Part shown: positions 1 to 64,000 of the stretch, in pieces | Layout: each line of letters opens with the position of its first letter | Numbering within the stretch: the stretch's first letter is position 1 | NCBI GenBank assembly: GCA_965249615.1 | Contig: CBDFMI010000006.1 | Coordinates: forward strand, 9,933 to 73,932 | Length of the DNA stretch: 64,000 nucleotides | Reading direction: 5' to 3' | Source: a bacterium | GTDB taxonomy: Bacteria > UBA8248 > JACPRG01 > G963555815 | Translations under genes and position numbers: made by a program | Notes under the pieces: model-generated | The model's input: the letters and a program-made list of their open reading frames with translations, nothing else | The model's database searches: none | What the model was told of the DNA's origin: nothing

Positions 1-2545
1 CGGTTCCGCCGCCGCTCCGCACGCTCTCGAGGAAGTGGTGATTGTCGGAACCAGACTCGAGGGCAGAAGCATTACGGATTCCCCCGTGCCGGTGGACGTT
101 ATCTGGCAGGAGGAGATTCTGAAAACAGGGCAACTCGAAGTGGGCCGGGTCATTCAGAGACTGATCCCTTCGTTCAATTTCTCAAGCTCTTCGATAAGCG
201 ACGGGACGGACGCCCTGCGCCCCGCGACGCTGAGAGGGATGGGACCGGACCAGGTGCTTGTCCTGGTGAACGGAAAGCGACGCCACGGCAGCGCGCTCAT
301 CCACGTCAACAGGTCAGTCGGACGCGGCACCGCGGGCACCGACCTGAACGCGATACCCCTCGGCGCGATCAAGCGCATAGAAGTCCTGCGGGACGGGGCC
401 TCCGCGCAGTATGGTTCGGACGCTATCGCCGGCGTCATCAACATCATCCTCAAGGACGATGACGAGGGAGGGGTCCGCGCCTCTTATGGAACGACCTACG
501 AGGGAGACGGCAATCATTACGTCGTAAGCCTCGACAAGGGATTCAAGATCGGAAAGGACGGGATGTTGCACGCGACGTTCGAGTATCGCGACCGGGAGCG
601 GACCAACCGGGCGGGGCTGAGCGGCGCCATCCAGTACCCCGACACCATGACATGCAGTCTGAGCGCTTGTGAAACCTCTGACCTTCCCAACAAGGCCGAC
701 CTTCTCGGAAACAACCCCGGTAACACCACGGTCATTCTGAACGATCCAGGCGATAAAGAGAAGATTTTCAACCGTCGCAACTTCCGCATTGGGGATGCCG
801 ATTCGGAACAGTTCAGCGGCGCGCTCAACTTCGAACAACCCATCGACGCGCTCTGGAGCAGGGCCGAGCTCTATTCCTTTGCCGATATGTCAAGGAGGAA
901 GAACGAAAGCGGCGGCTTCTACAGAAGGGCAAACCAGGATGATCGAAACCCACTGGGCTCAAGCTACCCGGACGGATTTCTGCCGCTGATCAACACGACG
1001 ATCTGGGACTTCTCGTTCGGCGCGGGCCTCATCAGAGAGTTCGGGAACGGACTCAAATCCGACCTGGGAGTGGTGCACGGAGGAAACACGTTCAATTTCG
1101 AGATCACGAACTCCCATAACGCCTCGTGGGTCAACTGCCGTCTCGAAAATCCTATTCGTATGGGAGATTGTGAGGGTTTCTCTGGCTCCGGCGTGGCGCC
1201 GACTTCCGCGGACTCCGGAAGCCTGGGCCTCTACCTCACCACCGTCAACCTGGATTTCTCCCTGCCGGTGCCGGACAAGAACCTGAACCTGGCATGGGGC
1301 ACGGAATACAGGAGAAACAACTACCGGATCGAAGCCGGGGAAGAGTATTCGTATGCGGATTACGACGGGTCAGGGGGCGCAACTCCAGGCATTCAGGTCT
1401 TTCCCGGATTCAGGCCCGCCACCGAGGTGGACGAGTCGAGGCACGCCTTTTCCTTTTACACGGACGCGGAGATGTCCTTGAATCAGATAGGCGGTTTCGA
1501 TGAGGTCATGGTCAGTCCAGCAGTGCGCTATGAGCACTACAGCGACTTCGGCCATACCGTCAACGGCAAAGTGGCCACGAAACTGGATCTCTCCAGAGAA
1601 TTCGCGTTGCGAGGCTCGATGAGCAGCGGGTTCCGGGCGCCTTCGATGCAGCAATTCTACTTCAGCAGCCTGAGCACCCAATTTATCACCAGGGGGGAGC
1701 AAACGGTTGCTGAGGAGGTCGGCACATTCAGGAACAACAGCGCCGCGGCAAAAGCCATCGGCATACCCGAGCTCAAGCAGGAAACCACGATCAACCTGAG
1801 CGGCGGTTTCGTATATACGCCGTTTCCCTCCCTCACCCTCACCACGGACTTCTACCTCATTGAGGTGAAGGACCGGATCATTCTCAGCGGAACGGTGAGG
1901 AAGGAATTTCTTTCGGCCGATGTCATTGCTGAACTCGATCGCGTGGGCGCCGGCGAGGGACAGTTCTTCATGAATGCGGCGGATACCGAGACCCGGGGGC
2001 TGGATATCGTCGTCTCGTGGGACGTGCCGTCCATGCCGCGGGGAAACCTGAACCTCAGTTTTCTCGGATCCATCATGGAAACCAAGGTCAAGTCGGTGAA
2101 TCTGCCTGCGGGTCTTCCATCCGGGCTGTTTACCGCCCGGGACCGCTCCATCATCGAAGAATGGCAACCCAAGAGCCGCTTCACGCTGTCCGGGTTGTAC
2201 AAACTGGGCCAGTTCGCGGCCTCGGTGGCGGTTCACCGCTACGGCGAGTATACGGTGACGAACGACGACGGAAGCGTCAAGCAGAAGTTCGACTCCAAAT
2301 ACCTCACCGATGCCCAGCTCAGCTACGACTTCGGACTATTCGGGATTCTGAAGCTCGGAGCCAACAACCTGTTCGACGTCACGCCGGACGAAGACACGAT
2401 TGACGCGTCCAGGGGAGGTCGGATCATCGACCGTCAGGGCAATCTCATCGTGGACACCCCAGACGTGTTCACATACTCGCGCCGGTCCGCGCCCTTCGGT
2501 TTCAACGGCGGGTTTTACTACGTGGCCTTCGAGTACAACTTTTAG
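1..2545 (+). CDS. TonB-dependent outer-membrane receptor (5' end probably outside window)
   Basis: Plug-domain-like N-terminus (DALRPATLRGMGPDQVLVLVNGKR, IEVLRDGASAQYGSDAIAGVINIILK). Long beta-barrel-like body. C-terminal ...YYVAFEYNF ending in an aromatic residue. Confidence 0.85.
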   Translation, partial: GSAAAPHALEEVVIVGTRLEGRSITDSPVPVDVIWQEEILKTGQLEVGRVIQRLIPSFNFSSSSISDGTDALRPATLRGMGPDQVLVLVNGKRRHGSALIHVNRSVGRGTAGTDLNAIPLGAIKRIEVLRDGASAQYGSDAIAGVINIILKDDDEGGVRASYGTTYEGDGNHYVVSLDKGFKIGKDGMLHATFEYRDRERTNRAGLSGAIQYPDTMTCSLSACETSDLPNKADLLGNNPGNTTVILNDPGDKEKIFNRRNFRIGDADSEQFSGALNFEQPIDALWSRAELYSFADMSRRKNESGGFYRRANQDDRNPLGSSYPDGFLPLINTTIWDFSFGAGLIREFGNGLKSDLGVVHGGNTFNFEITNSHNASWVNCRLENPIRMGDCEGFSGSGVAPTSADSGSLGLYLTTVNLDFSLPVPDKNLNLAWGTEYRRNNYRIEAGEEYSYADYDGSGGATPGIQVFPGFRPATEVDESRHAFSFYTDAEMSLNQIGGFDEVMVSPAVRYEHYSDFGHTVNGKVATKLDLSREFALRGSMSSGFRAPSMQQFYFSSLSTQFITRGEQTVAEEVGTFRNNSAAAKAIGIPELKQETTINLSGGFVYTPFPSLTLTTDFYLIEVKDRIILSGTVRKEFLSADVIAELDRVGAGEGQFFMNAADTETRGLDIVVSWDVPSMPRGNLNLSFLGSIMETKVKSVNLPAGLPSGLFTARDRSIIEEWQPKSRFTLSGLYKLGQFAASVAVHRYGEYTVTNDDGSVKQKFDSKYLTDAQLSYDFGLFGILKLGANNLFDVTPDEDTIDASRGGRIIDRQGNLIVDTPDVFTYSRRSAPFGFNGGFYYVAFEYNF

Positions 2546-2854
2546 GCTGCGGATACGGCGTCCGCGTTGCGGGCGGTCCCGCTGTCCCAGGGCGGCCGCT
2601 CACCGTCCTCACAGGTGCATGGAAACGAACTGCCGATCGCGCTGGCCCGCCGCTGTGGACGCGCATTAGCAACATCCCCGTCACGCCGGAGCAGGTGTTG
2701 GACACCCTGAAAAACGGCGTTTGAAATCACGCAGTCTTTACAAAGGGTTTCGGTCGAAGGCGGGGAATTTCAGCGCCGAAAAACGAGGTGCGCGTGCCCG
2801 GCCAGTGCATCCAGCATCAGGTCAATCACTCGAAAGGTCGGTTGCGAATACGAG

Positions 2855-2884
2855 TTGCACGTTAACATGACATAGTGGTATAGT
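2855..2884 (+). promoter_or_regulatory. sigma70-like promoter candidate upstream of aapJ
   Basis: TTGCAC (2855-2860), 18-nt spacer, TATAGT (2879-2884), about 95 nt upstream of the aapJ ATG. Confidence 0.35.
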
Positions 2885-2979
2885 TTGGGAGCATTTTTGC
2901 TGCGAAGGTGATTCCAAACCCGTGGATGAACGGTTCGATCACGAGGCGCGGGCATGGCAGGACCCACAACGAGGAGGCG

Positions 2980-4005
2980 ATGGCGGTAATGAAATGCAAA
3001 ACGATACTTGCTACAACGGTACTCGTCGTAGGGTTTACGCTTCCGGCGTCAGCCGCCACGCTGGATAACGTCAGGGCCAAGGGTTATGTCCAATGCGGCG
3101 TGCATCAGGGCCTGCCGGGGCTTTCGAATCCCGACCAGGCGGGTAACTGGACCGGGCTCGACGTCGACCTGTGTCGGGCTGTAGCCGCCGCGGTCTTCGG
3201 TAATGCGAACAAGGTGAAGTTCACCCCGTTGTCGGCGAAGGAGCGTTTCACCGCTTTGCAATCGGGCGAGATCGACGTGCTGTCACGGAACTCGACCTGG
3301 ACGCTGGCTCGTGATACCGCGCTCGGCCTCGATTTCGCGGGTGTCAACTTCTATGACGGCCAGGGCTTAATGGTCCGCAAGGATACGGGGATCAAGAGCG
3401 CCAAGGAACTCGACGGCGCCAGCGTTTGCGTCAACATCGGCACGACGACCGAGCTCAACATAGCCGACTTCTTCCGCGCCCATCGCATGAAGTACGAGCC
3501 CGTGGTCTTCGAGAAATCGGACGAGGTCATAACCGCCTACGACGCGGGCCGCTGCGACGTGTACACGACGGATCGTTTGGGCCTCGCGGCGCAGCGCGTA
3601 AAGCTGAAGAACCCCGACGCCCACGTGATTCTTCCCGAAACAATTTCGAAGGAGCCGCTGGGACCCGTGGTCCGCCACGGCGACAACCAGTGGGGCGACG
3701 TCGTCCGCTGGTCCCTGATCGCCATGATCGAGGCGGAGGAGATGGGCGTCACGTCCAAGAACGTCGACGACATGCGCAAGACATCGCCTAACCCGGTGGT
3801 GATGCGGCTTCTGGGTACGGAAGGTGATATGGGTAAGCACCTCGGCCTTTCCAACGATTGGTCCTACAACATCATCAAACAGGTCGGGAATTACGGCGAG
3901 TCCTACGAGCGCCACCTCGGTCCCAACACCGCGATAGGCCTGGCGCGCGGTCTGAACGAGCTTTGGACCAAAGGCGGATTGATGTATCCGATGCCGTTCC
4001 GCTAG
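2980..4005 (+). CDS. aapJ: general L-amino-acid ABC transporter, periplasmic binding protein
   Basis: GAGGAGG RBS then ATG at 2980. Signal peptide ...LPASAATL. Long stretches match my recollection of rhizobial AapJ (AKGYVQCGV..., KERFTALQSGEIDVLSRNSTWT). Confidence 0.85.
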   Translation: MAVMKCKTILATTVLVVGFTLPASAATLDNVRAKGYVQCGVHQGLPGLSNPDQAGNWTGLDVDLCRAVAAAVFGNANKVKFTPLSAKERFTALQSGEIDVLSRNSTWTLARDTALGLDFAGVNFYDGQGLMVRKDTGIKSAKELDGASVCVNIGTTTELNIADFFRAHRMKYEPVVFEKSDEVITAYDAGRCDVYTTDRLGLAAQRVKLKNPDAHVILPETISKEPLGPVVRHGDNQWGDVVRWSLIAMIEAEEMGVTSKNVDDMRKTSPNPVVMRLLGTEGDMGKHLGLSNDWSYNIIKQVGNYGESYERHLGPNTAIGLARGLNELWTKGGLMYPMPFR

Positions 4006-4104
4006 GACGTGTACGTACGCAGTCTCATAGGGTAATGTTCGGTTTGCCGCCGGGCGTGCCCCGCTTCGTTTCGCAGGTTGGGTGAGAGCACGGATAAGGG
4101 GGTC

Positions 4105-5295
4105 ATGGCCGCTCACAGTGAACTCGGCGCCGCGCCGACGCGCGTGTCGTTCTTGAACAACCCGCGGGTCCGCGCCCTGATCTTTCAGGCACTCGTGCTG
4201 GGCGGGATCATCGGGCTCGGGACCTACATCGTTAACAATACGCTCAACAACATGGAAAGCCAGGGCATTGCCTCCGGCTTCGGTTTCCTGACGAGGACGG
4301 CTGGTTTCGATATCGGCATGAAGCTTATCGAATACAACGAGGCGTCCTCTTACGGCCAAGCGTTCGTCGTGTCGCTTTTGAATACGCTGCTGGTGTCGGC
4401 CATCGGCATCGTTCTCGCCACGATCCTCGGGTTCGTCATTGGAATCGCGCGCCTCTCGACCAACCGGCTCGTCGCGAAGCTAGCCGAGGTCTACGTCGAG
4501 ATCTTTCGCAACATCCCGTTGCTGTTGCAGATTTTCTTCTGGTATTTCGCGGTGCTTCGGACGCTGCCGCCGCCGAGGCAAAGCATCGAATTCGCCGACG
4601 CATTCTTCCTCAACATCCGCGGGCTGTTCACGCCCAGGCCGATTTTCGAGTCCGGCTTTTCCGCCATTCTGATCAGCCTCCTCGTCGGGACGGTTGCCGT
4701 CGTTTTCATCGCCCGTTGGGCGAAACGCCGGCGCGAAGCGACGGGCCGACAGTTTCATACCGCCTATGCGTCCTTTGGCATTCTGATCGGGTTGCCCACG
4801 CTCGCGGGGTGGGTGACGGGTCTCCCCTTGTCATGGGATTATCCGGTTCTGAAGGGCTTTAATTTCCAGGGCGGCCTGACGCTCATCCCCGAACTCGTCG
4901 CCCTGGTGATTGCCCTGACCGTCTACACGGCTTCCTTCATTGCCGAAGTCGTGCGCTCGGGCATCCAGGCGGTCAGCCACGGGCAAACAGAGGCGGCCCG
5001 ATCCCTCGGCTTACGTCACGGACCCTCCCTGCGCCTTGTCATCATCCCGCAGGCATTGCGCCTCATCATACCGCCCCTCACCAGCCAATATCTGAGCCTG
5101 ACCAAGAACTCGTCGCTGGCCGCGGCGATCGCCTATCCCGATCTGGTTCTGGTGTTCGCTGGCACAGCGTTGCTGCAGACGGGGCAAGCCGTGGAGATCA
5201 TCGCTATGACAATGGCCGTGTACCTCACGATCAGCCTAGTCATTTCAGCGCTCATGAATTGGTACAACGAGAAAACGGCGTTGGTGGAGCGTTAA
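4105..5295 (+). CDS. aapQ: general L-amino-acid ABC transporter permease
   Basis: Multi-TM protein with the polar-amino-acid permease signature (...EVVRSGIQAVSHGQTEAARSLGL...). Sits in aapJ-Q-M-P order. Start chosen at the ATG after an AAGGGGG RBS; the ORF track starts at TTG 4078. Confidence 0.8.
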   Translation: MAAHSELGAAPTRVSFLNNPRVRALIFQALVLGGIIGLGTYIVNNTLNNMESQGIASGFGFLTRTAGFDIGMKLIEYNEASSYGQAFVVSLLNTLLVSAIGIVLATILGFVIGIARLSTNRLVAKLAEVYVEIFRNIPLLLQIFFWYFAVLRTLPPPRQSIEFADAFFLNIRGLFTPRPIFESGFSAILISLLVGTVAVVFIARWAKRRREATGRQFHTAYASFGILIGLPTLAGWVTGLPLSWDYPVLKGFNFQGGLTLIPELVALVIALTVYTASFIAEVVRSGIQAVSHGQTEAARSLGLRHGPSLRLVIIPQALRLIIPPLTSQYLSLTKNSSLAAAIAYPDLVLVFAGTALLQTGQAVEIIAMTMAVYLTISLVISALMNWYNEKTALVER

Positions 5296-5298
5296 GCC

Positions 5299-6402
5299 GT
5301 GGCGGACGCAAAACCGACGTTCATGCGCAGCCCTGATCTACCGTTGCCCGCATCCACCGTGGGCGTCGTGAGGTGGTTGCGCTGGAACCTGTTCTCGACC
5401 TGGCACAATAGTGTCCTCACCGTCCTCACCCTGTGGCTCATCTGGGAAGCGGCGCCGCCCGTCATCGCGTGGGCGCTGGTCAACGCGGATTGGACAGGCG
5501 CCACCCGGGACGCCTGCTCGCACGAAGGGGCGTGCTGGGTGTTCATCAAGGAGTGGTTCGGTCAGCTGATATACGGCCGCTATCCGCTCGATGAGCGCTG
5601 GCGCGTCAACTTCGGAGCTGTCATTCTCATCGTATGCGCGGGGACGCTGTTCTTCCCACGGTTCCGGTACAAAGCATGGATGGCCGCGTTCCTGCTGGTC
5701 GGCTATCCGGTGATTGCGTTTCTCCTGTTCTCGGGCGACGTCTTCGGGCTGAAGTGGGTGGAGACGCCTCTATGGGGCGGCCTGTTCCTGACGCTGGTCA
5801 TCGCAATCGTCGGATGTGTACTGGCGCTGCCGATCGGCCTTTTGCTCGCCCTGGGCCGGCGTTCGGACATGCCGGTCTTGCGGGCCGTCTGCGTCGCCTT
5901 CATCGAGCTGTGGCGCGGCGTGCCGCTCATTACCATACTGTTCATGGCGTCGGTGATGTTCCCATTGTTCTTGCCGGAAGACCTGATATTTGATAAGCTA
6001 TTGCGCATCTTGATCGCCCTGATGCTGTTTCAGGCGGCGTATCTTGCCGAGGTGATCCGCGGCGGACTGCAAGCCATTCCGAAGGGACAGTACGAGGGCG
6101 CTCAGGCGTTGGGCCTGCACTACTGGAGGATAATGGGCCTCATCATTCTTCCCCAGGCCATCAAGCTGGTGATCCCGGGAATCGTGAACTCGTTTATCGC
6201 TTTGCTGAAGGACACGACCCTCGTGGTGATCATCGGGTTGTTCGACTTCTTCGGCATGATCCAGGCCGCCGGCACCCATCCCGATTGGCTGGGATTCGCG
6301 GTCGAAGGATACGTCTTCGCCGCTTTCATTTTCTGGATCCTCTGCTTCGGCATGTCGCGGTACAGCCAGCGCCTGGAGCGAAAGCTGCACACGGGTCACT
6401 AA
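5299..6402 (+). CDS. aapM: general L-amino-acid ABC transporter permease
   Basis: Second permease with the EAA-type loop ([27 protein letters not shown]). GTG start 4 nt after the aapQ stop. Confidence 0.8.
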
Positions 6403-6494
6403 GCGGATCGGCTTATCAACCCAAGGAGGTCGCAGCCATAAGTCATGCGCAGGCGGACACCGGCCAGGGCGCGGACACCGGCGTCGCCATCCGG

Positions 6495-7214
6495 ATGATC
6501 GGTGTCCATAAATGGTACGGTAAGTTCCACGTCCTCAAGGGCATCCACCTTTCCGTCGATTTTAAGGAGAAAATCGTCGTCTGTGGGCCTTCGGGCTCCG
6601 GCAAGTCGACCCTGATCCGATGCATCAACCGTCTCGAAGAGCATCAGCGCGGCCAGATCATCGTCGAAGGGATCGAGCTGACGAACGACCTGAAGAAAAT
6701 TGACGAGATTCGCAGCGAAGTCGGCATGGTGTTCCAACACTTCAACCTATTTCCCCATCTTACCGTTCTGGGCAATCTCACGCTGGCACCTATGTGGGTC
6801 CGCAAAATGCCCAGAGCGGAGGCAGAGGAGATCGCTATGAAGTTTCTCACCCGGGTGAAGATCCCCGAACAGGCGACGAAGTTCCCCGGGCAACTTTCGG
6901 GCGGTCAACAGCAGCGCGTCGCGATCGCCCGGGCGCTCTGCATGAACCCCAAGATCATGCTGTTCGACGAGCCGACATCGGCGCTCGATCCGGAGATGAT
7001 CAAGGAAGTGGTGGACGTCATGGTGGACTTGGCGGAGGAAGGCATGACGATGATTGTGGTGACGCATGAAATGGGATTCGCGAACCGGGTGGCCGACCGC
7101 GTCGTGTTTATGGATGAAGGAGAAATCATCGAGCAGGCCGACCCCAAGACATTTTTCAACAATCCACAGAACGAGCGGACCCAACTGTTCCTGGGTCAGA
7201 TCCTGTCGCACTGA
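6495..7214 (+). CDS. aapP: general L-amino-acid ABC transporter ATP-binding protein (minimal coordinates)
   Basis: Walker [10 protein letters not shown], signature [15 protein letters not shown], Walker [13 protein letters not shown]. Homology appears to extend upstream of 6495 (…[14 protein letters not shown]), but there is no canonical in-frame start between 6403 and 6494. Confidence 0.85.
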
Positions 7215-7676
7215 GGAGGGCGCGGACAACCGGAGTTGAACGGGCTCCATCAGGTCAGTTGGCTCGCCTTTTGGATTAAAGTTCATCAAGCAAAATCCGC
7301 CAGGGCCGCTCAAGGGTTGCCTTCCCCATGAAAACGGGAAGCCACCCGGCGCGGCTTGTCGCTCGGACCGGATGAGGCGGGTAAAGTTGTAGACCCGGTT
7401 GACGAGTGCGAGCTTCGCCTTAGTAGCGGGCAAGCCCGATGCTTCGAATTGGAGGTGGTGGGTCACTTTGACATGAATGAATTCCAGTACCCCTTTTTTC
7501 CAAATGTTTCTTTTGTGGGCGAGGCCCTTGCGGCCTCCCGCAGAGTTGCCTGTCATTCCAAGCGCAGCGAGGAATTCGCACTGGCTATGCAACGTTCTCT
7601 GCACGATTGGCATTCGGGGATTTTACTGCTTCCATCGGATCAAAGCTTGAATCCAAACATGTAAAAGGAGAAGACA

Positions 7677-9057
7677 ATGGCCAAGGCCACTAGGCGTTCC
7701 ACCTCGACCCGAAAGGTGGGCGGGCGAACACAAAAAAATCGGGAATATGTCCTTCGCATGGCAAAGGAGCACAACGTTAAGTTCATCCGACTCTGGTTCA
7801 CGGACATGTTGGGCCACCTCAGAGACTTCGTCGTCACGCACAATGAGATCGAGGGCTCCATGTACGAGGGCCAAGGGTTTGACGGTTCGTCCATCCCGGG
7901 ATTCGCCCGGATCGAACAGAGCGACATGCTGGCGATGCCTGACCCCTCGACTTTCCAGATTCTCCCCTGGCTGAGTGAGCCGGATGGCAAGGTCGGCCGG
8001 ATGTTCTGCGACATCGTGAACCCGGACCGCTCGCCCTTTGAAGGAGACCCCCGCTACATCCTGAAACGCAACCTGGAGGAGGCCGCCAAGCTGGGATGTA
8101 CTTTTTACGTCGGACCCGAGCTCGAGTTCTTCCTGTTCAAGAATTCGGACGGGACGGAAGTCCTCGACAACGGTGGCTATTTCGATGTGTTGCTCCTGGA
8201 CGTGGCCTCGAATTTCAGACGCGAAGTCACGAAAGCGCTCCAGTCGATTGAGATTGACATCGAGTACGCTCATCACGAGGTCGGCCCCAGCCAACACGAG
8301 CTTGACCTGCGCTACGCGGAGGCCCTCACCATGGCGGACAACTGCATGACCTACCGCATGGTGGTGAAAAGTGTCGCCTTGGATCAAGGCATTTACGCCA
8401 CCTTCATGCCGAAGCCTCTGTTCGGGGTGAACGGAAGCGGCATGCACACCCATCAGTCGCTTTTTAAGGGTTCCACAAACGCATTTTACGATCCCAAGGA
8501 TGAATACCATCTCTCCGACCTGGCCAAACACTACGTTGCAGGACTCCTCCGGCACGCCCCCGAAATCACCCTCGTCCTGAACCAGTGGGTGAATTCTTAC
8601 AAGCGCCTGGTGCCGGGCTACGAGGCGCCCAGTAACATCACCTGGGCGGTCGGCAACCGCTCTGACCTCGTGCGCATCCCTAACTACAAGCCCCGGCAAG
8701 GAGGAGGCCACCCGAGTCAAACTGCGGAGCCCGGACTCCGCGTGCAACCCCTACCTGGCTTTCGCGGTCATGCTGGCTGCCGGTATGGCCGGTATCAAGG
8801 GAAAGTGCAAGCTTTCGGATCCCGCGAACCGGAATGTCTACGAGATGACCGAGACGGAGCGCAAGAAGCTCGGCATTCAGCAGCTGCCCGCCGATCTCAG
8901 CGAGGCCATTAGGCTCGCCGAGAAGAGCCAGCTCCTCCGCAAGTGCTTGAGAGAACACGCATTCACGAATCTCTTAGAAAACAAGAAACTAGAGTGGCAC
9001 GAATACCACGCCCGCGTGTCCCAGTTTGAGCTGGACAGGTACCTGGCCGTCTTATAG
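7677..9057 (+). pseudogene. glnA: glutamine synthetase type I, frame broken once near 8691-8695
   Basis: ORF 7677-8912 carries GS motifs up to ...GNRSDLVRIPNYKP. The canonical continuation KEEATRVKLRSPDSACNPYLAFAVMLAAGMAGIKGK... runs to 9057 in the +1 frame. The switch sits at the CCCC run 8691-8694. Confidence 0.85.
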
Positions 9058-9280
9058 CCTCCGTTTTCTCTTGAAGCGCAGAGCGAGGAGCGAATCGCCC
9101 GGCGGGAGGATTCAGTCCTTCATTTTGAACCCTTCCGGTTGCCCGCCCAATCCAAGTCACGTAATTAATCGCAGGACGTGACGAGAAAGTTGGAATCCGG
9201 CTGATTCGCCGACTTCGGTCAGATCTTTGCGGGTGACACATTGATTTGCTGAATCATCCACACCGGCCTAAGAGACGAAC

Positions 9281-9684
9281 ATGTACAGGATAACGAAGGT
9301 GATCGATTTCGTTTACGGCCACAGGCTTTTGGATTACGGTGAAAAGTCCAAGGCCATCCGCGGTCACGGTGGAAGGCTTGAGGTGACGCTCGAGGGCGAG
9401 GCGTTGAACGAGACCGGTTTTGTGCGGGAGTTCAGCGAGGTGAAGCAGATCGTCAAGGAATGGGTGGATGCGAATTTTGACCACGTGATGATCATGCGCA
9501 AGGAGGATCCATTTCTGTCGCCTCTCAAGAAACACAGCGAGTCGGTCTTTGAGATGGACGAAAATCCCACGGCCGAGAACCTCTGCAAGGCTATTTTTCG
9601 ATTACGCGGCCGCCCAGGAGTCCCGGTCGTCGAAGTCAGACTTGTGGCGAGACCCCGACCTCCAGCGCGTCCTGTCGTGGATAG
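9281..9684 (+). CDS. queD: 6-carboxytetrahydropterin / 6-pyruvoyl-tetrahydropterin synthase family; C-terminus probably frame-shifted
   Basis: N-terminal MYRITKVIDFVYGHRL...GHGGRLEVTLEGE...GFVREFSEVKQIV...DHVMIM...NPTAENL fits the PTPS/QueD fold. The expected ...ETPTSSASCRG stop (9682-9684) lies in another frame from about 9645. The computed ORF instead runs to 9754 with a Pro/Arg-rich tail. Confidence 0.6.
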
Positions 9685-9934
9685 GATGGGTGGACCCTCT
9701 GGCATCCCAGGGCCATTTGAAAAGCCGTGGGAAGTCACCATCTGGTTCGTATGAAAGGAAACTCTTCTTGAGCTGAAAGCGATGTGGCGCCGGCTTGGTT
9801 CGCCAAAACGCCGTAATGCGGGGGCCAAAGCCTCCGCGCCACACCCGCAGGGGGGGGTTGCCCTGAGCGAAGCCAAAGGGGCCTCACCCCCTGCCCATTG
9901 AAGACCTCGTTCATCTTTTGATGGGAGACCCTTC

Positions 9935-10186
9935 ATGGATCTGAAAGGAAAACGCGCCCTCGTCACCGGGTCTGCAATTCGGGTGGGCCGCGTCATCGCG
10001 CTCAAGCTCGCCGAACGTGGCGCTAACGTCGCTGTCCACTACAACCGATCCACGGAACAGGCCGAGGCCACGGCGAAGCAAATCCGCGCATTCGGCGTGA
10101 AGGCCATCACCATTCGGGGAGACGTCACCTAGACCAGTGCGGTCAATTCCATTGTGGACGCCGTGGAGTCTGGCCTCGGTCCTTTG
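9935..10186 (+). pseudogene. short-chain dehydrogenase (pteridine-reductase-like) N-terminal fragment with in-frame TAG
   Basis: MDLKGKRALVTGSAIRVGRVIALKLAERGANVAVHY...GDVT, then TAG at 10130-10132. Still SDR-like after that (TSAVNSIVDAVESGLGPL) until about 10186, where similarity stops. No NNAG or YxxxK part is found anywhere in the window. Confidence 0.7.
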
Positions 10187-10640
10187 GTGTCGCTAAAGAT
10201 GGTTAAGAAGAACAATATAAGTCGCAAGGACAAAAAAATCGTAGATGCGTCAACTAAAAAAGGCATTTCGGCCCAGTACCTTGGAGCGGGCCTTGGCTGC
10301 AGACTCTATAGCCCGCGAATGTTCCTAGGGAATGTTCGAACGAATTCCACGGGACGGCTTCGGTCCTTTTGGTCCCAAACGCTGGGCCGCCCGGCGCCCT
10401 CTCTTTCTCCGCCCTTTGGGATCATGCCTCTCATCATATCGAGTGAAACGCATTCTGAATACAGTCCATTTATCTATTGACGAGATCCGAGTGGTGGAGC
10501 GTTTTGAATTGTGGGTAGTATTCAAATTCCTTTTGCAGGAAGACGCTGTGAAACAGACGGCTAATCTAAATCTGAACGGAAACGGCGCGGAGGAATCGCC
10601 TTCGGACGACACCTGGACCCTGGACCCGTCCTCTGAAACG

Positions 10641-10838
10641 TCAGACCCGTTTTGGTGAGAAGCCCATCACACCGGATGTCTGCGCGGAGTGGTTGGGTTT
10701 GGACGTGAGCTGGCTGAGGGAAGTGGCGCGCCCCGGGTGCATGAAATCGGCGATGTCCTGCCAGCGGTTGTGCCAGAACTCCCGCCTCTTCTTGAGAGCG
10801 CCAAACCTTCTGGTGATTTCTTCTACGTCAGCAGGCAT
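10641..10838 (-). pseudogene. possible portal (head-tail connector) N-terminal fragment
   Basis: MPADVEEITRRFGALKKRREFWHNRWQDIADFMHPGR resembles podovirus-type portal N-termini. It lies downstream of the terminase genes. The ORF stops after about 66 codons. Confidence 0.3.
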
Positions 10839-11055
10839 CGATCTCGAGCTCCATTGGATGAGTCTTGACCTCATCGTAGAACTTTTCAAAAATTTCGCGC
10901 TTGCAGGGATAGAGTTCGCCTTCAATCCCCTGAATTATGTAATCTCCTGGGTCCGCCCTCATCTTCCACTCGAACGTGTTAACGGTGTCAGCCTCTGTGG
11001 CTACTCTGGCGTCCACCAAGATTGGCTTCTTGAAAAACTTCTTCCAATCAGACAT
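10828..11055 (-). CDS. hypothetical phage-associated protein (75 aa)
   Basis: Compact ORF abutting the upstream gene (its ATG at 11055 lies one base past that gene's stop at 11057-11059). ...PGDYIIQGIEGELYPCKREIFEKFYDEV is protein-like. Confidence 0.5.
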   Translation of the reverse strand: MSDWKKFFKKPILVDARVATEADTVNTFEWKMRADPGDYIIQGIEGELYPCKREIFEKFYDEVKTHPMELEIDAC

Positions 11056-11056
11056 C

Positions 11057-11467
11057 TTAACTCCCCAAGAGGGTCTTACGGCTCACGGGCGCAGGGCCGG
11101 TTATCCCGAGGGGACCCGTAAAGATCGTCGCCGCCCTAGCCCCCTTTCTCCTTCTGGCATCTTCCCGGGACTTCCGGGCGGCCTCATCGGCCCTTCCCTC
11201 AACGTCTGGCGGCGCTGCAGGCAGTGGCGGCGCCTTCTCGGCAGGAAGATTCGCCAGCCTGCCCCGAAGTTCCTCCGCGTTGATGGTGTTTCGGCTTCCG
11301 ACCTCCTGAAACGACGAGGGCCCGATGCGCCTTACCCCTGCCCGGACCATTTCATCGTCTGAGAACGCCACAAAGGACTCTTGCTTGAAACGAAGGGGTT
11401 CGGTCAATTTCGAGCCGTAGTAACCTCGAGGGATTCGAGGACTTCTAGAACCTCCAAAAATTGACAT
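11057..11467 (-). CDS. hypothetical phage-associated protein (136 aa)
   Basis: ORF directly downstream of the terminase large subunit on the same strand. No recognisable domain. Confidence 0.4.
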   Translation of the reverse strand: MSIFGGSRSPRIPRGYYGSKLTEPLRFKQESFVAFSDDEMVRAGVRRIGPSSFQEVGSRNTINAEELRGRLANLPAEKAPPLPAAPPDVEGRADEAARKSREDARRRKGARAATIFTGPLGITGPAPVSRKTLLGS

Positions 11468-11479
11468 TGTCTTCCTTTC

Positions 11480-12900
11480 TCAGACGAGGATCATGCTTTC
11501 TTCTTCTTCATCCTCTGGGACATCGTAGTTGTACACGTCGTAGTCCATCACGGCAGTCATCGGCCTGCCAGTCGCCTCTCCAACCCTTCCAACCTGCCCG
11601 CTCATGGCCCAAACCCTAAGAGAGTCCATCCTGTGGCTGTGAACGTCGTGCACCGGGTCTTTCGAGTATTCCCTGTTCTTGGAATCCCACTTCCGGCGAT
11701 ACTCCCTCATGCTCTCGATGACCTTGCTGCAATTTCTCTCGTCAACCCAGAGGCGATTAAAATTCCTGCGCACCGCGTCAATGCCGTCCTGGAACGGAAA
11801 CTTCTTCAGCACCGTCCAGGTGAACCCCAGGCTACTCATGGTCTCCCGCCTCGAGGTCCCCGAACCCAGGTCCCGAACCTCGGCGTCCCACGGCGCGTAG
11901 TGGTTTCCGTAAGCGTAAGGCTTCTCTTTTAGAATCTTGGCGTAGAACTCAAGTCCTTTCCCTTGAGCTTCAAAGAAGTCGATGACGCGGCTTTGGTGTT
12001 GGGTCTCCTGGATGAACGTGATGGTCGTGTTGTCCCGGATTCCGAGGTCCCAATAGGTGTGAACCGGGAGACCTGAATCGCAAGGGACGATTGTGAAGCG
12101 GCCTTCGTCGTAGGCTTTCTTGGCGTATTCCCCGTAGATGGCCCCCTTCAACGCCCCCTCGAAGGACAGAAATAGTCCTGCTCGGCGATGTTGGGGTCCA
12201 TGTTCTCTTCATCGATGAGATGATCCACGTCCTCCCGGGTCTTTGGCCCCTCCCCTTCTGGACGAAAGCGAGCGGTGGCTAGGATGTCCTGATGCTCCAA
12301 CCACCACTTGCTCCCAGGGACGCCGTGCAACTTCTCGGCGGTCTTAAACACCCGCCACCCACGATTCTTCCCCCTCGGAGTGAACGGGAAAATAGCGATC
12401 CCCCTGTTGGCCTCGAGGATGGGCCGGGTCAATTCCCACGCCTGGGGATTCGCAATCGGATGCTCACTACCCACGCAACACACTGGGTTCCGGCCAATGA
12501 TGGACTTCTCAAGCCTGTCGGTCCCCACCAGCTGAAGCATAGACCCGTACTTAAATCTCACCTTCAACTCCGTCTCGTTCTTGCCAGGAAAACCCATTTT
12601 GTTGAGGGCAATCAGCTCCTTCGGAATGCGGTCAAAAAACGGAACCCCCTCATTGTCAATACCCTCCCATATAACCCCCCTCGCCTGACCATACTCTGGG
12701 AATCCGTAGAGATAGGTTCCGACACGGGTTTGAGCGAGGGCAATAACAGCGTTGAGAGTGTCAAGGTCCTTGCCGTAGCGACGATGGCACACCCTAACTA
12801 GGCGGGTCTTCCCCCCCAGGAACAGAGCCCGCCAAAATGGGCGCTGGTAGGGTCTCGGCCGGTACCTGTAGGAAAATCTTATTTTGAGGCTTCCAGACAA
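11480..12900 (-). pseudogene. phage terminase large subunit, split by one frame break near 12151-12170
   Basis: N-terminal ORF (TTG 12900 after an AAGGAGG RBS) has the ATPase part (CHRRYGKD Walker-A-like) and ends ...AEQDYFCPSRGR*. The next frame reads SFEGALKGAIYGEYAKK... and continues into the nuclease half (11480-12151). Confidence 0.75.
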
Positions 12901-13497
12901 GGGGGTGTCCCTCCTTCAGATTCCCATCCGCGCCCACAATCTGGATGGAAACCGAAATGTCTTGGCTTGGGTCCCCTTCGAACCCACCATGCTCAACGAG
13001 CCACTTGAGCGCGCCCATCCTGTCCTGCGCCCTCTGGGGAACATAAGTCTTGCTCCTCTTCCCACTGTGGTCGAAGGCCACTTCATAAACCGTGTCGGTG
13101 GCGATGGCGTGGATCATCGGGACAATCTTCTCACCGTTCTGCCCAGTGAACTCCTGGATGATCCCCTGGAGGGTTTCGCCCTTGAGAGGCCCATGGGGAC
13201 CGTAGGCTGTCCGGCGAGTTCTCTTCCGGCCGATCTTCCAGATCCTCGACCCCGCCGGGGACAAAGATGAAGTCGTTGGGGGAGATGGTGGGGTCTTTCA
13301 GAATGGCCCGCGCACTCTGGACCAAGAGAAAAACGTCAAGAACCATCGGCCGAGCCCCCTTGTTCCGCAACCGGGACATCCGGCCGATGTCCATTCCGCA
13401 CTCCCGGGCAAGGTCGCCCCCCGGTCACGTTCCGAGACTTCAGAAAATAGTCAAGACGGAAACCGTCTTCCATATCCTGAAGGGGTCCGGCCATCAT
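12794..13497 (-). pseudogene. probable terminase small subunit / HTH protein spread over three frames
   Basis: MMAGPLQDMEDGFRLDYFLKSRNVTGG (frame 1), then DLARECGMDIGRMSRLRNKG... (HTH-like, frame 2), then ...KGETLQGIIQEFTGQNGEKIV...RAQDRMGALKWLVEHGG... (frame 3). The switches coincide with the C6 run 13417-13422 and the C/G runs 13250-13260. Confidence 0.4.
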
Positions 13498-14127
13498 TCC
13501 TTGACCTTTCGGTTCGAAAATTGGTGCGGGTTCCCCCGCCTACCTGGGGGCGATGCCCAATACCTTCGGACGTTGCGCCGTCTAGGCTTCATCCTGTCCG
13601 TGGGGACTCTTGGCCGTCGCCGCTCACGAGCCACCTACCACCGCCCCGTCCAGAGCATCCACACGAAAAAGCGAAACTTATGCCAAAATGACGCCGTCTT
13701 CCGCTTGATTTTCATGCCCACTCGATGACGTGAACTTGGCATCCAATACCTCATATCAATATTTCCTATTTAAAAAATGACAGCCGACTTGCTGTCTGTC
13801 AAGGAAAATTATCGCCGTCTGGACAGCGGGAAAATCACAACGGGTTGGGGTGAAAATAAATTCAGGACCTATCTGATGGGGGTGCCCGGGACCCAATGAC
13901 TGTCAACGTCAACCAATACCCCATGACGGACCCTATACGGGAATAAGCAAAAACGGAAAAACTCTCAAATTGCGCGGATAGGTTCCCATAACGCGAAGGG
14001 CCGCCCCGAAAATCCGGGGGGTCAGTTCCTCAATTTTTCCCCAGAAGGGGATTGATAATCCGCCGGACCCCAATTCTACGAAAACCCAACCTCCTTGTAA
14101 AACAAAGCTTCTAAAAGAAATTCAACC

Positions 14128-14207
14128 GCTTGCCCGATTTGCCGGATTCCGCCGGCGTTCGCCAAAGACCGCTGAATACCGCCCCGGTTTTCACAGTTTG
14201 TTCACAG
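14128..14207. repeat. module-A left-end block: 59-nt conserved block plus tandem TTCACAG heptamers
   Basis: 14128-14186 matches the reverse complement of 24493-24551 with one mismatch by eye. TTCACAG at 14190-14196 and 14201-14207 (11-bp period). Confidence 0.8.
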
Positions 14208-14225
14208 CAAAAGGAGGATGACTCC

Positions 14226-14366
14226 ATGGCAGAGGCCACCTATGGGCCCGCGCTCGAGTTGGCCATCAAGAATGCGGAGGACGACGTGGTAGAGCTTGAC
14301 TCACAGATGAATTGGTGGCTGGCAGGAGGGGTGTTCGCAACCCACATGAAGCGGGAGACGCCATGA
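14226..14366 (+). CDS. small chimeric protein (46 aa): TYGPALE-type N-terminus fused to a membrane-protein N-terminus
   Basis: AAGGAGG RBS. MAEATYGPALELAIKNAEDDVVELDSQ matches the 68-aa protein at 24071-24277. The following MNWWLAGGVF matches the start of the 55-aa protein at 23692-23859. Confidence 0.45.
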   Translation: MAEATYGPALELAIKNAEDDVVELDSQMNWWLAGGVFATHMKRETP

Positions 14367-14656
14367 GAATTCCCAAGAAGGTCAAGATCGGTGGCCTTGT
14401 TTATGAAGTCGTGTTCGATGCGAAACACTGCGTTGCTCAGAGTGTTTACGGGCAAGAGAGCGCATACAGGCAGAAGATATTCTTGGATCCAAATGTGCCA
14501 AGGGACAGGCAAGAGGAAACCTTTATCCATGAGATCCTTCACGCCATAGACCACTCATTTAATTCCAACAAGAATCGTCTTGGGGAGCAGAAGGTTCAAT
14601 TCATATCTTCTGCTCTCTACATGGTTTTGAAGGAAAACGGGATCTTTACGAAATGA
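14363..14656 (+). CDS. small HExxH-motif protein (97 aa), putative metallopeptidase-like
   Basis: ATGA overlap with the upstream ORF. The motif FIHEILHAIDH contains HExxH. Confidence 0.5.
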   Translation: MRIPKKVKIGGLVYEVVFDAKHCVAQSVYGQESAYRQKIFLDPNVPRDRQEETFIHEILHAIDHSFNSNKNRLGEQKVQFISSALYMVLKENGIFTK

Positions 14657-14998
14657 GAACCGTCGGAATAGGATCCGGAACTCAAGCGAGCAGGGGTGGC
14701 AGTGGCTGACGGTTCCAATTAAAAACCCAAACGAGATGCTTTACACCCAAGGAGCTATGACTCTCTTTTGTCTCTGGCAAAAACGAAGGGTTGTCAGTGT
14801 GGTATGGTGCGCCGCCGAGGCGTTCATGCCACTTCGGATTGTGGGGTGAGACGCATCCTGATAAGGGATCAGATTCCCAAATGCAAGGTTTTTTATACAG
14901 ATTCTATTTTTTGGTTTTATTCCAACACTTTGCGGCGGCTTCTCGGGCTATCTCAGAGAGCCGTTTCTTGCTCAATTTCTTCGCCGACGGGGGTTGCC

Positions 14999-15238
14999 GT
15001 GAAAAAGATTCTAACGGACGAAGAAGAACACAGAGACAACAGGACATTCGTTCTGGCTCATCGGGCGTGTCTCGAAATCAACCCCACCCATCCCGACAAC
15101 GTTGCAGAGAATTTGGTGGCGTTGGTGCAAACCTGCGAATCGGCAGTTAAAGAAAAAGACCTCGGTAGACTGATTACGAGAGTTGGAATTATTGGAGAAG
15201 TCCTCGCCCGCATGGGTGCGGTGAAGGAGGGGGGATGA
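14999..15238 (+). CDS. hypothetical protein (start uncertain)
   Basis: ORF ends in an ATGA overlap with the next gene. A GTG start at 14999 is assumed, because the upstream part of the computed ORF looks non-coding. Confidence 0.3.
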   Translation: MKKILTDEEEHRDNRTFVLAHRACLEINPTHPDNVAENLVALVQTCESAVKEKDLGRLITRVGIIGEVLARMGAVKEGG

Positions 15239-15348
15239 GACCCCGGGAGTATTGCCCCGCTTGCGGGTGTGTCCGTGAGGTCGTCCGAATCAAGGGCAAA
15301 GACTACTGCGCGGAGTGCAAGACGCTCCTGGCAACGTGCTGTGATTAA
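15235..15348 (+). CDS. 37-aa zinc-ribbon protein (CxxC...CxxC)
   Basis: MRPREYCPACGCVREVVRIKGKDYCAECKTLLATCCD. A paralog lies at 23449-23562 (MTPQEYCGTCGCIREVIRIKGKDYCAECKTLLATCCD). Confidence 0.6.
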   Translation: MRPREYCPACGCVREVVRIKGKDYCAECKTLLATCCD

Positions 15349-15360
15349 GGAGGCGTGCGA

Positions 15361-15546
15361 ATGACCCTCACCCCCCGCCAGAGAGTGAAGGAGTTTTTGC
15401 TGGAGTATGAAGGCAAGCCCTACCGCTTCCCCAACGAAGAAGCGGTGCAAGATTTTGTCACTTGCATGGAAGAAATCAAGAAAGCCGGGGAAACCAGGAA
15501 GGCCATAGAGAGAGCATGGCGTGAGACATTCGATGACCCTTTCTAA
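15361..15546 (+). CDS. hypothetical protein (61 aa)
   Basis: AAGGAGG RBS 7 nt upstream of the ATG. The N-terminus M.L.PRQR is shared with the paralogous position in copy B (23278-23436). Confidence 0.45.
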   Translation: MTLTPRQRVKEFLLEYEGKPYRFPNEEAVQDFVTCMEEIKKAGETRKAIERAWRETFDDPF

Positions 15547-15814
15547 ACGCCGGCGAGAGGTGGCGAAGGCGGTTGATGCCCTTTCTCAGGCAAAACCCAA
15601 GCCGACAAAGGAGGAATTGAAGATGCTTCACGATTTAGAGAATGAAATGGAAACCTACTCGAAAAAAACGAATGAAATTAAAGGTGAAATAAATTCATAC
15701 TCGGCGAATAGCCTGAAACCATCAGGAGACAAGGACACCTTCGAAGCCCTGCTCAAGCGGGCTGTTCAACCTTCAACAATCCCACCAGAAGACGATACAT
15801 CCGATCCGTCATAG
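15521..15814 (+). CDS. hypothetical coiled-coil protein, 3' end probably disrupted by the IS insertion
   Basis: The ORF runs into the IS1595-like element. Its last ~20 codons overlap the transposase C-terminus on the opposite strand. Confidence 0.3.
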   Translation: MRHSMTLSKRRREVAKAVDALSQAKPKPTKEELKMLHDLENEMETYSKKTNEIKGEINSYSANSLKPSGDKDTFEALLKRAVQPSTIPPEDDTSDPS

Positions 15815-16151
15815 ACCTGGTGTTGTGCCGGAAGTCGAACTCGCCCAGGTACTTCGGCAAGTGCTTCCGAGATACGTGGATATGCGTGCTCAGAATGCTC
15901 CGCTTGAGTAGCGACCAGTAGCCGTCAATGCTGTTCGTGTGGCTTTTTCCCCGCAAAACAAGAACATAGTGACCGTAGATCGTTTCGTTAGGTGAGACTC
16001 TACCGTCCAGTCGAGGCAGAAAGACGTTCCAAACAGTCTGATATAATCGACGGACTTTTGTGTGACCAAATAAACCGGCATAGGTCAGAGTGCCATCCCG
16101 CCCGATGCTGATTGAAAAAACCAAGCGACTTCCAAAATCCCATTCAAACAT
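15753..16151 (-). pseudogene. chimeric ORF: unknown ~65-aa N-part fused in frame to the IS1595 transposase C-terminal segment
   Basis: C-part ...RGKSHTNSIDGYWSLLKRSILSTHIHVSRKHLPKYLGEFDFRHNTR is the HTN.IE / FR.N end of the DDE_Tnp_IS1595 domain. The upstream part (MFEWDFGSRLVFSISIGRDGTLTYAGLFGH...) is unrelated. Confidence 0.6.
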
Positions 16152-16248
16152 AATTTCACCATCAGTCTCTGGGACTATTTCAGGGACTCGAACTGTGCCC
16201 AGAAGAAGATTAAGAAACTGCTTGGCGTAGTAATATGTACGGAAGTTC

Positions 16249-17469
16249 CTAGTTTACGGTCTTGAGAATAGCGATAAGATACGCCTGATCCCGATCCCCT
16301 TTCAGGCTGTTACACGCCCCACATAACAGTTGTAGATTATCCAGGTGATCACTCCCGCCCTTGCTCTGGGGCACAATGTGGTCAGTGGTGAAATTGCGGA
16401 ATGGAAAGGCCACCTTGCAACCTCCGCACAGTCCTTCCTGCTTCCCGAATAGAAGGTGCTTGTGGGTCCGATAACTGGGGAGCTTTCCATGATCCGTGCG
16501 CTTAGGAATATCGGATCGTCGGTTCGGTTTGAAATTGTGAAACAGGTCAATCTCCTTGCGGATTCGGACCTGCACAAGATCGGCCGCCTTCTTAGATAGG
16601 TCTATGCCCACCCATTCCCGACCAAGGCGCTCAGCCGCCACGCAAGCTGTAGCGCATCCGGCGAACGGGTCCAGGATCATATCTCCCTCATTGCTACTGG
16701 ATTTGATGATACGATCCAGGAGCTTGAGCGGCTTCTGAGTGGGGTAGCCGACGCGCTCTGTTTTATCAGAAGGCATGATCGGCTGAATAGTCCACCAATC
16801 CTCAGGATGTTTCCCGCGCTCATTGGGCCTGTAGCCTTCATATACTTTGTTGGAGCGGTAGGATTTATCATAGCGACTCGCGCTCGAATTCAGAACGTCA
16901 TCCGAATATGGAATCCTTACGGCATCGACGTTAAAGGTGGCGGTCTTGGTCTTTGAGTACCTGAGCAGGATATCGTGCTTGCGGGCAAAATCGGCTTTAG
17001 GTACGCCGCCTCCGCGATAGCACCATACAATCTCATTCCTGAAACGCCCCATTCCGAACACAGCATCCATGAGCAGCTTGAGATAGTGGCTTGCCGTGGG
17101 ATCGCAGTGTAGATAGATTGATCCTGCGTTCCTCAAAATCCGCCTCATCTCAAGCAGCCTCACGGCCATCATGATGAGATACGACTTCATGCCCTTGCCG
17201 TGCGCCTCGCCAGTCGCCCCGACGACTGCATACACAGCCGGGTTTTGCTCGGCTATTTCCCCGTGCCACGCATCGTCCACGTCGTCCAGGGTCCAGGTAT
17301 CCTTGAAGGCCGCTCCCGCTGCCCCAGAGCCGATAGGGGCGCTATAGGTGCGGTTACTGTTGAAAGGCGGGTCCAGGTAGATCAGATCCACACATCCGCT
17401 GTTCATGCCGCGCATGATGTCGAGGTTGTCACCCGTCCACATCGTTCGGTTTTTCCAGTTGGGTTCCAT
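16249..17469 (-). CDS. DNA methyltransferase (beta-class N6A/N4C, PF01555-like) fused to a C-terminal HNH nuclease domain
   Basis: Motif IV DLIYLDPPFNS lies near the N-terminus and motif I ILDPFAGCATACVAAERLGREWVGIDL lies later. The C-terminus CGGCKVAFPFRNFTTDHIVPQSKGGSDHLDNLQLLCGACNSLKG is an HNH motif. Confidence 0.85.
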   Translation of the reverse strand: MEPNWKNRTMWTGDNLDIMRGMNSGCVDLIYLDPPFNSNRTYSAPIGSGAAGAAFKDTWTLDDVDDAWHGEIAEQNPAVYAVVGATGEAHGKGMKSYLIMMAVRLLEMRRILRNAGSIYLHCDPTASHYLKLLMDAVFGMGRFRNEIVWCYRGGGVPKADFARKHDILLRYSKTKTATFNVDAVRIPYSDDVLNSSASRYDKSYRSNKVYEGYRPNERGKHPEDWWTIQPIMPSDKTERVGYPTQKPLKLLDRIIKSSSNEGDMILDPFAGCATACVAAERLGREWVGIDLSKKAADLVQVRIRKEIDLFHNFKPNRRSDIPKRTDHGKLPSYRTHKHLLFGKQEGLCGGCKVAFPFRNFTTDHIVPQSKGGSDHLDNLQLLCGACNSLKGDRDQAYLIAILKTVN

Positions 17470-18186
17470 TCAATCATCATACCATTTGTCGTGACGGATG
17501 ACCCTGTGGGGGAGAACCTTCGACATCCCGAGGTAGCCCTTGTACTCGTCCGTGATGAGCTCCGATTCGTGTGTCTTGATTCGATCCAGGACAAAGGCTC
17601 TCAGATTCTTGGCCTTCAAGCTCTTTTTGTTCACGGCTTTGGCCGTCACCCTTCCCCCTCGCTCCACAGCGCCGACTACAGGAGCCTTATCTGTTCCGCG
17701 GCCCCGCTTTGACGTGTCACCCCTCCGGCCTTTCCATTTCCGGGGCTTGCCGCCCACATAGGTTTCGTCCATCTCCACGATTCCGGTGAGCATATTCCTG
17801 TGTTCGCCCTGGGTCATGGACTTCCGTATCTGCATGGCGATGCGCCAGGCCGTGTTCTTGTTCACCTTGAGATCGCGCGAGAGTTGAAGGGCGGAAAGCC
17901 CCTTCTTGGCGTTCAGAATGAGATTGATTGCGAGAAACCATTTCTGAAGGGGCATATGCGTATGGTGAAATATGGTGGCGACTGTAACACTGAAGCCCGT
18001 TTTGCACTCGTAGCATCGCCACCGGTGCTGATTGCGAGCTACGTTGATGGAGCCGCAATAGGGGCAGCAAGGGTTGTCCCCCCATCGGGCTTTCTCAAGA
18101 TGTTCGATGCAGGATTTTTGGTTTGGAAACCGTTCGAATATGTGTACAATATCCGCGACACTCCGCTCCTTGTTGGGGTTAACCGC
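17470..18186 (-). pseudogene. IS1595-family transposase, N-terminal zinc-ribbon plus first part of the DDE domain (truncated, no canonical start)
   Basis: ...CIEHLEKARWGDNPCCPYCGSINVARNQHRWRCYECKTGFSVTVATIFHHTHMPLQKWFLAINL...VEMDETYVGGK...ITDEYKGY...HRVIRHDKWYDD*. The stop comes just where the HTN.IE segment is expected. The only in-frame ATG/GTG/TTG is ATG 17955, which lies downstream of the zinc ribbon. Confidence 0.75.
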
Positions 18187-18589
18187 TCATCCTGACGATG
18201 AACAATATACCCCTTCAAGGGCGGTGTGTCAAGACCTTAAAATGGGAAATTCCGATCTCTAAACACTCTCCGCTAGTCTCCTTACGTTTCGTTCCCAATC
18301 AGCATTCAATCCCTGGCCAAATCTAATCATTACCTCTAATAGAAGCTCATTTGTGGAAGTCAAAACCATAGCGATAAAGGAAAGCAGCCCAGTCCATCAA
18401 TCCGGAAAGGTTGGAGTCGGGCGAGGTTAGTTGGGGCCCGGACAATGAGCCTCCGCGCCAGATGGATCCCTCCTTCACAGCCGCACAGGCGTATGACTTT
18501 TTAGCTGGAAGGGGATTTCTGGGCCCGCCGCCGTCTCGGACTTGAGGGCTCTCTGCACTCCTTCACGACTGACCCCATCACTCCGCCGT

Positions 18590-18970
18590 CTCAGGTATAA
18601 GACCTTAAAGACCTTTTAGACCTTATAAGGTCCTAAGACCTTAAAGACCTAAAGACGTTAAAGGGTCTATACCCTCTCACGCTCATCCCCTCAAAACCTC
18701 AGACTTTCATCCTCGATGCCCTCTTACTCGACCTCCTGAGCCCTTGCCTAAATTCACCCATCCCCCGTCCCATACCTTCAGACCTGCCTAAAGGCCAAGG
18801 TCTCAAGAGATTCAGGACTGAATGGGTGAAGGGAATGAGATAAACGCGAGAGCCGAGAAAAACGTTATGGCTCGGACGGACGGCCGAGGTCCGCGCCGCC
18901 TTGCCACCCCTCCCCCCGTGGGGGATGCAGAGCCCCGAACCCCCCCCTCCGTTCACAGTTCGTTCACAGT
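18590..18970. repeat. left arm of large inverted repeat (end of module A)
   Basis: The reverse complement of 19100-19465 aligns along the whole arm. 18771-18929 vs 19142-19301 shows one substitution and one 1-nt indel by eye. Confidence 0.85.
18596..18672. repeat. array of ~8 short AAGACC-type repeats, about 9-bp phased (iteron-like)
   Basis: AGACC at 18600, 18609, 18618, 18636 and 18645; AGACG at 18653. Inverted copies near 18629 and 18663. Confidence 0.8.
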
Positions 18971-18983
18971 CCGGGGGACGTAG
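18822..18983 (+). CDS. possible conserved small ORF (53 aa) inside the repeat arm
   Basis: MGEGNEINARAEKNVMARTDGRGPRRLATPPPVGDA... The first 36 codons equal those of the mirror ORF 19091-19249 except for one synonymous GAA/GAG change. AGGA lies 4 nt upstream of the ATG. Confidence 0.3.
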   Translation: MGEGNEINARAEKNVMARTDGRGPRRLATPPPVGDAEPRTPPSVHSSFTVRGT

Positions 18984-19020
18984 GGCAAAAAAGGGTTGAT
19001 AGCAAAGGGAATCCAGGTGG

Positions 19021-19049
19021 GACGCAGGGGATTATCAATCCCCTGCGTC
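19021..19049. repeat. perfect 13-bp inverted repeat with a 3-nt spacer at the centre of the island palindrome
   Basis: GACGCAGGGGATT-ATC-AATCCCCTGCGTC. Confidence 0.9.
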
Positions 19050-19090
19050 TTCCCTGAGTTCGGTTGACTGTCAACGCCTTTCAGTTCTAC

Positions 19091-19249
19091 CTAGCCCGGA
19101 GTGTGAAGAGAATGTGAACGGAGGGGGGGAGTTCGGGCCCTTGCATCCCCCACGGGGGGAGGGGTGGCAAGGCGGCGCGGACCTCGGCCGTCCGTCCGAG
19201 CCATAACGTTTTTCTCGGCTCTCGCGTTTATCTCATTCCCCTCACCCAT
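19091..19249 (-). CDS. possible conserved small ORF (52 aa), mirror copy
   Basis: MGEGNEINARAEKNVMARTDGRGPRRLATPPPVGDA... then diverges from the copy at 18822-18983. Confidence 0.3.
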   Translation of the reverse strand: MGEGNEINARAEKNVMARTDGRGPRRLATPPPVGDARARTPPLRSHSLHTPG

Positions 19250-19465
19250 TCAGTCCTGAATCTCTTGAGACCTTGGGCCTTTAGGCAGGTCTGAAGGTAT
19301 GGGGCTGAGAAGGTGGGAATCCGGGCAAGGGCTCATGGGGTCGAGTAAGAGGGTCAGAACGTGGGACGGAGGGTATAAAAGCCTTTAGGACCTTAAAAGC
19401 TCTATAACGTCTTTAGGTCTTTAGGACCTTATAAGGTCTTTAAGGTCTTAAGGGTCTTATACCTG
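19100..19465. repeat. right arm of large inverted repeat (end of module B)
   Basis: See the left arm. Includes GTGTGAA 19101-19107 and ATGTGAA 19112-19118. Confidence 0.85.
19385..19462. repeat. mirror array of GGTCT/GGTCC (AAGACC) short repeats
   Basis: aggaccttaaaag...gtctttaggtctttaggaccttataaggtctttaaggtcttaagggtctta. Confidence 0.8.
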
Positions 19466-19936
19466 GGGCGGATTCTTCGGGAAGGTGGAGCGGTTCATCC
19501 TGGCCCGGAGGAATTGCCAAGCGAAGGACGGGCCCCAGACAGATGGGCCCTTGGGTGGAATTACAAGCTGGCCCTGGCGGGCGCGAGACCTCAAAACCTC
19601 ACTCCCGGTGATGGGCGGCCCAGAGGGCTCCGTGTTAATGGATGAGCCGTTGTCTAGGCGGACCACGTTGAAGGGCGGCGAGCCCTTCGGGCTGATGGGC
19701 CACCTGTCAGTCAAGTATTTCCTGAAGCTGAAGGGGCCCAAGTTGAACACGCGGGCGCGGCAGACTCCGTTGAAATTGTCGCTGATATAAACCCTCTCTT
19801 CTTTCCCCCAACGCCAAGGGCGACCATGCCACGCGAGGCGGTAGGGGAACCCGCCCTTGAACCTGTAAAGGCCCTCAAAACCCTTGAACATCTGGGCCGT
19901 CTTCCCCTCGCGGCGGTGGCGCGTCTCAATTCTCAT
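19457..19936 (-). CDS. hypothetical basic protein (159 aa) ending at the repeat array
   Basis: Last gene of the RHH-led minus-strand operon. Trp/Arg-rich. No motif recognised. Confidence 0.45.
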   Translation of the reverse strand: MRIETRHRREGKTAQMFKGFEGLYRFKGGFPYRLAWHGRPWRWGKEERVYISDNFNGVCRARVFNLGPFSFRKYLTDRWPISPKGSPPFNVVRLDNGSSINTEPSGPPITGSEVLRSRARQGQLVIPPKGPSVWGPSFAWQFLRARMNRSTFPKNPPQV

Positions 19937-19947
19937 CGTTCCCCCTT

Positions 19948-20133
19948 TTAGCCTTCAGAATAGAGCCACGGGGCGATCTTCAAGGCGAGCCACGTCCGGG
20001 CCTCGTTGATTCTGCCCTTGATTCTCCGCCAGATGGTGGGCTCTGTCGGGGAGGTCTTCAAGAACGGGGATTCCCCGACGTTATTGGCAAGCTCCTGCGC
20101 CCATCGCTCGTTGTAAAACTTGTGAATTATCAC
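19948..20133 (-). CDS. hypothetical protein (61 aa)
   Basis: Start overlaps the stop of the RHH gene. Confidence 0.4.
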   Translation of the reverse strand: MIIHKFYNERWAQELANNVGESPFLKTSPTEPTIWRRIKGRINEARTWLALKIAPWLYSEG

Positions 20134-20345
20134 CGTCTCTCCCTCCTGAGCCAGTTCTTCACGATTTCCCGGATCAACGCGCTTCTGGAGATTCCCCGCT
20201 TCTCCGCCGCCCGGTCCAGAGCCCCCAGGTCCCCGTCTAGGAACGCGGCCTTTATCACCTGAAGCATGGGGCCGCCTGGGCCTGAAAGGGGCGGACGCCC
20301 CGCGCCCGGCATTTTTCCACCTCGTCCGTTGGGCTTCTTCTTCAT
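20130..20345 (-). CDS. ribbon-helix-helix (CopG/Arc-like) DNA-binding protein
   Basis: ...VIKAAFLDGDLGALDRAAEKRGISRSALIREIVKNWLRRE is a typical RHH core, preceded by a Gly/Pro/Lys-rich N-tail. Confidence 0.6.
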   Translation of the reverse strand: MKKKPNGRGGKMPGAGRPPLSGPGGPMLQVIKAAFLDGDLGALDRAAEKRGISRSALIREIVKNWLRRERR

Positions 20346-20396
20346 ACCCCTGGAATATGGCCTAAATCTTTTTTGATTGCAAGGCCCATTTTTCTA

Positions 20397-20426
20397 TTGA
20401 CACGATAGATTAGATGACCATATATT
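20397..20426 (+). promoter_or_regulatory. sigma70-like promoter in the divergent region between the RHH gene and the 216-aa gene
   Basis: TTGACA (20397-20402), 17-18 nt spacer, ATATAT/TATATT (20420-20426). Nearby TTCTATT direct repeats. Confidence 0.45.
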
Positions 20427-20477
20427 CTATTTAGGTTTTGGGGTTGGCCCAGGCCGCAACGAGAAGGAGGACTGACA

Positions 20478-21128
20478 ATGGGGATCACGATTCATTTTAA
20501 GCTCAGGTTTAAGGGGTCAGAAGAAGAGGCAAAAGGAACCCTGGAAAAGCTCAGGGTTGAGGCAAAGGCTCTGCCTTTTGCCGATGTCTCTGACATTCAC
20601 CCCCTCTGGCCGGATTTCGATAATTGTCCGGAGCGGGACAGGTGGGCGTCAATCCAATATCAAACCTACAAAGAAACCCCCATGACACTTGAAGAAGCTG
20701 TGGGGTTTGGGTGGTCCCAGGATAGATGGGAAAAAGAAAAGCCCGTCTCTAGCATCGGGATTTCCCCTTCAAAAGGGTGGTATTTCGAGGCCGATCCAGG
20801 CGAGGGGAGCGAGCCCGTCAACGTTGGTCTAGCCATCTACCCCCGCAGTCGCATCTGGAAAGGCGGGGCCTTCTGCAAAACCCAATACGCAGAGGACTTT
20901 TTCGCCGCCCATGCGTTGGTGGTGGCCTTGCTGGACCTATGCCAACTCCACGGAATCCTTGCTTCGGTTCACGATGAGGGCGGCTATTGGCGGAGCCGAA
21001 ACTTGGGCCAACTGGCGGCCGCTTTCGGGGAAAGCACGGCCATGATTTCCAGTTTCGCCAGAAAGCTCCAAGGACAATTTGGAAAAGAGAATGTTGGCGG
21101 TAAGGCTGTGGAGTTATTGGCAAGTTAG
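20478..21128 (+). CDS. hypothetical protein (216 aa)
   Basis: GAAGGAGG RBS. Protein-like composition. No domain recognised. Confidence 0.55.
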   Translation: MGITIHFKLRFKGSEEEAKGTLEKLRVEAKALPFADVSDIHPLWPDFDNCPERDRWASIQYQTYKETPMTLEEAVGFGWSQDRWEKEKPVSSIGISPSKGWYFEADPGEGSEPVNVGLAIYPRSRIWKGGAFCKTQYAEDFFAAHALVVALLDLCQLHGILASVHDEGGYWRSRNLGQLAAAFGESTAMISSFARKLQGQFGKENVGGKAVELLAS

Positions 21129-21181
21129 GGGCCTTAAATTGGGGCCGGGCGATGGGGTCCGGCCCTTTGGAGGATTCTAAA

Positions 21182-21388
21182 ATGGGAAAGATTCTAAGGT
21201 GCCCCGAATGCAAAGAGGAAGACGCGAACATCCAGGAGGTTGCGAAGGTCTGGAATGAGGTCAGCCTGGATGAAGACGGGGCTGTGGTTTTGGATCGTCA
21301 GTCCGGCGACCTGGAAAATATCGGGTGGCTTTGCGCTAGTTGTGATGCGGAGTTTCACAACCTCGACCTTTTGATCGTCAACGCCTGA
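21182..21388 (+). CDS. zinc-ribbon protein (68 aa)
   Basis: MGKILRCPECKEE...WLCASCDAEF has two CxxC pairs. GGAGG lies upstream of ATG 21182. Confidence 0.5.
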   Translation: MGKILRCPECKEEDANIQEVAKVWNEVSLDEDGAVVLDRQSGDLENIGWLCASCDAEFHNLDLLIVNA

Positions 21389-21400
21389 AAGGAGGAAGAA

Positions 21401-21595
21401 ATGGCAACCCATGAGATCACGGGGAAAGAATTGGATGTCTGCATTCCAGAAGAAGGGGCCTGGGGCGAGCTCTTAGGCGTGGGCCCCGTCCTGGTGTTAA
21501 TCCCTTCAAACCCCAACGGCCGCATCCGAGCCTTTGAGTCTCACAACGTGGACTCTGGGGAATTGGTGACGGCAATCGTGGACGAGGGGAAATAA
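21401..21595 (+). CDS. hypothetical protein (64 aa)
   Basis: AGGAGGAAGAA RBS. Last gene before the terminator. Confidence 0.45.
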   Translation: MATHEITGKELDVCIPEEGAWGELLGVGPVLVLIPSNPNGRIRAFESHNVDSGELVTAIVDEGK

Positions 21596-21617
21596 GGCCG
21601 CTTGTGCCCTTGCATCT

Positions 21618-21649
21618 GGGGGAGGGGGGAGACCCCTTCCCCCTTTTTT
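21618..21649 (+). terminator. rho-independent terminator
   Basis: G-rich stem GGGGGAGGGGGG...CCCCTTCCCCC followed by TTTTTT (21644-21649). Confidence 0.6.
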
Positions 21650-21669
21650 GTGCCCGTGTCGGCTCCCCC

Positions 21670-22029
21670 CTACATAATCCCCGTTGGGATCTTGTTTCGG
21701 ATCGTCTGCAATTCCTCATTGATCTGGCCAAGGTCCCCCGACATCGTTTTGAGGACCCCCAAGGTTTCACGCTGGACCTCAACGAAAGTCCCCAGGACCT
21801 CGCGGAGTGCCCGCGCTTCTTCAAGATGGACGTTGAGGGCCCCATAGATCGCGGTCGCGGCCCCGGCGACCCGGCGGACCTCTATCGTCTGTCTTTCGAT
21901 GGCCCGGACGTGGGCAAGATGGATCTCACAGGCCATCCCCACGTCGTCCCGCTTTTGCCTTACAGTCAACTGGAAGGCCCTGAGCCAATTTTCCAGCGTG
22001 TCCAAGGTGTGGGGCTTTGTCTCCTTCAT
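21670..22029 (-). CDS. hypothetical coiled-coil protein (119 aa)
   Basis: ORF with protein-like composition. Last gene of the long minus-strand run of module B. Confidence 0.45.
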   Translation of the reverse strand: MKETKPHTLDTLENWLRAFQLTVRQKRDDVGMACEIHLAHVRAIERQTIEVRRVAGAATAIYGALNVHLEEARALREVLGTFVEVQRETLGVLKTMSGDLGQINEELQTIRNKIPTGIM

Positions 22030-22073
22030 CCTTTTCCCTCCTTCCCATCAAGCGGGTATCCCATCACCCGGTT

Positions 22074-22454
22074 CTACCTGAGCCCGTGGTCGTGTTCCCT
22101 CTTGGGCCCATCAGGCCGATCTTGCCGGAGTGCGGCCTTTAGTATTTCTTCGGCTTCAAGCACAAGGCTCTGCTCAAAGTCTGGCGAGCCCAACCACTCT
22201 TCAAGTTTCTTTCTCGCCTTCTCGGCCTCCGTCTCAAGCTCCGCCAGGAGTTGCCCGCACGTCTTCCAGGTGGTCCCCATCACCCCGCCCTCGTCCAAGT
22301 CCATCCCTAAAGCTAGACACGCCCTCTTCCTGGCAGACCTTAATGATTTCTCGGTCTGATCACACCCATCGCCCAGGTTGGCAATCGCCAGTTCCATGGC
22401 CGAGATGCTTTCATGGCAAGCGGCCGCGAGTTCGTTTATTGAAAGCTCGCCCAT
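22074..22454 (-). CDS. hypothetical protein (126 aa)
   Basis: TGATG overlap with the upstream 47-aa ORF. Confidence 0.45.
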   Translation of the reverse strand: MGELSINELAAACHESISAMELAIANLGDGCDQTEKSLRSARKRACLALGMDLDEGGVMGTTWKTCGQLLAELETEAEKARKKLEEWLGSPDFEQSLVLEAEEILKAALRQDRPDGPKREHDHGLR

Positions 22455-22597
22455 CACTCCCCCTTCGCCTTTTCAACTGCCCGTTTAAGAATTAGATGGG
22501 CCTCAACCACCTTGTCGTCGTCCGGGTTGATTCCGCCGAGCCACTCTTTGAGTAAATCCATGGCCTCTTCAGCATCATCCAGTAATTCGTTGCCCAT
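22454..22597 (-). CDS. hypothetical protein (47 aa)
   Basis: MGNELLDDAEEAMDLLKEWLGGINPDDDKVVEAHLILKRAVEKAKGE. GGAGGG RBS. Not in the ORF track (under 60 aa). Confidence 0.35.
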   Translation of the reverse strand: MGNELLDDAEEAMDLLKEWLGGINPDDDKVVEAHLILKRAVEKAKGE

Positions 22598-22727
22598 CAA
22601 GCCCTCCTAGTTCCAGTTCGCCGGGTGGCTCTTCAAGATATAGACGTCAATGTCTATCTCTTCGCAGTTGCATTCTTCCAGGGGGACGTCGTTCTTCCCG
22701 TAGGGGCAATCGTCGTCATGCACAAGT

Positions 22728-22919
22728 TCAAGCTCGACCTCGCTCCCCCCTCCACCTATAAGAAAACACAAAAACAAAAAGCACCCCCACCCCCGCGACC
22801 ACAGCCACCGGGAGGACGTTCACCACGAAAAGGAACCCGATCAACCGCATGAGGGCGTCCCAGGGGGCGGCCTGGATTGCTTGCCATCCAAGAGACAGCC
22901 CTTCCACAAACCCCATCAC
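22728..22919 (-). CDS. small membrane protein (63 aa, two hydrophobic segments)
   Basis: ...LIGFLFVVNVLPVAVVAGVGVLFVFVF... ATGA-type overlap with the upstream ORF. Confidence 0.45.
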   Translation of the reverse strand: MMGFVEGLSLGWQAIQAAPWDALMRLIGFLFVVNVLPVAVVAGVGVLFVFVFSYRWRGERGRA

Positions 22920-23200
22920 GCCTCCTTTTTCCTTCTCTCTGTTTCTTCCTCTATGGCCTTATCACAACAAACCGGGGACCCGTTTTCATCTAAGGCCGCC
23001 TCCCACCCGTAGCCACAAAATGAACACTCAATACTGGTGTCCCAAACAACATGGACATCAGATATTTCATCAACGTGCCTATTTATTTCGGCCCGGAGCT
23101 TTTGGCAGTTCTCGCGTGATTCATCTGGCGTGGGAGTGGAAATCTTGTTTTCGTAGGGGTAAACCACCGCCCTAAAATTACTCCTAACCTCCTTTTTCAC
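22916..23200 (-). CDS. hypothetical Cys-containing protein (94 aa)
   Basis: ...IECSFCGYGWEAALDENGSPVCCDKAIEEE. Confidence 0.45.
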   Translation of the reverse strand: MKKEVRSNFRAVVYPYENKISTPTPDESRENCQKLRAEINRHVDEISDVHVVWDTSIECSFCGYGWEAALDENGSPVCCDKAIEEETERRKKEA

Positions 23201-23277
23201 TCACGCCTCCCTTCCGGCTTGGGTGAGGGTGTAGGTCACAAAAGAATATCTGTATGTTTGGTTGGTTGAAATGAGCC

Positions 23278-23436
23278 TTATTCTGTCCATCCAATAAAAT
23301 TCTTCCGGCGGAATCCGAACTTTTTTTCATCACAACCCCCAACCAAATAGGCCGTGCTTGTGTCGTGGTGAAAGACTAACTCCCACCCCTTCTTCATCAA
23401 CTCCACGACCTCTCGCTGGCGGGGGGATAGGTTCAT
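23278..23436 (-). CDS. hypothetical protein (52 aa)
   Basis: MNLSPRQREVVELMKKGWELVFHHDTSTAYLVGGCDEKKFGFRRKNFIGWTE. AAGGAGG RBS shared with copy A. Confidence 0.4.
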   Translation of the reverse strand: MNLSPRQREVVELMKKGWELVFHHDTSTAYLVGGCDEKKFGFRRKNFIGWTE

Positions 23437-23448
23437 TCGCAAGCCTCC

Positions 23449-23562
23449 TTAATCACAGCACGTTGCCAGGAGCGTCTTGCACTCCGCGCAGTAGTCTTTG
23501 CCCTTGATTCGGATGACCTCACGGATACACCCGCAAGTCCCGCAATACTCCTGGGGGGTCAT
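23449..23562 (-). CDS. 37-aa zinc-ribbon protein, paralog of 15235-15348
   Basis: MTPQEYCGTCGCIREVIRIKGKDYCAECKTLLATCCD. Confidence 0.6.
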   Translation of the reverse strand: MTPQEYCGTCGCIREVIRIKGKDYCAECKTLLATCCD

Positions 23563-23660
23563 GGCATCTGCCCTACCGCAAAGGCCGCCCCACCACGACA
23601 GCAATTACTTCCCCACCCCTCACAAGCCGTGTGCAGTTCGTCGCTGGTTAGTTCACCCAT
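23559..23660 (-). CDS. hypothetical Cys-rich peptide (33 aa)
   Basis: MGELTSDELHTACEGWGSNCCRGGAAFAVGQMP. ATGA overlap with the next gene. Confidence 0.3.
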   Translation of the reverse strand: MGELTSDELHTACEGWGSNCCRGGAAFAVGQMP

Positions 23661-23691
23661 CACGGCAACCTCCGTAGGATGAAGGTCTCCA

Positions 23692-23859
23692 TCAGAACGC
23701 CATCCCGAAAGAGAAAGCGGCAAGGAAGGCAAAGCCCCAATAAACCGACACCCTGAAAATGTGAAAGCCCCGGTTTTCGGGCGGGTTGAACTGCATTGAC
23801 GAGACCATCCAGAGACACGCCTGAAGCGAGAAGACGCCCCCGGCAAGCCATAGGTTCAT
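23692..23859 (-). CDS. small membrane protein (55 aa)
   Basis: MNLWLAGGVFSLQACLWMV...VYWGFAFLAAFSFGMAF has two hydrophobic segments. Confidence 0.45.
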   Translation of the reverse strand: MNLWLAGGVFSLQACLWMVSSMQFNPPENRGFHIFRVSVYWGFAFLAAFSFGMAF

Positions 23860-24074
23860 AGGTCCTCCTTGGGCTGGTCCCCAAAGAAAAGGTCCCAATG
23901 GTAATAGACCTCGTTTTGGGCGTCCTTGAAGGATCGGGCGTAGAAATCCGCAACGTGATGCCAGCCCTCATCCTCCTTCATCTTCCTGTAGTCTGAGCAG
24001 ATTGCGATGCGGTCCCCTGTGCCGGACCCCTTGTCTATCCAAAGGGAGAATCTAGACTTTTCTTTCTCGCTCAT
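23856..24074 (-). CDS. hypothetical protein (72 aa)
   Basis: ATGA overlaps at both ends. Confidence 0.45.
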   Translation of the reverse strand: MSEKEKSRFSLWIDKGSGTGDRIAICSDYRKMKEDEGWHHVADFYARSFKDAQNEVYYHWDLFFGDQPKEDL

Positions 24075-24277
24075 CCCGTCTCCTTTTTGTCCCTCTTGGG
24101 CTCCGGCTCTGCGAGGTCGAGGGTGTGCCTCATGGATCTCAGGCCGCGCTTAACCTTGGCCCTCTTGGCCATCAGGTCCTTGATCTGTGTGTCAAGGTCG
24201 GCCACGTCGTCCTCCGCGTTCTTAATGGCTTGCTCGAGCGCGGGCCCATAGGTGGTATCAGGGTCTTTCCCCATCAT
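24071..24277 (-). CDS. hypothetical coiled-coil protein (68 aa), TYGPALE family
   Basis: MMGKDPDTTYGPALEQAIKNAEDDVADLDTQIKDLMAKR... Its N-terminus is shared with 14226-14366. Confidence 0.5.
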   Translation of the reverse strand: MMGKDPDTTYGPALEQAIKNAEDDVADLDTQIKDLMAKRAKVKRGLRSMRHTLDLAEPEPKRDKKETG

Positions 24278-24288
24278 TCCTCCTTTCG

Positions 24289-24453
24289 TTATTCCTCGAT
24301 CACATTCTCATCGCGTGAGAGGTTCGTAGGGGATGGCTTGGGAGCCTCGTAGCCTTGGAGCCTCTCCCGCATACAGCTTTCATGGATCGGGGTCCCAGAC
24401 TCCGGGACCTCAACGGGCTTGCCACAATGGGCACACTTGGTCGTCGTCTCCAC
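24289..24453 (-). CDS. hypothetical small Cys protein (54 aa, GTG start)
   Basis: AAGGAGG RBS then GTG. VETTTKCAHCGKPVEVPESGTPIHESC... Confidence 0.4.
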   Translation of the reverse strand: METTTKCAHCGKPVEVPESGTPIHESCMRERLQGYEAPKPSPTNLSRDENVIEE

Positions 24454-24471
24454 GTCTAGGTCCTCCTTTGA

Positions 24472-24551
24472 GTGTGAAGAAAGTGTGAAGATCGGGGCGG
24501 TATTCAGCGGTCTTTGGCGAACGCCGGCGGAATCCGGCAAACCGGGCAAGC
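24472..24551. repeat. module-B left-end block (mirror of 14128-14207)
   Basis: GTGTGAA at 24472-24478 and 24483-24489. The 59-nt block lies at 24493-24551. Confidence 0.8.
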
Positions 24552-24647
24552 ATTTGAATGTCCGGGGATAACCTTGTTTTACAAGCGGGTGGGGATTTCG
24601 TAAAATGGGGGTCGAGACGACTTAAAATCCTCGAGGGTTTAGTCCCT

Positions 24648-24676
24648 ATGTGGGTTCGACTCCCACCCCGGCACCA
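24648..24676 (+). other. tRNA 3'-end-like fragment (T-arm plus acceptor strand plus CCA-like end), putative att remnant
   Basis: GTGGG-TTCGACT-CCCAC is a perfect T stem-loop, followed by CCCGGCACCA. I could not fold a matching 5' acceptor strand, D-arm or clean anticodon arm upstream. Confidence 0.45.
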
Positions 24677-24733
24677 TAAAATCAACGGGTTACGTGGAAT
24701 CTGTGAACCGAGGACCCACTGCAACCTTTTCCA

Positions 24734-24762
24734 TTGACGTGAAGGTCTTGCTCGGGTAGACT
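24734..24762 (+). promoter_or_regulatory. sigma70-like promoter candidate for carAB
   Basis: TTGACG (24734-24739), 17-nt spacer, TAGACT (24757-24762). Confidence 0.4.
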
Positions 24763-24808
24763 CCGCGCACTTTAAGCGGAGGTCGACCTTCCGGTCCGGC
24801 TTACCAAA

Positions 24809-25909
24809 ATGAGCACTGGTTCAAACAAGGCAATCCTCGTCCTGGAAGATGGTCGCACCTTCCTTGGCCGGGGCATCGGAGCGGACTCAGACGCCGCCGG
24901 AGAACTGGTGTTCAACACCAGCATGGCCGGCTATCTGGAGATCCTGACCGACCCGTCCTATGTCGGCCAGATGGTCGTCATGACCTATCCTCAGATCGGC
25001 AACTACGGTATTCACCCCGAACAGATGGAATCTGAAAGGTCCGGGGCGGAAGCCTTCATCGTCCGAGAGCTTTCGGCCCCCAAAGGCCATTGGCGCGCCA
25101 CGGGAAGCTTGGAGGAGTTGATGCGGGCTTGCGGCACCCCCGGCATCCACGGGATCGACACTCGGGCCCTGACCCTGCACATCCGCCAGGCCGGGCCTCT
25201 TCGGGCCGTTCTCTCCAGGACGGAGCTTGATCCGAAGCCTTTGTTAGAGCGAGCCCGCTCCCTCCCCCGAACGGACGGTAGGGATCTCGTCTCCGGCGTG
25301 ACCTGCCTGGAGCCCCATGACTTCGGCGCGCCTCCCGGGGCGGGCCGCCCTCTACTGGGGGTCTATGACTTCGGCGTCAAGCGGGCGATCCTGCAACAGC
25401 TTGCAGAATATTTTGCCCTGCGGGTCTATCCGTCCAACGTCCCCGCCAAAGAGGTCCTGGCGGACGGCCCGGCGGCCGTCTTCCTCTCCAATGGGCCGGG
25501 CGATCCGGCGGCGCTCTCCACTCCCATCGACAACATAAAATCCCTCTTGGGCCGTGCGCCCATCGCTGGGATCTGCCTGGGGCACCAGTTGGCCGCCCTG
25601 GCCATCGGGGCCCGGACGTACAAGATGAAGTTCGGCCACCATGGGGGGAACCACCCCGTGCAGGACCTGAGCACCGGGTCAGTTCGAATTGGCGTCCACA
25701 ACCACTCCTTCGCCGTGGATGAGAAGAGTCTTCCGCCAGGGGTCCAGGTGAGCCACCGCAGCCTCAACGACGAAACCTTGGAGGGGCTTGTCTGCGAGGA
25801 CCCTCCCCTCTGGACCGTGCAGTACCACCCCGAGGCCTCCCCGGGACCTCACGACGGTCATGACCTTTTCCCGGCAATGAAAGACTGGCTTCTGAATCGG
25901 ATAGGCTAA
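24809..25909 (+). CDS. carA: carbamoyl-phosphate synthase small (glutaminase) subunit
   Basis: ...GICLGHQLAALAIGARTYKMKFGHHGGNHPV...QYHPEASPGPHD is the class I GATase triad region. Confidence 0.95.
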   Translation: MSTGSNKAILVLEDGRTFLGRGIGADSDAAGELVFNTSMAGYLEILTDPSYVGQMVVMTYPQIGNYGIHPEQMESERSGAEAFIVRELSAPKGHWRATGSLEELMRACGTPGIHGIDTRALTLHIRQAGPLRAVLSRTELDPKPLLERARSLPRTDGRDLVSGVTCLEPHDFGAPPGAGRPLLGVYDFGVKRAILQQLAEYFALRVYPSNVPAKEVLADGPAAVFLSNGPGDPAALSTPIDNIKSLLGRAPIAGICLGHQLAALAIGARTYKMKFGHHGGNHPVQDLSTGSVRIGVHNHSFAVDEKSLPPGVQVSHRSLNDETLEGLVCEDPPLWTVQYHPEASPGPHDGHDLFPAMKDWLLNRIG

Positions 25910-25912
25910 ACC

Positions 25913-28900
25913 GTGCCACGTAGAACAGACATCCATCACATCTTCATCATCGGATCGGGGCCCATCGTTATCGGCCAGGCGTGCGAGTTCGACTACTCAG
26001 GCAGCCAGGCCTGCCGCGCCCTCATAGCGGACGGCTACGAGGTCACGTTGGTCAACAGCAACCCGGCCACCATCATGACGGACCCCGACGTGGCCACACG
26101 CACTTACGTGGAGCCGCTGACCCTAGAGACCGTCACCCGGATCCTGGAGATCGAGCGGCCCGACGTGCTCCTGCCGACGATGGGGGGGCAGACCGGTCTC
26201 AACCTGGGCGCGGATCTGGCGCGCGAGGGGGTTCTCGATCGCTTGAAGATCGAGATGGTCGGCGCGAAGCGCGACGTCATCGAACGGGCGGAGGATCGCT
26301 CTCTCTTCAAAAAGTGTGTAGAGTCCGTCGGGCTTCAGGTCCCCACCAGCGACTATGCGCGGAGCGAAGCGGAGGCCCACGCCATCGGGGAAACCCTCGG
26401 TTACCCGCTCATCATCCGGGCCTCCTTCACGCTTGGAGGGACAGGCGGCGGGGTGGCCTACAACCGGGAGGAGTTCCATGATGCGGTCCAACGCGGCCTC
26501 CGGGAGAGCCCGCGTCACGAGATCCTCATCGAGGAGTCCCTCCTGGGCTGGAAGGAGTTCGAGCTGGAGGTGATGCGCGACAGCGCCAACAACGCCTCCA
26601 TCATCTGCACCATTGAGAATTTCGACCCCATGGGCATCCACACGGGAGACAGCATCACCGTCGCACCCGCCCAGACCCTGACGGACCGTGAACTGCAGAC
26701 CCTCCGGGACGGGTCTCTCGCCCTCATCCGCGCGGTCGGCGTCGAGACCGGAGGTTCCAACATCCAGTTCGCCATCAATCCGCAGAACGGGGATCTGAGG
26801 GTCATCGAGATGAACCCACGCGTCTCCCGCAGCTCGGCCCTTGCCTCAAAAGCCACGGGTTTCCCCATCGCCAAGATCGCAGCCCGCCTCGCCGTGGGAT
26901 GGACGTTGGACGAGATCCGCAACGAGGTGACCGGTGAGACCCCCGCCTGCTTCGAGCCGGCCCTGGACTACGTCGTCGTCAAAATGCCCCGGTTCAACTT
27001 CGACAAGTTTCCGGGCGCGAGCCAAACCCTGGGTCTGGAGATGCGATCCGTTGGAGAGGCGATGGCCATCGGCCGCACTTTCCGGGAAGCGTTGGGCAAG
27101 GCGGTCCGCTCTCTGGAGACCGGGACGGACGGCCTTGACCTCCCGCCCGAAAATATCCCCGACGGACTTTCTGAGGAGGAACGGCGGAGCTTCCTCGAAG
27201 CCCAGATGGTTGAGGCAACACCTGAACGCCTCTGGTGGCTGGCAGAGGCGTTGCGGCAGGACTTCTCCGTAGAGGAGTGCGCCGAGGCCTCCAGAATCGA
27301 CCCCTGGTTTGTGGACCAGGTGGCCCAGATGGTGATGCTGGAAAAGAAGATCTCTCTTTCTGCCGACTCCCTCGACGAGGACCTTCTCAGAAAGGCCAAG
27401 CGCAGCGGTCTCTCCGACGCCACCATCGGTCGTCTCTCACGCCGGGGTGAGAAGGAGGTGCGAGAGCTGCGCCGAAGCCTGAACGTGTGGCCGGTCTTCA
27501 AGCGGGTGGACACCTGCGCGGGCGAATTCGAAGCCATCACGCCCTACTTTTACTCCTCCTACGAGGAGGAAACCGAGCTTCGGGACGTGGATGGGAGAAG
27601 TGTCCTCATCTTGGGCAGCGGGCCCAACCGGATCGGTCAGGGCCTTGAGTTCGACCACGGCTGCGTTCACGCCTCCCTTGCCCTGAAGAAACTCGGCGTG
27701 CGCTCCATCATGGTCAACTCCAACCCCTCGACCGTGAGCACCGACTACGACGTCTCCGATCATCTCTATTTCGAGCCCATCACCGCCGAGGACATTCTTC
27801 CCATCATAGAGGCGGAACGGCCCGAGGGCGTCATCGTTCAGTTTGGAGGCCAGACGGCGTTGAAACTGGCGGGGACCTTGGCGGAGGCGGGAATCCCCAT
27901 CCTGGGCACCCCGCCCGAAGTCATTGACCTGACGGAGGACCGCGGCCGCTTCCAAGTCTGGATGGAGTCCGCAGGACTTCTACAGCCCGAGAGCGGGGCG
28001 GCCCTGACGGTCGAGGAGGCCATTGCCCTGGCAAAGGCGATTGGCTATCCCCTCATCGTGCGACCCTCCTACGTCCTGGGCGGGCGAGCCATGCGGATTG
28101 TCTATGGAGAAGACGAACTCCTCGCGTACCTACAAGAGGCCTGGCACGCGGGAGCCGGAAAGGCCGTCCTCATCGACCGTTTCCTGGAGGCGGCCATTGA
28201 GCTGGAGGCCGACGCCATCTCCGACGGGGAATCCACGATTGTCGTCGGGGTGATGGAGCTCATCGAGGAGGCCGGTGTCCATTCCGGAGATTCGGCAGCC
28301 GCCCTTCCACCGCATAGCGTGTCCCCGGACATCGTCGAGGCCGTGAAGGATTTGGTGCGGACACTCAGCCGGTCCCTGGGCATCGTCGGCCTGATGAACA
28401 TGCAATTCGCCGTAAAGGACGGCCAAGTGTACGTGCTCGAGGTCAACGCCCGGGCCTCCAGGACCGTGCCCTTCGTGAGCAAGACCGCCGGACTCCTGGT
28501 GGCCCAACTGGCGACCCGGGCCATGATGGGCATTCCCCTTGCGGAGAGCGGCTTAACGGCGGACCCGGAATTTAAGCACGTGGCTGTCAAGGAGGCCGTC
28601 ATGCCCTTCCGCCGCTTCCGTGACGTGGATATCCTCCTCGGCCCGGAGATGAAGTCCACCGGAGAGGTGATGGGCATGGATCTGGACTTCCCGACGGCTT
28701 ACGTCAAGGCGCAACTGGGGGCCGGGATGGCGCTTCCGCATTCGGGACGGGCCTTTCTGAGCGTCAAGGACGAGGACAAACCAGCCCTGGTCGCCCTCGC
28801 CGAGGAGCTCCACCGGATGGGTTTCTCCATCCTTGCGACAGAGGGGACCGCGGGAGTCATCGGGGCGGTCGGCCTTCCAGTGGAGCGGGTCCTCAAGGTC

Positions 28901-29164
28901 AGGGAGGGAGGACCGAACATTGTGGATCGGATGATCAACGGCGATGTCCAGATCGTCATCAACACGAGCCTCGGGCGGAGCACCGTCAGGGACGCGTACT
29001 GGGTTCGCCGGGCCGCCGTCGATCTCGGAATTCCTTACACAACGACCATAACGGGCGCCTCGGCCCTGGTGCGTGGGATCCAGCGCCTCAAAGAGCGCGC
29101 CCTCGTCCCTCGATACCTCCAGGCCTCCCTCAAGGAACAGGCCAGGCTACAGGGAACGACCTAA
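25913..29164 (+). CDS. carB: carbamoyl-phosphate synthase large subunit
   Basis: 1083 aa with two ATP-grasp halves ([19 protein letters not shown]... and [17 protein letters not shown]...) and an MGS-like C-terminus. Confidence 0.95.
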
Positions 29165-29402
29165 GCGGGGATCTTCGTCCTGTCTGGTCTTCTCCTCGCC
29201 AATCGCACTCTTTTCATCATCCTCTCAAGATCCTAAACCGACGGCCTCGCTCTGGGGCAGGGTGGGCTCTCGTTTCCCTGGAGACGCCTGAAACCCCCAG
29301 GAATATCAACAGGCTACAATGTTCACACCTGAATCGAAGTTGACCCGGGAGGCTCTCTCTGCCAATATCCTGCAGACCACTTTAAAAAGAGGATCATGAG
29401 GA

Positions 29403-30278
29403 ATGGAAATTCTCTCACGTATTCTTCTACATAGCCTGGACGGATTTGTCTTCGGCTGGCTCTATGCCCTCATCGCTTTCGGCCTCAGCCTGATCTTCGG
29501 CATCCTCCTCATCATCAACGTGGCCCACGGCGCCCTCTACATGCTGGGGGCGGTTTTCGGGTGGTTCTTCGTCCAAGGGATCACGGGGGATACGGGGAAT
29601 TTCTGGCTGGGCCTCCTCTTGGCCCCCTTGGTTGTGGGTGCATTGGCGATCCTCACGGAAATGACCATCCTCAGGCCTATTGAACATCAGCCCATCATGA
29701 CCATCCTTTCGACCTTCGGGCTGATGCTGATCTTCGAGAACCTGGTCCTCGGCTGGGTCGGAGGCCAGGCCATCATCGTCGAGGCGGGGATCACAGGCAG
29801 ATTTCCCCTGCTCATTTACCAGTATCCCTACTACCGCATCTTCGTGATGGTCGTCTCCATCTCCGTCTCGATCGGGCTTTGGGCCTTTCTTCAAAAGACG
29901 AAATACGGACTTTGGGTGCGCGCCGTCCGTCAGAACAAGGACCTCGCTTTGGCGGACGGGATCCCGGTGCGCAGGGTGAACACCTTCGCCTTCGGCTTGG
30001 GGGGTGTCCTGGCAGGCCTGTCCGGGGCGCTGGCAGCGCCCATCGTCTCCGTCAGCTATCAGATGGGGCTGAATATCCTCATCGTGGCCTTCATCGTCGT
30101 CATCGTGGGAGGGTTGGGAAACCTTTTGGGAGCGGTGGTCGCCGGCCTCATCTTCGGGGAGGTGGAGAGCATGAGCGCCCTCATCGTCAACCCGACGTGG
30201 GCCCGGGTCATCGCCCTCCTTTTTGTGACCGCCTTCCTATTCTTCCGGCCGAACGGGCTCCTCAGTAGGACACGGTGA
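29403..30278 (+). CDS. livH: branched-chain amino-acid ABC transporter permease
   Basis: LivH-type multi-TM protein. First gene of an H-M-G-F order. Confidence 0.8.
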   Translation: MEILSRILLHSLDGFVFGWLYALIAFGLSLIFGILLIINVAHGALYMLGAVFGWFFVQGITGDTGNFWLGLLLAPLVVGALAILTEMTILRPIEHQPIMTILSTFGLMLIFENLVLGWVGGQAIIVEAGITGRFPLLIYQYPYYRIFVMVVSISVSIGLWAFLQKTKYGLWVRAVRQNKDLALADGIPVRRVNTFAFGLGGVLAGLSGALAAPIVSVSYQMGLNILIVAFIVVIVGGLGNLLGAVVAGLIFGEVESMSALIVNPTWARVIALLFVTAFLFFRPNGLLSRTR

Positions 30279-31297
30279 TGGCCCAATCCACGCTTCGAAG
30301 CTCAAACTCTGCCCGCACGGCCCCTTTCCTACTCCTCGCTCTCGGGGTTCTCGCCGTTTCACCCTTTGCACTGGGGAGCTTTGGGGTTGAATTCCTGATG
30401 GAGATCCTCATCTGGGGGCTGCTGGCCCTCTCCTTCGATTTTCTCTACGGGTATACAGGGCTCCTCAGTTTGGGTCACTCGGTCTTCTTTGGAGTAGGTG
30501 TCTACGGAGTGACCCTCCCTATTCTGCACTGGCAAACGGGCCTCTGGCCCGCTATGGGGATTGGGCTCTTGGTCTCGGCCATCTCCGCGGTCATCGTCGG
30601 GTACTTCTCCGTCAAGATCCGGGGCCACGGGTTCATCATCGTGACGGTGGTCTTCGCAACTGTCATGACCCTGATCGCCTTCGCCTTAAGGTCCGTGACC
30701 GGAGGGGACGACGGCCTCACTTTCACCCGGCCAGCCCTGACCCTAGGCCCTCTGGAGCTGAATCTGGTTCATCAGTTGACGAGGTACTATTTCGTTCTCT
30801 TCTTCGTGGCCCTGTCCTTTTTCCTCTGCCGGCGCATCCTCCGCTCTCCTCTGGGACGGGTCTTCGAGCTTATTCGGGAAAATGAAACCCGGGCCGGCTT
30901 CGTGGGCTATAACGCAGACCGTTACAAGCTCATCTCTTTTTCCATCTCGGGGATTTTCGCCGGGGTATCGGGCATCCTCTACGCACTCTTCTTGGGCTTC
31001 GCCAGCGCCGACTTCTTCCAGTGGACCATTTCTGCGGAGGCCGTTGTCTGGACCCTCTTCGGCGGGGCGGGGACCCTCATTGGCCCCATGCTGGGGACCG
31101 GGATCTTGCTCTACTTGAAAGAACTGCTGAGCAGCCAGTGGGCCTTTACATACCTCATCTTTCTAGGGGCCATTATTATCGTTGTCGTGACGTTCGCCCC
31201 CCGCGGCCTGGTGGGGGAGGCAAGAGAAATTTTCGCCCGTCTCCGGGAAAGACGTCCCAAGAAAGAGGGGGGGGCTTCCACTGTTGCAAAGCCCTGA
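30275..31297 (+). CDS. livM: branched-chain amino-acid ABC transporter permease
   Basis: LivM-type permease. Overlapping start and stop with its neighbours. Confidence 0.8.
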   Translation: MMAQSTLRSSNSARTAPFLLLALGVLAVSPFALGSFGVEFLMEILIWGLLALSFDFLYGYTGLLSLGHSVFFGVGVYGVTLPILHWQTGLWPAMGIGLLVSAISAVIVGYFSVKIRGHGFIIVTVVFATVMTLIAFALRSVTGGDDGLTFTRPALTLGPLELNLVHQLTRYYFVLFFVALSFFLCRRILRSPLGRVFELIRENETRAGFVGYNADRYKLISFSISGIFAGVSGILYALFLGFASADFFQWTISAEAVVWTLFGGAGTLIGPMLGTGILLYLKELLSSQWAFTYLIFLGAIIIVVVTFAPRGLVGEAREIFARLRERRPKKEGGASTVAKP

Positions 31298-32042
31298 GGA
31301 CGCCATCCTCCTAAAGGTGGAGGGTCTTGCAAAACACTTCGGAGGCCTGACCGCGGTGGACGGGGTTGATATCAAGGTCCGCCGGGGTGAGTTGCGGGCC
31401 ATCATCGGGCCGAACGGAGCCGGCAAAACCACCTTTTTTAACCTGGTGAGCGGAGGGCTGACTCCCACCGCAGGCAAGGTCTATTTCAACGGAGAAGACA
31501 TCACCGCCTTTCCCCCTGATCGGATCGTCAAGAAGGGGATCGGACGCACCTTTCAGGTCACGAGCATCTTCCCAAATCTGACGGCCCTCGATAACATCCA
31601 GTCGGCGATTCAGGGACGAAAAGGTTCGCCACACCCTTTCAGAAGTCTCCACAGCTTGCGGGACACCTGGGACCAGGCCCAGGAGACCCTGGAGCTTTTG
31701 GGGATGGGGGATCGGGCAAATGTGCTGGTCTCGGAGCTCTCCCATGGGGAGCAGAAGCTGGTGGACATCGGGATCGCCCTGGGCTCGGACCCGGAGATGT
31801 TGCTTCTGGATGAGCCGACTGCGGGACTGGGCGCAGCCTCGACCCACGCCATGACAGACAGGATTCAGAAGCTCGCCGAAACCCGGACCATTATGATCGT
31901 GGAGCACGACATGAAGGTCATCATGACCCTGGCCGAGAGGATCTCGGTCCTCCACCACGGGAAGATGCTTGCCGAGGGGACCCCTGATGAGATCCAGGCA
32001 GACGCGGAGGTCCGTCGCGTCTACCTCACCCGAGAGGTGTGA
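31284..32042 (+). CDS. livG: branched-chain amino-acid ABC transporter ATP-binding protein
   Basis: GPNGAGKTT Walker A, LSHGEQKLVDIGIAL signature, LLLDEPTAGL Walker B. Confidence 0.85.
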   Translation: MQSPEDAILLKVEGLAKHFGGLTAVDGVDIKVRRGELRAIIGPNGAGKTTFFNLVSGGLTPTAGKVYFNGEDITAFPPDRIVKKGIGRTFQVTSIFPNLTALDNIQSAIQGRKGSPHPFRSLHSLRDTWDQAQETLELLGMGDRANVLVSELSHGEQKLVDIGIALGSDPEMLLLDEPTAGLGAASTHAMTDRIQKLAETRTIMIVEHDMKVIMTLAERISVLHHGKMLAEGTPDEIQADAEVRRVYLTREV

Positions 32043-32043
32043 G

Positions 32044-32742
32044 ATGCTGCGCCTGGAAGGACTGAACGCCTTCTATCAGAAAAGCCACATCCTCTGGGAT
32101 GTTTGCCTGGAAGTGAAGGAGGGGGAAAGAGTCGGCTTGGTGGGGCGAAACGGTGTGGGGAAGACCACCCTCCTTCGGACGATCATGGGACAGGTGGCGG
32201 ACCGCTCAGGCGCCATCCAGTACGGGGACCAGGACATCTTACACGTCTCCCCCCACAAGCTCCCGCATCTGGGCATTGGTTACGTCGCCCAAGAACGGGC
32301 CGTCTTTGCCGAGTTCACGGTCCGGGACAACCTGCGGATCGCCTCCTTGAACGGCGATCTGGACCCGGAAGTGCTGACCGAGGTCTTCACTTATTTTCCA
32401 AAGCTGCAGGAGCGGATGGGCCAGTTGGCGGGCACCCTGAGCGGGGGAGAACGTCAGATGCTGACCATGGCCAGGGCCTTCGTTAAAAAACCGCAGTTAA
32501 TGCTCCTGGACGAGCCCACCGAAGGCCTGATGCCCTCGGCGGTGGAAACGGTGGAGAACACCATTCGCGCCCTGGCAGAAAGGGGAATGGGTGTCCTCCT
32601 GGTGGAGCAGAGTCTGGCCACGGTCCTTACCGCCTGCGACCGGATCTATGTCATGGAAAAGGGTTCTATTGTCCACGAGGAAACCGTCTGCGAGACGAGC
32701 GAGAAGACCATCGGAGGGTACCTTGGAGTCGGCGGCGGTTAA
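32044..32742 (+). CDS. livF: branched-chain amino-acid ABC transporter ATP-binding protein
   Basis: Starts MLRLEGLNAFY... GRNGVGKTT, LSGGERQMLTMARAF, LMLLDEPTEGL. Confidence 0.85.
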   Translation: MLRLEGLNAFYQKSHILWDVCLEVKEGERVGLVGRNGVGKTTLLRTIMGQVADRSGAIQYGDQDILHVSPHKLPHLGIGYVAQERAVFAEFTVRDNLRIASLNGDLDPEVLTEVFTYFPKLQERMGQLAGTLSGGERQMLTMARAFVKKPQLMLLDEPTEGLMPSAVETVENTIRALAERGMGVLLVEQSLATVLTACDRIYVMEKGSIVHEETVCETSEKTIGGYLGVGGG

Positions 32743-32758
32743 AAGGAGTCCAGACCTC

Positions 32759-32792
32759 AAAAAAAGCCCGCGGGAGAAATCAGATCCCGCGG
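32759..32792 (-). terminator. rho-independent terminator of the minus-strand binding-protein gene
   Basis: CCGCGGGA (32768-32775) pairs with TCCCGCGG (32785-32792). The A-run 32759-32765 reads as a T-run on the minus strand. Confidence 0.6.
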
Positions 32793-32837
32793 ACTCGCCT
32801 CAGCCGTTAATAAAAAAGGCCCTATCAGCTTTCTAGC

Positions 32838-34100
32838 TCATATCTTCAAGTTGCCCTGAGGCGGGTACATCCCGTCCTCTTTGGGCACCCTGCCCGCGAG
32901 TTTAAATTCTCCATTCACAACCTGCTGGATGTAGACGTCCATGAAGGCCTGATGGTCTACGTCCCGGATGAGCTTCCCGCCGTGGGGGAACTCAAAACTG
33001 CTCTTCGTCTCGTGCCCCTGGAGGAATTTGATGATGTCCACCATGTTCTTCTTTTTCCTGTAGCCCGTCGCCTCCACGGCGTTCTTGAGAAGATAAAGAT
33101 TTTCCCAGCCCAGCACGTTATGGGCGTGGCCCGAGACGCGTCTCCGCTTGAGGTCCATCCCCTCCTCATCCACCCCAATGGCCTTCCTGAAGGCCGTGTC
33201 GAAAGGTCTGAGGTCCTCCGGCACCTCCTCGAGACGCTGAACAAAGGGGCCGTGGAAGAAGTTCCCCTCGAAAGGTCTCAGGTCCAGCCCCTCGACGCTG
33301 TCATAGACGCCGAGAAACTTGAACTTTTCCATGATGCCCAGGTTCTCGGCCTGCTGGATAAAGGAGGCCGCGCTCGCACTGAAGAAGGCATGGAAGATGA
33401 CCTCCGTCTCATCCTGTCTGATTCGGCTGAGATAAGGGACCATGTTGTCGGTTCCAAGGGGGACCATGATTCTGTCGATGGCCTTGCCGCCCAGGTGCTC
33501 GACCCGCTCGGCCCAACGGTTCACCTGGTCCTGCCCCCAGGCGTAATCCAACCCCATGAGTGTCCAGTTCTTGCCCAGGTTCTCCACCGCCCAAGCCGAG
33601 GCAGAGAAGACCTCGTGTAGGACGCTCTGGTTCATGCGAAAGACAAAGGGGTTCCCCTTGGCGCCCATAATAGAAGTGGCGGCGCCGTTGGGGAAACCTA
33701 CTGTCTTCAGCTCCGCATAGATGGGGTTGGTCGCCAGGCAGATTCCGCTGTGGTGGGAGCCGATGACGAAGTCCACCTTATCCCGCTGAATGAGTTTTCG
33801 AGTCTTTCTCACACCGCTCGGCGGCTTGGACTCTGTGTCCTCCACGATGAGAGCGACCTCGCGGCCCGCGATGCCGCCATTCTCGTTGATCAGTTGCACT
33901 GCCGCCTTGGCGCCGTTGCTAATCCAGTATCCGAACTCCGCCAGAACTCCCGTGAGCTCAGCCGTCAGCCCCACCTTGATGGGCGAGGCCGCGTGGGTGT
34001 AAACGACTGGCGCGAGCTGGGCCGCCCCCGCCGCTGCCACCACGACGCCGGACTTCTTCAGAAATTGCCGCCTCGTGACGCCCTTCGGTCGTCCTTCCAT
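32838..34100 (-). CDS. ABC transporter substrate-binding protein (Leu/Ile/Val-binding family) with twin-arginine signal
   Basis: MEGRPKGVTRRQFLKKSGVVVAAAGAA..., then a type-I periplasmic binding fold (IKVGLTAELTGVLAEFG...). Confidence 0.75.
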   Translation of the reverse strand: MEGRPKGVTRRQFLKKSGVVVAAAGAAQLAPVVYTHAASPIKVGLTAELTGVLAEFGYWISNGAKAAVQLINENGGIAGREVALIVEDTESKPPSGVRKTRKLIQRDKVDFVIGSHHSGICLATNPIYAELKTVGFPNGAATSIMGAKGNPFVFRMNQSVLHEVFSASAWAVENLGKNWTLMGLDYAWGQDQVNRWAERVEHLGGKAIDRIMVPLGTDNMVPYLSRIRQDETEVIFHAFFSASAASFIQQAENLGIMEKFKFLGVYDSVEGLDLRPFEGNFFHGPFVQRLEEVPEDLRPFDTAFRKAIGVDEEGMDLKRRRVSGHAHNVLGWENLYLLKNAVEATGYRKKKNMVDIIKFLQGHETKSSFEFPHGGKLIRDVDHQAFMDVYIQQVVNGEFKLAGRVPKEDGMYPPQGNLKI

Positions 34101-34294
34101 CCCCAACTCTCCTTCCCCGACAAAGATCTCGAGGCTTGCCAAATACAGGCGCTCAGGTCAAACCAAAGACCCCCTTCACCTGTGAATGACCCGTCTCTTC
34201 TCTGTTCAGAAGAATGCTGAATGAAAATTATTTTTTCAGTTCTTTCTTTCATTGTCAAGGTGATCATCGAAAGGGACGCGAGAGCGCGCGGACC

Positions 34295-35881
34295 TCACCC
34301 CCCGAGATCTACCTGATAGATCTCCCTTATCTCTTTCAGGGCAACCATCTTCTTTATCGCGGCTGCGGGAACGGCGTTGTCCACATGGATGGTCGAGAGG
34401 GCGAGCCCCCGGGGTCGCATCCGGCCAAGCCGCCACTCAGCGATGTTAACCCCGTGGCGGCCGAGCAGGGAGCCCACTCTCCCGATGACCCCCGGGACGT
34501 CCTTACTCTCCATGATGAGAAGTCGGCCTTCGAGGGGGGCCTCCAGATGCATGCCGTCCAGGCGCACCAGGCGGGGGCTGTTGTCTCCGAATACGGTCCC
34601 CGCCACCAGGCGCCTTCCCTTTTCGGAGCGGACATCGATGGAGACCAAAAAGGATTCTCCCTGACCCTTATCTCGGGCGGAACGCGTCTTCACCTCGACG
34701 GCGATCCCCCTTTCCTCTGCAATAAGCGGGGCATTAATGACGTTGACAGGCTCTTCGAGGACGTGACTGAAGAGACCGCCCAATGCCGCTGCCGCCAGCG
34801 AGGCACTCTGGTCCTTCAGCTGCGCCCCGAGAGAGATCTGCATTTCCCTGACCTGTCCCTTCACCAGCTGGGCTTGAAGGCGTCCCAGGAGCGTCGCGAG
34901 GCGATGGAAGGGCTCGTGGCCTGAGGGGTCCTGGCCCGCGTAGGGAACGTTGACCGCGTTTCGGAATTGTCCGGTTCGAAGGACCTCCACAATCTCCTCT
35001 GCGATGGCCTGGCCCACGGCCGCCTGGGCCTCTTCCGTGGCCGCCCCGAGATGCGGTGTCCCCACCACAGTCCCGAGAGTTAGGAGGGGATGCTTCCCCG
35101 GAGGCTCCTTTCCCCAGACGTCGAGGGCCGCCCCGGCCACCCTGCTGGCCCGTAAGGCTTCATAGAGCGCGGACTCGTCAATAAGGCCTCCTCGGGCCGT
35201 GTTGATGAGGCGAACATGCCGCTTCATGAGGGCGATGGCCTTGGCGTCGATTATATTGTGAGTCTTCTCAGTGAGGGGAACGTGGAGGCTCACATAGTCG
35301 GCCTGGCGGAACAGGCTCGCAAGGGGTTTTAGGTCTATACCCAGCTCCCGAGCCCTCGTGCGGGCCACATAGGGGTCGTGGCCCAGCACCTTCATGCCAA
35401 GGCCTTGGGCCAGTTTGGCCACCTGGCAGCCAACGTTCCCAAGCCCCACAAGGCCAAGGATCTTCCCCCCCACCTCGGCGCCTTGGAGACGCTGCCGTTC
35501 CCAGCGCCCGGCCCGCATCGTCCGGTCGGCCTCCGAGACCCTTCGGGACAGGGCGAGAATAAGAGCGATGGTGTGCTCGGCCGCTGACCGGATGTTCCCA
35601 TGGGCCGCGTTCATCACGGCGACGCCCGCCCGGGTGGCCGCTCCTACGTCGATGTTGTCCAAGCCAACCCCGGCCCGGCCGATCACCTTGAGCCGGGTCC
35701 CCGCCTGGATGACCCGCTTCGTAACTTTCGTCTGGCTTCGGACAATGAGGGCATCATAAGCGGGAATCACCTTCACGAGACGGGCCTCGGAGAGACCCAG
35801 CTGAAGGTCCGCCTTGAGGCCTGCCTTCTTGAGAACCCCCAGTCCCTTGGGGTGGATGGAATCTGATACGAGAACCCGCAT
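34295..35881 (-). CDS. serA: D-3-phosphoglycerate dehydrogenase (long form with ACT domain)
   Basis: 528 aa. GLVGLGNVGCQVA NAD-binding motif. C-terminal ACT-like region ...DVPGVIGRVGSLLGRHGVNIA. Confidence 0.9.
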   Translation of the reverse strand: MRVLVSDSIHPKGLGVLKKAGLKADLQLGLSEARLVKVIPAYDALIVRSQTKVTKRVIQAGTRLKVIGRAGVGLDNIDVGAATRAGVAVMNAAHGNIRSAAEHTIALILALSRRVSEADRTMRAGRWERQRLQGAEVGGKILGLVGLGNVGCQVAKLAQGLGMKVLGHDPYVARTRARELGIDLKPLASLFRQADYVSLHVPLTEKTHNIIDAKAIALMKRHVRLINTARGGLIDESALYEALRASRVAGAALDVWGKEPPGKHPLLTLGTVVGTPHLGAATEEAQAAVGQAIAEEIVEVLRTGQFRNAVNVPYAGQDPSGHEPFHRLATLLGRLQAQLVKGQVREMQISLGAQLKDQSASLAAAALGGLFSHVLEEPVNVINAPLIAEERGIAVEVKTRSARDKGQGESFLVSIDVRSEKGRRLVAGTVFGDNSPRLVRLDGMHLEAPLEGRLLIMESKDVPGVIGRVGSLLGRHGVNIAEWRLGRMRPRGLALSTIHVDNAVPAAAIKKMVALKEIREIYQVDLGG

Positions 35882-35882
35882 T

Positions 35883-36941
35883 TCAGCCCTCCAGCAACTC
35901 GTCGATGTCCCGCGTCAATTCCTGGACGTCTTCCAGCGTCAAGTCCCCCATGTGCCCGATGCGAAAGCCCGTCTTTTTAAAGGGGCCATAGCCCGACGCA
36001 ACGAGCTTCCCTTTCTCTCGCAGGGCTTGCCTCAACTTCCCCACGTCAGCCCCCCGCGTATCTTTCACGGCCGTCACCGTCGGAGATTCAACGCCAGGCT
36101 CCGGCAGGAGGTCAAAACGGCTTCGGGCCCACTTCTGCACATGATGGGCCATCTCGGCGTGGCGCCGGTAGCGCCGCTCGAGACCTTCCGCCTCTATGTC
36201 CTTAAGCTGCTGTCTCAGGGCGTAGAGGTGGGGAATGCTGGGCGTAAAAGGGGCCTCATCCCGGGCCGCGTTCTCTTCGTACTGAAAGAAATCGAAATAG
36301 AGGCCCCGGTGAGGGACGGTCTTCGCCCGCTCCAGGGCATCCTCCGAGACAGCGCAGACAGAGGCGCCGGGGGGAAGCGCCAGGGCCTTTTGAACACCGG
36401 CCAGGCAGACGTCGATGCGGAGGTCGGCCACCGGGATGGGGACGGCTCCAAGAGAGCTGACGGCGTCCACCAGCAAGAGGACTCCCGGAAATTCACGGAC
36501 CACGGCGGCAATCTCCCGAAGGGGGTTTATCACACCCGTGCTCGTCTCATTATGGACCAGGGCGACCGCGTCGATCTCATCCCCTTTAAGCGCCTCCCGG
36601 ACTTGGCTGGGCTGGATGGCTTTTCCCGGCTCGACCCGAACGGTCCTTGTTTCCTTTCCGTTGGCCACGGCGATCTCGTACCATCTCTCCCCGAAGGCCC
36701 CGCAGATCAAGTGAAGTGAGCGGCGCCGGACACAATTTCGGATGGCCGCCTCCATCACACCCGTGGCCGATGAGGTCATGAGATAGACGGGCCTTTCGAC
36801 CCCAAGAAGCCGCCTGAGAGGGCCCTGAATCTCCCGATGGAGGGCCCGAAATTCCTCGCTGCGGTGGCCGACGGGGGGACGCGCCATCTCCTCGCGGATG
36901 GAGGGCCGCACGTCGGTGGGACCGGGAAGGAAGATCTTCAT
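35883..36941 (-). CDS. class V aminotransferase, probable phosphoserine aminotransferase by context
   Basis: MKIFLPGPTDV...HNETSTGV...DAVSSLGAVP...GVQKALALPPG contains the PLP-lysine region. Lies between serA and a phosphoserine-phosphatase-like gene. Confidence 0.7.
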   Translation of the reverse strand: MKIFLPGPTDVRPSIREEMARPPVGHRSEEFRALHREIQGPLRRLLGVERPVYLMTSSATGVMEAAIRNCVRRRSLHLICGAFGERWYEIAVANGKETRTVRVEPGKAIQPSQVREALKGDEIDAVALVHNETSTGVINPLREIAAVVREFPGVLLLVDAVSSLGAVPIPVADLRIDVCLAGVQKALALPPGASVCAVSEDALERAKTVPHRGLYFDFFQYEENAARDEAPFTPSIPHLYALRQQLKDIEAEGLERRYRRHAEMAHHVQKWARSRFDLLPEPGVESPTVTAVKDTRGADVGKLRQALREKGKLVASGYGPFKKTGFRIGHMGDLTLEDVQELTRDIDELLEG

Positions 36942-37708
36942 CTTGGCAAAAAGCCCTCCTGAGATTTTGGGCTGTCCTGAAAGAGCACCCAGCCCGCCTG
37001 GATGAGTTTTTGACCCTTTTGCAAGAGGCCTGAAAAGGGGGAATCGTTCAAGGCCTTCTTCTCAGAGTCCGAACTGGTGAGGGACAGGAGAGGGGAAAGG
37101 CTTTGGCAACGAATATAAATAGGGGCCCTTTGCACCACCTCCGGCCGCTCAACCACACCTCCGTAGCCGAAGAAAAGTGCCACCTCCGATTCGGTCTCGA
37201 AGTCAGTCATCCCATCTCCTATAAAAGCTGCCTCTCTCCGGTCTTCGACGTGCGCCCGGAGGATCTCTCTCTTGCCGCCCGCCCTCGCCGTAAGCGCCGT
37301 CCGGTCATAGCCCAACCACTCGCCCCCCTCAGTCCATTGAAGGGGGACGCCGAAGCTCCGCTCGGGCGGCACGCCCAGATGCTCGGCCAGCGGACGAATG
37401 GCCTGGGTGAAGCCGGCCGACACGATGTAGACGGCCTTCTTTAGGTGATGGAGCGCCCGGATCACCTGTGCGGCGTCCTCGACCAAGTGTTCAACATAGG
37501 CCCGGCCCAGCCGCTGGACAAGGTCCCGGTCCGGTCGGACTTGATCCAGGCGTTTCTCGAAGACCGCCTCCATGGGGACCTCACCCCGCATGGCCATCGA
37601 CGTAAGGGCGGCCACTTCCCGCCCAATGCCTCGCCATTCGGCCATCTGGACAATGCCCTCTATGGAAACCAGGGTGCTGTCGCAGTCAAAAAAAACTTTC
37701 CGGATCAC
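36938..37708 (-). CDS. HAD-family hydrolase, phosphoserine-phosphatase-like
   Basis: N-terminal FFDCDSTLV (DxDST motif) and later GDGMTD. Confidence 0.65.
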   Translation of the reverse strand: MIRKVFFDCDSTLVSIEGIVQMAEWRGIGREVAALTSMAMRGEVPMEAVFEKRLDQVRPDRDLVQRLGRAYVEHLVEDAAQVIRALHHLKKAVYIVSAGFTQAIRPLAEHLGVPPERSFGVPLQWTEGGEWLGYDRTALTARAGGKREILRAHVEDRREAAFIGDGMTDFETESEVALFFGYGGVVERPEVVQRAPIYIRCQSLSPLLSLTSSDSEKKALNDSPFSGLLQKGQKLIQAGWVLFQDSPKSQEGFLPR

Positions 37709-37795
37709 CCTCTGCTCCTTCAGAGAGAAAACGGCCTTCTGACGAGTCCCCTGCGAAACTCAGAACCCCGGGGATTGGACAAACAAAGGGTTTTT

Positions 37796-38632
37796 TCACC
37801 CCGCAATTTGCATTTTGATCTTCGTCTGTCTCGGGCAGCGAATCAAAGAGCTAAGAGAGATGTGATGAACGCCGGTGGCGGCGACCTTTCGAAGGTCCTG
37901 GTCGCCAACACCGGAGGCTTCAAGAATATGGGTCTGGCCGCATTGCTTGACGACTTCCCGCATCGTTTTTAGATCCATATTGTCGAGCATCAGATGTTTT
38001 AGTCGTCCGTCCTTGAACACTTCATTCACCTGATCCAGGGTTTCAACCTCGACCTCCACTTCCACCAAATGCATTTTGTCCTCGAAGGCGCGATCGATGG
38101 CCGTCTTGATTCCGCCAGATATCGCAATGTCCTCCTTTTTGATAACGACGCCGTCGAATCTCCCGAATCGGTGATTGTAGCCTCCACCGACACGCACTGC
38201 GTACTTCTCAAAGGTGCGCAGCCCGGGTGTCGTCTTCCTCGTATCAAGAAGCTTGCAGTCGAGACCCTCAAGCTCTTGGACCTTGCTGCGCGTGTGGGTG
38301 GCAATATCAGTGAGGTGGGCCAGCAGATTCAAGACCGTGCGCACACCGTTGACCAAAACCTGGTCGTTCACATCGAAGCGAAGCAGGGTGGCTCCGGCCT
38401 GAAACTGAAAACCCTCCTTTTCAAGACCCAGGACCTTGCAGGAATGGATGCCATGTGGAGCGAGCAAATCAAACGCCTCGGCGACAAGCCCGCCGCCGCA
38501 GAATACTCCACCACTCTCCGCAACAATTTTCGCCTTCACATAGTGAGGGCTGGCGCCCGCATTTATTTCCAAGGAACCCAAATCTTCCAGCAGGAACCTC
38601 TGAAGCTCCCGCCGGATATAAACTTTGTTCAC
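37796..38632 (-). CDS. nadC: nicotinate-nucleotide (quinolinate) pyrophosphorylase
   Basis: ...LLDTRKTTPGLR...KYAVRVGGGYNHRFGRFDGV.IK...MLDNM... Confidence 0.9.
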   Translation of the reverse strand: MNKVYIRRELQRFLLEDLGSLEINAGASPHYVKAKIVAESGGVFCGGGLVAEAFDLLAPHGIHSCKVLGLEKEGFQFQAGATLLRFDVNDQVLVNGVRTVLNLLAHLTDIATHTRSKVQELEGLDCKLLDTRKTTPGLRTFEKYAVRVGGGYNHRFGRFDGVVIKKEDIAISGGIKTAIDRAFEDKMHLVEVEVEVETLDQVNEVFKDGRLKHLMLDNMDLKTMREVVKQCGQTHILEASGVGDQDLRKVAATGVHHISLSSLIRCPRQTKIKMQIAG

Positions 38633-38776
38633 GCCAGCCTCCTCAGAACCCTAAAGGGGATACCCCGCAGCGGGAGCCAAAAAGCTCGCCTGTCGCAACA
38701 CACAGGCATCAGCGTCTCTGTCTCCTGGCGCAACAGAGCCCCTCTTACGCCACAGCGCAGAGCAGGAAGGGGTGCA

Positions 38777-39898
38777 TTATACGATTTGCAGCATGCGTTC
38801 AATTGGGATACGAGCACGTCTTGCGAGTTCCGGCTCAACGGTGACCTCGTGAACCAGATCCCGTAGCGAAAGATGAAGATTTCGAAGGGTGTTCTGTTTC
38901 ATATAAGCACAGACCGCCTCGCTGCTTGCCGGAATCAGGACCTTATCGGGGGCGGCCTTAGACATCGGATAGATATTCCCCACTTCAGTCGCTACGATCA
39001 CCACTCTCTGGGGAGATTTGTTCACAAATTTAACCATGCCCTGAGTCGAGCGGAATTGCATCATGTCTTCCGGCACAAGCCCGCTGCTGATTTGACGCAT
39101 GCAGGCGCTGGTACATCCGCATTCCGGGTGAATGAAAACGGCGGCCCCCGGATTCTCTCTCAGCCGCTGGTCAACATGGTGGGGACGGATGCGATCGTGC
39201 ACATGGCAGGCCCCCATCATCAGCCACAGCCTGTCGAGCGAATGGCCTCCCCTCTCCAAAAGTTTTGCCGCATAAAAGCCGAGATAGACATCGGGCAGAA
39301 AAAGGATGGGCTGGTGAGACGCGGTATTTTCCAGCACGTGTGTAATCATTTTTGCGGAATTGGCCGAGGCGCAACAGTAATCGCTCTCGGCTTTTACATC
39401 GACGTAGGTGTTCACGTAGCTGATCACAATTCCGTCGGGGTGATCACCTTTCCAGGCGCGAATCTTTTCGACATCGGCATGCGCCGCAAGCGAACAAAGG
39501 GCGCCCAAATCCGGGGCCAACACCCTCTGATGCGGTTTTTTCATAATGGCCAGGATCTGGTTCATAAAAAGGACTGCCGCCTCAACGAGGACATCGGCAT
39601 CAGAGGCTGTGCCCCGCTGTGCCAAGGAGAGGGTATCGCCGACAACATCCGCCGCATCCTGAACGTCGGACGACATATAATTGTGGGCCAGCACCAACGC
39701 GTTCCGTTCTTTTTTGAGACGCTTTATCTCCGCATGGAGCCAGCGTTTTTCGTCTTCCGGGATATTTTCGGAATGCGTTTCTGGAGGAATCTCGGGGACC
39801 TCAATGGGCGGAGCCAGATCGGTCTCGTCAATCATGGCAATGGCTTCGCGCGCCGGCAAAATATCCCCTGAAAGCACTTCTTGTGGTGTGCTGGACAT
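38777..39898 (-). CDS. nadA: quinolinate synthase
   Basis: ...ALVLAHNYMSSDVQDAADVVGDTLSLAQ...HPECGC... Adjacent to nadC. Confidence 0.9.
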   Translation of the reverse strand: MSSTPQEVLSGDILPAREAIAMIDETDLAPPIEVPEIPPETHSENIPEDEKRWLHAEIKRLKKERNALVLAHNYMSSDVQDAADVVGDTLSLAQRGTASDADVLVEAAVLFMNQILAIMKKPHQRVLAPDLGALCSLAAHADVEKIRAWKGDHPDGIVISYVNTYVDVKAESDYCCASANSAKMITHVLENTASHQPILFLPDVYLGFYAAKLLERGGHSLDRLWLMMGACHVHDRIRPHHVDQRLRENPGAAVFIHPECGCTSACMRQISSGLVPEDMMQFRSTQGMVKFVNKSPQRVVIVATEVGNIYPMSKAAPDKVLIPASSEAVCAYMKQNTLRNLHLSLRDLVHEVTVEPELARRARIPIERMLQIV

Positions 39899-40274
39899 GG
39901 CTCACCTTTTCTAAATGATCACTAATTTACAATATACACCAGGTCTGAAAGATTGCCCACCTGGGAGGTTTGCCCGCGATTCGCGCTCCGCCCGCATCTC
40001 GGGCCCTTCTCTGACCCCTCCTGCGAAGGCGTCCAGGCCGTCTGGGGACCCTATGATTCCCGGCGAGGTCAGGCTCACAGTGGCCGTCCATCGTTGAAAA
40101 CATCTGCGGAATCTGATCTCGCCAGGACCTCGACAAAACGCCTCGCCACGAGATTGCCCTTGACCCCGGACCCACTTTACCGATATCTCAGAGGGGACCC
40201 TGAGGGGTCGCCGTTGCCCGGTCAGACCCGACAGCGGTAAGAAGGCAGTCTCCCCTGCCGCAAAAGGAGCTGAA

Positions 40275-40745
40275 ATGGGCCGAAGATTTCCTTTCGGCGT
40301 GGGGAGGTACCCCTATCCGAAATCTCAGACAGCAATCTTTCTGGCGCTGATCCTGGTAAGCCTCTTTGGCTTAGGGGCCTGCGCTCTCATCCTAACGGGT
40401 GGCGCGGCGGGGACCGCGGCCGGCGCGAAATACTCCCTCGACAACGTCGCCCACAAAACCTTCAATGTGGACCTTCCCCGCTTAAAGGAGGCCACTCGCG
40501 AGGCCCTCATTGCCTTAGATCTCGAATCCTCGGGCCCGTTCAGCACGGAGGAGGGGGCGCGGATGGTGGCCACCACGGAGAAGCTCAATATCGAGATCGT
40601 GTTCGAGCGCATCAGCTCCCGGGCCACAAGGATGAGTGTTAACGCCAAGGCGGGCTTTTTCAAAAAGGATCGGGCGACGGCGGACGAGATCATCCGACAG
40701 ACAGACATCTACTTGGGAAATCAGTCCCACCTCGTAAGACCTTAG
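40275..40745 (+). CDS. DUF3568-like lipoprotein
   Basis: Lipobox LFGLGAC, a Gly/Ala-rich linker, then a small alpha/beta domain. Confidence 0.5.
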   Translation: MGRRFPFGVGRYPYPKSQTAIFLALILVSLFGLGACALILTGGAAGTAAGAKYSLDNVAHKTFNVDLPRLKEATREALIALDLESSGPFSTEEGARMVATTEKLNIEIVFERISSRATRMSVNAKAGFFKKDRATADEIIRQTDIYLGNQSHLVRP

Positions 40746-40789
40746 GCCTTGCCGCACCGCACACTACTTTCTGTCGCGAACTTGAACCG

Positions 40790-41688
40790 ATGCGCTGGAG
40801 AAACCAAAGAAGAGGGCATTCGGCCAGCGGCTTGACGTCCCGCCTGGCCAAAGTGCTCTTCCTCCTCTTCCTCTCGGGCTGCACCCTCAAGCAGATTGCC
40901 GTCCAGTCAACGGTCTCACTCCTAGACGACGCCTGGATGCCTTCAACGAGGAGGAGGATCCGGTCCTCGCGGAGACGGCGGCGGCGGCGAACCTGAAACT
41001 CCTGGAAGGTCTTATTCGGGCGGATCCGGAAAACGAGAAACTCCTCTTCATGGCCACCCGTGGCTTTGCAGGTTGCGCCTTTGCCTTCGTCGAGGAGGAG
41101 GAACCCGCCCGGGCAAGAAACCTCTATCGGCGGGGAAGGGATTACGGCCTAGAGCGCCTTTCAAGGCGAGCGGGCCTCGAAGTCGACCGAGCGGACCTGG
41201 AGTCCCTCCGGCAATCCCTTGAAAGGCTGGACCGGAAAGACGTCCCGGCCCTCTTCTGGACGGCCTCCAACTGGGGAAGTTGGGTGAATTTAAGTCTGGA
41301 CTCCCCGGAAGCCCTGGCCAGCCTGCCGCGGGTCGAGGCCCTCATGCGCCAGGTCGTTGAACTGGATGAGACCTACCAATATGGCGGGGCCCACCTCTTC
41401 TTTGGGACCTACTTCGGAGGAAGACCCCGTCTCCTTGGCGGAGACGTGGAGAAGGCCCGGTCCCACTTTGAACGGGCCATCGAGCTCGCCGAGGGAAAAT
41501 TTCTCGTGGCCTGGGTCCTCTACGCTCAATTTCACGCTGTCCCGACGCAGGACCGGCAGGCCTTTGAGAGTCTTCTCGGCCGCGTCCTCGATGCCCCTGC
41601 AGGGGTATTGCCGGAACAACGCCTGGCGAACACCATCGCCCGCGAGCGCGCGAAGCGCCTCCTCGACCGGGCGGATGAGCATTTTTAG
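40790..41688 (+). pseudogene. tatT: TRAP-transporter TatT-type TPR lipoprotein, one frame break near 40932
   Basis: ORF 1 has the lipobox LFLSGC and ...VSLLDDA. The next frame reads LDAFNEEEDPVLAETAAAANLKLLEGLIRADPENEKLLFMATRGFAG..., continuous with ORF 41050-41688. Confidence 0.7.
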
Positions 41689-41793
41689 GCCCTCCTAATC
41701 CCGCCGGATTGACCCAACGCAGAGTCCGCATAATAGGTTTCATCCGAGAAATGTCGAGAGTATCATTGGGGCTACCATAGAGAGGGGCGTCCC

Positions 41794-42831
41794 ATGGCGA
41801 AGATCTTACAATTTCTTCTTTTGGTCACCCTCCTTGCCCTCTTCCTTGGGCCGGCCCCTGGCTTGGCCGAAAGGGATGAGCCAGTCCAGGTGAAATTTGC
41901 CACCCTCGCCCCCGAGGGCACCACCTGGATGAAGGTGATGCGGGAATTGGCAAAGGAGGTCGAGGAGGAGAGCGGCGGAGAGCTGCACTTTCGCTTCTTT
42001 CCAGGGGGAGTCATGGGGGATGAGAAAGACGTGGTCCGGAAGATCCGGATCGGGCAGCTCCACAGCGCCGGGTTCTCGGGCGTGGGCCTGGGGGAAATCC
42101 TCCCAGAGGTGAGGATTCTTGAGCTTCCCTTCCTCTTCTTGCGCTACGAGGAAGCGGACTTTGTCCGGGACCGGATCGAGCCCCGCCTGAGGCGTGGGCT
42201 GGAAGAGAAGGGGTTTGTCCTCCTCGGGTGGGCGGAGGTGGGATTCGTCAACTTCTTCTCCAAGCACCCCATCCACCGGCGGGAGGATCTGGCAGGCCGC
42301 AAGATCTTCATGTGGGCGGGAGACCCCCTGGCGAAGGCCTACTTTGACGCCCTGGACCTCGCCCCCATCCCCCTCGGCGTCCCCGAGGTCTTGACTTCCC
42401 TTCAGACGGGTCTCGTCGACACCGTCTACACCTCCCCTCTTGCCGCCGTCGCCCTCCAGTGGTTCACCCGCGTGAACTACATGACGAGCCTTCCCGTCTC
42501 CAACGCCACCGGGGCCGTCCTCATGTCAAAGAAGGTGTTTGACGAGCTCTCTGAGGAGACCCAAATGCTCCTGATGAGCCGGGCAAGATATCATCTGGAT
42601 CGCCTGATTCGCCTCACCCGGGAAGAAAACGATCGGGCGGTCTTGGTCATTCAAAAGGAGGGGATCGAGCTCCTGCCCCTGCCCCCCCCTGAGGAACTGG
42701 AGGCCTTCCTGGACGTGGGACGTTCGACCTGGGACCGGCTGGCCGGAGACCTCTTTCCCAAAGACCTTCTGGAAGAAGTTCTGGACGCCCTGGCCGAGTA
42801 TCGGGCGAGTTCCCCCGGGCCCTCTCGGTGA
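41794..42831 (+). CDS. dctP: TRAP transporter substrate-binding protein
   Basis: Signal peptide, then ...VKFATLAPEGTTWMKVMRELAKEVEEESGGELHFRFFPGGVMGDE... Confidence 0.85.
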   Translation: MAKILQFLLLVTLLALFLGPAPGLAERDEPVQVKFATLAPEGTTWMKVMRELAKEVEEESGGELHFRFFPGGVMGDEKDVVRKIRIGQLHSAGFSGVGLGEILPEVRILELPFLFLRYEEADFVRDRIEPRLRRGLEEKGFVLLGWAEVGFVNFFSKHPIHRREDLAGRKIFMWAGDPLAKAYFDALDLAPIPLGVPEVLTSLQTGLVDTVYTSPLAAVALQWFTRVNYMTSLPVSNATGAVLMSKKVFDELSEETQMLLMSRARYHLDRLIRLTREENDRAVLVIQKEGIELLPLPPPEELEAFLDVGRSTWDRLAGDLFPKDLLEEVLDALAEYRASSPGPSR

Positions 42832-43322
42832 GACGCCTCCTCGCCTTTGAAAAAGCCCTTGGCCGCCTGGAAGGGTTCATCCTGGTGCTCTTCCTCGCGA
42901 CAATGGTGGGCCTCTCTTTTCTCCAGGTAATCCTTCGAAACTTCTTTGAGACCTCCCTGCCGAACGCCGACATCCTGCTGAGACACCTGGTTCTCTGGGT
43001 GGCCTTTTTGGGCGCCTCTCTGGCCACCCAGGGGGGCCGCCACATCCGAATCGACATCCTGCCGAAACTTCTAACGGGCCGCGGTCGGGCCGTCCTCGAG
43101 GTCATCGCCCGAGGGGGGGCGGCCGTCGTATCCGCCCTCCTCACGCGAGCTGCCTTTCGGCTCGTCCTGGTGGAGCGAGAGGCGGGGAGCATCCTCCTCG
43201 CCGGAGTGCCCACCTGGGTCTTTCAGGTCATCATCCCCATTGGCCTTCTGCTCATCACCTTTCGGTTTTCCCTTAGAACACTAGAGGGAGTCCTGGCGCT
43301 TCGGCGCCCGCGAGGCGAGTGA
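42828..43322 (+). CDS. dctQ: TRAP transporter small permease
   Basis: 164-aa four-TM protein between the P and M components. Confidence 0.8.
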   Translation: MRRLLAFEKALGRLEGFILVLFLATMVGLSFLQVILRNFFETSLPNADILLRHLVLWVAFLGASLATQGGRHIRIDILPKLLTGRGRAVLEVIARGGAAVVSALLTRAAFRLVLVEREAGSILLAGVPTWVFQVIIPIGLLLITFRFSLRTLEGVLALRRPRGE

Positions 43323-44584
43323 TGGGGGTCTTCCTCCTGGTGGTTTTGGCCCTCGCCGGGGCCCCCCTGTTCACCGTCATCGGCGGCGCTGCCCTCCTCG
43401 GTTTCCATGGGCTGTCCATTGACCCCGCGGCCGTCATGGTGGAGCTCTACCGGATGGCGAGCGCTCCGACCCTTCTCGCCATCCCCCTCTTCACCTTTGC
43501 CGGCTACCTCCTGGCCGAGAGCCAGGCCCCGCGGCGTCTCCTCGACCTCTCCCGGGCGCTTCTCGGCTGGCTCCCAGGAGGGGTGGCCGTAGTGAGCCTG
43601 GGCACCGCCGCCGTCTTCACGGCCTTTAGCGGCGCCTCCGGGATCACCATCGTGGCCCTCGGGGGACTCCTCCTCCCCATCCTCCTCAAGGAGGCATACT
43701 CCGAACGTTTTTCCCTGGGGCTCGTGACAACCTCGGGAAGCCTGGGGCTTCTCTTCCCGCCGAGCCTCCCCCTCATCCTCTACGGCCTCGTGGCGCAGAC
43801 CGACGTGAACCAGCTTTTCGTCGCGGGCATCCTGCCGGGGGTCCTTATCCTTTTCATCCTCTCGGCCTATTGCCTTCGGTCCGGCACCGCTCTCAGGCGG
43901 AGGCCCTTTTCGATCTGGGAGGCCGCGCGGGCGCTTCGGGCGGCCGGCTGGGAAGTCCCCCTCGCCCCCCTCGTCCTCGGCGGGATCTACGGCGGCTACT
44001 TCACCGTTACAGAGGCCGCAGCTGTCGCCGCCTTCTACCTCCTTGTGGTCGAAGTCTTTATCTACCGGGACCTCAGTTTTCGCCGCGACCTCCCCCGCGT
44101 CATGCGCGAGAGCATGATCCTGGTCGGGGGGATTCTTCTCATCCTGGGAATGGCCCTCGGGCTCACGAATTACCTCATCGACCAGGAGGTCCCCATGCGC
44201 ATCCTGGAGGTCATGAGGTCAACCCTGACAAACCGGGTCTTCTTCCTCCTTGCCCTCAACCTTTTTCTCCTGGTGGTGGGGTCCCTCATGGACATCTTCT
44301 CGGCCATCATCATCGTCGTCCCCCTCATCACCCCCATCGCCCGCGAATTCGGCGTCGATCCCGTCCACCTGGGGATCATCTTTCTCACGAACCTGGAGAT
44401 CGGCTATTTGACTCCCCCGGTGGGGTTGAACCTCTTCATCGCCGGCTTCAGGTTCAATCGGCCCATCACAGAGCTCTACCGGGCTTCTCTCCCCTTTCTC
44501 GGCCTCCTTCTCGTGGCCCTCCTCATCATTACCTTCTGGCCCGATTTGAGCCTCGTCCTGGTCCGCTGGATCTGGGGAAACTAA
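43319..44584 (+). CDS. dctM: TRAP transporter large permease
   Basis: 421-aa polytopic protein, DctM-like. Confidence 0.85.
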   Translation: MMGVFLLVVLALAGAPLFTVIGGAALLGFHGLSIDPAAVMVELYRMASAPTLLAIPLFTFAGYLLAESQAPRRLLDLSRALLGWLPGGVAVVSLGTAAVFTAFSGASGITIVALGGLLLPILLKEAYSERFSLGLVTTSGSLGLLFPPSLPLILYGLVAQTDVNQLFVAGILPGVLILFILSAYCLRSGTALRRRPFSIWEAARALRAAGWEVPLAPLVLGGIYGGYFTVTEAAAVAAFYLLVVEVFIYRDLSFRRDLPRVMRESMILVGGILLILGMALGLTNYLIDQEVPMRILEVMRSTLTNRVFFLLALNLFLLVVGSLMDIFSAIIIVVPLITPIAREFGVDPVHLGIIFLTNLEIGYLTPPVGLNLFIAGFRFNRPITELYRASLPFLGLLLVALLIITFWPDLSLVLVRWIWGN

Positions 44585-44661
44585 AAGATTTGAAAGGTGG
44601 ATAAAGGGCCAGGCATGATCAATGAGAGAGTCCCCCCGGTCATCTTCTGAGGAGAGGCATC

Positions 44662-45288
44662 ATGGACACCCTCCCTGCGGAAAGCGCGGCGTTCATTCGG
44701 GATCTACACCAAAGGCTTATTCGCAACGCGAGAGATCTGATCGGCGACGCCGTCTTTCTTTTCGAGAAAGGTTCTTTTCCCCGGGCGGCCTTTCTGGCCC
44801 TGTCAGCCATTGAGGAGGTGTCCAAGTTGAGCCGGCTTCGACGCCCCTTCCTCCTCCTGCGAAACCGCCAAGATCTGGATGCCGCACTCTCCGAAATCGA
44901 TGGCATCCTGACGGAGCTTCGGACGGTCCGAACCACGTCCCTGGAAGCCCCAAGGGTCGAGCGCGGCCAGGAGTGGCGGCACTCCCTTGACCCCCTCTCT
45001 CTCCTGGTCCACCTGCGGGGGCGGGAGGACCTGGCCGAGCGCAGGCGCTCCAGCCTCGAGGTGGACGCGGACCCCTCCCAAGGCCTGGTCTTCGACCCGG
45101 CTGAGCAGGTCCAAAGAGAGGAGGCCTATTACTTCATCTGGGTCGCCTTCGAGACTGTCGGCGAGTATGCCGAGAAGGCCTATCACCCTTTCCCTTTAAC
45201 GGACCCCTATGACCCAGAGAGTTTTGGACTTTGGAGGGAGTTGGTGAGGGGGCGAGCAGAGTTCGTGCAAAGGTACGCAGACCGTTGA
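44662..45288 (+). CDS. AbiV-family (HEPN-like) abortive-infection protein candidate
   Basis: The N-terminal helix pair ...RLIRNARDLIGDAVFLFEKGSFPRAAFLALSAIEEVSKL matches my recollection of the AbiV family pattern. An RGQEWRH (Rx5H) motif lies at aa 101-107. Confidence 0.45.
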   Translation: MDTLPAESAAFIRDLHQRLIRNARDLIGDAVFLFEKGSFPRAAFLALSAIEEVSKLSRLRRPFLLLRNRQDLDAALSEIDGILTELRTVRTTSLEAPRVERGQEWRHSLDPLSLLVHLRGREDLAERRRSSLEVDADPSQGLVFDPAEQVQREEAYYFIWVAFETVGEYAEKAYHPFPLTDPYDPESFGLWRELVRGRAEFVQRYADR

Positions 45289-45307
45289 GATACAGGGAGC
45301 GGTGGCG

Positions 45308-46495
45308 TCAACCCTGTCTAGAGGGCCTTTGATATTTTATGCCCCGCACACCGATGGTGCCGGGCTTCCCTTCCTTACCCTTGATGACAAACTCGACCGG
45401 GAGAATTTTCTCGGTGACCCAGATCTGCGTCAGAAGATGAGAGGTGATCCGGGAGGTCTTGAAGATCGTCTCTCCCTCGGCAAGGGCGGCGTAGAGGATG
45501 GCCTGGTCAGCCAGATAGGGGTCCAGGGCCGCTCCTGTCCCGTGGTGTGCCAGGAAGGCACTGGTGGCCTCGTCGGCCACCCGCTCGGCCGTCTTCCCCC
45601 GTTCTCCGATTGAACAAAAGCCGGCCACCGACCGCTCGTAGCGGGCGAGGAAGAATAGGCATGTGCCGGGACCCTTTGCCGGCGGGAAGAGGACCTGGAT
45701 CTCAGGCTCCCCGTCGAAATGGCCTTCCTGCCCATTTCGAGGCCCCTCTTCGGAGAGCGTGCCAACCGTCCCGCCAAGCCCTGAGCTGGGTCTCGCAAGG
45801 GCCTGGGCCTTTGCCTCCACCTGAAGGGGTGTGAGGGCGGCCCGAAGGCGCGTGAGAGAGCGGTGGCGCTGGCGCTTCGCGATGGAAGGGGAAAGGTTGG
45901 AGACGGCCGAAAACCCTTTGAGTTCAAGGAGCGCACCCCGCTCAGTCCACTGGACAGCCCTTAGACGTTCAACGGGCTCAACCCAGATCGCCGCCTTTCC
46001 GCCCCCCTGGGGATACCACCCCCACTGCTCCAGCGAGAGCTTTCCCTGAGCCCCGAACTCCGACACCATAGGCCAGAAGACCTCGCTGAGGTAGTGAAAG
46101 GGCGGACTCCAGGCCGTGTGGGTTCCTCCGTGAATAGAGACGGCGGACGGGGAATCGGCGAAGAGGAGAAGAGGGGCGATGCACTGAAAGATGAGGCCCG
46201 TCGCCCCGGCGCTCGTCTGCCCCGCTGCGACATCGAATCGGTAGCGGCCTCCTCGAATCTGTTGAGGCTGAAAGCCCACTTCTGTTGAGCCGAGCTCCGC
46301 CCCCTCGAGTCGCCCACCGCTAATGGCTTCCACCGCCCGGGTCGCGGCCAGGTGCTGGGCTCGAAGGCCGGGCCGTTTTCGGCTCTTGCGGACGTTGAAG
46401 ATCCACACGGACTCCCCCATGAGCGCCGAGAGGCACAGGGCCGTCCGCAGGATCTGACCCCCGCCCTCGCCTTGACCCCCATCAATCTCGATCAA
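45308..46495 (-). CDS. rtcA: RNA 3'-terminal phosphate cyclase
   Basis: MIEIDGGQGEGGGQILRTALCLSALMGESV...PGLRAQHL...GGTHTAWSPPFHY...DPYLADQ...TSHLLTQIWV. Confidence 0.85.
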   Translation of the reverse strand: MIEIDGGQGEGGGQILRTALCLSALMGESVWIFNVRKSRKRPGLRAQHLAATRAVEAISGGRLEGAELGSTEVGFQPQQIRGGRYRFDVAAGQTSAGATGLIFQCIAPLLLFADSPSAVSIHGGTHTAWSPPFHYLSEVFWPMVSEFGAQGKLSLEQWGWYPQGGGKAAIWVEPVERLRAVQWTERGALLELKGFSAVSNLSPSIAKRQRHRSLTRLRAALTPLQVEAKAQALARPSSGLGGTVGTLSEEGPRNGQEGHFDGEPEIQVLFPPAKGPGTCLFFLARYERSVAGFCSIGERGKTAERVADEATSAFLAHHGTGAALDPYLADQAILYAALAEGETIFKTSRITSHLLTQIWVTEKILPVEFVIKGKEGKPGTIGVRGIKYQRPSRQG

Positions 46496-46815
46496 GGATT
46501 TCTTCCTCTCGCTTAAGGAGACCCGAAACCCCCACCCCGAGAGGCCCAGGCACTCACGTTTTCCTTTTTCTTACAACTTTTTTACGGCCTTTCTTACAAC
46601 ATAGTTCCTGGACCTGTCGCTGGCAAAGGTTCCTTCACCAGACGGGGAGGGCAACGGGAAATTTGACTGTAACCTATTGAAAAATATCTACTTTTGTTCG
46701 AATCAGGGCGTTGCCCCTTGGACGTGTCGCGCCCCAGCTCCCTTTGGTAGGGCACCCCCTTGATGTGGGAAGTTTTTGAGCGCCGGTTTTCGTCTCAAAA
46801 AGCTTTTGATAAGGC

Positions 46816-46866
46816 TTGACAAAAAGCATGATATAGACTAATTGAAAGTTTAGGTTAGTCTAAATT
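46816..46866 (+). promoter_or_regulatory. promoter plus DtxR-family operator-like palindromes upstream of the regulator gene
   Basis: TTGACA at 46816-46821. TAGACTAA (46834-46841) and TTAGTCTA (46855-46862) form an inverted repeat. TTAGGTTAGTCTAA (46850-46863) resembles the left two-thirds of the DtxR/IdeR box TWAGGTTAGSCTAACCTWA. Confidence 0.5.
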
Positions 46867-46889
46867 CTGTTCTGCCTGAGGGGGCCGCC

Positions 46890-47555
46890 TTGGTGCTCAG
46901 TAGGCAACTTGAAGATTACGTAAAGGGCATATTCGTCCTTCAAGAGGAGTCGGAGACCGGCCTGGTCGCCACCACGGCACTGGCCAAGCGGCTCAAAGTT
47001 TCCTCGGCCTCAGTCACAAGCATGTTGAAGAAGCTGAAACAAATGAAACTCGCCCAGTACACCCCTTACAAGGGTGTGCGTCTGACACAGGGGGGAGAGA
47101 AAATTGCGTTGGAGATCTTGAGACACCACCGCCTCCTAGAGCTCTACCTCGCTGAGGTGGTGGGGATGCCCTGGGATCAGGTCCACGACGAGGCCGAGAT
47201 TCTCGAGCACGCCCTTTCAGAGGAGTTGGAGGCCATTCTCTTTGAAAAGCTGGGACGGCCGAAGGCAGACCCCCACGGGGACCCCATTCCGGCCGACGAC
47301 GGAACGTTAGAAACCCCTGCCTCGACGGCCTTGGCTGAAGCCGAGGCGGGGACCAGCCGGAAGATCATCCGAGTCGGGAACGACGACCCAAAGATCCTGA
47401 GATACCTTGGAAGCCTTGGGCTGATACCGGGCGTGAAGCTAGAAATCTTGGAGAAGCTCCCCTTCAATGGGCCCGTCAAGATTCGCGTAGGGGACGAGGA
47501 ACATTCCCTGGGACGCGAGCTCTCCCAAGAGATCTTTGTCTCGAGGCCAGCCTGA
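46890..47555 (+). CDS. DtxR/MntR-family metal-dependent transcriptional regulator with FeoA/SH3-like C-domain
   Basis: ...LAKRLKVSSASVTSMLKKL...GVRLTQGGEKIALEILRHHRLLELYL...HDEAEILEH...DPHGDPIP. Confidence 0.85.
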   Translation: MVLSRQLEDYVKGIFVLQEESETGLVATTALAKRLKVSSASVTSMLKKLKQMKLAQYTPYKGVRLTQGGEKIALEILRHHRLLELYLAEVVGMPWDQVHDEAEILEHALSEELEAILFEKLGRPKADPHGDPIPADDGTLETPASTALAEAEAGTSRKIIRVGNDDPKILRYLGSLGLIPGVKLEILEKLPFNGPVKIRVGDEEHSLGRELSQEIFVSRPA

Positions 47556-47580
47556 GGGCTGGCCTCGCTGAGAGGAAACT

Positions 47581-48594
47581 ATGTCTAGGTGGGGAATCTC
47601 GAGAAGGAATTTTTTGAGGTTTGGAGGATTTGCGGGTCTCTTGGGCGCGGGGACCGTCCTGGGCGGCCGAGGGGCAATGGGCGCCGGGGAGCAGAAGGCC
47701 ATCAAGAAGCCGAGAGACCCTTCTCTTATCGCCTCGGCCCACACGGGACCGGGGATGAACCCCGGGAAATTCCTGGAGAACTTTGACTACGGCAAGGTCT
47801 CACAGCTCCCAGACGGAAGGACGCTGCGAGAGTACGAGATCACCGCCGAGGACAAAGAGGTGGTCGTCGCCCAGGGGGTCAAGTTTCCCGCCTGGACGTT
47901 GAACGGATTTGTGCCGGGGCCCACACTCAGGGCGACCGAGGGGGACCGTCTTCGTATCCACTTCCGAAACCTGAGCTCTCAGTTTCACACCCTGCATTTT
48001 CACGCCATCCATCCCGCCCAGATGGACGGGGTCTTCGAGGTGGTCCCCCCCCGGGGAGGGACTTTTGTCTACGAGTTCGACGCAGAGCCTTTTGGGATCC
48101 ACCTCTACCACTGCCACATGACGCCCCTAAAAACCCACGTCATGAAAGGGACTTACGGGACCTTCATCATCGACCCCAAGAAGGCCCGCCCGCCCGCCCG
48201 CGAGATGGTGATGATGATGAACGGGTTTGACACGAACTTCGACGAGGAAAACGAGTTCTACACCATAAACGGCGTGGCCAACTTCTACAAAGACAACCCC
48301 ATCAATATCCAGGTGAACGAGCTTGTCCGGATCTACCTGGTCAATATCACGGAGTTCGATCAGATCAATTCGATGCACGTTCACGGCAACTTTTTCAAGC
48401 TCTACCGGACTGGAACCCGGCTGGACCACTACGAGTTCACCGACACGGTCATGCTCTGCCAGGGGGAGCGCGCCATCTTGGAGCTCACCTACAAATTCCC
48501 GGGGAAGTTCCTGTTCCACGCCCACCAATCCGAGTTTGCCGAGCTCGGCTGGATCGGAATCTTCAATGTCCATCCGGACCGGCCTGTGGCCTGA
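47581..48594 (+). CDS. two-domain multicopper oxidase (NirK-related fold) with Tat signal
   Basis: SRRNFLRFGGFAGLLGAG is a Tat signal. Four HxH motifs (HTLHFH, HCH, HVH, HAH) and a type-1 copper pattern HCHMTPLKTHVMKG. Confidence 0.7.
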   Translation: MSRWGISRRNFLRFGGFAGLLGAGTVLGGRGAMGAGEQKAIKKPRDPSLIASAHTGPGMNPGKFLENFDYGKVSQLPDGRTLREYEITAEDKEVVVAQGVKFPAWTLNGFVPGPTLRATEGDRLRIHFRNLSSQFHTLHFHAIHPAQMDGVFEVVPPRGGTFVYEFDAEPFGIHLYHCHMTPLKTHVMKGTYGTFIIDPKKARPPAREMVMMMNGFDTNFDEENEFYTINGVANFYKDNPINIQVNELVRIYLVNITEFDQINSMHVHGNFFKLYRTGTRLDHYEFTDTVMLCQGERAILELTYKFPGKFLFHAHQSEFAELGWIGIFNVHPDRPVA

Positions 48595-48618
48595 GGACGG
48601 CTCTAAAGGGGTTCAAAA

Positions 48619-49848
48619 ATGGTCCAAGAAAAAGAAATGCCGGCCCCCGCGACGGTGGCTGTTCGACGATCGAGAATAGGGCTATATGCCCTGGGGCTTT
48701 TCCCCCTCCTCATCCTTGCGGCTATCGTCTACGTCTTTCTCACACAGGGCGCCTCCCTGGTGGGCACTCCTCCGGCCCCCCTGGACGCCCTCACCGAACT
48801 TGACTTTGAACGGGTTGTCCTCCAGCCCAACCAGATTGTCGTCCAGATCCGCAATACGGGGCCTGTCGAGGCCATCGTGGGTCAGGTGACGGTCAACGGG
48901 GCCTTGTGGGACTTCGCCATCTCTCCCTCAGACACTGTCCCCAGACTCCGCTCGGCCCTCCTCTCTCTCACTTACCCCTGGGTCGAAACCGAACCCCTGG
49001 AGATACAGATCATCACGTCAAACGGGATGACCTTTTCAAGGGCCATCGACATCCCGGTCGTGACGCCGACCCTGGGCTGGCGGACTGCCGGAAATTTCGC
49101 CCTCCTCGGGGTTTACGCGGGCGTCATCCCCGTCTTCCTGGGACTCCTCTGGCTCCCTTTCCTCAGGCGCCTAAAGGGCCAATGGCTGAATTTCCTCATC
49201 AGCCTCACAGTGGGGATCCTGATCTTCTTGGGCGTGGACGTCCTCGTGGAAGGGTTTGAGGCGGCAGTGAAGGTGCCGGGGATATTCCGGGGGGTTGGGG
49301 TCCTCTCTATCGGTCTCATCATAGGGACCTTGGGGCTACTCGCCTTGGGGAAGGGCTGCCGCAGCTGGGGGCACAATCGATCCGTCGACTTCAACAGGCT
49401 CATCCTCGCCTACATGATCTCTGTCGGCATCGGCCTCCATAACTTCGGCGAGGGCCTTGCAATTGGCGCCGCCTTTATCCTGGGAGAGATCGCCCTGGGT
49501 GCCCTCCTGGTCGTCGGCTTCACCATCCACAATGCGACAGAAGGGTTCGGCATCCTGGGTCCGGTTTCACGCCAAAGGGTCCCCTTCTTTCACCTCGTCA
49601 ACTTCGGACTCATCGCTGGCGGCCCCACAGTGCTCGGAACCCTCATCGGGGGTTTCACTTACTATGACGTCCTGGCGGCCTTCTTCTTCGCCCTGGGTGC
49701 CGGGGCCATCTTCTACGTGGTCTATGAGCTGTCGAATCTCATCGTGAAGGATGACGCCCCCGTCCGGGTCCATGTGATCAATCTCGGGGGCCTTCTGGCG
49801 GGCCTGCTCCTCATGTATGCAACCGGGCTTCTCGTGGTCACGGCCTGA
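48619..49848 (+). CDS. ZIP-family metal transporter with an extra N-terminal extracytoplasmic domain
   Basis: The C-terminal half has ZIP motifs GLHNFGEGLAIGAAF and HNATEGFGI. The first ~150 aa are one TM plus a beta-rich domain. Confidence 0.7.
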   Translation: MVQEKEMPAPATVAVRRSRIGLYALGLFPLLILAAIVYVFLTQGASLVGTPPAPLDALTELDFERVVLQPNQIVVQIRNTGPVEAIVGQVTVNGALWDFAISPSDTVPRLRSALLSLTYPWVETEPLEIQIITSNGMTFSRAIDIPVVTPTLGWRTAGNFALLGVYAGVIPVFLGLLWLPFLRRLKGQWLNFLISLTVGILIFLGVDVLVEGFEAAVKVPGIFRGVGVLSIGLIIGTLGLLALGKGCRSWGHNRSVDFNRLILAYMISVGIGLHNFGEGLAIGAAFILGEIALGALLVVGFTIHNATEGFGILGPVSRQRVPFFHLVNFGLIAGGPTVLGTLIGGFTYYDVLAAFFFALGAGAIFYVVYELSNLIVKDDAPVRVHVINLGGLLAGLLLMYATGLLVVTA

Positions 49849-49873
49849 GGTGGGCCAGGGAACCCGAAGGTTC

Positions 49874-50185
49874 ATGGCCGCGAGCGTCGTGGTCTTTCTA
49901 GGGCTCGTGGGGTGCAGCAGCGAAAACTCGGCGCTCGAGCAGGGGGCCGGGATTTACGCCCAGAGGTGCCTCGCCTGCCACGGGCGGCAGGGCGGAGGGG
50001 ATGGTCCCCAGACGGCCTTTCTCGGCGTGACGGTGCCTAACCTCAGGGAGAGCCTCTCCGTGAAACAGGATTCCGAGCTCCTCGCCATTATCTCCGGAGG
50101 AAAAAATCTCATGCCGGCCTTTGGTCCCGTCTTAACGGAGGCGCAGCAAAGAAGTGTCCTAAAGTTCGTTCGGAGCTTCAAATGA
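49874..50185 (+). CDS. class I c-type cytochrome (lipoprotein signal)
   Basis: ...FLGLVGCSS lipobox, CLACHG haem motif, downstream ...NLMPAF Met ligand region. Confidence 0.75.
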   Translation: MAASVVVFLGLVGCSSENSALEQGAGIYAQRCLACHGRQGGGDGPQTAFLGVTVPNLRESLSVKQDSELLAIISGGKNLMPAFGPVLTEAQQRSVLKFVRSFK

Positions 50186-50814
50186 GAATGTTTGGCTATC
50201 TCCGGGTTATCGTCACCCCTCTCAGCCTCATCGTCGCGCTCTCCCTCGCCGGGGGGACTGCCTTTGGGCATTTTGGTTCCTCCAGCAAGGGGGCGCCCTT
50301 CACCTGGCGAGAGGTGCAGGAAGTCCAGGCTCCCGAATTTCAGATCCTGGACCAGGAGAGCCGCCCTGTCTCCCTATCGGATCTTCGCGGGCGGATCGTC
50401 CTTGTGAATTTCGTTTTCTCCTCTTGTTCTGAGTCCTGTCCCTTCATCACGGCCAAGCTGGCTTCACTTCAGCGAGAGATCCCCGAGGGGTCATTTCACT
50501 TCGTCACGGTGACGACCGACCCCGAGGTGGACCACCCCCCTGTCCTGAAGGAGTACGGCAAAAAATTCGGGGTCGATTTCAGCGGGTGGAGCTTTCTCTC
50601 AGGTCCAAAGGAGACCCTAGAAGTCGTCTGGGAGGATTACGGCGTGAATGTGACGCCCATTGAACGAGGGTGGGTGGATCACAACTATGTCCTCGCCCTC
50701 ATCGACGAAAAAGGGATCTGGCGTGTCACCTATCACGGGGAAACCTGGGATACAGCGGATGTCCTAAAAGACCTGCAGAGGCTTCTGTCGTCTTCGTCTT
50801 TGGCAGAGAAATAA
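50182..50814 (+). CDS. SCO1/SenC-family copper chaperone
   Basis: The thioredoxin-like VLVNFVFSSCSESCP (CxxxC) and ...DHNYVLALID... pattern is typical of SCO proteins. Confidence 0.75.
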   Translation: MRMFGYLRVIVTPLSLIVALSLAGGTAFGHFGSSSKGAPFTWREVQEVQAPEFQILDQESRPVSLSDLRGRIVLVNFVFSSCSESCPFITAKLASLQREIPEGSFHFVTVTTDPEVDHPPVLKEYGKKFGVDFSGWSFLSGPKETLEVVWEDYGVNVTPIERGWVDHNYVLALIDEKGIWRVTYHGETWDTADVLKDLQRLLSSSSLAEK

Positions 50815-50860
50815 AATTCTGAGCCCGCTGAATTATCGTATCTTATTAAATCAAGATGAG

Positions 50861-51505
50861 TTATCCGCCGCCTCCACCCCCGGCCCCGCTGGGTCCACCA
50901 ACCCCCATGATGATCGAAACGTACGGAGAAATTTCAAAATAAACCGTTCTTCCCCATGGGCTCTTATTAAGACGAGCGTTGCTATCAACTGTCAGCCAAT
51001 AGCCTAAAACGTCACCCTTTTCCTTTATGGGATATACATACCACTTCTTCAAGCTGGTGTGGTATTTGACCAGATTTCCCACTTCGTAGCCTTTTACTGG
51101 ATTGATAACAACACCGTTTGGATCTCTAAGCCTCTTTTCTAAGTCACCCCAATTCAATACGCCGAGGTCATTCTCCCGATGGACGTCGGTGTACTGAAAA
51201 ACGAAATCCAGAACTGGTTTTTCGTCTGCATTCGCTATGCCCACGGCGTAGGTCATGGGGCCTTCTTTGCTCAGAAATTGGTAGTGCCTGACTTTATACT
51301 GTCCGTCTTCCACCTGAGCCAACTCTTTGTACGGGTCCCCTTGTTCCGAACCTTTCGGCACCAGAACGCTCGCAGGCGAACATCCATAGAACGCTGCCAA
51401 GGTAATTAGAAGCGCGGGCCCTGCGACCTTTCTCCTCAGCCTAGAAAACTTTTTCGGCTTCACTTTAGAATTTTTGGCCAAATGTTCTCTCCTCCCATCG
51501 CCCAT
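50861..51505 (-). CDS. orphan lipoprotein with C-terminal poly-Gly tail
   Basis: Lipobox LAAFYGCS. Ends ...GVGGPSGAGGGGGG. Visibly lower G+C than its neighbours. Confidence 0.5.
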   Translation of the reverse strand: MGDGRREHLAKNSKVKPKKFSRLRRKVAGPALLITLAAFYGCSPASVLVPKGSEQGDPYKELAQVEDGQYKVRHYQFLSKEGPMTYAVGIANADEKPVLDFVFQYTDVHRENDLGVLNWGDLEKRLRDPNGVVINPVKGYEVGNLVKYHTSLKKWYVYPIKEKGDVLGYWLTVDSNARLNKSPWGRTVYFEISPYVSIIMGVGGPSGAGGGGGG

Positions 51506-51628
51506 TACTATGCCAGTGTGCGGAGAGATTTCAAAATAAAAGGTGTGTTATATTTTGGTTTCAGTTGAAACCGCTGAGGCGCGGTGATTGGGCCACAGAA
51601 AACCCTCTGTAGCAGGAGACCTTCGACG

Positions 51629-53782
51629 ATGGCGAGACCCCGAGCGGGGGTTCTGAGCGGTAAAATCCTCCTTCAAGGGTTTTTTATCGGCTCCCTCCTT
51701 GGCATATCAGCAGGGCTCCTTGAGCCCTACGTCGTCATTCTCCTCGCCTCTCCTCCAGATCTGTATTACACCCGCTGGGCCATGGTCCACCTGATGGCGG
51801 TCTCCGGCCTCATCAATGGCTTCGTCATGGCCGCTCTGACAGCGACGCTGGTGGGCTTCTGGGCCCTTCGGGCTTTTTTGACGGGAAAAGAAATCCCTCG
51901 CCAGGGGTTTTTTGCTTCTCTCCTGTCGCTCTTTTTCATCTTCCTCTTGAAAGTCGCCCTTTCGGGTTATGTGAACGAGCGTTTTCTGCCCGGGGCAACA
52001 AACCTCGTCAGCCTCGTCTTCAACTTGGGATTCCTCGTGGCCGCCGTCCTCATCTTCTGGCTCTTTCACCGGTGGTTTGCGCGAAGAGGGGTCCGCCTCG
52101 CGCAGGCCATGGGAATCGCGGTAGCCCTCGTGGCCATCTCTTCCATTTCGGCCCTGGGTTTCTTCGGGAACGTGGAGCCGCTTCACCGGGATCAGAGGTG
52201 GCGGAGTGTGGCACCAAAATTTTCAGAGGCCCCGAACGTCATCGTCATCCTGGTGGATACGCTTCGGGCCGACCACCTCTCGGCTTATGGATACGAACGG
52301 TCCACCTCACCCGTCTTCGACGCCCTCGCTAAAGAAGGGGTCCTCTTCGAGAACGCCTATTCCCATGCCAGCTGGACCATCCCTTCCATCGCGACGCTCT
52401 TCACCTCCGTCCAGGAGTCCATTCACAGGATGACCCATGTGGCCCACGCCCTTCCGGATGAGTCCCTCACCCTGGCCGAGATCCTGCGTAACTCCGGTTA
52501 CACGACGGCTTTTATTTCTTCCAATGAATTTGTCTCACGCCAGCAAAACTACACCCAGGGATTTGACTATATCCTCCAAACGAACACTCTTTATGAGCGC
52601 CTCCATACCCGAAACTTTCAGCCCCCTTACCGCCTCTACCTCTTCAAGCTCCTCACCCGCCTCCCCCCCTGGGTCTTTGACCTCCTCGACCGGTGGGTGA
52701 ATCTACGCCTGGAGTACCTCATCAATGAGGCGGGCGCGAACCGAAAAGGTCTTTTTAGGCCCATCGACCCTCTAGAGGGTGCCGACCGCGTGGGCAAGGC
52801 TGACTGGATGTATGAATACGCGCGGGGCTACCTGGACCACATGCTGGACCAGCAGGGGTATGACCCAGGGCAAAACAAATTCTTTCTCTACCTTCATTAT
52901 TTTGACCCTCACGACCCTTATCGCGCCCCGGCTCGCTACCAGAAACTCTTTGATCCGGATTATGAGGGGGAGTACGAGGAGATCCCCCCAGATATCTGGA
53001 CCCCAACACCTTTAGACCCCCGAAAGCTTCAGAACATGGTGGCCCAGTACGATGGGGAGATCCGCTTCTTTGACACCTATCTGAACGAGCTCGTCCGTTT
53101 CCTGAAGACGCGGGGTCTTTATGACGAAACCCTTATCATCATCACCTCAGACCACGGGGAGGCCTTCTTTGAGCACAAGAACTATAAGCACGGGGGGACG
53201 GTCTTTGACGAGGAGGTCAAGATCCCCCTCTTCATGAGATTCCCTGGCGCCATCCCGGAAGGACTGAGGATTTCTGATCTGGCGGGTCTCATCGACGTCA
53301 CGCCGACGATCCTGGACATCCTGGGGATCGAAATGTCGGCAGACGGAAAAGAGTTTCAGGGGAATTCCCTTCTCCCCGTCATCCAAGGGAAGGCCCGCCG
53401 AGGAGAGCTTTATGGCGAGATAACTCCCATCGTAAATGACACAACCCCAGAGGCAGCGGCAGAGGGCACAACCTCTCTCGCCTTCTTCGTCTCATTGGAC
53501 CCGAACGGGCAAAAATTCAAACTCATCTCGAAATACAAAGGGGCGCTCTTTGATACGCAAGACCTGACATTGAAGGGGAGTTTACTCTTTGATCTGTCGA
53601 AGGATCGAAAGGAGAGAGAGGATCTCTATGAGCGGGACGGCGCCCTTCCCCAGGCCATAGAGAATCGCCTAACAGACCGGCAGCAAGAAATCTGGGCCCG
53701 GGCGAGACTTGCGGCCCCGGAGGCCGTCGAGCTTGACCCCGAGACCCTAGAGCGTCTGAAATCCCTCGGGTATATCAAATAA
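51629..53782 (+). CDS. membrane-anchored sulfatase/alkaline-phosphatase-superfamily protein
   Basis: About 190-aa multi-TM N-part, then VIVILVDTLRADHLSAYGYERSTSPVFDAL...SHASWTIPSIATLFTS and ...IIITSDHGEAF. Confidence 0.75.
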   Translation: MARPRAGVLSGKILLQGFFIGSLLGISAGLLEPYVVILLASPPDLYYTRWAMVHLMAVSGLINGFVMAALTATLVGFWALRAFLTGKEIPRQGFFASLLSLFFIFLLKVALSGYVNERFLPGATNLVSLVFNLGFLVAAVLIFWLFHRWFARRGVRLAQAMGIAVALVAISSISALGFFGNVEPLHRDQRWRSVAPKFSEAPNVIVILVDTLRADHLSAYGYERSTSPVFDALAKEGVLFENAYSHASWTIPSIATLFTSVQESIHRMTHVAHALPDESLTLAEILRNSGYTTAFISSNEFVSRQQNYTQGFDYILQTNTLYERLHTRNFQPPYRLYLFKLLTRLPPWVFDLLDRWVNLRLEYLINEAGANRKGLFRPIDPLEGADRVGKADWMYEYARGYLDHMLDQQGYDPGQNKFFLYLHYFDPHDPYRAPARYQKLFDPDYEGEYEEIPPDIWTPTPLDPRKLQNMVAQYDGEIRFFDTYLNELVRFLKTRGLYDETLIIITSDHGEAFFEHKNYKHGGTVFDEEVKIPLFMRFPGAIPEGLRISDLAGLIDVTPTILDILGIEMSADGKEFQGNSLLPVIQGKARRGELYGEITPIVNDTTPEAAAEGTTSLAFFVSLDPNGQKFKLISKYKGALFDTQDLTLKGSLLFDLSKDRKEREDLYERDGALPQAIENRLTDRQQEIWARARLAAPEAVELDPETLERLKSLGYIK

Positions 53783-53845
53783 TTCCCTTTTAAACAGAAT
53801 TAGAATCCTGCGGATCCAGTAGACGCCGAATAGCTCCCTGCACCT

Positions 53846-54664
53846 TCACCGGGGGAACTGGCCGAGGGCGCCGAGGCGAAAAAGGGCGAAGTCGTACTTG
53901 ACCGGATCATCCGGGTCGAAAGAACGAAGGGTGGCCGTCACGTCCTCCGCCATCCGCCAGGAGGGGCTTTTTAGATCGGTCAGGCCGAGATGGCGGGAAA
54001 CCCTCGCCACATGCACATCGAGGGGGATGATGAGCTTCGCCGGCGAGACGGTCTTCCACTGGCCGAAATCAAGCCCATCCTCCCTTCGAACCATCCATCG
54101 AAGAAAGAGATTGAGGCGTTTGCAGGCGCTTCCGCTCTCGGGCGATGGAAGGAAGTAGCGGACCCCCACCCCGGGCGGGAGTTTTCGTTTCCCATTTCGG
54201 TAAAAAGGCCCCTGGTCCAGGGACAGAAGATTTTGGACGAAGCGGCTCAGGGCCGGGCCGACGGTCGGCTCCTTGGGCCGGTATCCCTGAAGGAAGAAAC
54301 GTCCCAGCGAGCCCGCCTCTCCGATGGCCTGCTGCAAATAGTAGATGAGGCAGGCCAGATCTTCCCCCCGGTTGAAGCGGTGATAGAAACCCGAAAATTT
54401 TCGGGCGTCCCGCCTCGGTGAAAACCCCATCACAAACTCATGGGGTCTTGCCCCCCCTTTCTGCATCAGGGCAAGGGCCCAATGGAGGCTTTTTAGGATC
54501 TGGTCTACATGGCCGTAAGCGAGGGCCGAGGCGAGAAAACCCACCACCTCCCGGTCTTTAGGGCGGCGGTAACGGTGGACGACCTCCAAGGGGTCGGGCG
54601 ACAAAAACCGCCGATCGAAGGTCCGGTAAAGAGAATCAAGCTGGTCCTTGAGAGAGACATTCAA
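53846..54664 (-). CDS. TIGR02757/DUF2400-family protein
   Basis: ...[30 protein letters not shown]... and ...[17 protein letters not shown]... match my memory of this family. Confidence 0.55.
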
Positions 54665-55104
54665 GATCCGCTCTCCAGAAGGAGAGTGACAGGGCCCTGG
54701 TTCGTGAGCTCGACATCCATGCGGGCTCCGAAGACCCCTGTCTTCGTCGGGACCCCCTCGGCGCGAAGGGCCTCAACAAAACCCTCATAGAGCCTCTCGG
54801 CGAGAGACGGCTGGGCGGCTTGGATGAAAGAGGGGCGTCTTCCCTTTCGGCAGTCCCCGTAGAGGGTGAACTGGGAAACGACGAGGGCCTCTCCCTGAAC
54901 CTCCAGGAGAGAGCGGTTGAGCTTCCCCGCCTCGTCCTCGAAGATCCGAAGGTGAGCAATTTTTTGGGCCAGAAAGGTGGCGTCCTTCTCCTCATCTCCC
55001 TCCCGGACGCCCAAGAGGACGAGAAGGCCCGGACCGATGGCGGCTCGGCCCTCCTGGGACACCAGGACGGCGGCCCGGGCAACCCTCTGGACGACTGCTC
55101 TCAT
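54661..55104 (-). CDS. dtd: D-aminoacyl-tRNA deacylase
   Basis: MRAVVQRV...[12 protein letters not shown]...[10 protein letters not shown]...[18 protein letters not shown]. Confidence 0.9.
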
Positions 55105-55165
55105 TCACCCTCCACCCCGCAAAAAAACCTGGCGGGGACGGCACCCCCTCAGGGGTGATCTGGGC

Positions 55166-55816
55166 TCAGTTGAACGATGCCACCTCCCCTTTCAGGAAGG
55201 AGGTGAGGAGCCGGACTCGCTCCCGGACCGTGGGGGCCTGCAATAAATCCTGCTTCTTATAGACATCTATATCCAGGACCGAGGCAAGGTAGTTCGAGAG
55301 GTCCACGGGACTCTCCAAGAGGTTCACCTGGGACAGGATATTTTGTCGCATCTCCTCCGGCTTCTTTTCGAGGCTCCTGCGAAAGAGCTCAAGCATGTGG
55401 TCGGTCGCCATCCCCAAGGCGGGCGAATCCTCCCACTCCTCCTCCAGAATCTCGATCTCACCGATGAGGTAGGGTTTTTGCTGGACGAAGGATTTTACGC
55501 GGTACCGGCTCAGGCCCCGAAGGACGATGTCCATGTTGCCCCCGGGGTGCTTCAAAACATGCGTGATGACCCCCAACCCGCCAACGTCAAAGTAGTCGAT
55601 CTCCGCCCTTTCCCATCCTTCTCTGAGGAGGATCATCCCCAGGTAGTGCTCCCCCCTCAGGCAGTCATTCACCATCCTCCGGTATCGGGTCTCAAAGATG
55701 TGGAGAGGGAGCATCATGTTGGGGAAGAGGACCACGCTGGGGAGGGGGAAGATGGGGATCTGAGAAGGAGAGCGGCTCTCGTGGGTGAACTCTTGCTCTG
55801 GAAAGATGTCCTCGGC
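55166..55816 (-). CDS. LON N-terminal (substrate-binding) domain protein
   Basis: IPIFPLPSVVLFPNMMLPLHIFETRYRRMV... Confidence 0.7.
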   Translation of the reverse strand, partial: AEDIFPEQEFTHESRSPSQIPIFPLPSVVLFPNMMLPLHIFETRYRRMVNDCLRGEHYLGMILLREGWERAEIDYFDVGGLGVITHVLKHPGGNMDIVLRGLSRYRVKSFVQQKPYLIGEIEILEEEWEDSPALGMATDHMLELFRRSLEKKPEEMRQNILSQVNLLESPVDLSNYLASVLDIDVYKKQDLLQAPTVRERVRLLTSFLKGEVASFN

Positions 55817-55902
55817 CATCGCCCTACAGTCAACACGATGTAAGATTACTTGCGTTTCCCTAACGGGTCCGGAGAGCACTAGCCCAAGACGTCGGGCTTC
55901 GC

Positions 55903-57390
55903 TCAGTTCCCCTGTGTCAGCCCCAGCCTCTGCCGCATCTCCTGTTCGCGGGTCGCAAACTCGGTGGCCTGCTCCAGCCTCCCCATCTGCTGGTAGAGAC
56001 CGGTCATGTTGCTGAGGGTCTTAATGATGTTCGGGTGATCGGGCCCCACCCTTCTCTCGAGAATGCCGAGCGCACGCCGGTAGAGGGGCTCGGCCTTCGC
56101 GTAGTCGCCCTGGGACTGATAGAGCCCGGCCAGGTTGTTAAGGCCCGTGGCCACTTCGGTATGCTCGAGACCAAAGGCTTGCTCAAGGATGCCGAGCGCA
56201 CGCCGGTAGAGGGGCTCAGCCTCGACGAGGCGTTGCTGGGCCTTGTAGATCAAGGCCAAGTCGTTGAGGCCCGTGGCCACCTGGGGGTGCCCTGTCCCCA
56301 GGGCTTTCTCCCAAATGCTGAGCGCACGCTGATTGAGCGGTTCGGCTTCATCGTAGCGGCCCTGGATCCGGTGTAGTTTGGCCAACTCATTGAGCCTCAC
56401 GGCCACCTCAGGATGCTCAGGCCCGAAGGCCCCCTCCATGATGGACAAGGCGCGCTGGTGAAGGATCACGGCCGTCCTGAAGTTGTTTTGCGCCTGAGAG
56501 AGCTCGGCCATATGGATCAGGCTCCGGCCCACCTGGGGATGCTCGCGGCCAAAGGCCTGCTCTCGGATGGCAAGCGCGCGCTGGTAGAGCGGCTCGGCCG
56601 CGTCGAAGCCCCCCCGGGCCTCGTAGGCACCAGCCAGCTTGTCGAGGGCGCTGGCCACATGGGGATGATTTAGTCCGAAAGCTTTCTGGACAATGACCAG
56701 CGATCTTCGGTAGATCCGTTCGGCTTCACTGTGGCGGCCCTGCGCTTCGTAAACCGAGCCCAGTCCGTTGAGGATCCCGCCCGCAAATGGGTGCTCGGGG
56801 GAGAGGTCTTTCTCGACAATGGCCAGCGCCCTCTCATAGAGAGGCTCGGCCTCGTTGTAGGCGCCCTGGGCGCGGTAGACCTCGGCCAGGTTGTTGAGGC
56901 TCTCGGCCACCAGGCCATGTTCAGGACCCAGGGTCTCCTCGCGGACGGTGAGCGCACGTTCGTAGAGCGGCTCAGCCTCGGCGTAGCGACGCCGGGCATG
57001 ATAGAGGGTGGCCAGGTTGTTCAGGCTTTCGGCGACATCGGAATGATCGGGTCCAAGGGCCTCCTCACGAATAGCGAGCGCGCGCTCGTGGAGCGGCTGC
57101 GATTCCTCGTAGTTGCCCTGAACGTCATACACCCCGCCCAGGTTGTTGAGGCTCTTGGCCACATCGGGATGGTCGGGACCGAGGGCCTCCTCGCGGAGAC
57201 CCAAAGCGCGCCTCGCAAAGAAGGCCGCCTGTACATAATCTCCCTCTTCGTAGAGGTGTATCACCTCCGCATCGAGCTGCGTCGCTTCCTCAAGGGCTTC
57301 CGAGTTTTTGCCTGAGTCTGAACAGGACGAAAGAAAAAGCAGACCCGCAATAAACAGGGGGGCCGTGAGGCTCCTTCGCAGAAAATCCAT
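55903..57390 (-). CDS. TPR-repeat lipoprotein (about ten tandem 42-aa repeats)
   Basis: MDFLRRSLTAPLFIAGLLFLSSCS lipobox, then repeated ...AEPLYERALAIREEALGPDHPDVA.SLNNLA.LY..QG.Y... units. Confidence 0.8.
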   Translation of the reverse strand: MDFLRRSLTAPLFIAGLLFLSSCSDSGKNSEALEEATQLDAEVIHLYEEGDYVQAAFFARRALGLREEALGPDHPDVAKSLNNLGGVYDVQGNYEESQPLHERALAIREEALGPDHSDVAESLNNLATLYHARRRYAEAEPLYERALTVREETLGPEHGLVAESLNNLAEVYRAQGAYNEAEPLYERALAIVEKDLSPEHPFAGGILNGLGSVYEAQGRHSEAERIYRRSLVIVQKAFGLNHPHVASALDKLAGAYEARGGFDAAEPLYQRALAIREQAFGREHPQVGRSLIHMAELSQAQNNFRTAVILHQRALSIMEGAFGPEHPEVAVRLNELAKLHRIQGRYDEAEPLNQRALSIWEKALGTGHPQVATGLNDLALIYKAQQRLVEAEPLYRRALGILEQAFGLEHTEVATGLNNLAGLYQSQGDYAKAEPLYRRALGILERRVGPDHPNIIKTLSNMTGLYQQMGRLEQATEFATREQEMRQRLGLTQGN

Positions 57391-57443
57391 GGCATTACCC
57401 TTCACAGGATTGGGCCAAGACCGTAGATTCAAGACTACGCTCA

Positions 57444-58973
57444 TTATAATACAAATTGACGCCCAGAAATTTTCCCTCTCTTGAGGACCTGTCGCCGCCA
57501 CTCCTCTCCCAGGGAACGGCAAGCCTCGCGGTGCATGGAGAGGAGGTGGGGCCTTAGACTTTCCGCCCAGGCCGTCGCCTCCTTCTCATGGCCTCTCAGC
57601 CGCGACCCGATCCCCTCCATGCCCTCCCGAAGACCCTCCTCGTCGATGCCCAGGACTTTCCCATCCTTCATCACAACCTCGCCATCGACAAGGGCGGTGC
57701 GGACCGAGTCTCCGTGTTCGTTGAAAACCACCTGGGAGAGCGGGTCGAGGGAGGGGAGATAGTTCCAGGACCGGTCCAGGAGGATCAGATCGGCGCGCTT
57801 TCCAGGCTCGATAGATCCAAGCTCTTCCTGACCCAGCACCGCGGCCCCTCCGCGAGTCGCCATCCGAAGGACCTCTGCGGGCCCAATCCAGTCTTCTGGC
57901 TCTACCGTCGTCACGTTATGGATGAGGGCGGCGAGTCTCACCTGGTCAAAGACGCTTCCGGAATCGCTCGAGTCCCCTCCATCCACGCCAAGGCCCACCG
58001 GGATCCCGGCCGAGAGCATCTTTCGAAGGGGAGCGATCCCACTTCCCAGCTTCAGGTTCGAGGCGGGGTTATGGACAACGCGGGCCGACCGCTTCCCAAG
58101 AAGTGAAACTTCGTCGTCACTCAACCACACACAGTGGGCAAAGGAGGTGCGCTCCGAAAGCAGGCCGAGCCGGTCCAGATGCTCAACGTAAGATCCGCCA
58201 TAGGATTTTTTGGCGTGACAGACCTGGACCCGAGTCTCCAGAAGGTGGGTGTGGAAGAGGACGTCGTGGCGCTCCATGAGGTCCCGGCATCCCGCCAGGA
58301 GGGCGTCCGAGCAGCGCTGAGGCGCCGAGGGCCCAAGCCCGGGGCGCACCCGTCCCCCCTGCCAGCTTTTCTTGACGAAGTCCCCGGCCCACTCTAGGAG
58401 GGCCTCTGTCTGGGGCGGCTTTTCGGCCTCCAGCCTCGCTCGAAGACCGGACGGAAGAGAGGAAAGGTTAAGAGGCAGGGTGTCCCGCATGGCCCGGTCC
58501 TGGAGCATGGGGGTCAGGACAGCCCTCACGCCGGTCGTTTGAAAGGCCCGAAGCGCCGCCTCCACCCAGGCGGGGTCGGGCTGGGAACCCGCCGAAAAAT
58601 GATGCAGGACGGAGGTCCCTCCGTGCCGGAGCATCTCTGCGCAGGCGAACGTCAGGGCCGTCTCCATCTCCTCGGGGGAGAGGGAGAGGTAGTGGAAGAC
58701 GCTGTCTTTGTAGGGTAGCCAGACCTCCATGGGAAGACCGTGGTGCATGCTTCGCTGGACCAGCTCTTCCAGGTGGCAGTGGGCGTTGGTGAGGCCTGGA
58801 AGGACGATCCCCCCCTGGCAGTCGATCCGCTCTTTCACATCGAATCCAGCGAGGTCCACCTCCACGCCCACGGAGACGACCTCCCCATTCTGAACGAGGA
58901 TAGACCCGCGGGGGAAGATGTCCCCCCGGTCATTGAGGGTCAGGACAAAACCGTTTTCCAGCAGGAGGGCCAT
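57444..58973 (-). CDS. amidohydrolase-superfamily protein (chlorohydrolase/deaminase-like)
   Basis: ...GGIVLPGLTNAHCHLEE is an HxH metal motif. Also ...HTHLLET..., ...HCVWLSD..., ...VGLGVDGG. Confidence 0.75.
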   Translation of the reverse strand: MALLLENGFVLTLNDRGDIFPRGSILVQNGEVVSVGVEVDLAGFDVKERIDCQGGIVLPGLTNAHCHLEELVQRSMHHGLPMEVWLPYKDSVFHYLSLSPEEMETALTFACAEMLRHGGTSVLHHFSAGSQPDPAWVEAALRAFQTTGVRAVLTPMLQDRAMRDTLPLNLSSLPSGLRARLEAEKPPQTEALLEWAGDFVKKSWQGGRVRPGLGPSAPQRCSDALLAGCRDLMERHDVLFHTHLLETRVQVCHAKKSYGGSYVEHLDRLGLLSERTSFAHCVWLSDDEVSLLGKRSARVVHNPASNLKLGSGIAPLRKMLSAGIPVGLGVDGGDSSDSGSVFDQVRLAALIHNVTTVEPEDWIGPAEVLRMATRGGAAVLGQEELGSIEPGKRADLILLDRSWNYLPSLDPLSQVVFNEHGDSVRTALVDGEVVMKDGKVLGIDEEGLREGMEGIGSRLRGHEKEATAWAESLRPHLLSMHREACRSLGEEWRRQVLKRGKISGRQFVL

Positions 58974-59106
58974 AAGATTCTGATGTGTACCGGTCAGGGG
59001 GTTTTTGAGACGGCCCTAAGGCCCTTTACCCCCTTCATCCTTCGATGTAGCATACCGTGTAGCACAAAAAGGTGTTTATTCGGAGCGAAATCGTTCCGCA
59101 AGGGCA

Positions 59107-60357
59107 TTGGCTTTCGACTCACATGGTGGAGTTTTCAGGGTGAAGCCGTCCAAGACTCGGGCGGGGGTCGGGCTATCAGGAGAGCAGGACACCGAGGTGG
59201 CGGCCCGGGAGGCCATCCACCTCGCTATGAATCGGGCCGGCATCGAACGGGCCGATTTCGTCGTTCTCTTCGCCACCCCTCACCACTTCGCCCAGTACCG
59301 TCCCCTGATGAAGTGGGTTCAGGAGGAGACCGGGGCCAAGCAGGTCGCTGGGTGCAGCGGTTACGGCGTCCTGACCTCTGACGGGGAGATCGAGGACGCC
59401 CCCGGGATCGCCATCCTGGCCGTGGCCTCTGATCAGATCTCCGCCCATTCCTTCCTCTGCCATCCCCTGAGGGGCCGGGGACACGTGGTGGGGGAGGAGA
59501 TCGCAAAAAGGGCCCAAGAAAACCTTCCGGACGGGTCAGACCCCCTTGTCCTCCTCCTGCCAGACACCTACCGCCTTCAGCCTGAGCCCCTGTTTGAGTC
59601 CCTTCAGGAGATTCTAGGGCCCGTCCCCATCGTGGGAGGCGGCGCCTCGGAAGACGGCTCGCAGGGGAGGACTTACCAGTTCTGCGACGGCCAGGTGGAG
59701 TCCGACGCTGTGTCGGGACTTATCTTCAAGGGAACCTTTAGCGCAGACATTCACATGACCCAGGCCTGCCGCCCGCTGGGAGATCCCTGGGTGGTGACCC
59801 GGGCGGATCGCAACGTCATTTATGAGCTGGGGGGCCGACCCGCCCTTGAAGTGCTTTCCGAGACGACCGGGGAGTCCCTGGTGGAGAATCCCCAGCTGGC
59901 CCTCACTAAGGTTTTCGTCGGTCTCCCCAAAGACCCGGACGACATGAAACTGGAGCGGGGGAGCTACCTCGTCAGGAACATTGTCGGCGTGGACCCTGAG
60001 TCGGGGGCCATCGGGATTCCGGAGCCCGTCTCGATGGGCCAAGTCATCTATCTCACCCTCAGGGAGGGAGAGGGGGCCCGCCGGGACCTGGCCAAAATGG
60101 TGGATTCCCTTTCCTCGGACTCGTCCCGGCTTGGGCGGGGACCCGCGAGCTTCGGCTTTTATTTCAACTGTGCGGGCCGGGGGAGCTCCTTGTACGGAAA
60201 GCCGTCAGTGGACGTTGAGACCATTCGGGAAAGGCTGGGAGATATTCCCATCATCGGGTTTTTTACAGGGGCCGAGATCGCCCCCATCCGTCAAAAGTTT
60301 TATCTCCACCAGTACTCCGGCGTCCTCGTTCTTTTCTCGGACATGGACACAGTTTAG
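59107..60357 (+). CDS. FIST-domain sensory protein
   Basis: ...ADFVVLFATPHH... then ...FYFNCAGRGSSLYG...IPIIGFFTGAEI is the typical FIST_N/FIST_C layout. TTG start as in the ORF track. Confidence 0.65.
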   Translation: MAFDSHGGVFRVKPSKTRAGVGLSGEQDTEVAAREAIHLAMNRAGIERADFVVLFATPHHFAQYRPLMKWVQEETGAKQVAGCSGYGVLTSDGEIEDAPGIAILAVASDQISAHSFLCHPLRGRGHVVGEEIAKRAQENLPDGSDPLVLLLPDTYRLQPEPLFESLQEILGPVPIVGGGASEDGSQGRTYQFCDGQVESDAVSGLIFKGTFSADIHMTQACRPLGDPWVVTRADRNVIYELGGRPALEVLSETTGESLVENPQLALTKVFVGLPKDPDDMKLERGSYLVRNIVGVDPESGAIGIPEPVSMGQVIYLTLREGEGARRDLAKMVDSLSSDSSRLGRGPASFGFYFNCAGRGSSLYGKPSVDVETIRERLGDIPIIGFFTGAEIAPIRQKFYLHQYSGVLVLFSDMDTV

Positions 60358-60442
60358 GCTTTTCAGGAGAAAAGACGCCGGGTGGCTCCCGGCGCTAGGC
60401 CAAAATTTTTAGATGTGATTGCAGGATTCCACAAAATTCTTT

Positions 60443-60739
60443 CTAATTCTTAGTCCGTTTCTTTTTGTTCTTCGACTTTCGGTGATTCGTCGAATTCTGA
60501 GCTAAATAAACCCGGGCCACGGTCCGGCCGTAGTCATCTTCACCTACCGATTCAATCTCGACTGCCTTGCCCTCAATCAGATCCCGGAGGATTCGAGCGA
60601 CGTTGATCGCTCCCGGTTGCCCATTCTTGGATGACTCTTCGCTTGCCAGCCTGACAGGGTTTTTGCGGCTCGCCGTCTTAAACGTATAGCCGTCAAGGAC
60701 TTTTGTAACCCTCTCTAAGCGCCCCAGTTCTCGTCCCCC
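60443..60739 (-). pseudogene. staphylococcal-nuclease-like ORF without a canonical start, in frame directly after the nrdJ TAG
   Basis: ...RVTKVLDGYTFKTASRKNPVRLASEESSKNGQPGAINVARILRDLIEGKAVEIESVGEDDYGRTVARVYL... follows the SNase pattern (V.DGDT...RL.GIDAPE...A...L..L..GK.V....D.YGR.LA.VY), but the catalytic-region residues are replaced. Confidence 0.4.
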
Positions 60740-63529
60740 CTACGAGCACCCGCTGGTGGCACCACAGTTGTAGCAGCGGTAGCAGGAGCCGTTTCGGACC
60801 ATGGTGGAGCCGCACTCGTGGCAGGGAGGCGCGTCCGCCTGGGCCAAAAAGATCTGTCGCTCGGCCTCCGCGAGGACCGTCGCCTGGCCGCCCGTCAGAT
60901 CCGCTTCTGTTTTCAGCCCTTCTGGGGCGGGCTCCACGGTGGTCGACTGCTCGTCGGGCGTCAAAAACTTCATCCCGAGCCACCGGAAGATGTAGTCCAT
61001 GAGGCTCTTGGCGTGACGTATCTGGGGGTTGTTGGTCCAGCCAGAGGGCTCAAAGCGCGTGTGGCTGAACTTGTCCACGAGGACTTTGATGGGGACCCCG
61101 TACTGAAGGGCGATGGAGATGGCCGTCGCAAAGGTGTCCATAAGACCCGAGATGAAGGACCCTTCCTTGGCCATCGTGATAAAAATCTCCCCCGGGCTTC
61201 CATCATCATACTTCCCGACGTGGATATATCCCTCGTGGCCCCCGACGCTGAATTTATGTCCGATGGTGGGCCGCTCGTCGGGAAGGCGCTTTCGGATGGG
61301 GCGAAGGCCCTCTTTCTCCTTTGCCCCTTCCTTTAGAGACGTATTGAGGGGCTGGGTCCGCTTGCAGCCATCCCGGTAGATGGCGATGGCCTTCAGCCCC
61401 AGCTTCCAGGAGTCGATGTAGGCGCGGCTGATATCCTCGGAGGTAGCCTCGCCCGGCATGTTGACGGTCTTGCTGATGGCCCCCGAGATGAAGGGTTGAA
61501 CGGCCCCCATCATCCGGACGTGGCCCATGTAGTGAATGCTCCGGACCCCGTTGGCCGGTGTGAAGGCGCAGTCGAAGACGGGAAGGTGCTCTTCCTTGAG
61601 GTGGGACGCCCCCTCGATGGTGTCGCTCTCGTCAATGTACGAGAGGATCTCCGCCACCTCTTCCTCGGTGTATTCCAGGTGCCGGAGGGCCTCAGGAACG
61701 GTCTGGTTCACGATCTTGAGAACGCCGCCGCCCACAAGTTTTTTGTATTTGACGAGGGCGATGTCGGGCTCCACCCCCGTCGTGTCACAGTCCATCATGA
61801 AGCCAATCGTCCCGGTGGGGGCGAGGACCGTCGCCTGGGAGTTCCGGTAGCCATATTTCGTGCCCAACACCAGGGCCTCGTCCCAGACGGATCGGGCGGC
61901 CTCCAGAAGCGGCTCCGTCGCCAAGAGGTCCTTCGGCGAGAGCCCATTTTCGACGCCCTCAAGGGCGGCCCTGTGCTTCCCCATCACCCGGAGCATGGCC
62001 CTCGAATTTTTCTCAAAGCCGGAGAAGGGATCGGTATGGGCGGCTATCTCGGCCGACATCCGGTAGGCCTCGCCCGTCATCAGGCCTGTGATGGCTGCCG
62101 CCATGGCCCTTCCGGCGGCGCTGTCATAGGGGATGCCCCGGGCCATCAGGAGGGCCCCCAGATTCGCGTAGCCAAGGCCGAGGGGCCGGTAGTCGTGGCT
62201 GTTTTGCTCGATGGCGGGGGTCGGATAGCTGGCGTTATCGACGAGGATCTCCTGGGCGGTGATCGTGATGCGGACGGCCTGTCGGAAGGCGTCGACGTCA
62301 AAGTTCCCGGCCTCGTCCCGGAACTTCATCAGGTTCAAAGAGGCGAGGTTGCAGGCGGTATCGTCCAGGAACATGTATTCGCTACAGGGGTTGCTGGCAT
62401 TGATGGGGGCCGTCTCGGGACAGGTGTGCCAGGCGTTGACAGTCGTGTGGAACTGCATTCCCGGATCCCCGCAAACCCAGGCGGCCTCTGCGATCTGTCT
62501 CATCAGGTCCCGGGCCCGGCAGGTGTCGACGACGCGGTCGGGCTCAGTCACGGCCTTCGTCCGCCAGAGATCATCCTCCAGGACGGCGTGCATGAACTCG
62601 TCGGCAACCCGGACGCTGTTATTGCTGTTCTGGAAGAAGACTGACTGATAGGCCACCCCGTTGAAGGAACCGTCGTAGCCTGCGTCGATGAGGGCCCAGG
62701 CCTTCTTCTCCTCCTCGGCCTTACAGTTGATGAATTCCTCGATGTCGGGGTGACCGATGTTTAGGATGACCATCTTGGCGGCCCGCCGGGTCTTCCCGCC
62801 CGATTTGATGACGCCCGCGAAGGCGTCGTATCCCTTCATAAAGGACACGGGGCCAGAAGGCTCACCCCCATTGGAGAGGACCTCCCTGGAGGACCGAATG
62901 GGAGAGAGATTGGTGCCGGTGCCCGAGCCATATTTGAAGAGCATCCCCTCAGTTCGGGTCAGACGAAGGATAGAGTCCATGTTGTCTTCGACGGAGTTGA
63001 TGAAGCAGGCGGAGCACTGGGGGCGGGGCTCAAGACCCACATTGAACCAGACCGGGCTGTTGAAGGCGGCCATCTGGTTGACGAGGAGGTGGGTCAGCTC
63101 GGCCTCGAAGGTGTCGGCATCCTCAGAGGTGTCAAAATAACCTCCCTGCCTGCCCCATTGCGAGATGGTCTTCGCCACCCGATCCACCAGCTGCTTGACG
63201 CTGTGTTCCCGCTTTGACGGGTCCTGGGACTTCTTGAAATATTTCGAGACCACCACGTTGGTGGCCAGCATGGACCAGCTTTTGGGGATTTCGAGCTCCT
63301 TCTGCTCGAAGATCTTCTCCCCCTTTTCGTTCGTGATGAGGGCGGTCCGCGGCTCCCATCCACCTTCGATGACGTCATAGGGATGTAGGGCAGAATCGGT
63401 AAAACGGCGGGCGAATTTCAGGCCCCCTTCTAGCCGGGGTCTTTCCTGCGCTTCAACCTCTGTTTTTTTTACTTCTTGCCTCCCGACACCTTCCCCGCCT
63501 TGAGCGACCTGTCCCTTCTCCCTTGGCAC
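60740..63529 (-). CDS. nrdJ: class II (adenosylcobalamin-dependent) ribonucleotide reductase
   Basis: 929 aa. ...NPCSEYMFLDDTACNLASLNL... is the active-site Cys region. C-terminal zinc ribbon CHECGSTMVRNGSCYRCYNCG. Confidence 0.9.
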   Translation of the reverse strand: MPREKGQVAQGGEGVGRQEVKKTEVEAQERPRLEGGLKFARRFTDSALHPYDVIEGGWEPRTALITNEKGEKIFEQKELEIPKSWSMLATNVVVSKYFKKSQDPSKREHSVKQLVDRVAKTISQWGRQGGYFDTSEDADTFEAELTHLLVNQMAAFNSPVWFNVGLEPRPQCSACFINSVEDNMDSILRLTRTEGMLFKYGSGTGTNLSPIRSSREVLSNGGEPSGPVSFMKGYDAFAGVIKSGGKTRRAAKMVILNIGHPDIEEFINCKAEEEKKAWALIDAGYDGSFNGVAYQSVFFQNSNNSVRVADEFMHAVLEDDLWRTKAVTEPDRVVDTCRARDLMRQIAEAAWVCGDPGMQFHTTVNAWHTCPETAPINASNPCSEYMFLDDTACNLASLNLMKFRDEAGNFDVDAFRQAVRITITAQEILVDNASYPTPAIEQNSHDYRPLGLGYANLGALLMARGIPYDSAAGRAMAAAITGLMTGEAYRMSAEIAAHTDPFSGFEKNSRAMLRVMGKHRAALEGVENGLSPKDLLATEPLLEAARSVWDEALVLGTKYGYRNSQATVLAPTGTIGFMMDCDTTGVEPDIALVKYKKLVGGGVLKIVNQTVPEALRHLEYTEEEVAEILSYIDESDTIEGASHLKEEHLPVFDCAFTPANGVRSIHYMGHVRMMGAVQPFISGAISKTVNMPGEATSEDISRAYIDSWKLGLKAIAIYRDGCKRTQPLNTSLKEGAKEKEGLRPIRKRLPDERPTIGHKFSVGGHEGYIHVGKYDDGSPGEIFITMAKEGSFISGLMDTFATAISIALQYGVPIKVLVDKFSHTRFEPSGWTNNPQIRHAKSLMDYIFRWLGMKFLTPDEQSTTVEPAPEGLKTEADLTGGQATVLAEAERQIFLAQADAPPCHECGSTMVRNGSCYRCYNCGATSGCS

Positions 63530-63542
63530 TAAGCCCCCCTTT

Positions 63543-63800
63543 CTATCTAGTAGGATAGATTTTGTATCTGTACCCGTCAGACCAGATATGAAGATTTCTC
63601 CCAGCTTCTCTTATCCTGTCCCTTGCATCTTCATATTCTTCAAGACATCGAGACATGTACTCATTGTCACGACCTTGCCAGAAGCGATCTTTTTCTTCCA
63701 ATTTTGTCAAATTCTTACAGATCGGACAGTTAGGTATCTGCATAAGTGGCCTCATTTTTCTTACTTCATTCCTTCTTTCAAATTTGGGTTGTTCTGACAA
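63543..63800 (-). CDS. hypothetical small protein (85 aa) with one CxxC
   Basis: Low-G+C ORF immediately upstream of nrdJ. ...IPNCPICKNL... Confidence 0.4.
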   Translation of the reverse strand: MSEQPKFERRNEVRKMRPLMQIPNCPICKNLTKLEEKDRFWQGRDNEYMSRCLEEYEDARDRIREAGRNLHIWSDGYRYKIYPTR

Positions 63801-63926
63801 CTCTGGGCAAAAAGAAGACTGGAGAAGACTGGAAATGAGAAAACCTCCCGCTCTCCCTTTTTTCGACTGTTGTGATCCTCCCCAATAGGCAGAATCACAA
63901 CATCCAGGGGAGGACCCCTATCTTCA

Positions 63927-63942
63927 ACACAATATTCTGTGT
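63927..63942. promoter_or_regulatory. NrdR-box-like palindrome
   Basis: ACACAATATTCTGTGT compared with the NrdR box consensus acaCwAtATaTwgtgt, upstream of the nrdJ transcription unit. Confidence 0.4.
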
Positions 63943-64000
63943 GTCAAGCAAAAAGTACGCGATAGCCCGACGGTGAAGTTTGGAAGGGCCAACGGTGGGG

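Follow-up and report, generated by a model that had tools for sequence, protein, structure and literature searches.

Two inverted small-gene modules in decayed mobile DNA at a tRNA-Leu(UAA) gene

Described systems and their likeness to the locus

Integration into tRNA genes reportedly falls into the sublocation classes set out by Williams in 2002. The arm sites of lambda attP lie roughly at -150/-120 and +55 to +85, the cis-mobilisable elements of streptococcal ICEs are integrase-less, att-flanked derivatives, and phage early "host-takeover" operons of many tiny genes include the SPO1 terminal-redundancy module and the T5 pre-early genes. Genomic islands are known to split tRNA genes and to leave the displaced fragment behind (Islander, PMC4383910), and some phages integrate in a tRNA without rebuilding the gene, those of the Fionnbharth type encoding their own integrase and a replacement tRNA (PMC10865867).

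The locus described here lies in a 64-kb window (the whole stretch of DNA analysed) and consists of two related modules, A and B, in inverted orientation. It shares with tRNA islands and prophages of the tyrosine integrase, anticodon-loop sublocation (Islander, PMC4383910) a tRNA interrupted at that place, a displaced 3' fragment and a symmetric anticodon stem resembling the inverted core-binding sites of an att site, but differs in that there is no integrase gene, the tRNA is not regenerated within 64 kb, the three junction spacers are not identical and the two related elements are inverted rather than in tandem. A split tRNA gene, a short common core and a tRNA not rebuilt at the junction are also features of actinobacteriophages such as Fionnbharth (PMC10865867), which belong to an unrelated host lineage; neither a replacement tRNA nor an integrase was found in modules A or B. 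As in cis-mobilisable ICE derivatives and phage satellites, including helper-embedded PICIs (PMC10111431), the modules are small and bounded by att-like arms, with functions presumably supplied in trans, and accretion beside or inside a prophage has its parallel in module A abutting a prophage late-gene remnant; here, in contrast, the orientation is inverted, the mobility of the modules is putative, and no satellite hallmark genes (integrase, AlpA, primase/replicase, packaging redirection) were found in them. The runs of genes of 37-130 aa with strong RBSs, many of them zinc-ribbon or coiled-coil proteins without database relatives, recall the SPO1 and T5 early operons, but there is no sequence homology and the operons of this locus stand in integrated, apparently temperate or satellite-type DNA.

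Homology and gene content of modules A and B

A blastn comparison of 13000-19050 with 19051-26000 gave four matches in all, each reverse-complement and collinear, pairing module A (14046-19017, plus strand) with module B (24633-19053, minus strand) at E-values of 6e-18 to 3e-102. These were patch 1 (14049-14218/24630-24461; 80%, E 1e-37), patch 2 (14236-14311/24255-24180; 87%, E 6e-18), patch 3 (15217-15385/23580-23412; 87%, E 1e-47) and patch 4, formed by the inner arms (18586-19017/19471-19053; 80% across 434 columns, E 3e-102). The same pairs were recovered in a repeat search, in which a 158-nt core (18790-18947/19124-19281) showed 96% identity, and a weak fifth collinear patch was seen by tblastx (14307-14339/23859-23827; MNWWLAGGVFA/MNLWLAGGVFS); in the DNA between patches, tblastx at E ≤ 1 found nothing beyond those listed. 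The initial annotation had described two diverged copies of one small-ORF module, inverted tail-to-tail, and the blastn and repeat searches bear this out, with collinear patches also present outside the central arms. Its 59-nt block (14128-14186/24493-24551) indeed carries exactly one mismatch, two small proteins do share the N-terminus TYGPALE.AIKNAEDDV, and in the 37-aa CxxC...CxxC ORFs (15235-15348, plus strand; 23449-23562, minus strand) the near-identical segment amounts to 71 consecutive identical nt covering the 3' part, the stop and the downstream RBS. The inner arms, earlier put at about 370 bp, are inversely homologous as claimed and measure about 430 bp.

The modules have unequal lengths and unlike gene sets. 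In module A, a small-gene operon (14226-15814, plus strand) starts with the TYGPALE protein (14226-14366), whose C-terminal part matches a different B gene and so implies a deletion, followed on the same strand by an M78/ImmA-like HExxH peptidase (14363-14656; phrog_1233), the 37-aa zinc ribbon (15235-15348) and two more small ORFs (15361-15546 and 15533-15814). The IS previously noticed in this module proved to be a secondary insertion (15753-18254, minus strand), recognised from Pfam and PADLOC MTase matches, repeats and a reconstruction attempt. It contains a transposase gene of the IS1595 family whose two pieces (17470-18085 and 15753-16151, minus strand; Pfam) lie on either side of an N6/N4 DNA methyltransferase-HNH gene (16249-17469, minus strand; Pfam, PADLOC MTase matches).

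Module B had been credited with about 20 tightly packed small ORFs; they are not all co-oriented and comprise about 15 minus-strand genes, most with an AAGGAGG-type RBS, and a plus-strand cassette of three. Some 12 genes, encoding 37-127 aa each, make up the main operon (21670-24441, minus strand); among them are those for the TYGPALE protein (24071-24277), the 37-aa zinc ribbon (23449-23562) and, at 22916-23200, a 94-aa protein (phrog_23328) with 38% identity to a protein on a 140-kb viral contig. The last three genes (19457-20345, minus strand) encode a ribbon-helix-helix (CopG-type) protein (20130-20345; Pfam RHH_1, 3e-07), a 61-aa ORF (19948-20133) and a 159-aa ORFan (19457-19936) for which neither of two large protein searches gave a relative. 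Between these two groups lies the oppositely oriented cassette (20397-21643, plus strand), with its own promoter (TTGACA-18-TATATT, 20397-20426), a 216-aa protein (20478-21128; motifs MGITIHY, AFCKTQYA and DEGGYW), a 78-aa zinc-ribbon ORF (21152-21388), a 64-aa ORF (21401-21595) and a terminator of a GC-rich hairpin followed by a T-run (21618-21643). Proteins of both modules match PHROGs families, and Pfam, PHROGs and PADLOC scans agreed with the earlier reading that neither copy has an integrase, replicase, capsid or tail gene. Relatives of the module family outside this genome were absent from every collection searched, and the marker protein (P0002) has a third copy, 85% identical to that of B, on the same 881,271-bp contig outside the window, so that the element family is multi-copy in the genome.

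The best-conserved patches are mostly non-coding cis DNA at both ends of each module, and runs of 58-98 nt without any A/B difference, synonymous positions included, lie alongside unrelated DNA. Since selection alone leaves synonymous differences, such runs point to recent exchange or gene conversion. An in-place ancient inverted (palindromic) duplication followed by divergence, with the patches kept by selection or gene conversion, would account for collinear, inverted copies around a palindromic centre, and very high patch identity is compatible with gene conversion between nearby inverted repeats. This origin is nevertheless improbable, as is the "old paralogous" pair of the first reading: the inter-patch DNA and genes are unrelated rather than diverged, as in the blank tblastx result, module lengths and gene sets differ, different DNA is joined at the two outer ends, the duplication would need to end exactly at the attachment-site crossover described below and gain a different spacer, and the third copy elsewhere in the genome favours a multi-copy mobile family.

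Junctions at the tRNA-Leu gene and at anticodon-like stem-loops

In a close relative (L002) whose CarA is 94% identical, an intact tRNA-Leu(UAA) gene lies at 9781-9868, just upstream of carA. Homology between the window and L002 (94.5% identity) begins at window position 24619 (GA/CTTAAAA), two bases before the anticodon loop (24621-24627), and upstream of this point the window carries module B where L002 has the tRNA 5' half. The remainder (site 3 and the displaced 3' half, 24619-24676, plus strand) retains the anticodon loop CTTAAAA, the variable arm, the T arm and the acceptor-CCA end, is one C short in the acceptor strand relative to the L002 gene and is therefore a pseudogene fragment; carA starts at 24809. 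Judged from this alignment, module B is shown to interrupt the chromosomal tRNA-Leu(UAA) gene within its anticodon loop, the outer end of the module abutting the displaced 3' half, and the start of homology at the loop marks that end as a site-specific insertion junction. Such a tRNA junction is a hallmark of integrase-type islands and prophages, and it supersedes the initial statement that the module could not be placed in an element class. Neither a regenerated tRNA-Leu nor a second copy of its 3' half occurs in the 64-kb window, and the second junction of module B expected from classical integration is thus missing.

The homology stops at three stem/7-nt loop/stem sites (14052, 19032 and 24621). 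Site 1, the outer junction of module A (14036-14075), reads CCCCAGAAGGGGA-TTGATAA-TCCGCCGGACCCC on the plus strand, with A/B homology ending at the 7-nt "loop" (14052-14058); the DNA to its left is neither tRNA nor homologous to the module arms. Sixteen nt of site 1 (GGATTATCAATCCCCT, minus strand) recur in inverted orientation in the central palindrome, forming perfect 16-nt inverted repeats around module A (14047-14062 and 19028-19043). When this palindrome, site 2 (19021-19049; GACGCAGGGGATT-ATC-AATCCCCTGCGTC, 13-bp arms, DNA fold z = -6.3), is drawn as an anticodon-like stem, TTATCAA (19032-19038) forms the 7-nt loop; the palindrome arm ACGCAGGGGA is identical to the 10 nt that immediately precede the anticodon loop on its 5' side in the L002 tRNA-Leu. 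Site 2 is the joint of both inner arms, and its hairpin mimics a tRNA anticodon stem. The outer homology of module A ends at the same base where module B meets the tRNA, but other DNA is joined there, and the spacers are unlike (CTTAAAA at site 3 vs TTATCAA/TTGATAA at sites 1 and 2), which is at odds with a history of simple integration through identical overlaps.

The outer ("P") arm of A (14049-14218, plus strand) contains the 59-nt block (14128-14186), the repeat TTCACAGTTTGTTCACA (14190-14206) and then the first-gene RBS; that of B (24461-24630, minus strand) has the TTCACA repeat at 24473-24489 and the 59-nt block at 24493-24551. The inner ("P-prime") arm of A (18586-19031, plus strand) carries about eight 9-bp iterons AGACCTTAA (18598-18665), the 158-nt core (18790-18947) and TTCACAGTTCGTTCACA (18952-18968), and that of B (19039-19471, minus strand) the TTCACA repeat (19102-19118), the conserved core (19124-19281) and iterons (19372-19452). 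TTCACA-N5-TTCACA occurs in four copies in 64 kb vs 0.08 expected (none of 100 shuffles reached four or more), one in each of the four arms and always co-oriented with its own module, the distance to the loop being 132-148 nt in the outer arms of both modules and 64-80 nt in their inner arms. These distances resemble the arm geometry of lambda attP, with a short direct-repeat motif some 130-150 nt away on one side and 65-80 nt on the other in both copies, but the motif sequence is unrelated to that of lambda and the module repeats are predicted binding sites. In the outer arms, the repeat sits directly upstream of the RBS of the first gene and might just as well serve as an operator for a repressor such as the ribbon-helix-helix protein.

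Outward promoter-like sites are present in both outer arms (TTTACA-17-TAGAAT, 14101 to 14073, minus strand, in A; TTTACA-17-TAAAAT, 24578 to 24606, plus strand, in B). Lying beside sites 1 and 3, respectively, they would suit, together with the perfect 16-nt repeats around A, a programmed invertible segment, either A or the whole pair, with 14047-14062/19028-19043 as crossover sites, a recombinase encoded elsewhere and a flip that changes which operon connects to the flanking promoters. Such a switch is quite improbable: no invertase or recombinase gene is nearby, the decayed IS and truncated first gene in A indicate degeneration rather than maintenance, and two orientations are unsupported by the single assembly.

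An assembly artefact, whether a fold-back chimera or a wrong join of repeated copies when the genome was assembled from a metagenome, might be suggested by the at least three family copies, as repeats can mislead assemblers, and by the break in synteny with L002 at the left side of the foreign region. The initial annotation had already argued against a fold-back chimera, from the strong divergence between patches, and the many substitutions and indels in the arms likewise make one implausible: arms 80% identical with many indels and unlike gene content cannot come from a fold-back read. With a right junction base-exact at the tRNA anticodon loop and a contig 881 kb long, an artefact is extremely improbable.

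Prophage remnant and origin of the arrangement

Foreign DNA occupies everything between about 10.1 and 24.6 kb and is made up of a prophage late-gene remnant, then module A, then module B, with a GC content of 50-58% vs 58-65% in the flanks. The remnant (region C, 10641-13264, minus strand), immediately left of module A, gave PHROGs matches to phrog_2, phrog_2472, phrog_831 and phrog_332 and comprises, all on the minus strand, a possible small terminase (12794-13264), a frameshifted large terminase (TerL; 12148-12900 and 11480-12151) with about 40% identity to phage large terminases by tblastn, the phrog_831 protein (11057-11467) and the N-terminal fragment of a portal/adaptor protein (10641-10925). 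At the left edge of the foreign DNA, a chromosomal gene for a short-chain dehydrogenase (9935-10132) breaks off after 65 aa, Pfam adh_short being covered over profile residues 1-59 only. The left flank of the window is not syntenic with L002, which implies at least one further rearrangement, and neither an intact nor a recognisably decayed gene for an integrase or another recombinase was found at 10.1-24.7 kb or elsewhere in the window.

This setting raises ordinary prophage decay, in which A and B would be no more than what the early-gene arms of two full-size temperate phages with mosaic relatedness have left. One phage would have been integrated at tRNA-Leu, the other would have carried the TerS-TerL-portal genes now left of A, and deletions and an inversion through homologous recombination between the related prophages would have brought the arms together. 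In temperate siphoviruses, terS-terL-portal is as a standard preceded by a long run of small genes, a flipped A would read straight into the terminase genes, neither 5-kb module has an integrase or replication gene, and the broken left synteny means that a rearrangement took place. The central hairpin would then be an early/late boundary terminator, the conserved patches normal phage mosaic segments, and the TTCACA repeats, taken with the conserved blocks that precede them, an early and a late promoter or operator of the same class, in keeping with the layout common to both repeat-bearing regions (CTTGCC/hairpin/20-30 nt/TTCACA repeat). Yet the hairpin lacks a U-tract on either strand, and a consensus scan found no sigma-70-type promoter upstream of the repeats. 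Moreover, homologous recombination of inverted arms does not place the joint precisely on the axis of symmetry of a perfect 13-bp palindrome, and the outer end of A, at the base where B meets the tRNA and with the 16 nt of the central hairpin, argues for site-specific events. We regard this decay as possible but rather unlikely.

The explanation that we prefer, with about even confidence, is that A and B are two diverged members of one family of small integrative elements, phage-derived and lacking an integrase, or what decay has left of them, and that site-specific recombination joined the two at their inner arms. The stem/7 nt/stem form at all three stop sites counts for such attachment, while the missing recombinase gene, the missing second tRNA junction and the unlike spacers count against integrative elements. 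The attachment site used by the module family would be of the integrase type and resemble in shape the anticodon stem-loop of a tRNA, each module probably consisting of an outer arm (divergent promoter region, 59-nt conserved block, TTCACA-N5-TTCACA, then the first gene) and an inner arm (9-bp iterons, 158-nt conserved core, TTCACA repeat). In an excised circle, both arms would flank the crossover site like the P and P-prime arms of a lambda-type attP, the TTCACA repeats being the best candidates for arm-type sites of the recombinase or its directionality factor, and the iterons may be an origin or partition site. An inner-arm joint at a near-perfect palindromic core would be the expected product of site-specific recombination between two antiparallel sites, an alignment made possible by the symmetry both of the core arms and of the 7-nt spacer in its outer bases. 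The joint could have arisen when A integrated the "wrong" way round into the inner-end junction of B, or through an integrase-mediated inversion between two copies.

For these integrative elements, the recombinase may act, or may once have acted, in trans from another genomic copy or may have been lost with the deleted left end. The near-identical patches would be cis sites together with segments lately homogenised by recombination among copies, and the small genes (zinc ribbons, coiled-coil proteins, a ribbon-helix-helix regulator and an ImmA-like peptidase) would be phage early-type cargo. Rather than a system of a new kind, the locus is decayed mobile DNA with an unusual mirror-image layout.

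Homology between the two inverted modules

Module A (plus strand, 14046-19017) and module B (minus strand, 24633-19053) form an inverted, tail-to-tail pair. The collinear inverse homology proposed in the initial annotation proved to be real: a blastn comparison of 13000-19050 with 19051-26000 gave four matches only, all reverse-complement and collinear, at 14049-14218/24630-24461 (80%, E 1e-37), 14236-14311/24255-24180 (87%, E 6e-18), 15217-15385/23580-23412 (87%, E 1e-47) and 18586-19017/19471-19053 (80%, E 3e-102). The same pairs were recovered in a repeat search, including a 158-nt core with 96% identity, and tblastx added a fifth, weak patch. The 59-nt block (14128-14186/24493-24551), reported earlier to carry a single mismatch, was found to differ between A and B at exactly one position, and the zinc-ribbon patch contained 71 consecutive identical nt. 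In the inner arms, the module ends that meet at the centre, A/B identity per 40 nt from 18586 was 85, 75, 45, 70, 75, 97, 97, 100, 93, 78 and 62%. Numerous substitutions and indels separate the arms, and unrelated DNA fills the gaps between the patches; a fold-back assembly artefact, against which the initial annotation had already argued, is thereby excluded. Runs of 58-98 nt with zero differences, synonymous positions included, border unrelated DNA, and this indicates recent recombination between the copies and not conservation alone.

The TYGPALE protein, a small protein common to A and B, had two matches among 5.8 billion proteins, namely itself and P0002 (85% identical). The latter is encoded on the same 881,271-bp contig outside the window, and the genome therefore has at least three family copies. 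The whole region gave no match to phage and plasmid collections by megablast. Exact-pattern scans of viral and metagenome contigs with the 59-nt block and the inner core, by which the module might have been traced as a free element elsewhere, returned nothing; TYGPALE protein-pattern scans of genome, metagenome and viral contigs showed no relatives, and exact-protein look-ups for window proteins and P0002 gave no contigs on record. Relatives of the family were absent from the phage, plasmid, viral, metagenome and reference-genome collections searched.

Chromosomal setting and the tRNA-Leu junction

The window is chromosomal, with a TonB receptor, an ABC transporter and glnA (7677-8912) on the left side, carA (starting at 24809) and carB (starting at 25913) on the right, and housekeeping genes over the remainder. 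The whole stretch from ~10.1 to 24.6 kb is foreign DNA, with a GC content of 50-58% compared with 58-65% in the flanks. At its left edge ends a short-chain dehydrogenase gene (9935-10132), cut off after 65 aa and adjoining the gene for pterin synthase (6-pyruvoyl-tetrahydropterin synthase, 9281-9754); given this truncation at the foreign-DNA edge, a deletion accompanied insertion or rearrangement. The DNA left of module A contains a remnant of prophage late genes (10641-13264, minus strand), detected with PHROGs and tblastn, that comprises a large terminase (TerL) gene (11480-12900, minus strand) in which a frameshift splits the ATPase part from the nuclease part, a phrog_831 protein gene on the minus strand and a portal/adaptor fragment limited to the first ~50 residues (10641-10925, minus strand). 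This prophage is dead. No packaging or structural genes were found inside A or B, the frameshifted TerL and the portal fragment being confined to the DNA left of A.

A CarA scan of 185,579 reference genomes identified a sole close relative, L002 (CarA 94% identical); the next-best CarA was 53% identical, and the matches after L002 were scattered across Planctomycetota, Acidobacteriota, Nitrospirota and further phyla. The host is an uncultured, deep-branching bacterium. In L002 an intact tRNA-Leu(UAA) gene (9781-9868) lies directly upstream of carA. Homology between the window and L002 (94.5% over 11.3 kb) begins at window position 24619, GA followed by CTTAAAA, at the anticodon loop; the window therefore keeps only the 3' half of tRNA-Leu (24619-24676), with one C lost from the acceptor strand relative to L002, and has the outer end of module B in place of the 5' half. 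The homology between the outer ends of A and B stops at the position corresponding to this junction. Judged by its sequence, the outer end of B bears the mark of a site-specific insertion into a tRNA gene at the anticodon-loop sublocation. Islands are known to split tRNA genes and to leave a displaced fragment (Islander, PMC4383910).

ARAGORN at default settings detected no tRNA in the 64-kb window, and the 24-nt tRNA 3' end occurred once, even with 3 mismatches allowed, so that the regenerated tRNA and the other junction of a classical integration are absent from the window. The other tRNA end may lie outside it after rearrangement. The L002 region upstream of tRNA-Leu, including a divergently oriented tRNA-Ala(GGC) (8720-8795) ~1 kb upstream, had no counterpart in the window, and at least one further rearrangement must therefore have taken place. 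Insertion of A into this neighbouring tRNA-Ala was considered and rejected, as the tRNA-Ala(GGC) anticodon loop mismatches the TTATCAA spacer. A low-threshold ARAGORN "tRNA-Leu" at 24588-24675 combines element DNA with the genuine 3' half. Rfam gave no matches at gathering thresholds, and weak tRNA-Sec, tmRNA and Tymo-tRNA-like matches at 24587-24676 all reflect the tRNA-Leu fragment. An origin of the outer arms from the tRNA promoter or 5' half was likewise rejected, the local alignment being no better than shuffles (24-34 of 500).

An outward promoter-like site of module B (24578-24606, plus strand) points through the tRNA fragment to carA, which has a promoter-like site of its own (24734-24762, plus strand). 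Because the former faces carA, the insertion could alter carAB expression. Further to the right, a gene for a protein of 524-539 aa with strong internal DNA repeats (55903-57522; L002 6848-8422) gave many staggered matches of 65-72% between the window and L002; it appears to represent a repeat-protein family at different loci in the two genomes.

Core sites and arm architecture

The intact target in L002, read on the plus strand, is ACGCAGGGGA-CTTAAAA-TCCTCGAGGG. Site 3, at the outer end of B, reads GTCGAGACGA-CTTAAAA-TCCTCGAGGG on the plus strand (7-nt loop at 24621-24627), site 1, at the outer end of A, reads GGTCCGGCGGA-TTATCAA-TCCCCTTCTGGGG on the minus strand (loop at 14052-14058), and site 2, at the centre, reads GACGCAGGGGA-TTATCAA-TCCCCTGCGTC on the plus strand (loop at 19032-19038). 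On the plus strand the three spacers are thus TTGATAA (14052), TTATCAA (19032) and CTTAAAA (24621). Sites 1 and 2 have 16 nt in common, identical but inverted (14047-14062 and 19028-19043); directly repeated identical cores at both ends are absent, sites 1 and 2 being inverted copies and site 3 unlike either. The central palindrome has arms of 13 bp, perfect except for the middle 3 nt (DNA fold z = -6.3), and comparison of the sites shows that its arm is identical to the 10 nt preceding the tRNA anticodon loop on the 5' side. From these sequences, GGGGA-N7-TCCCC(TGCGT) is read as the probable core-type recognition sequence of a putative recombinase of the family, and sites 1, 2 and 3 are read as candidate recombinant junctions. 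Two other ideas were rejected: neither the geometry of the core (13-bp arms around a 3-nt centre) nor the monotonic course of the cumulative GC skew fits dif/Xer-type integration, and a hairpin-telomere or concatemer junction would need identical arms.

The motif TTCACA-N5-TTCACA occurs exactly four times in the 64 kb (0.08 expected; four reached in none of 100 shuffles), once in each of the four arms and co-oriented throughout with its own module. Its distance to the loop is 132-148 nt in both outer arms, the distal module ends, and 64-80 nt in both inner arms. Joined as in an excised circle, an inner and an outer arm would give a ~230-bp site with a repeat on each side of the core, a geometry comparable to that of the arm-type sites of lambda attP. 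The repeats could instead be operators. The outer arm also contains the 59-nt block and the outward-facing promoter-like site, conserved in both copies, and the inner arm contains about eight 9-bp iterons (AGACCTTAA) and the 158-nt core. A structured RNA in this core was rejected on ordinary folding energies (z = -0.9 and -2.5 for the two near-identical copies). A 159-aa ORF beside the iterons was considered as a Rep or recombinase and rejected, as it was an ORFan in two large protein searches; inspection by eye revealed no HUH-type motif.

Gene content, element class and origin of the mirror arrangement

Five small genes remain in module A (plus strand), followed by a minus-strand stretch (15753-18254) in which an IS1595-family transposase lies in two pieces (17470-17955, DDE profile positions 1-107; 15753-16151, positions 110-153) around a gene for a 406-aa N6/N4 DNA methyltransferase fused to an HNH nuclease (16249-17469). 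Direct repeats of 15 nt occur at 16140-16154 and 17466-17480 with a spacing of 1326 nt. The transposase pieces overlap in the H..Y...HTN motif region, so that they may derive from two different IS copies. On the minus strand, module B carries ~15 small genes, one of them for a ribbon-helix-helix protein (Pfam); an AAGGAGG-type ribosome-binding site accompanies most of these genes. Almost all A and B products are ORFans; their few database links are the phage protein families phrog_1233 and phrog_23328, and one product matches, at 38%, a protein encoded on a viral contig of 140 kb. Antisense inside B lies a cassette (20397-21643, plus strand) with a near-consensus promoter, three genes and a terminator. 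Its 216-aa protein (motifs MGITIHY, AFCKTQYA and DEGGYW) has distant hypothetical relatives (L082, L084) and comes from an uncharacterised family that also occurs in other islands; the L084 member lies in one of them, beside a tyrosine integrase, SSB and DUF2958. This protein had no Pfam, PHROGs or PADLOC match and no PDB fold match from a poor AlphaFold model (pLDDT 64.7).

The initial annotation had noted no integrase, replicase, capsid or tail gene in the modules, and none was detected here with Pfam, PHROGs and PADLOC. The scan for recombinases covered essentially all ORFs of at least 100 aa and most smaller predicted genes at 10.1-24.7 kb with Pfam, and many ORFs also with PHROGs and PADLOC; no integrase or recombinase was found, nor was there a tblastn match to one tyrosine integrase, a weak test with a single query. 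The modules had been left outside any known element class, and can now be classed as mobile DNA of the integrase type, lodged in a tRNA gene and adjoining a prophage remnant. As in tRNA-integrated islands and prophages, the target tRNA is split with a displaced fragment at one end; a regenerated intact tRNA at the other end is not seen within the window. As in invertible segments of the Hin/Gin or Fim type, short inverted repeats flank A as candidate crossover sites, with no adjacent dedicated recombinase gene found. The integrase, primase/helicase and helper-interference or packaging domains of phage satellites (PICI, P4-like, PLE) were not detected in A or B. An IS or transposon does not account for the pair, the sole transposase (the split IS1595-family gene) being a secondary insertion inside A and the right end of the pair falling at a tRNA anticodon loop instead of at a duplicated target site. 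A rolling-circle plasmid or filamentous phage was rejected for lack of Rep or morphogenesis-sized genes.

The earlier interpretation of two related elements whose conserved patches are mostly cis sites holds, and an ancient duplication in place is unlikely as the origin of the pair. The centre is an inner-arm/spacer/inner-arm joint, which, we infer, homologous recombination between inverted arms cannot make and antiparallel site-specific recombination can. A circular A, turned the "wrong" way round, could have integrated at the inner-end junction of B, or an integrase could have mediated an inversion between two copies in opposite orientations at two loci. Both routes are plausible because the core arms and outer spacer bases (TT...AA) are symmetric. 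With non-identical spacers, recombination products would begin as heteroduplexes and, after replication, leave a different spacer at each junction, the outcome that sites 1 and 2 display on the same strand (TTGATAA and TTATCAA).

Modules A and B may be either complete ~5-kb units or early arms of larger prophages. It is rather improbable, all properties taken jointly, that they are complete members of an undescribed family of ~5-kb integrase-less integrative elements. Such elements would carry a lambda-like attP, with TTCACA arm repeats flanking a symmetric core that mimics the anticodon stem, would rely for mobility on a larger relative whose integrase acts in trans, and could enter a tRNA anticodon loop and leave the tRNA unrestored. 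Their near-palindromic core would permit joining or flipping in either orientation, and from this would follow the palindromic inner-arm/inner-arm joint and possibly an actively invertible module.

If the pair is rightly read as integrase-type elements joined by site-specific recombination, such elements can lose their recombinase yet retain complete attachment-site arms, a near-symmetric, tRNA-stem-like core lets elements join head-on and not in tandem, and family copies homogenise their cis sites while their gene cargo turns over completely. Current models of site-specific integration are not overturned. The region shows a tRNA-Leu(UAA) gene disrupted in an uncultured, deeply branching lineage in which nearly all genes of the element are ORFans, and its value lies in the worked example and in the candidate attachment sites and early-gene ORFans that it supplies.
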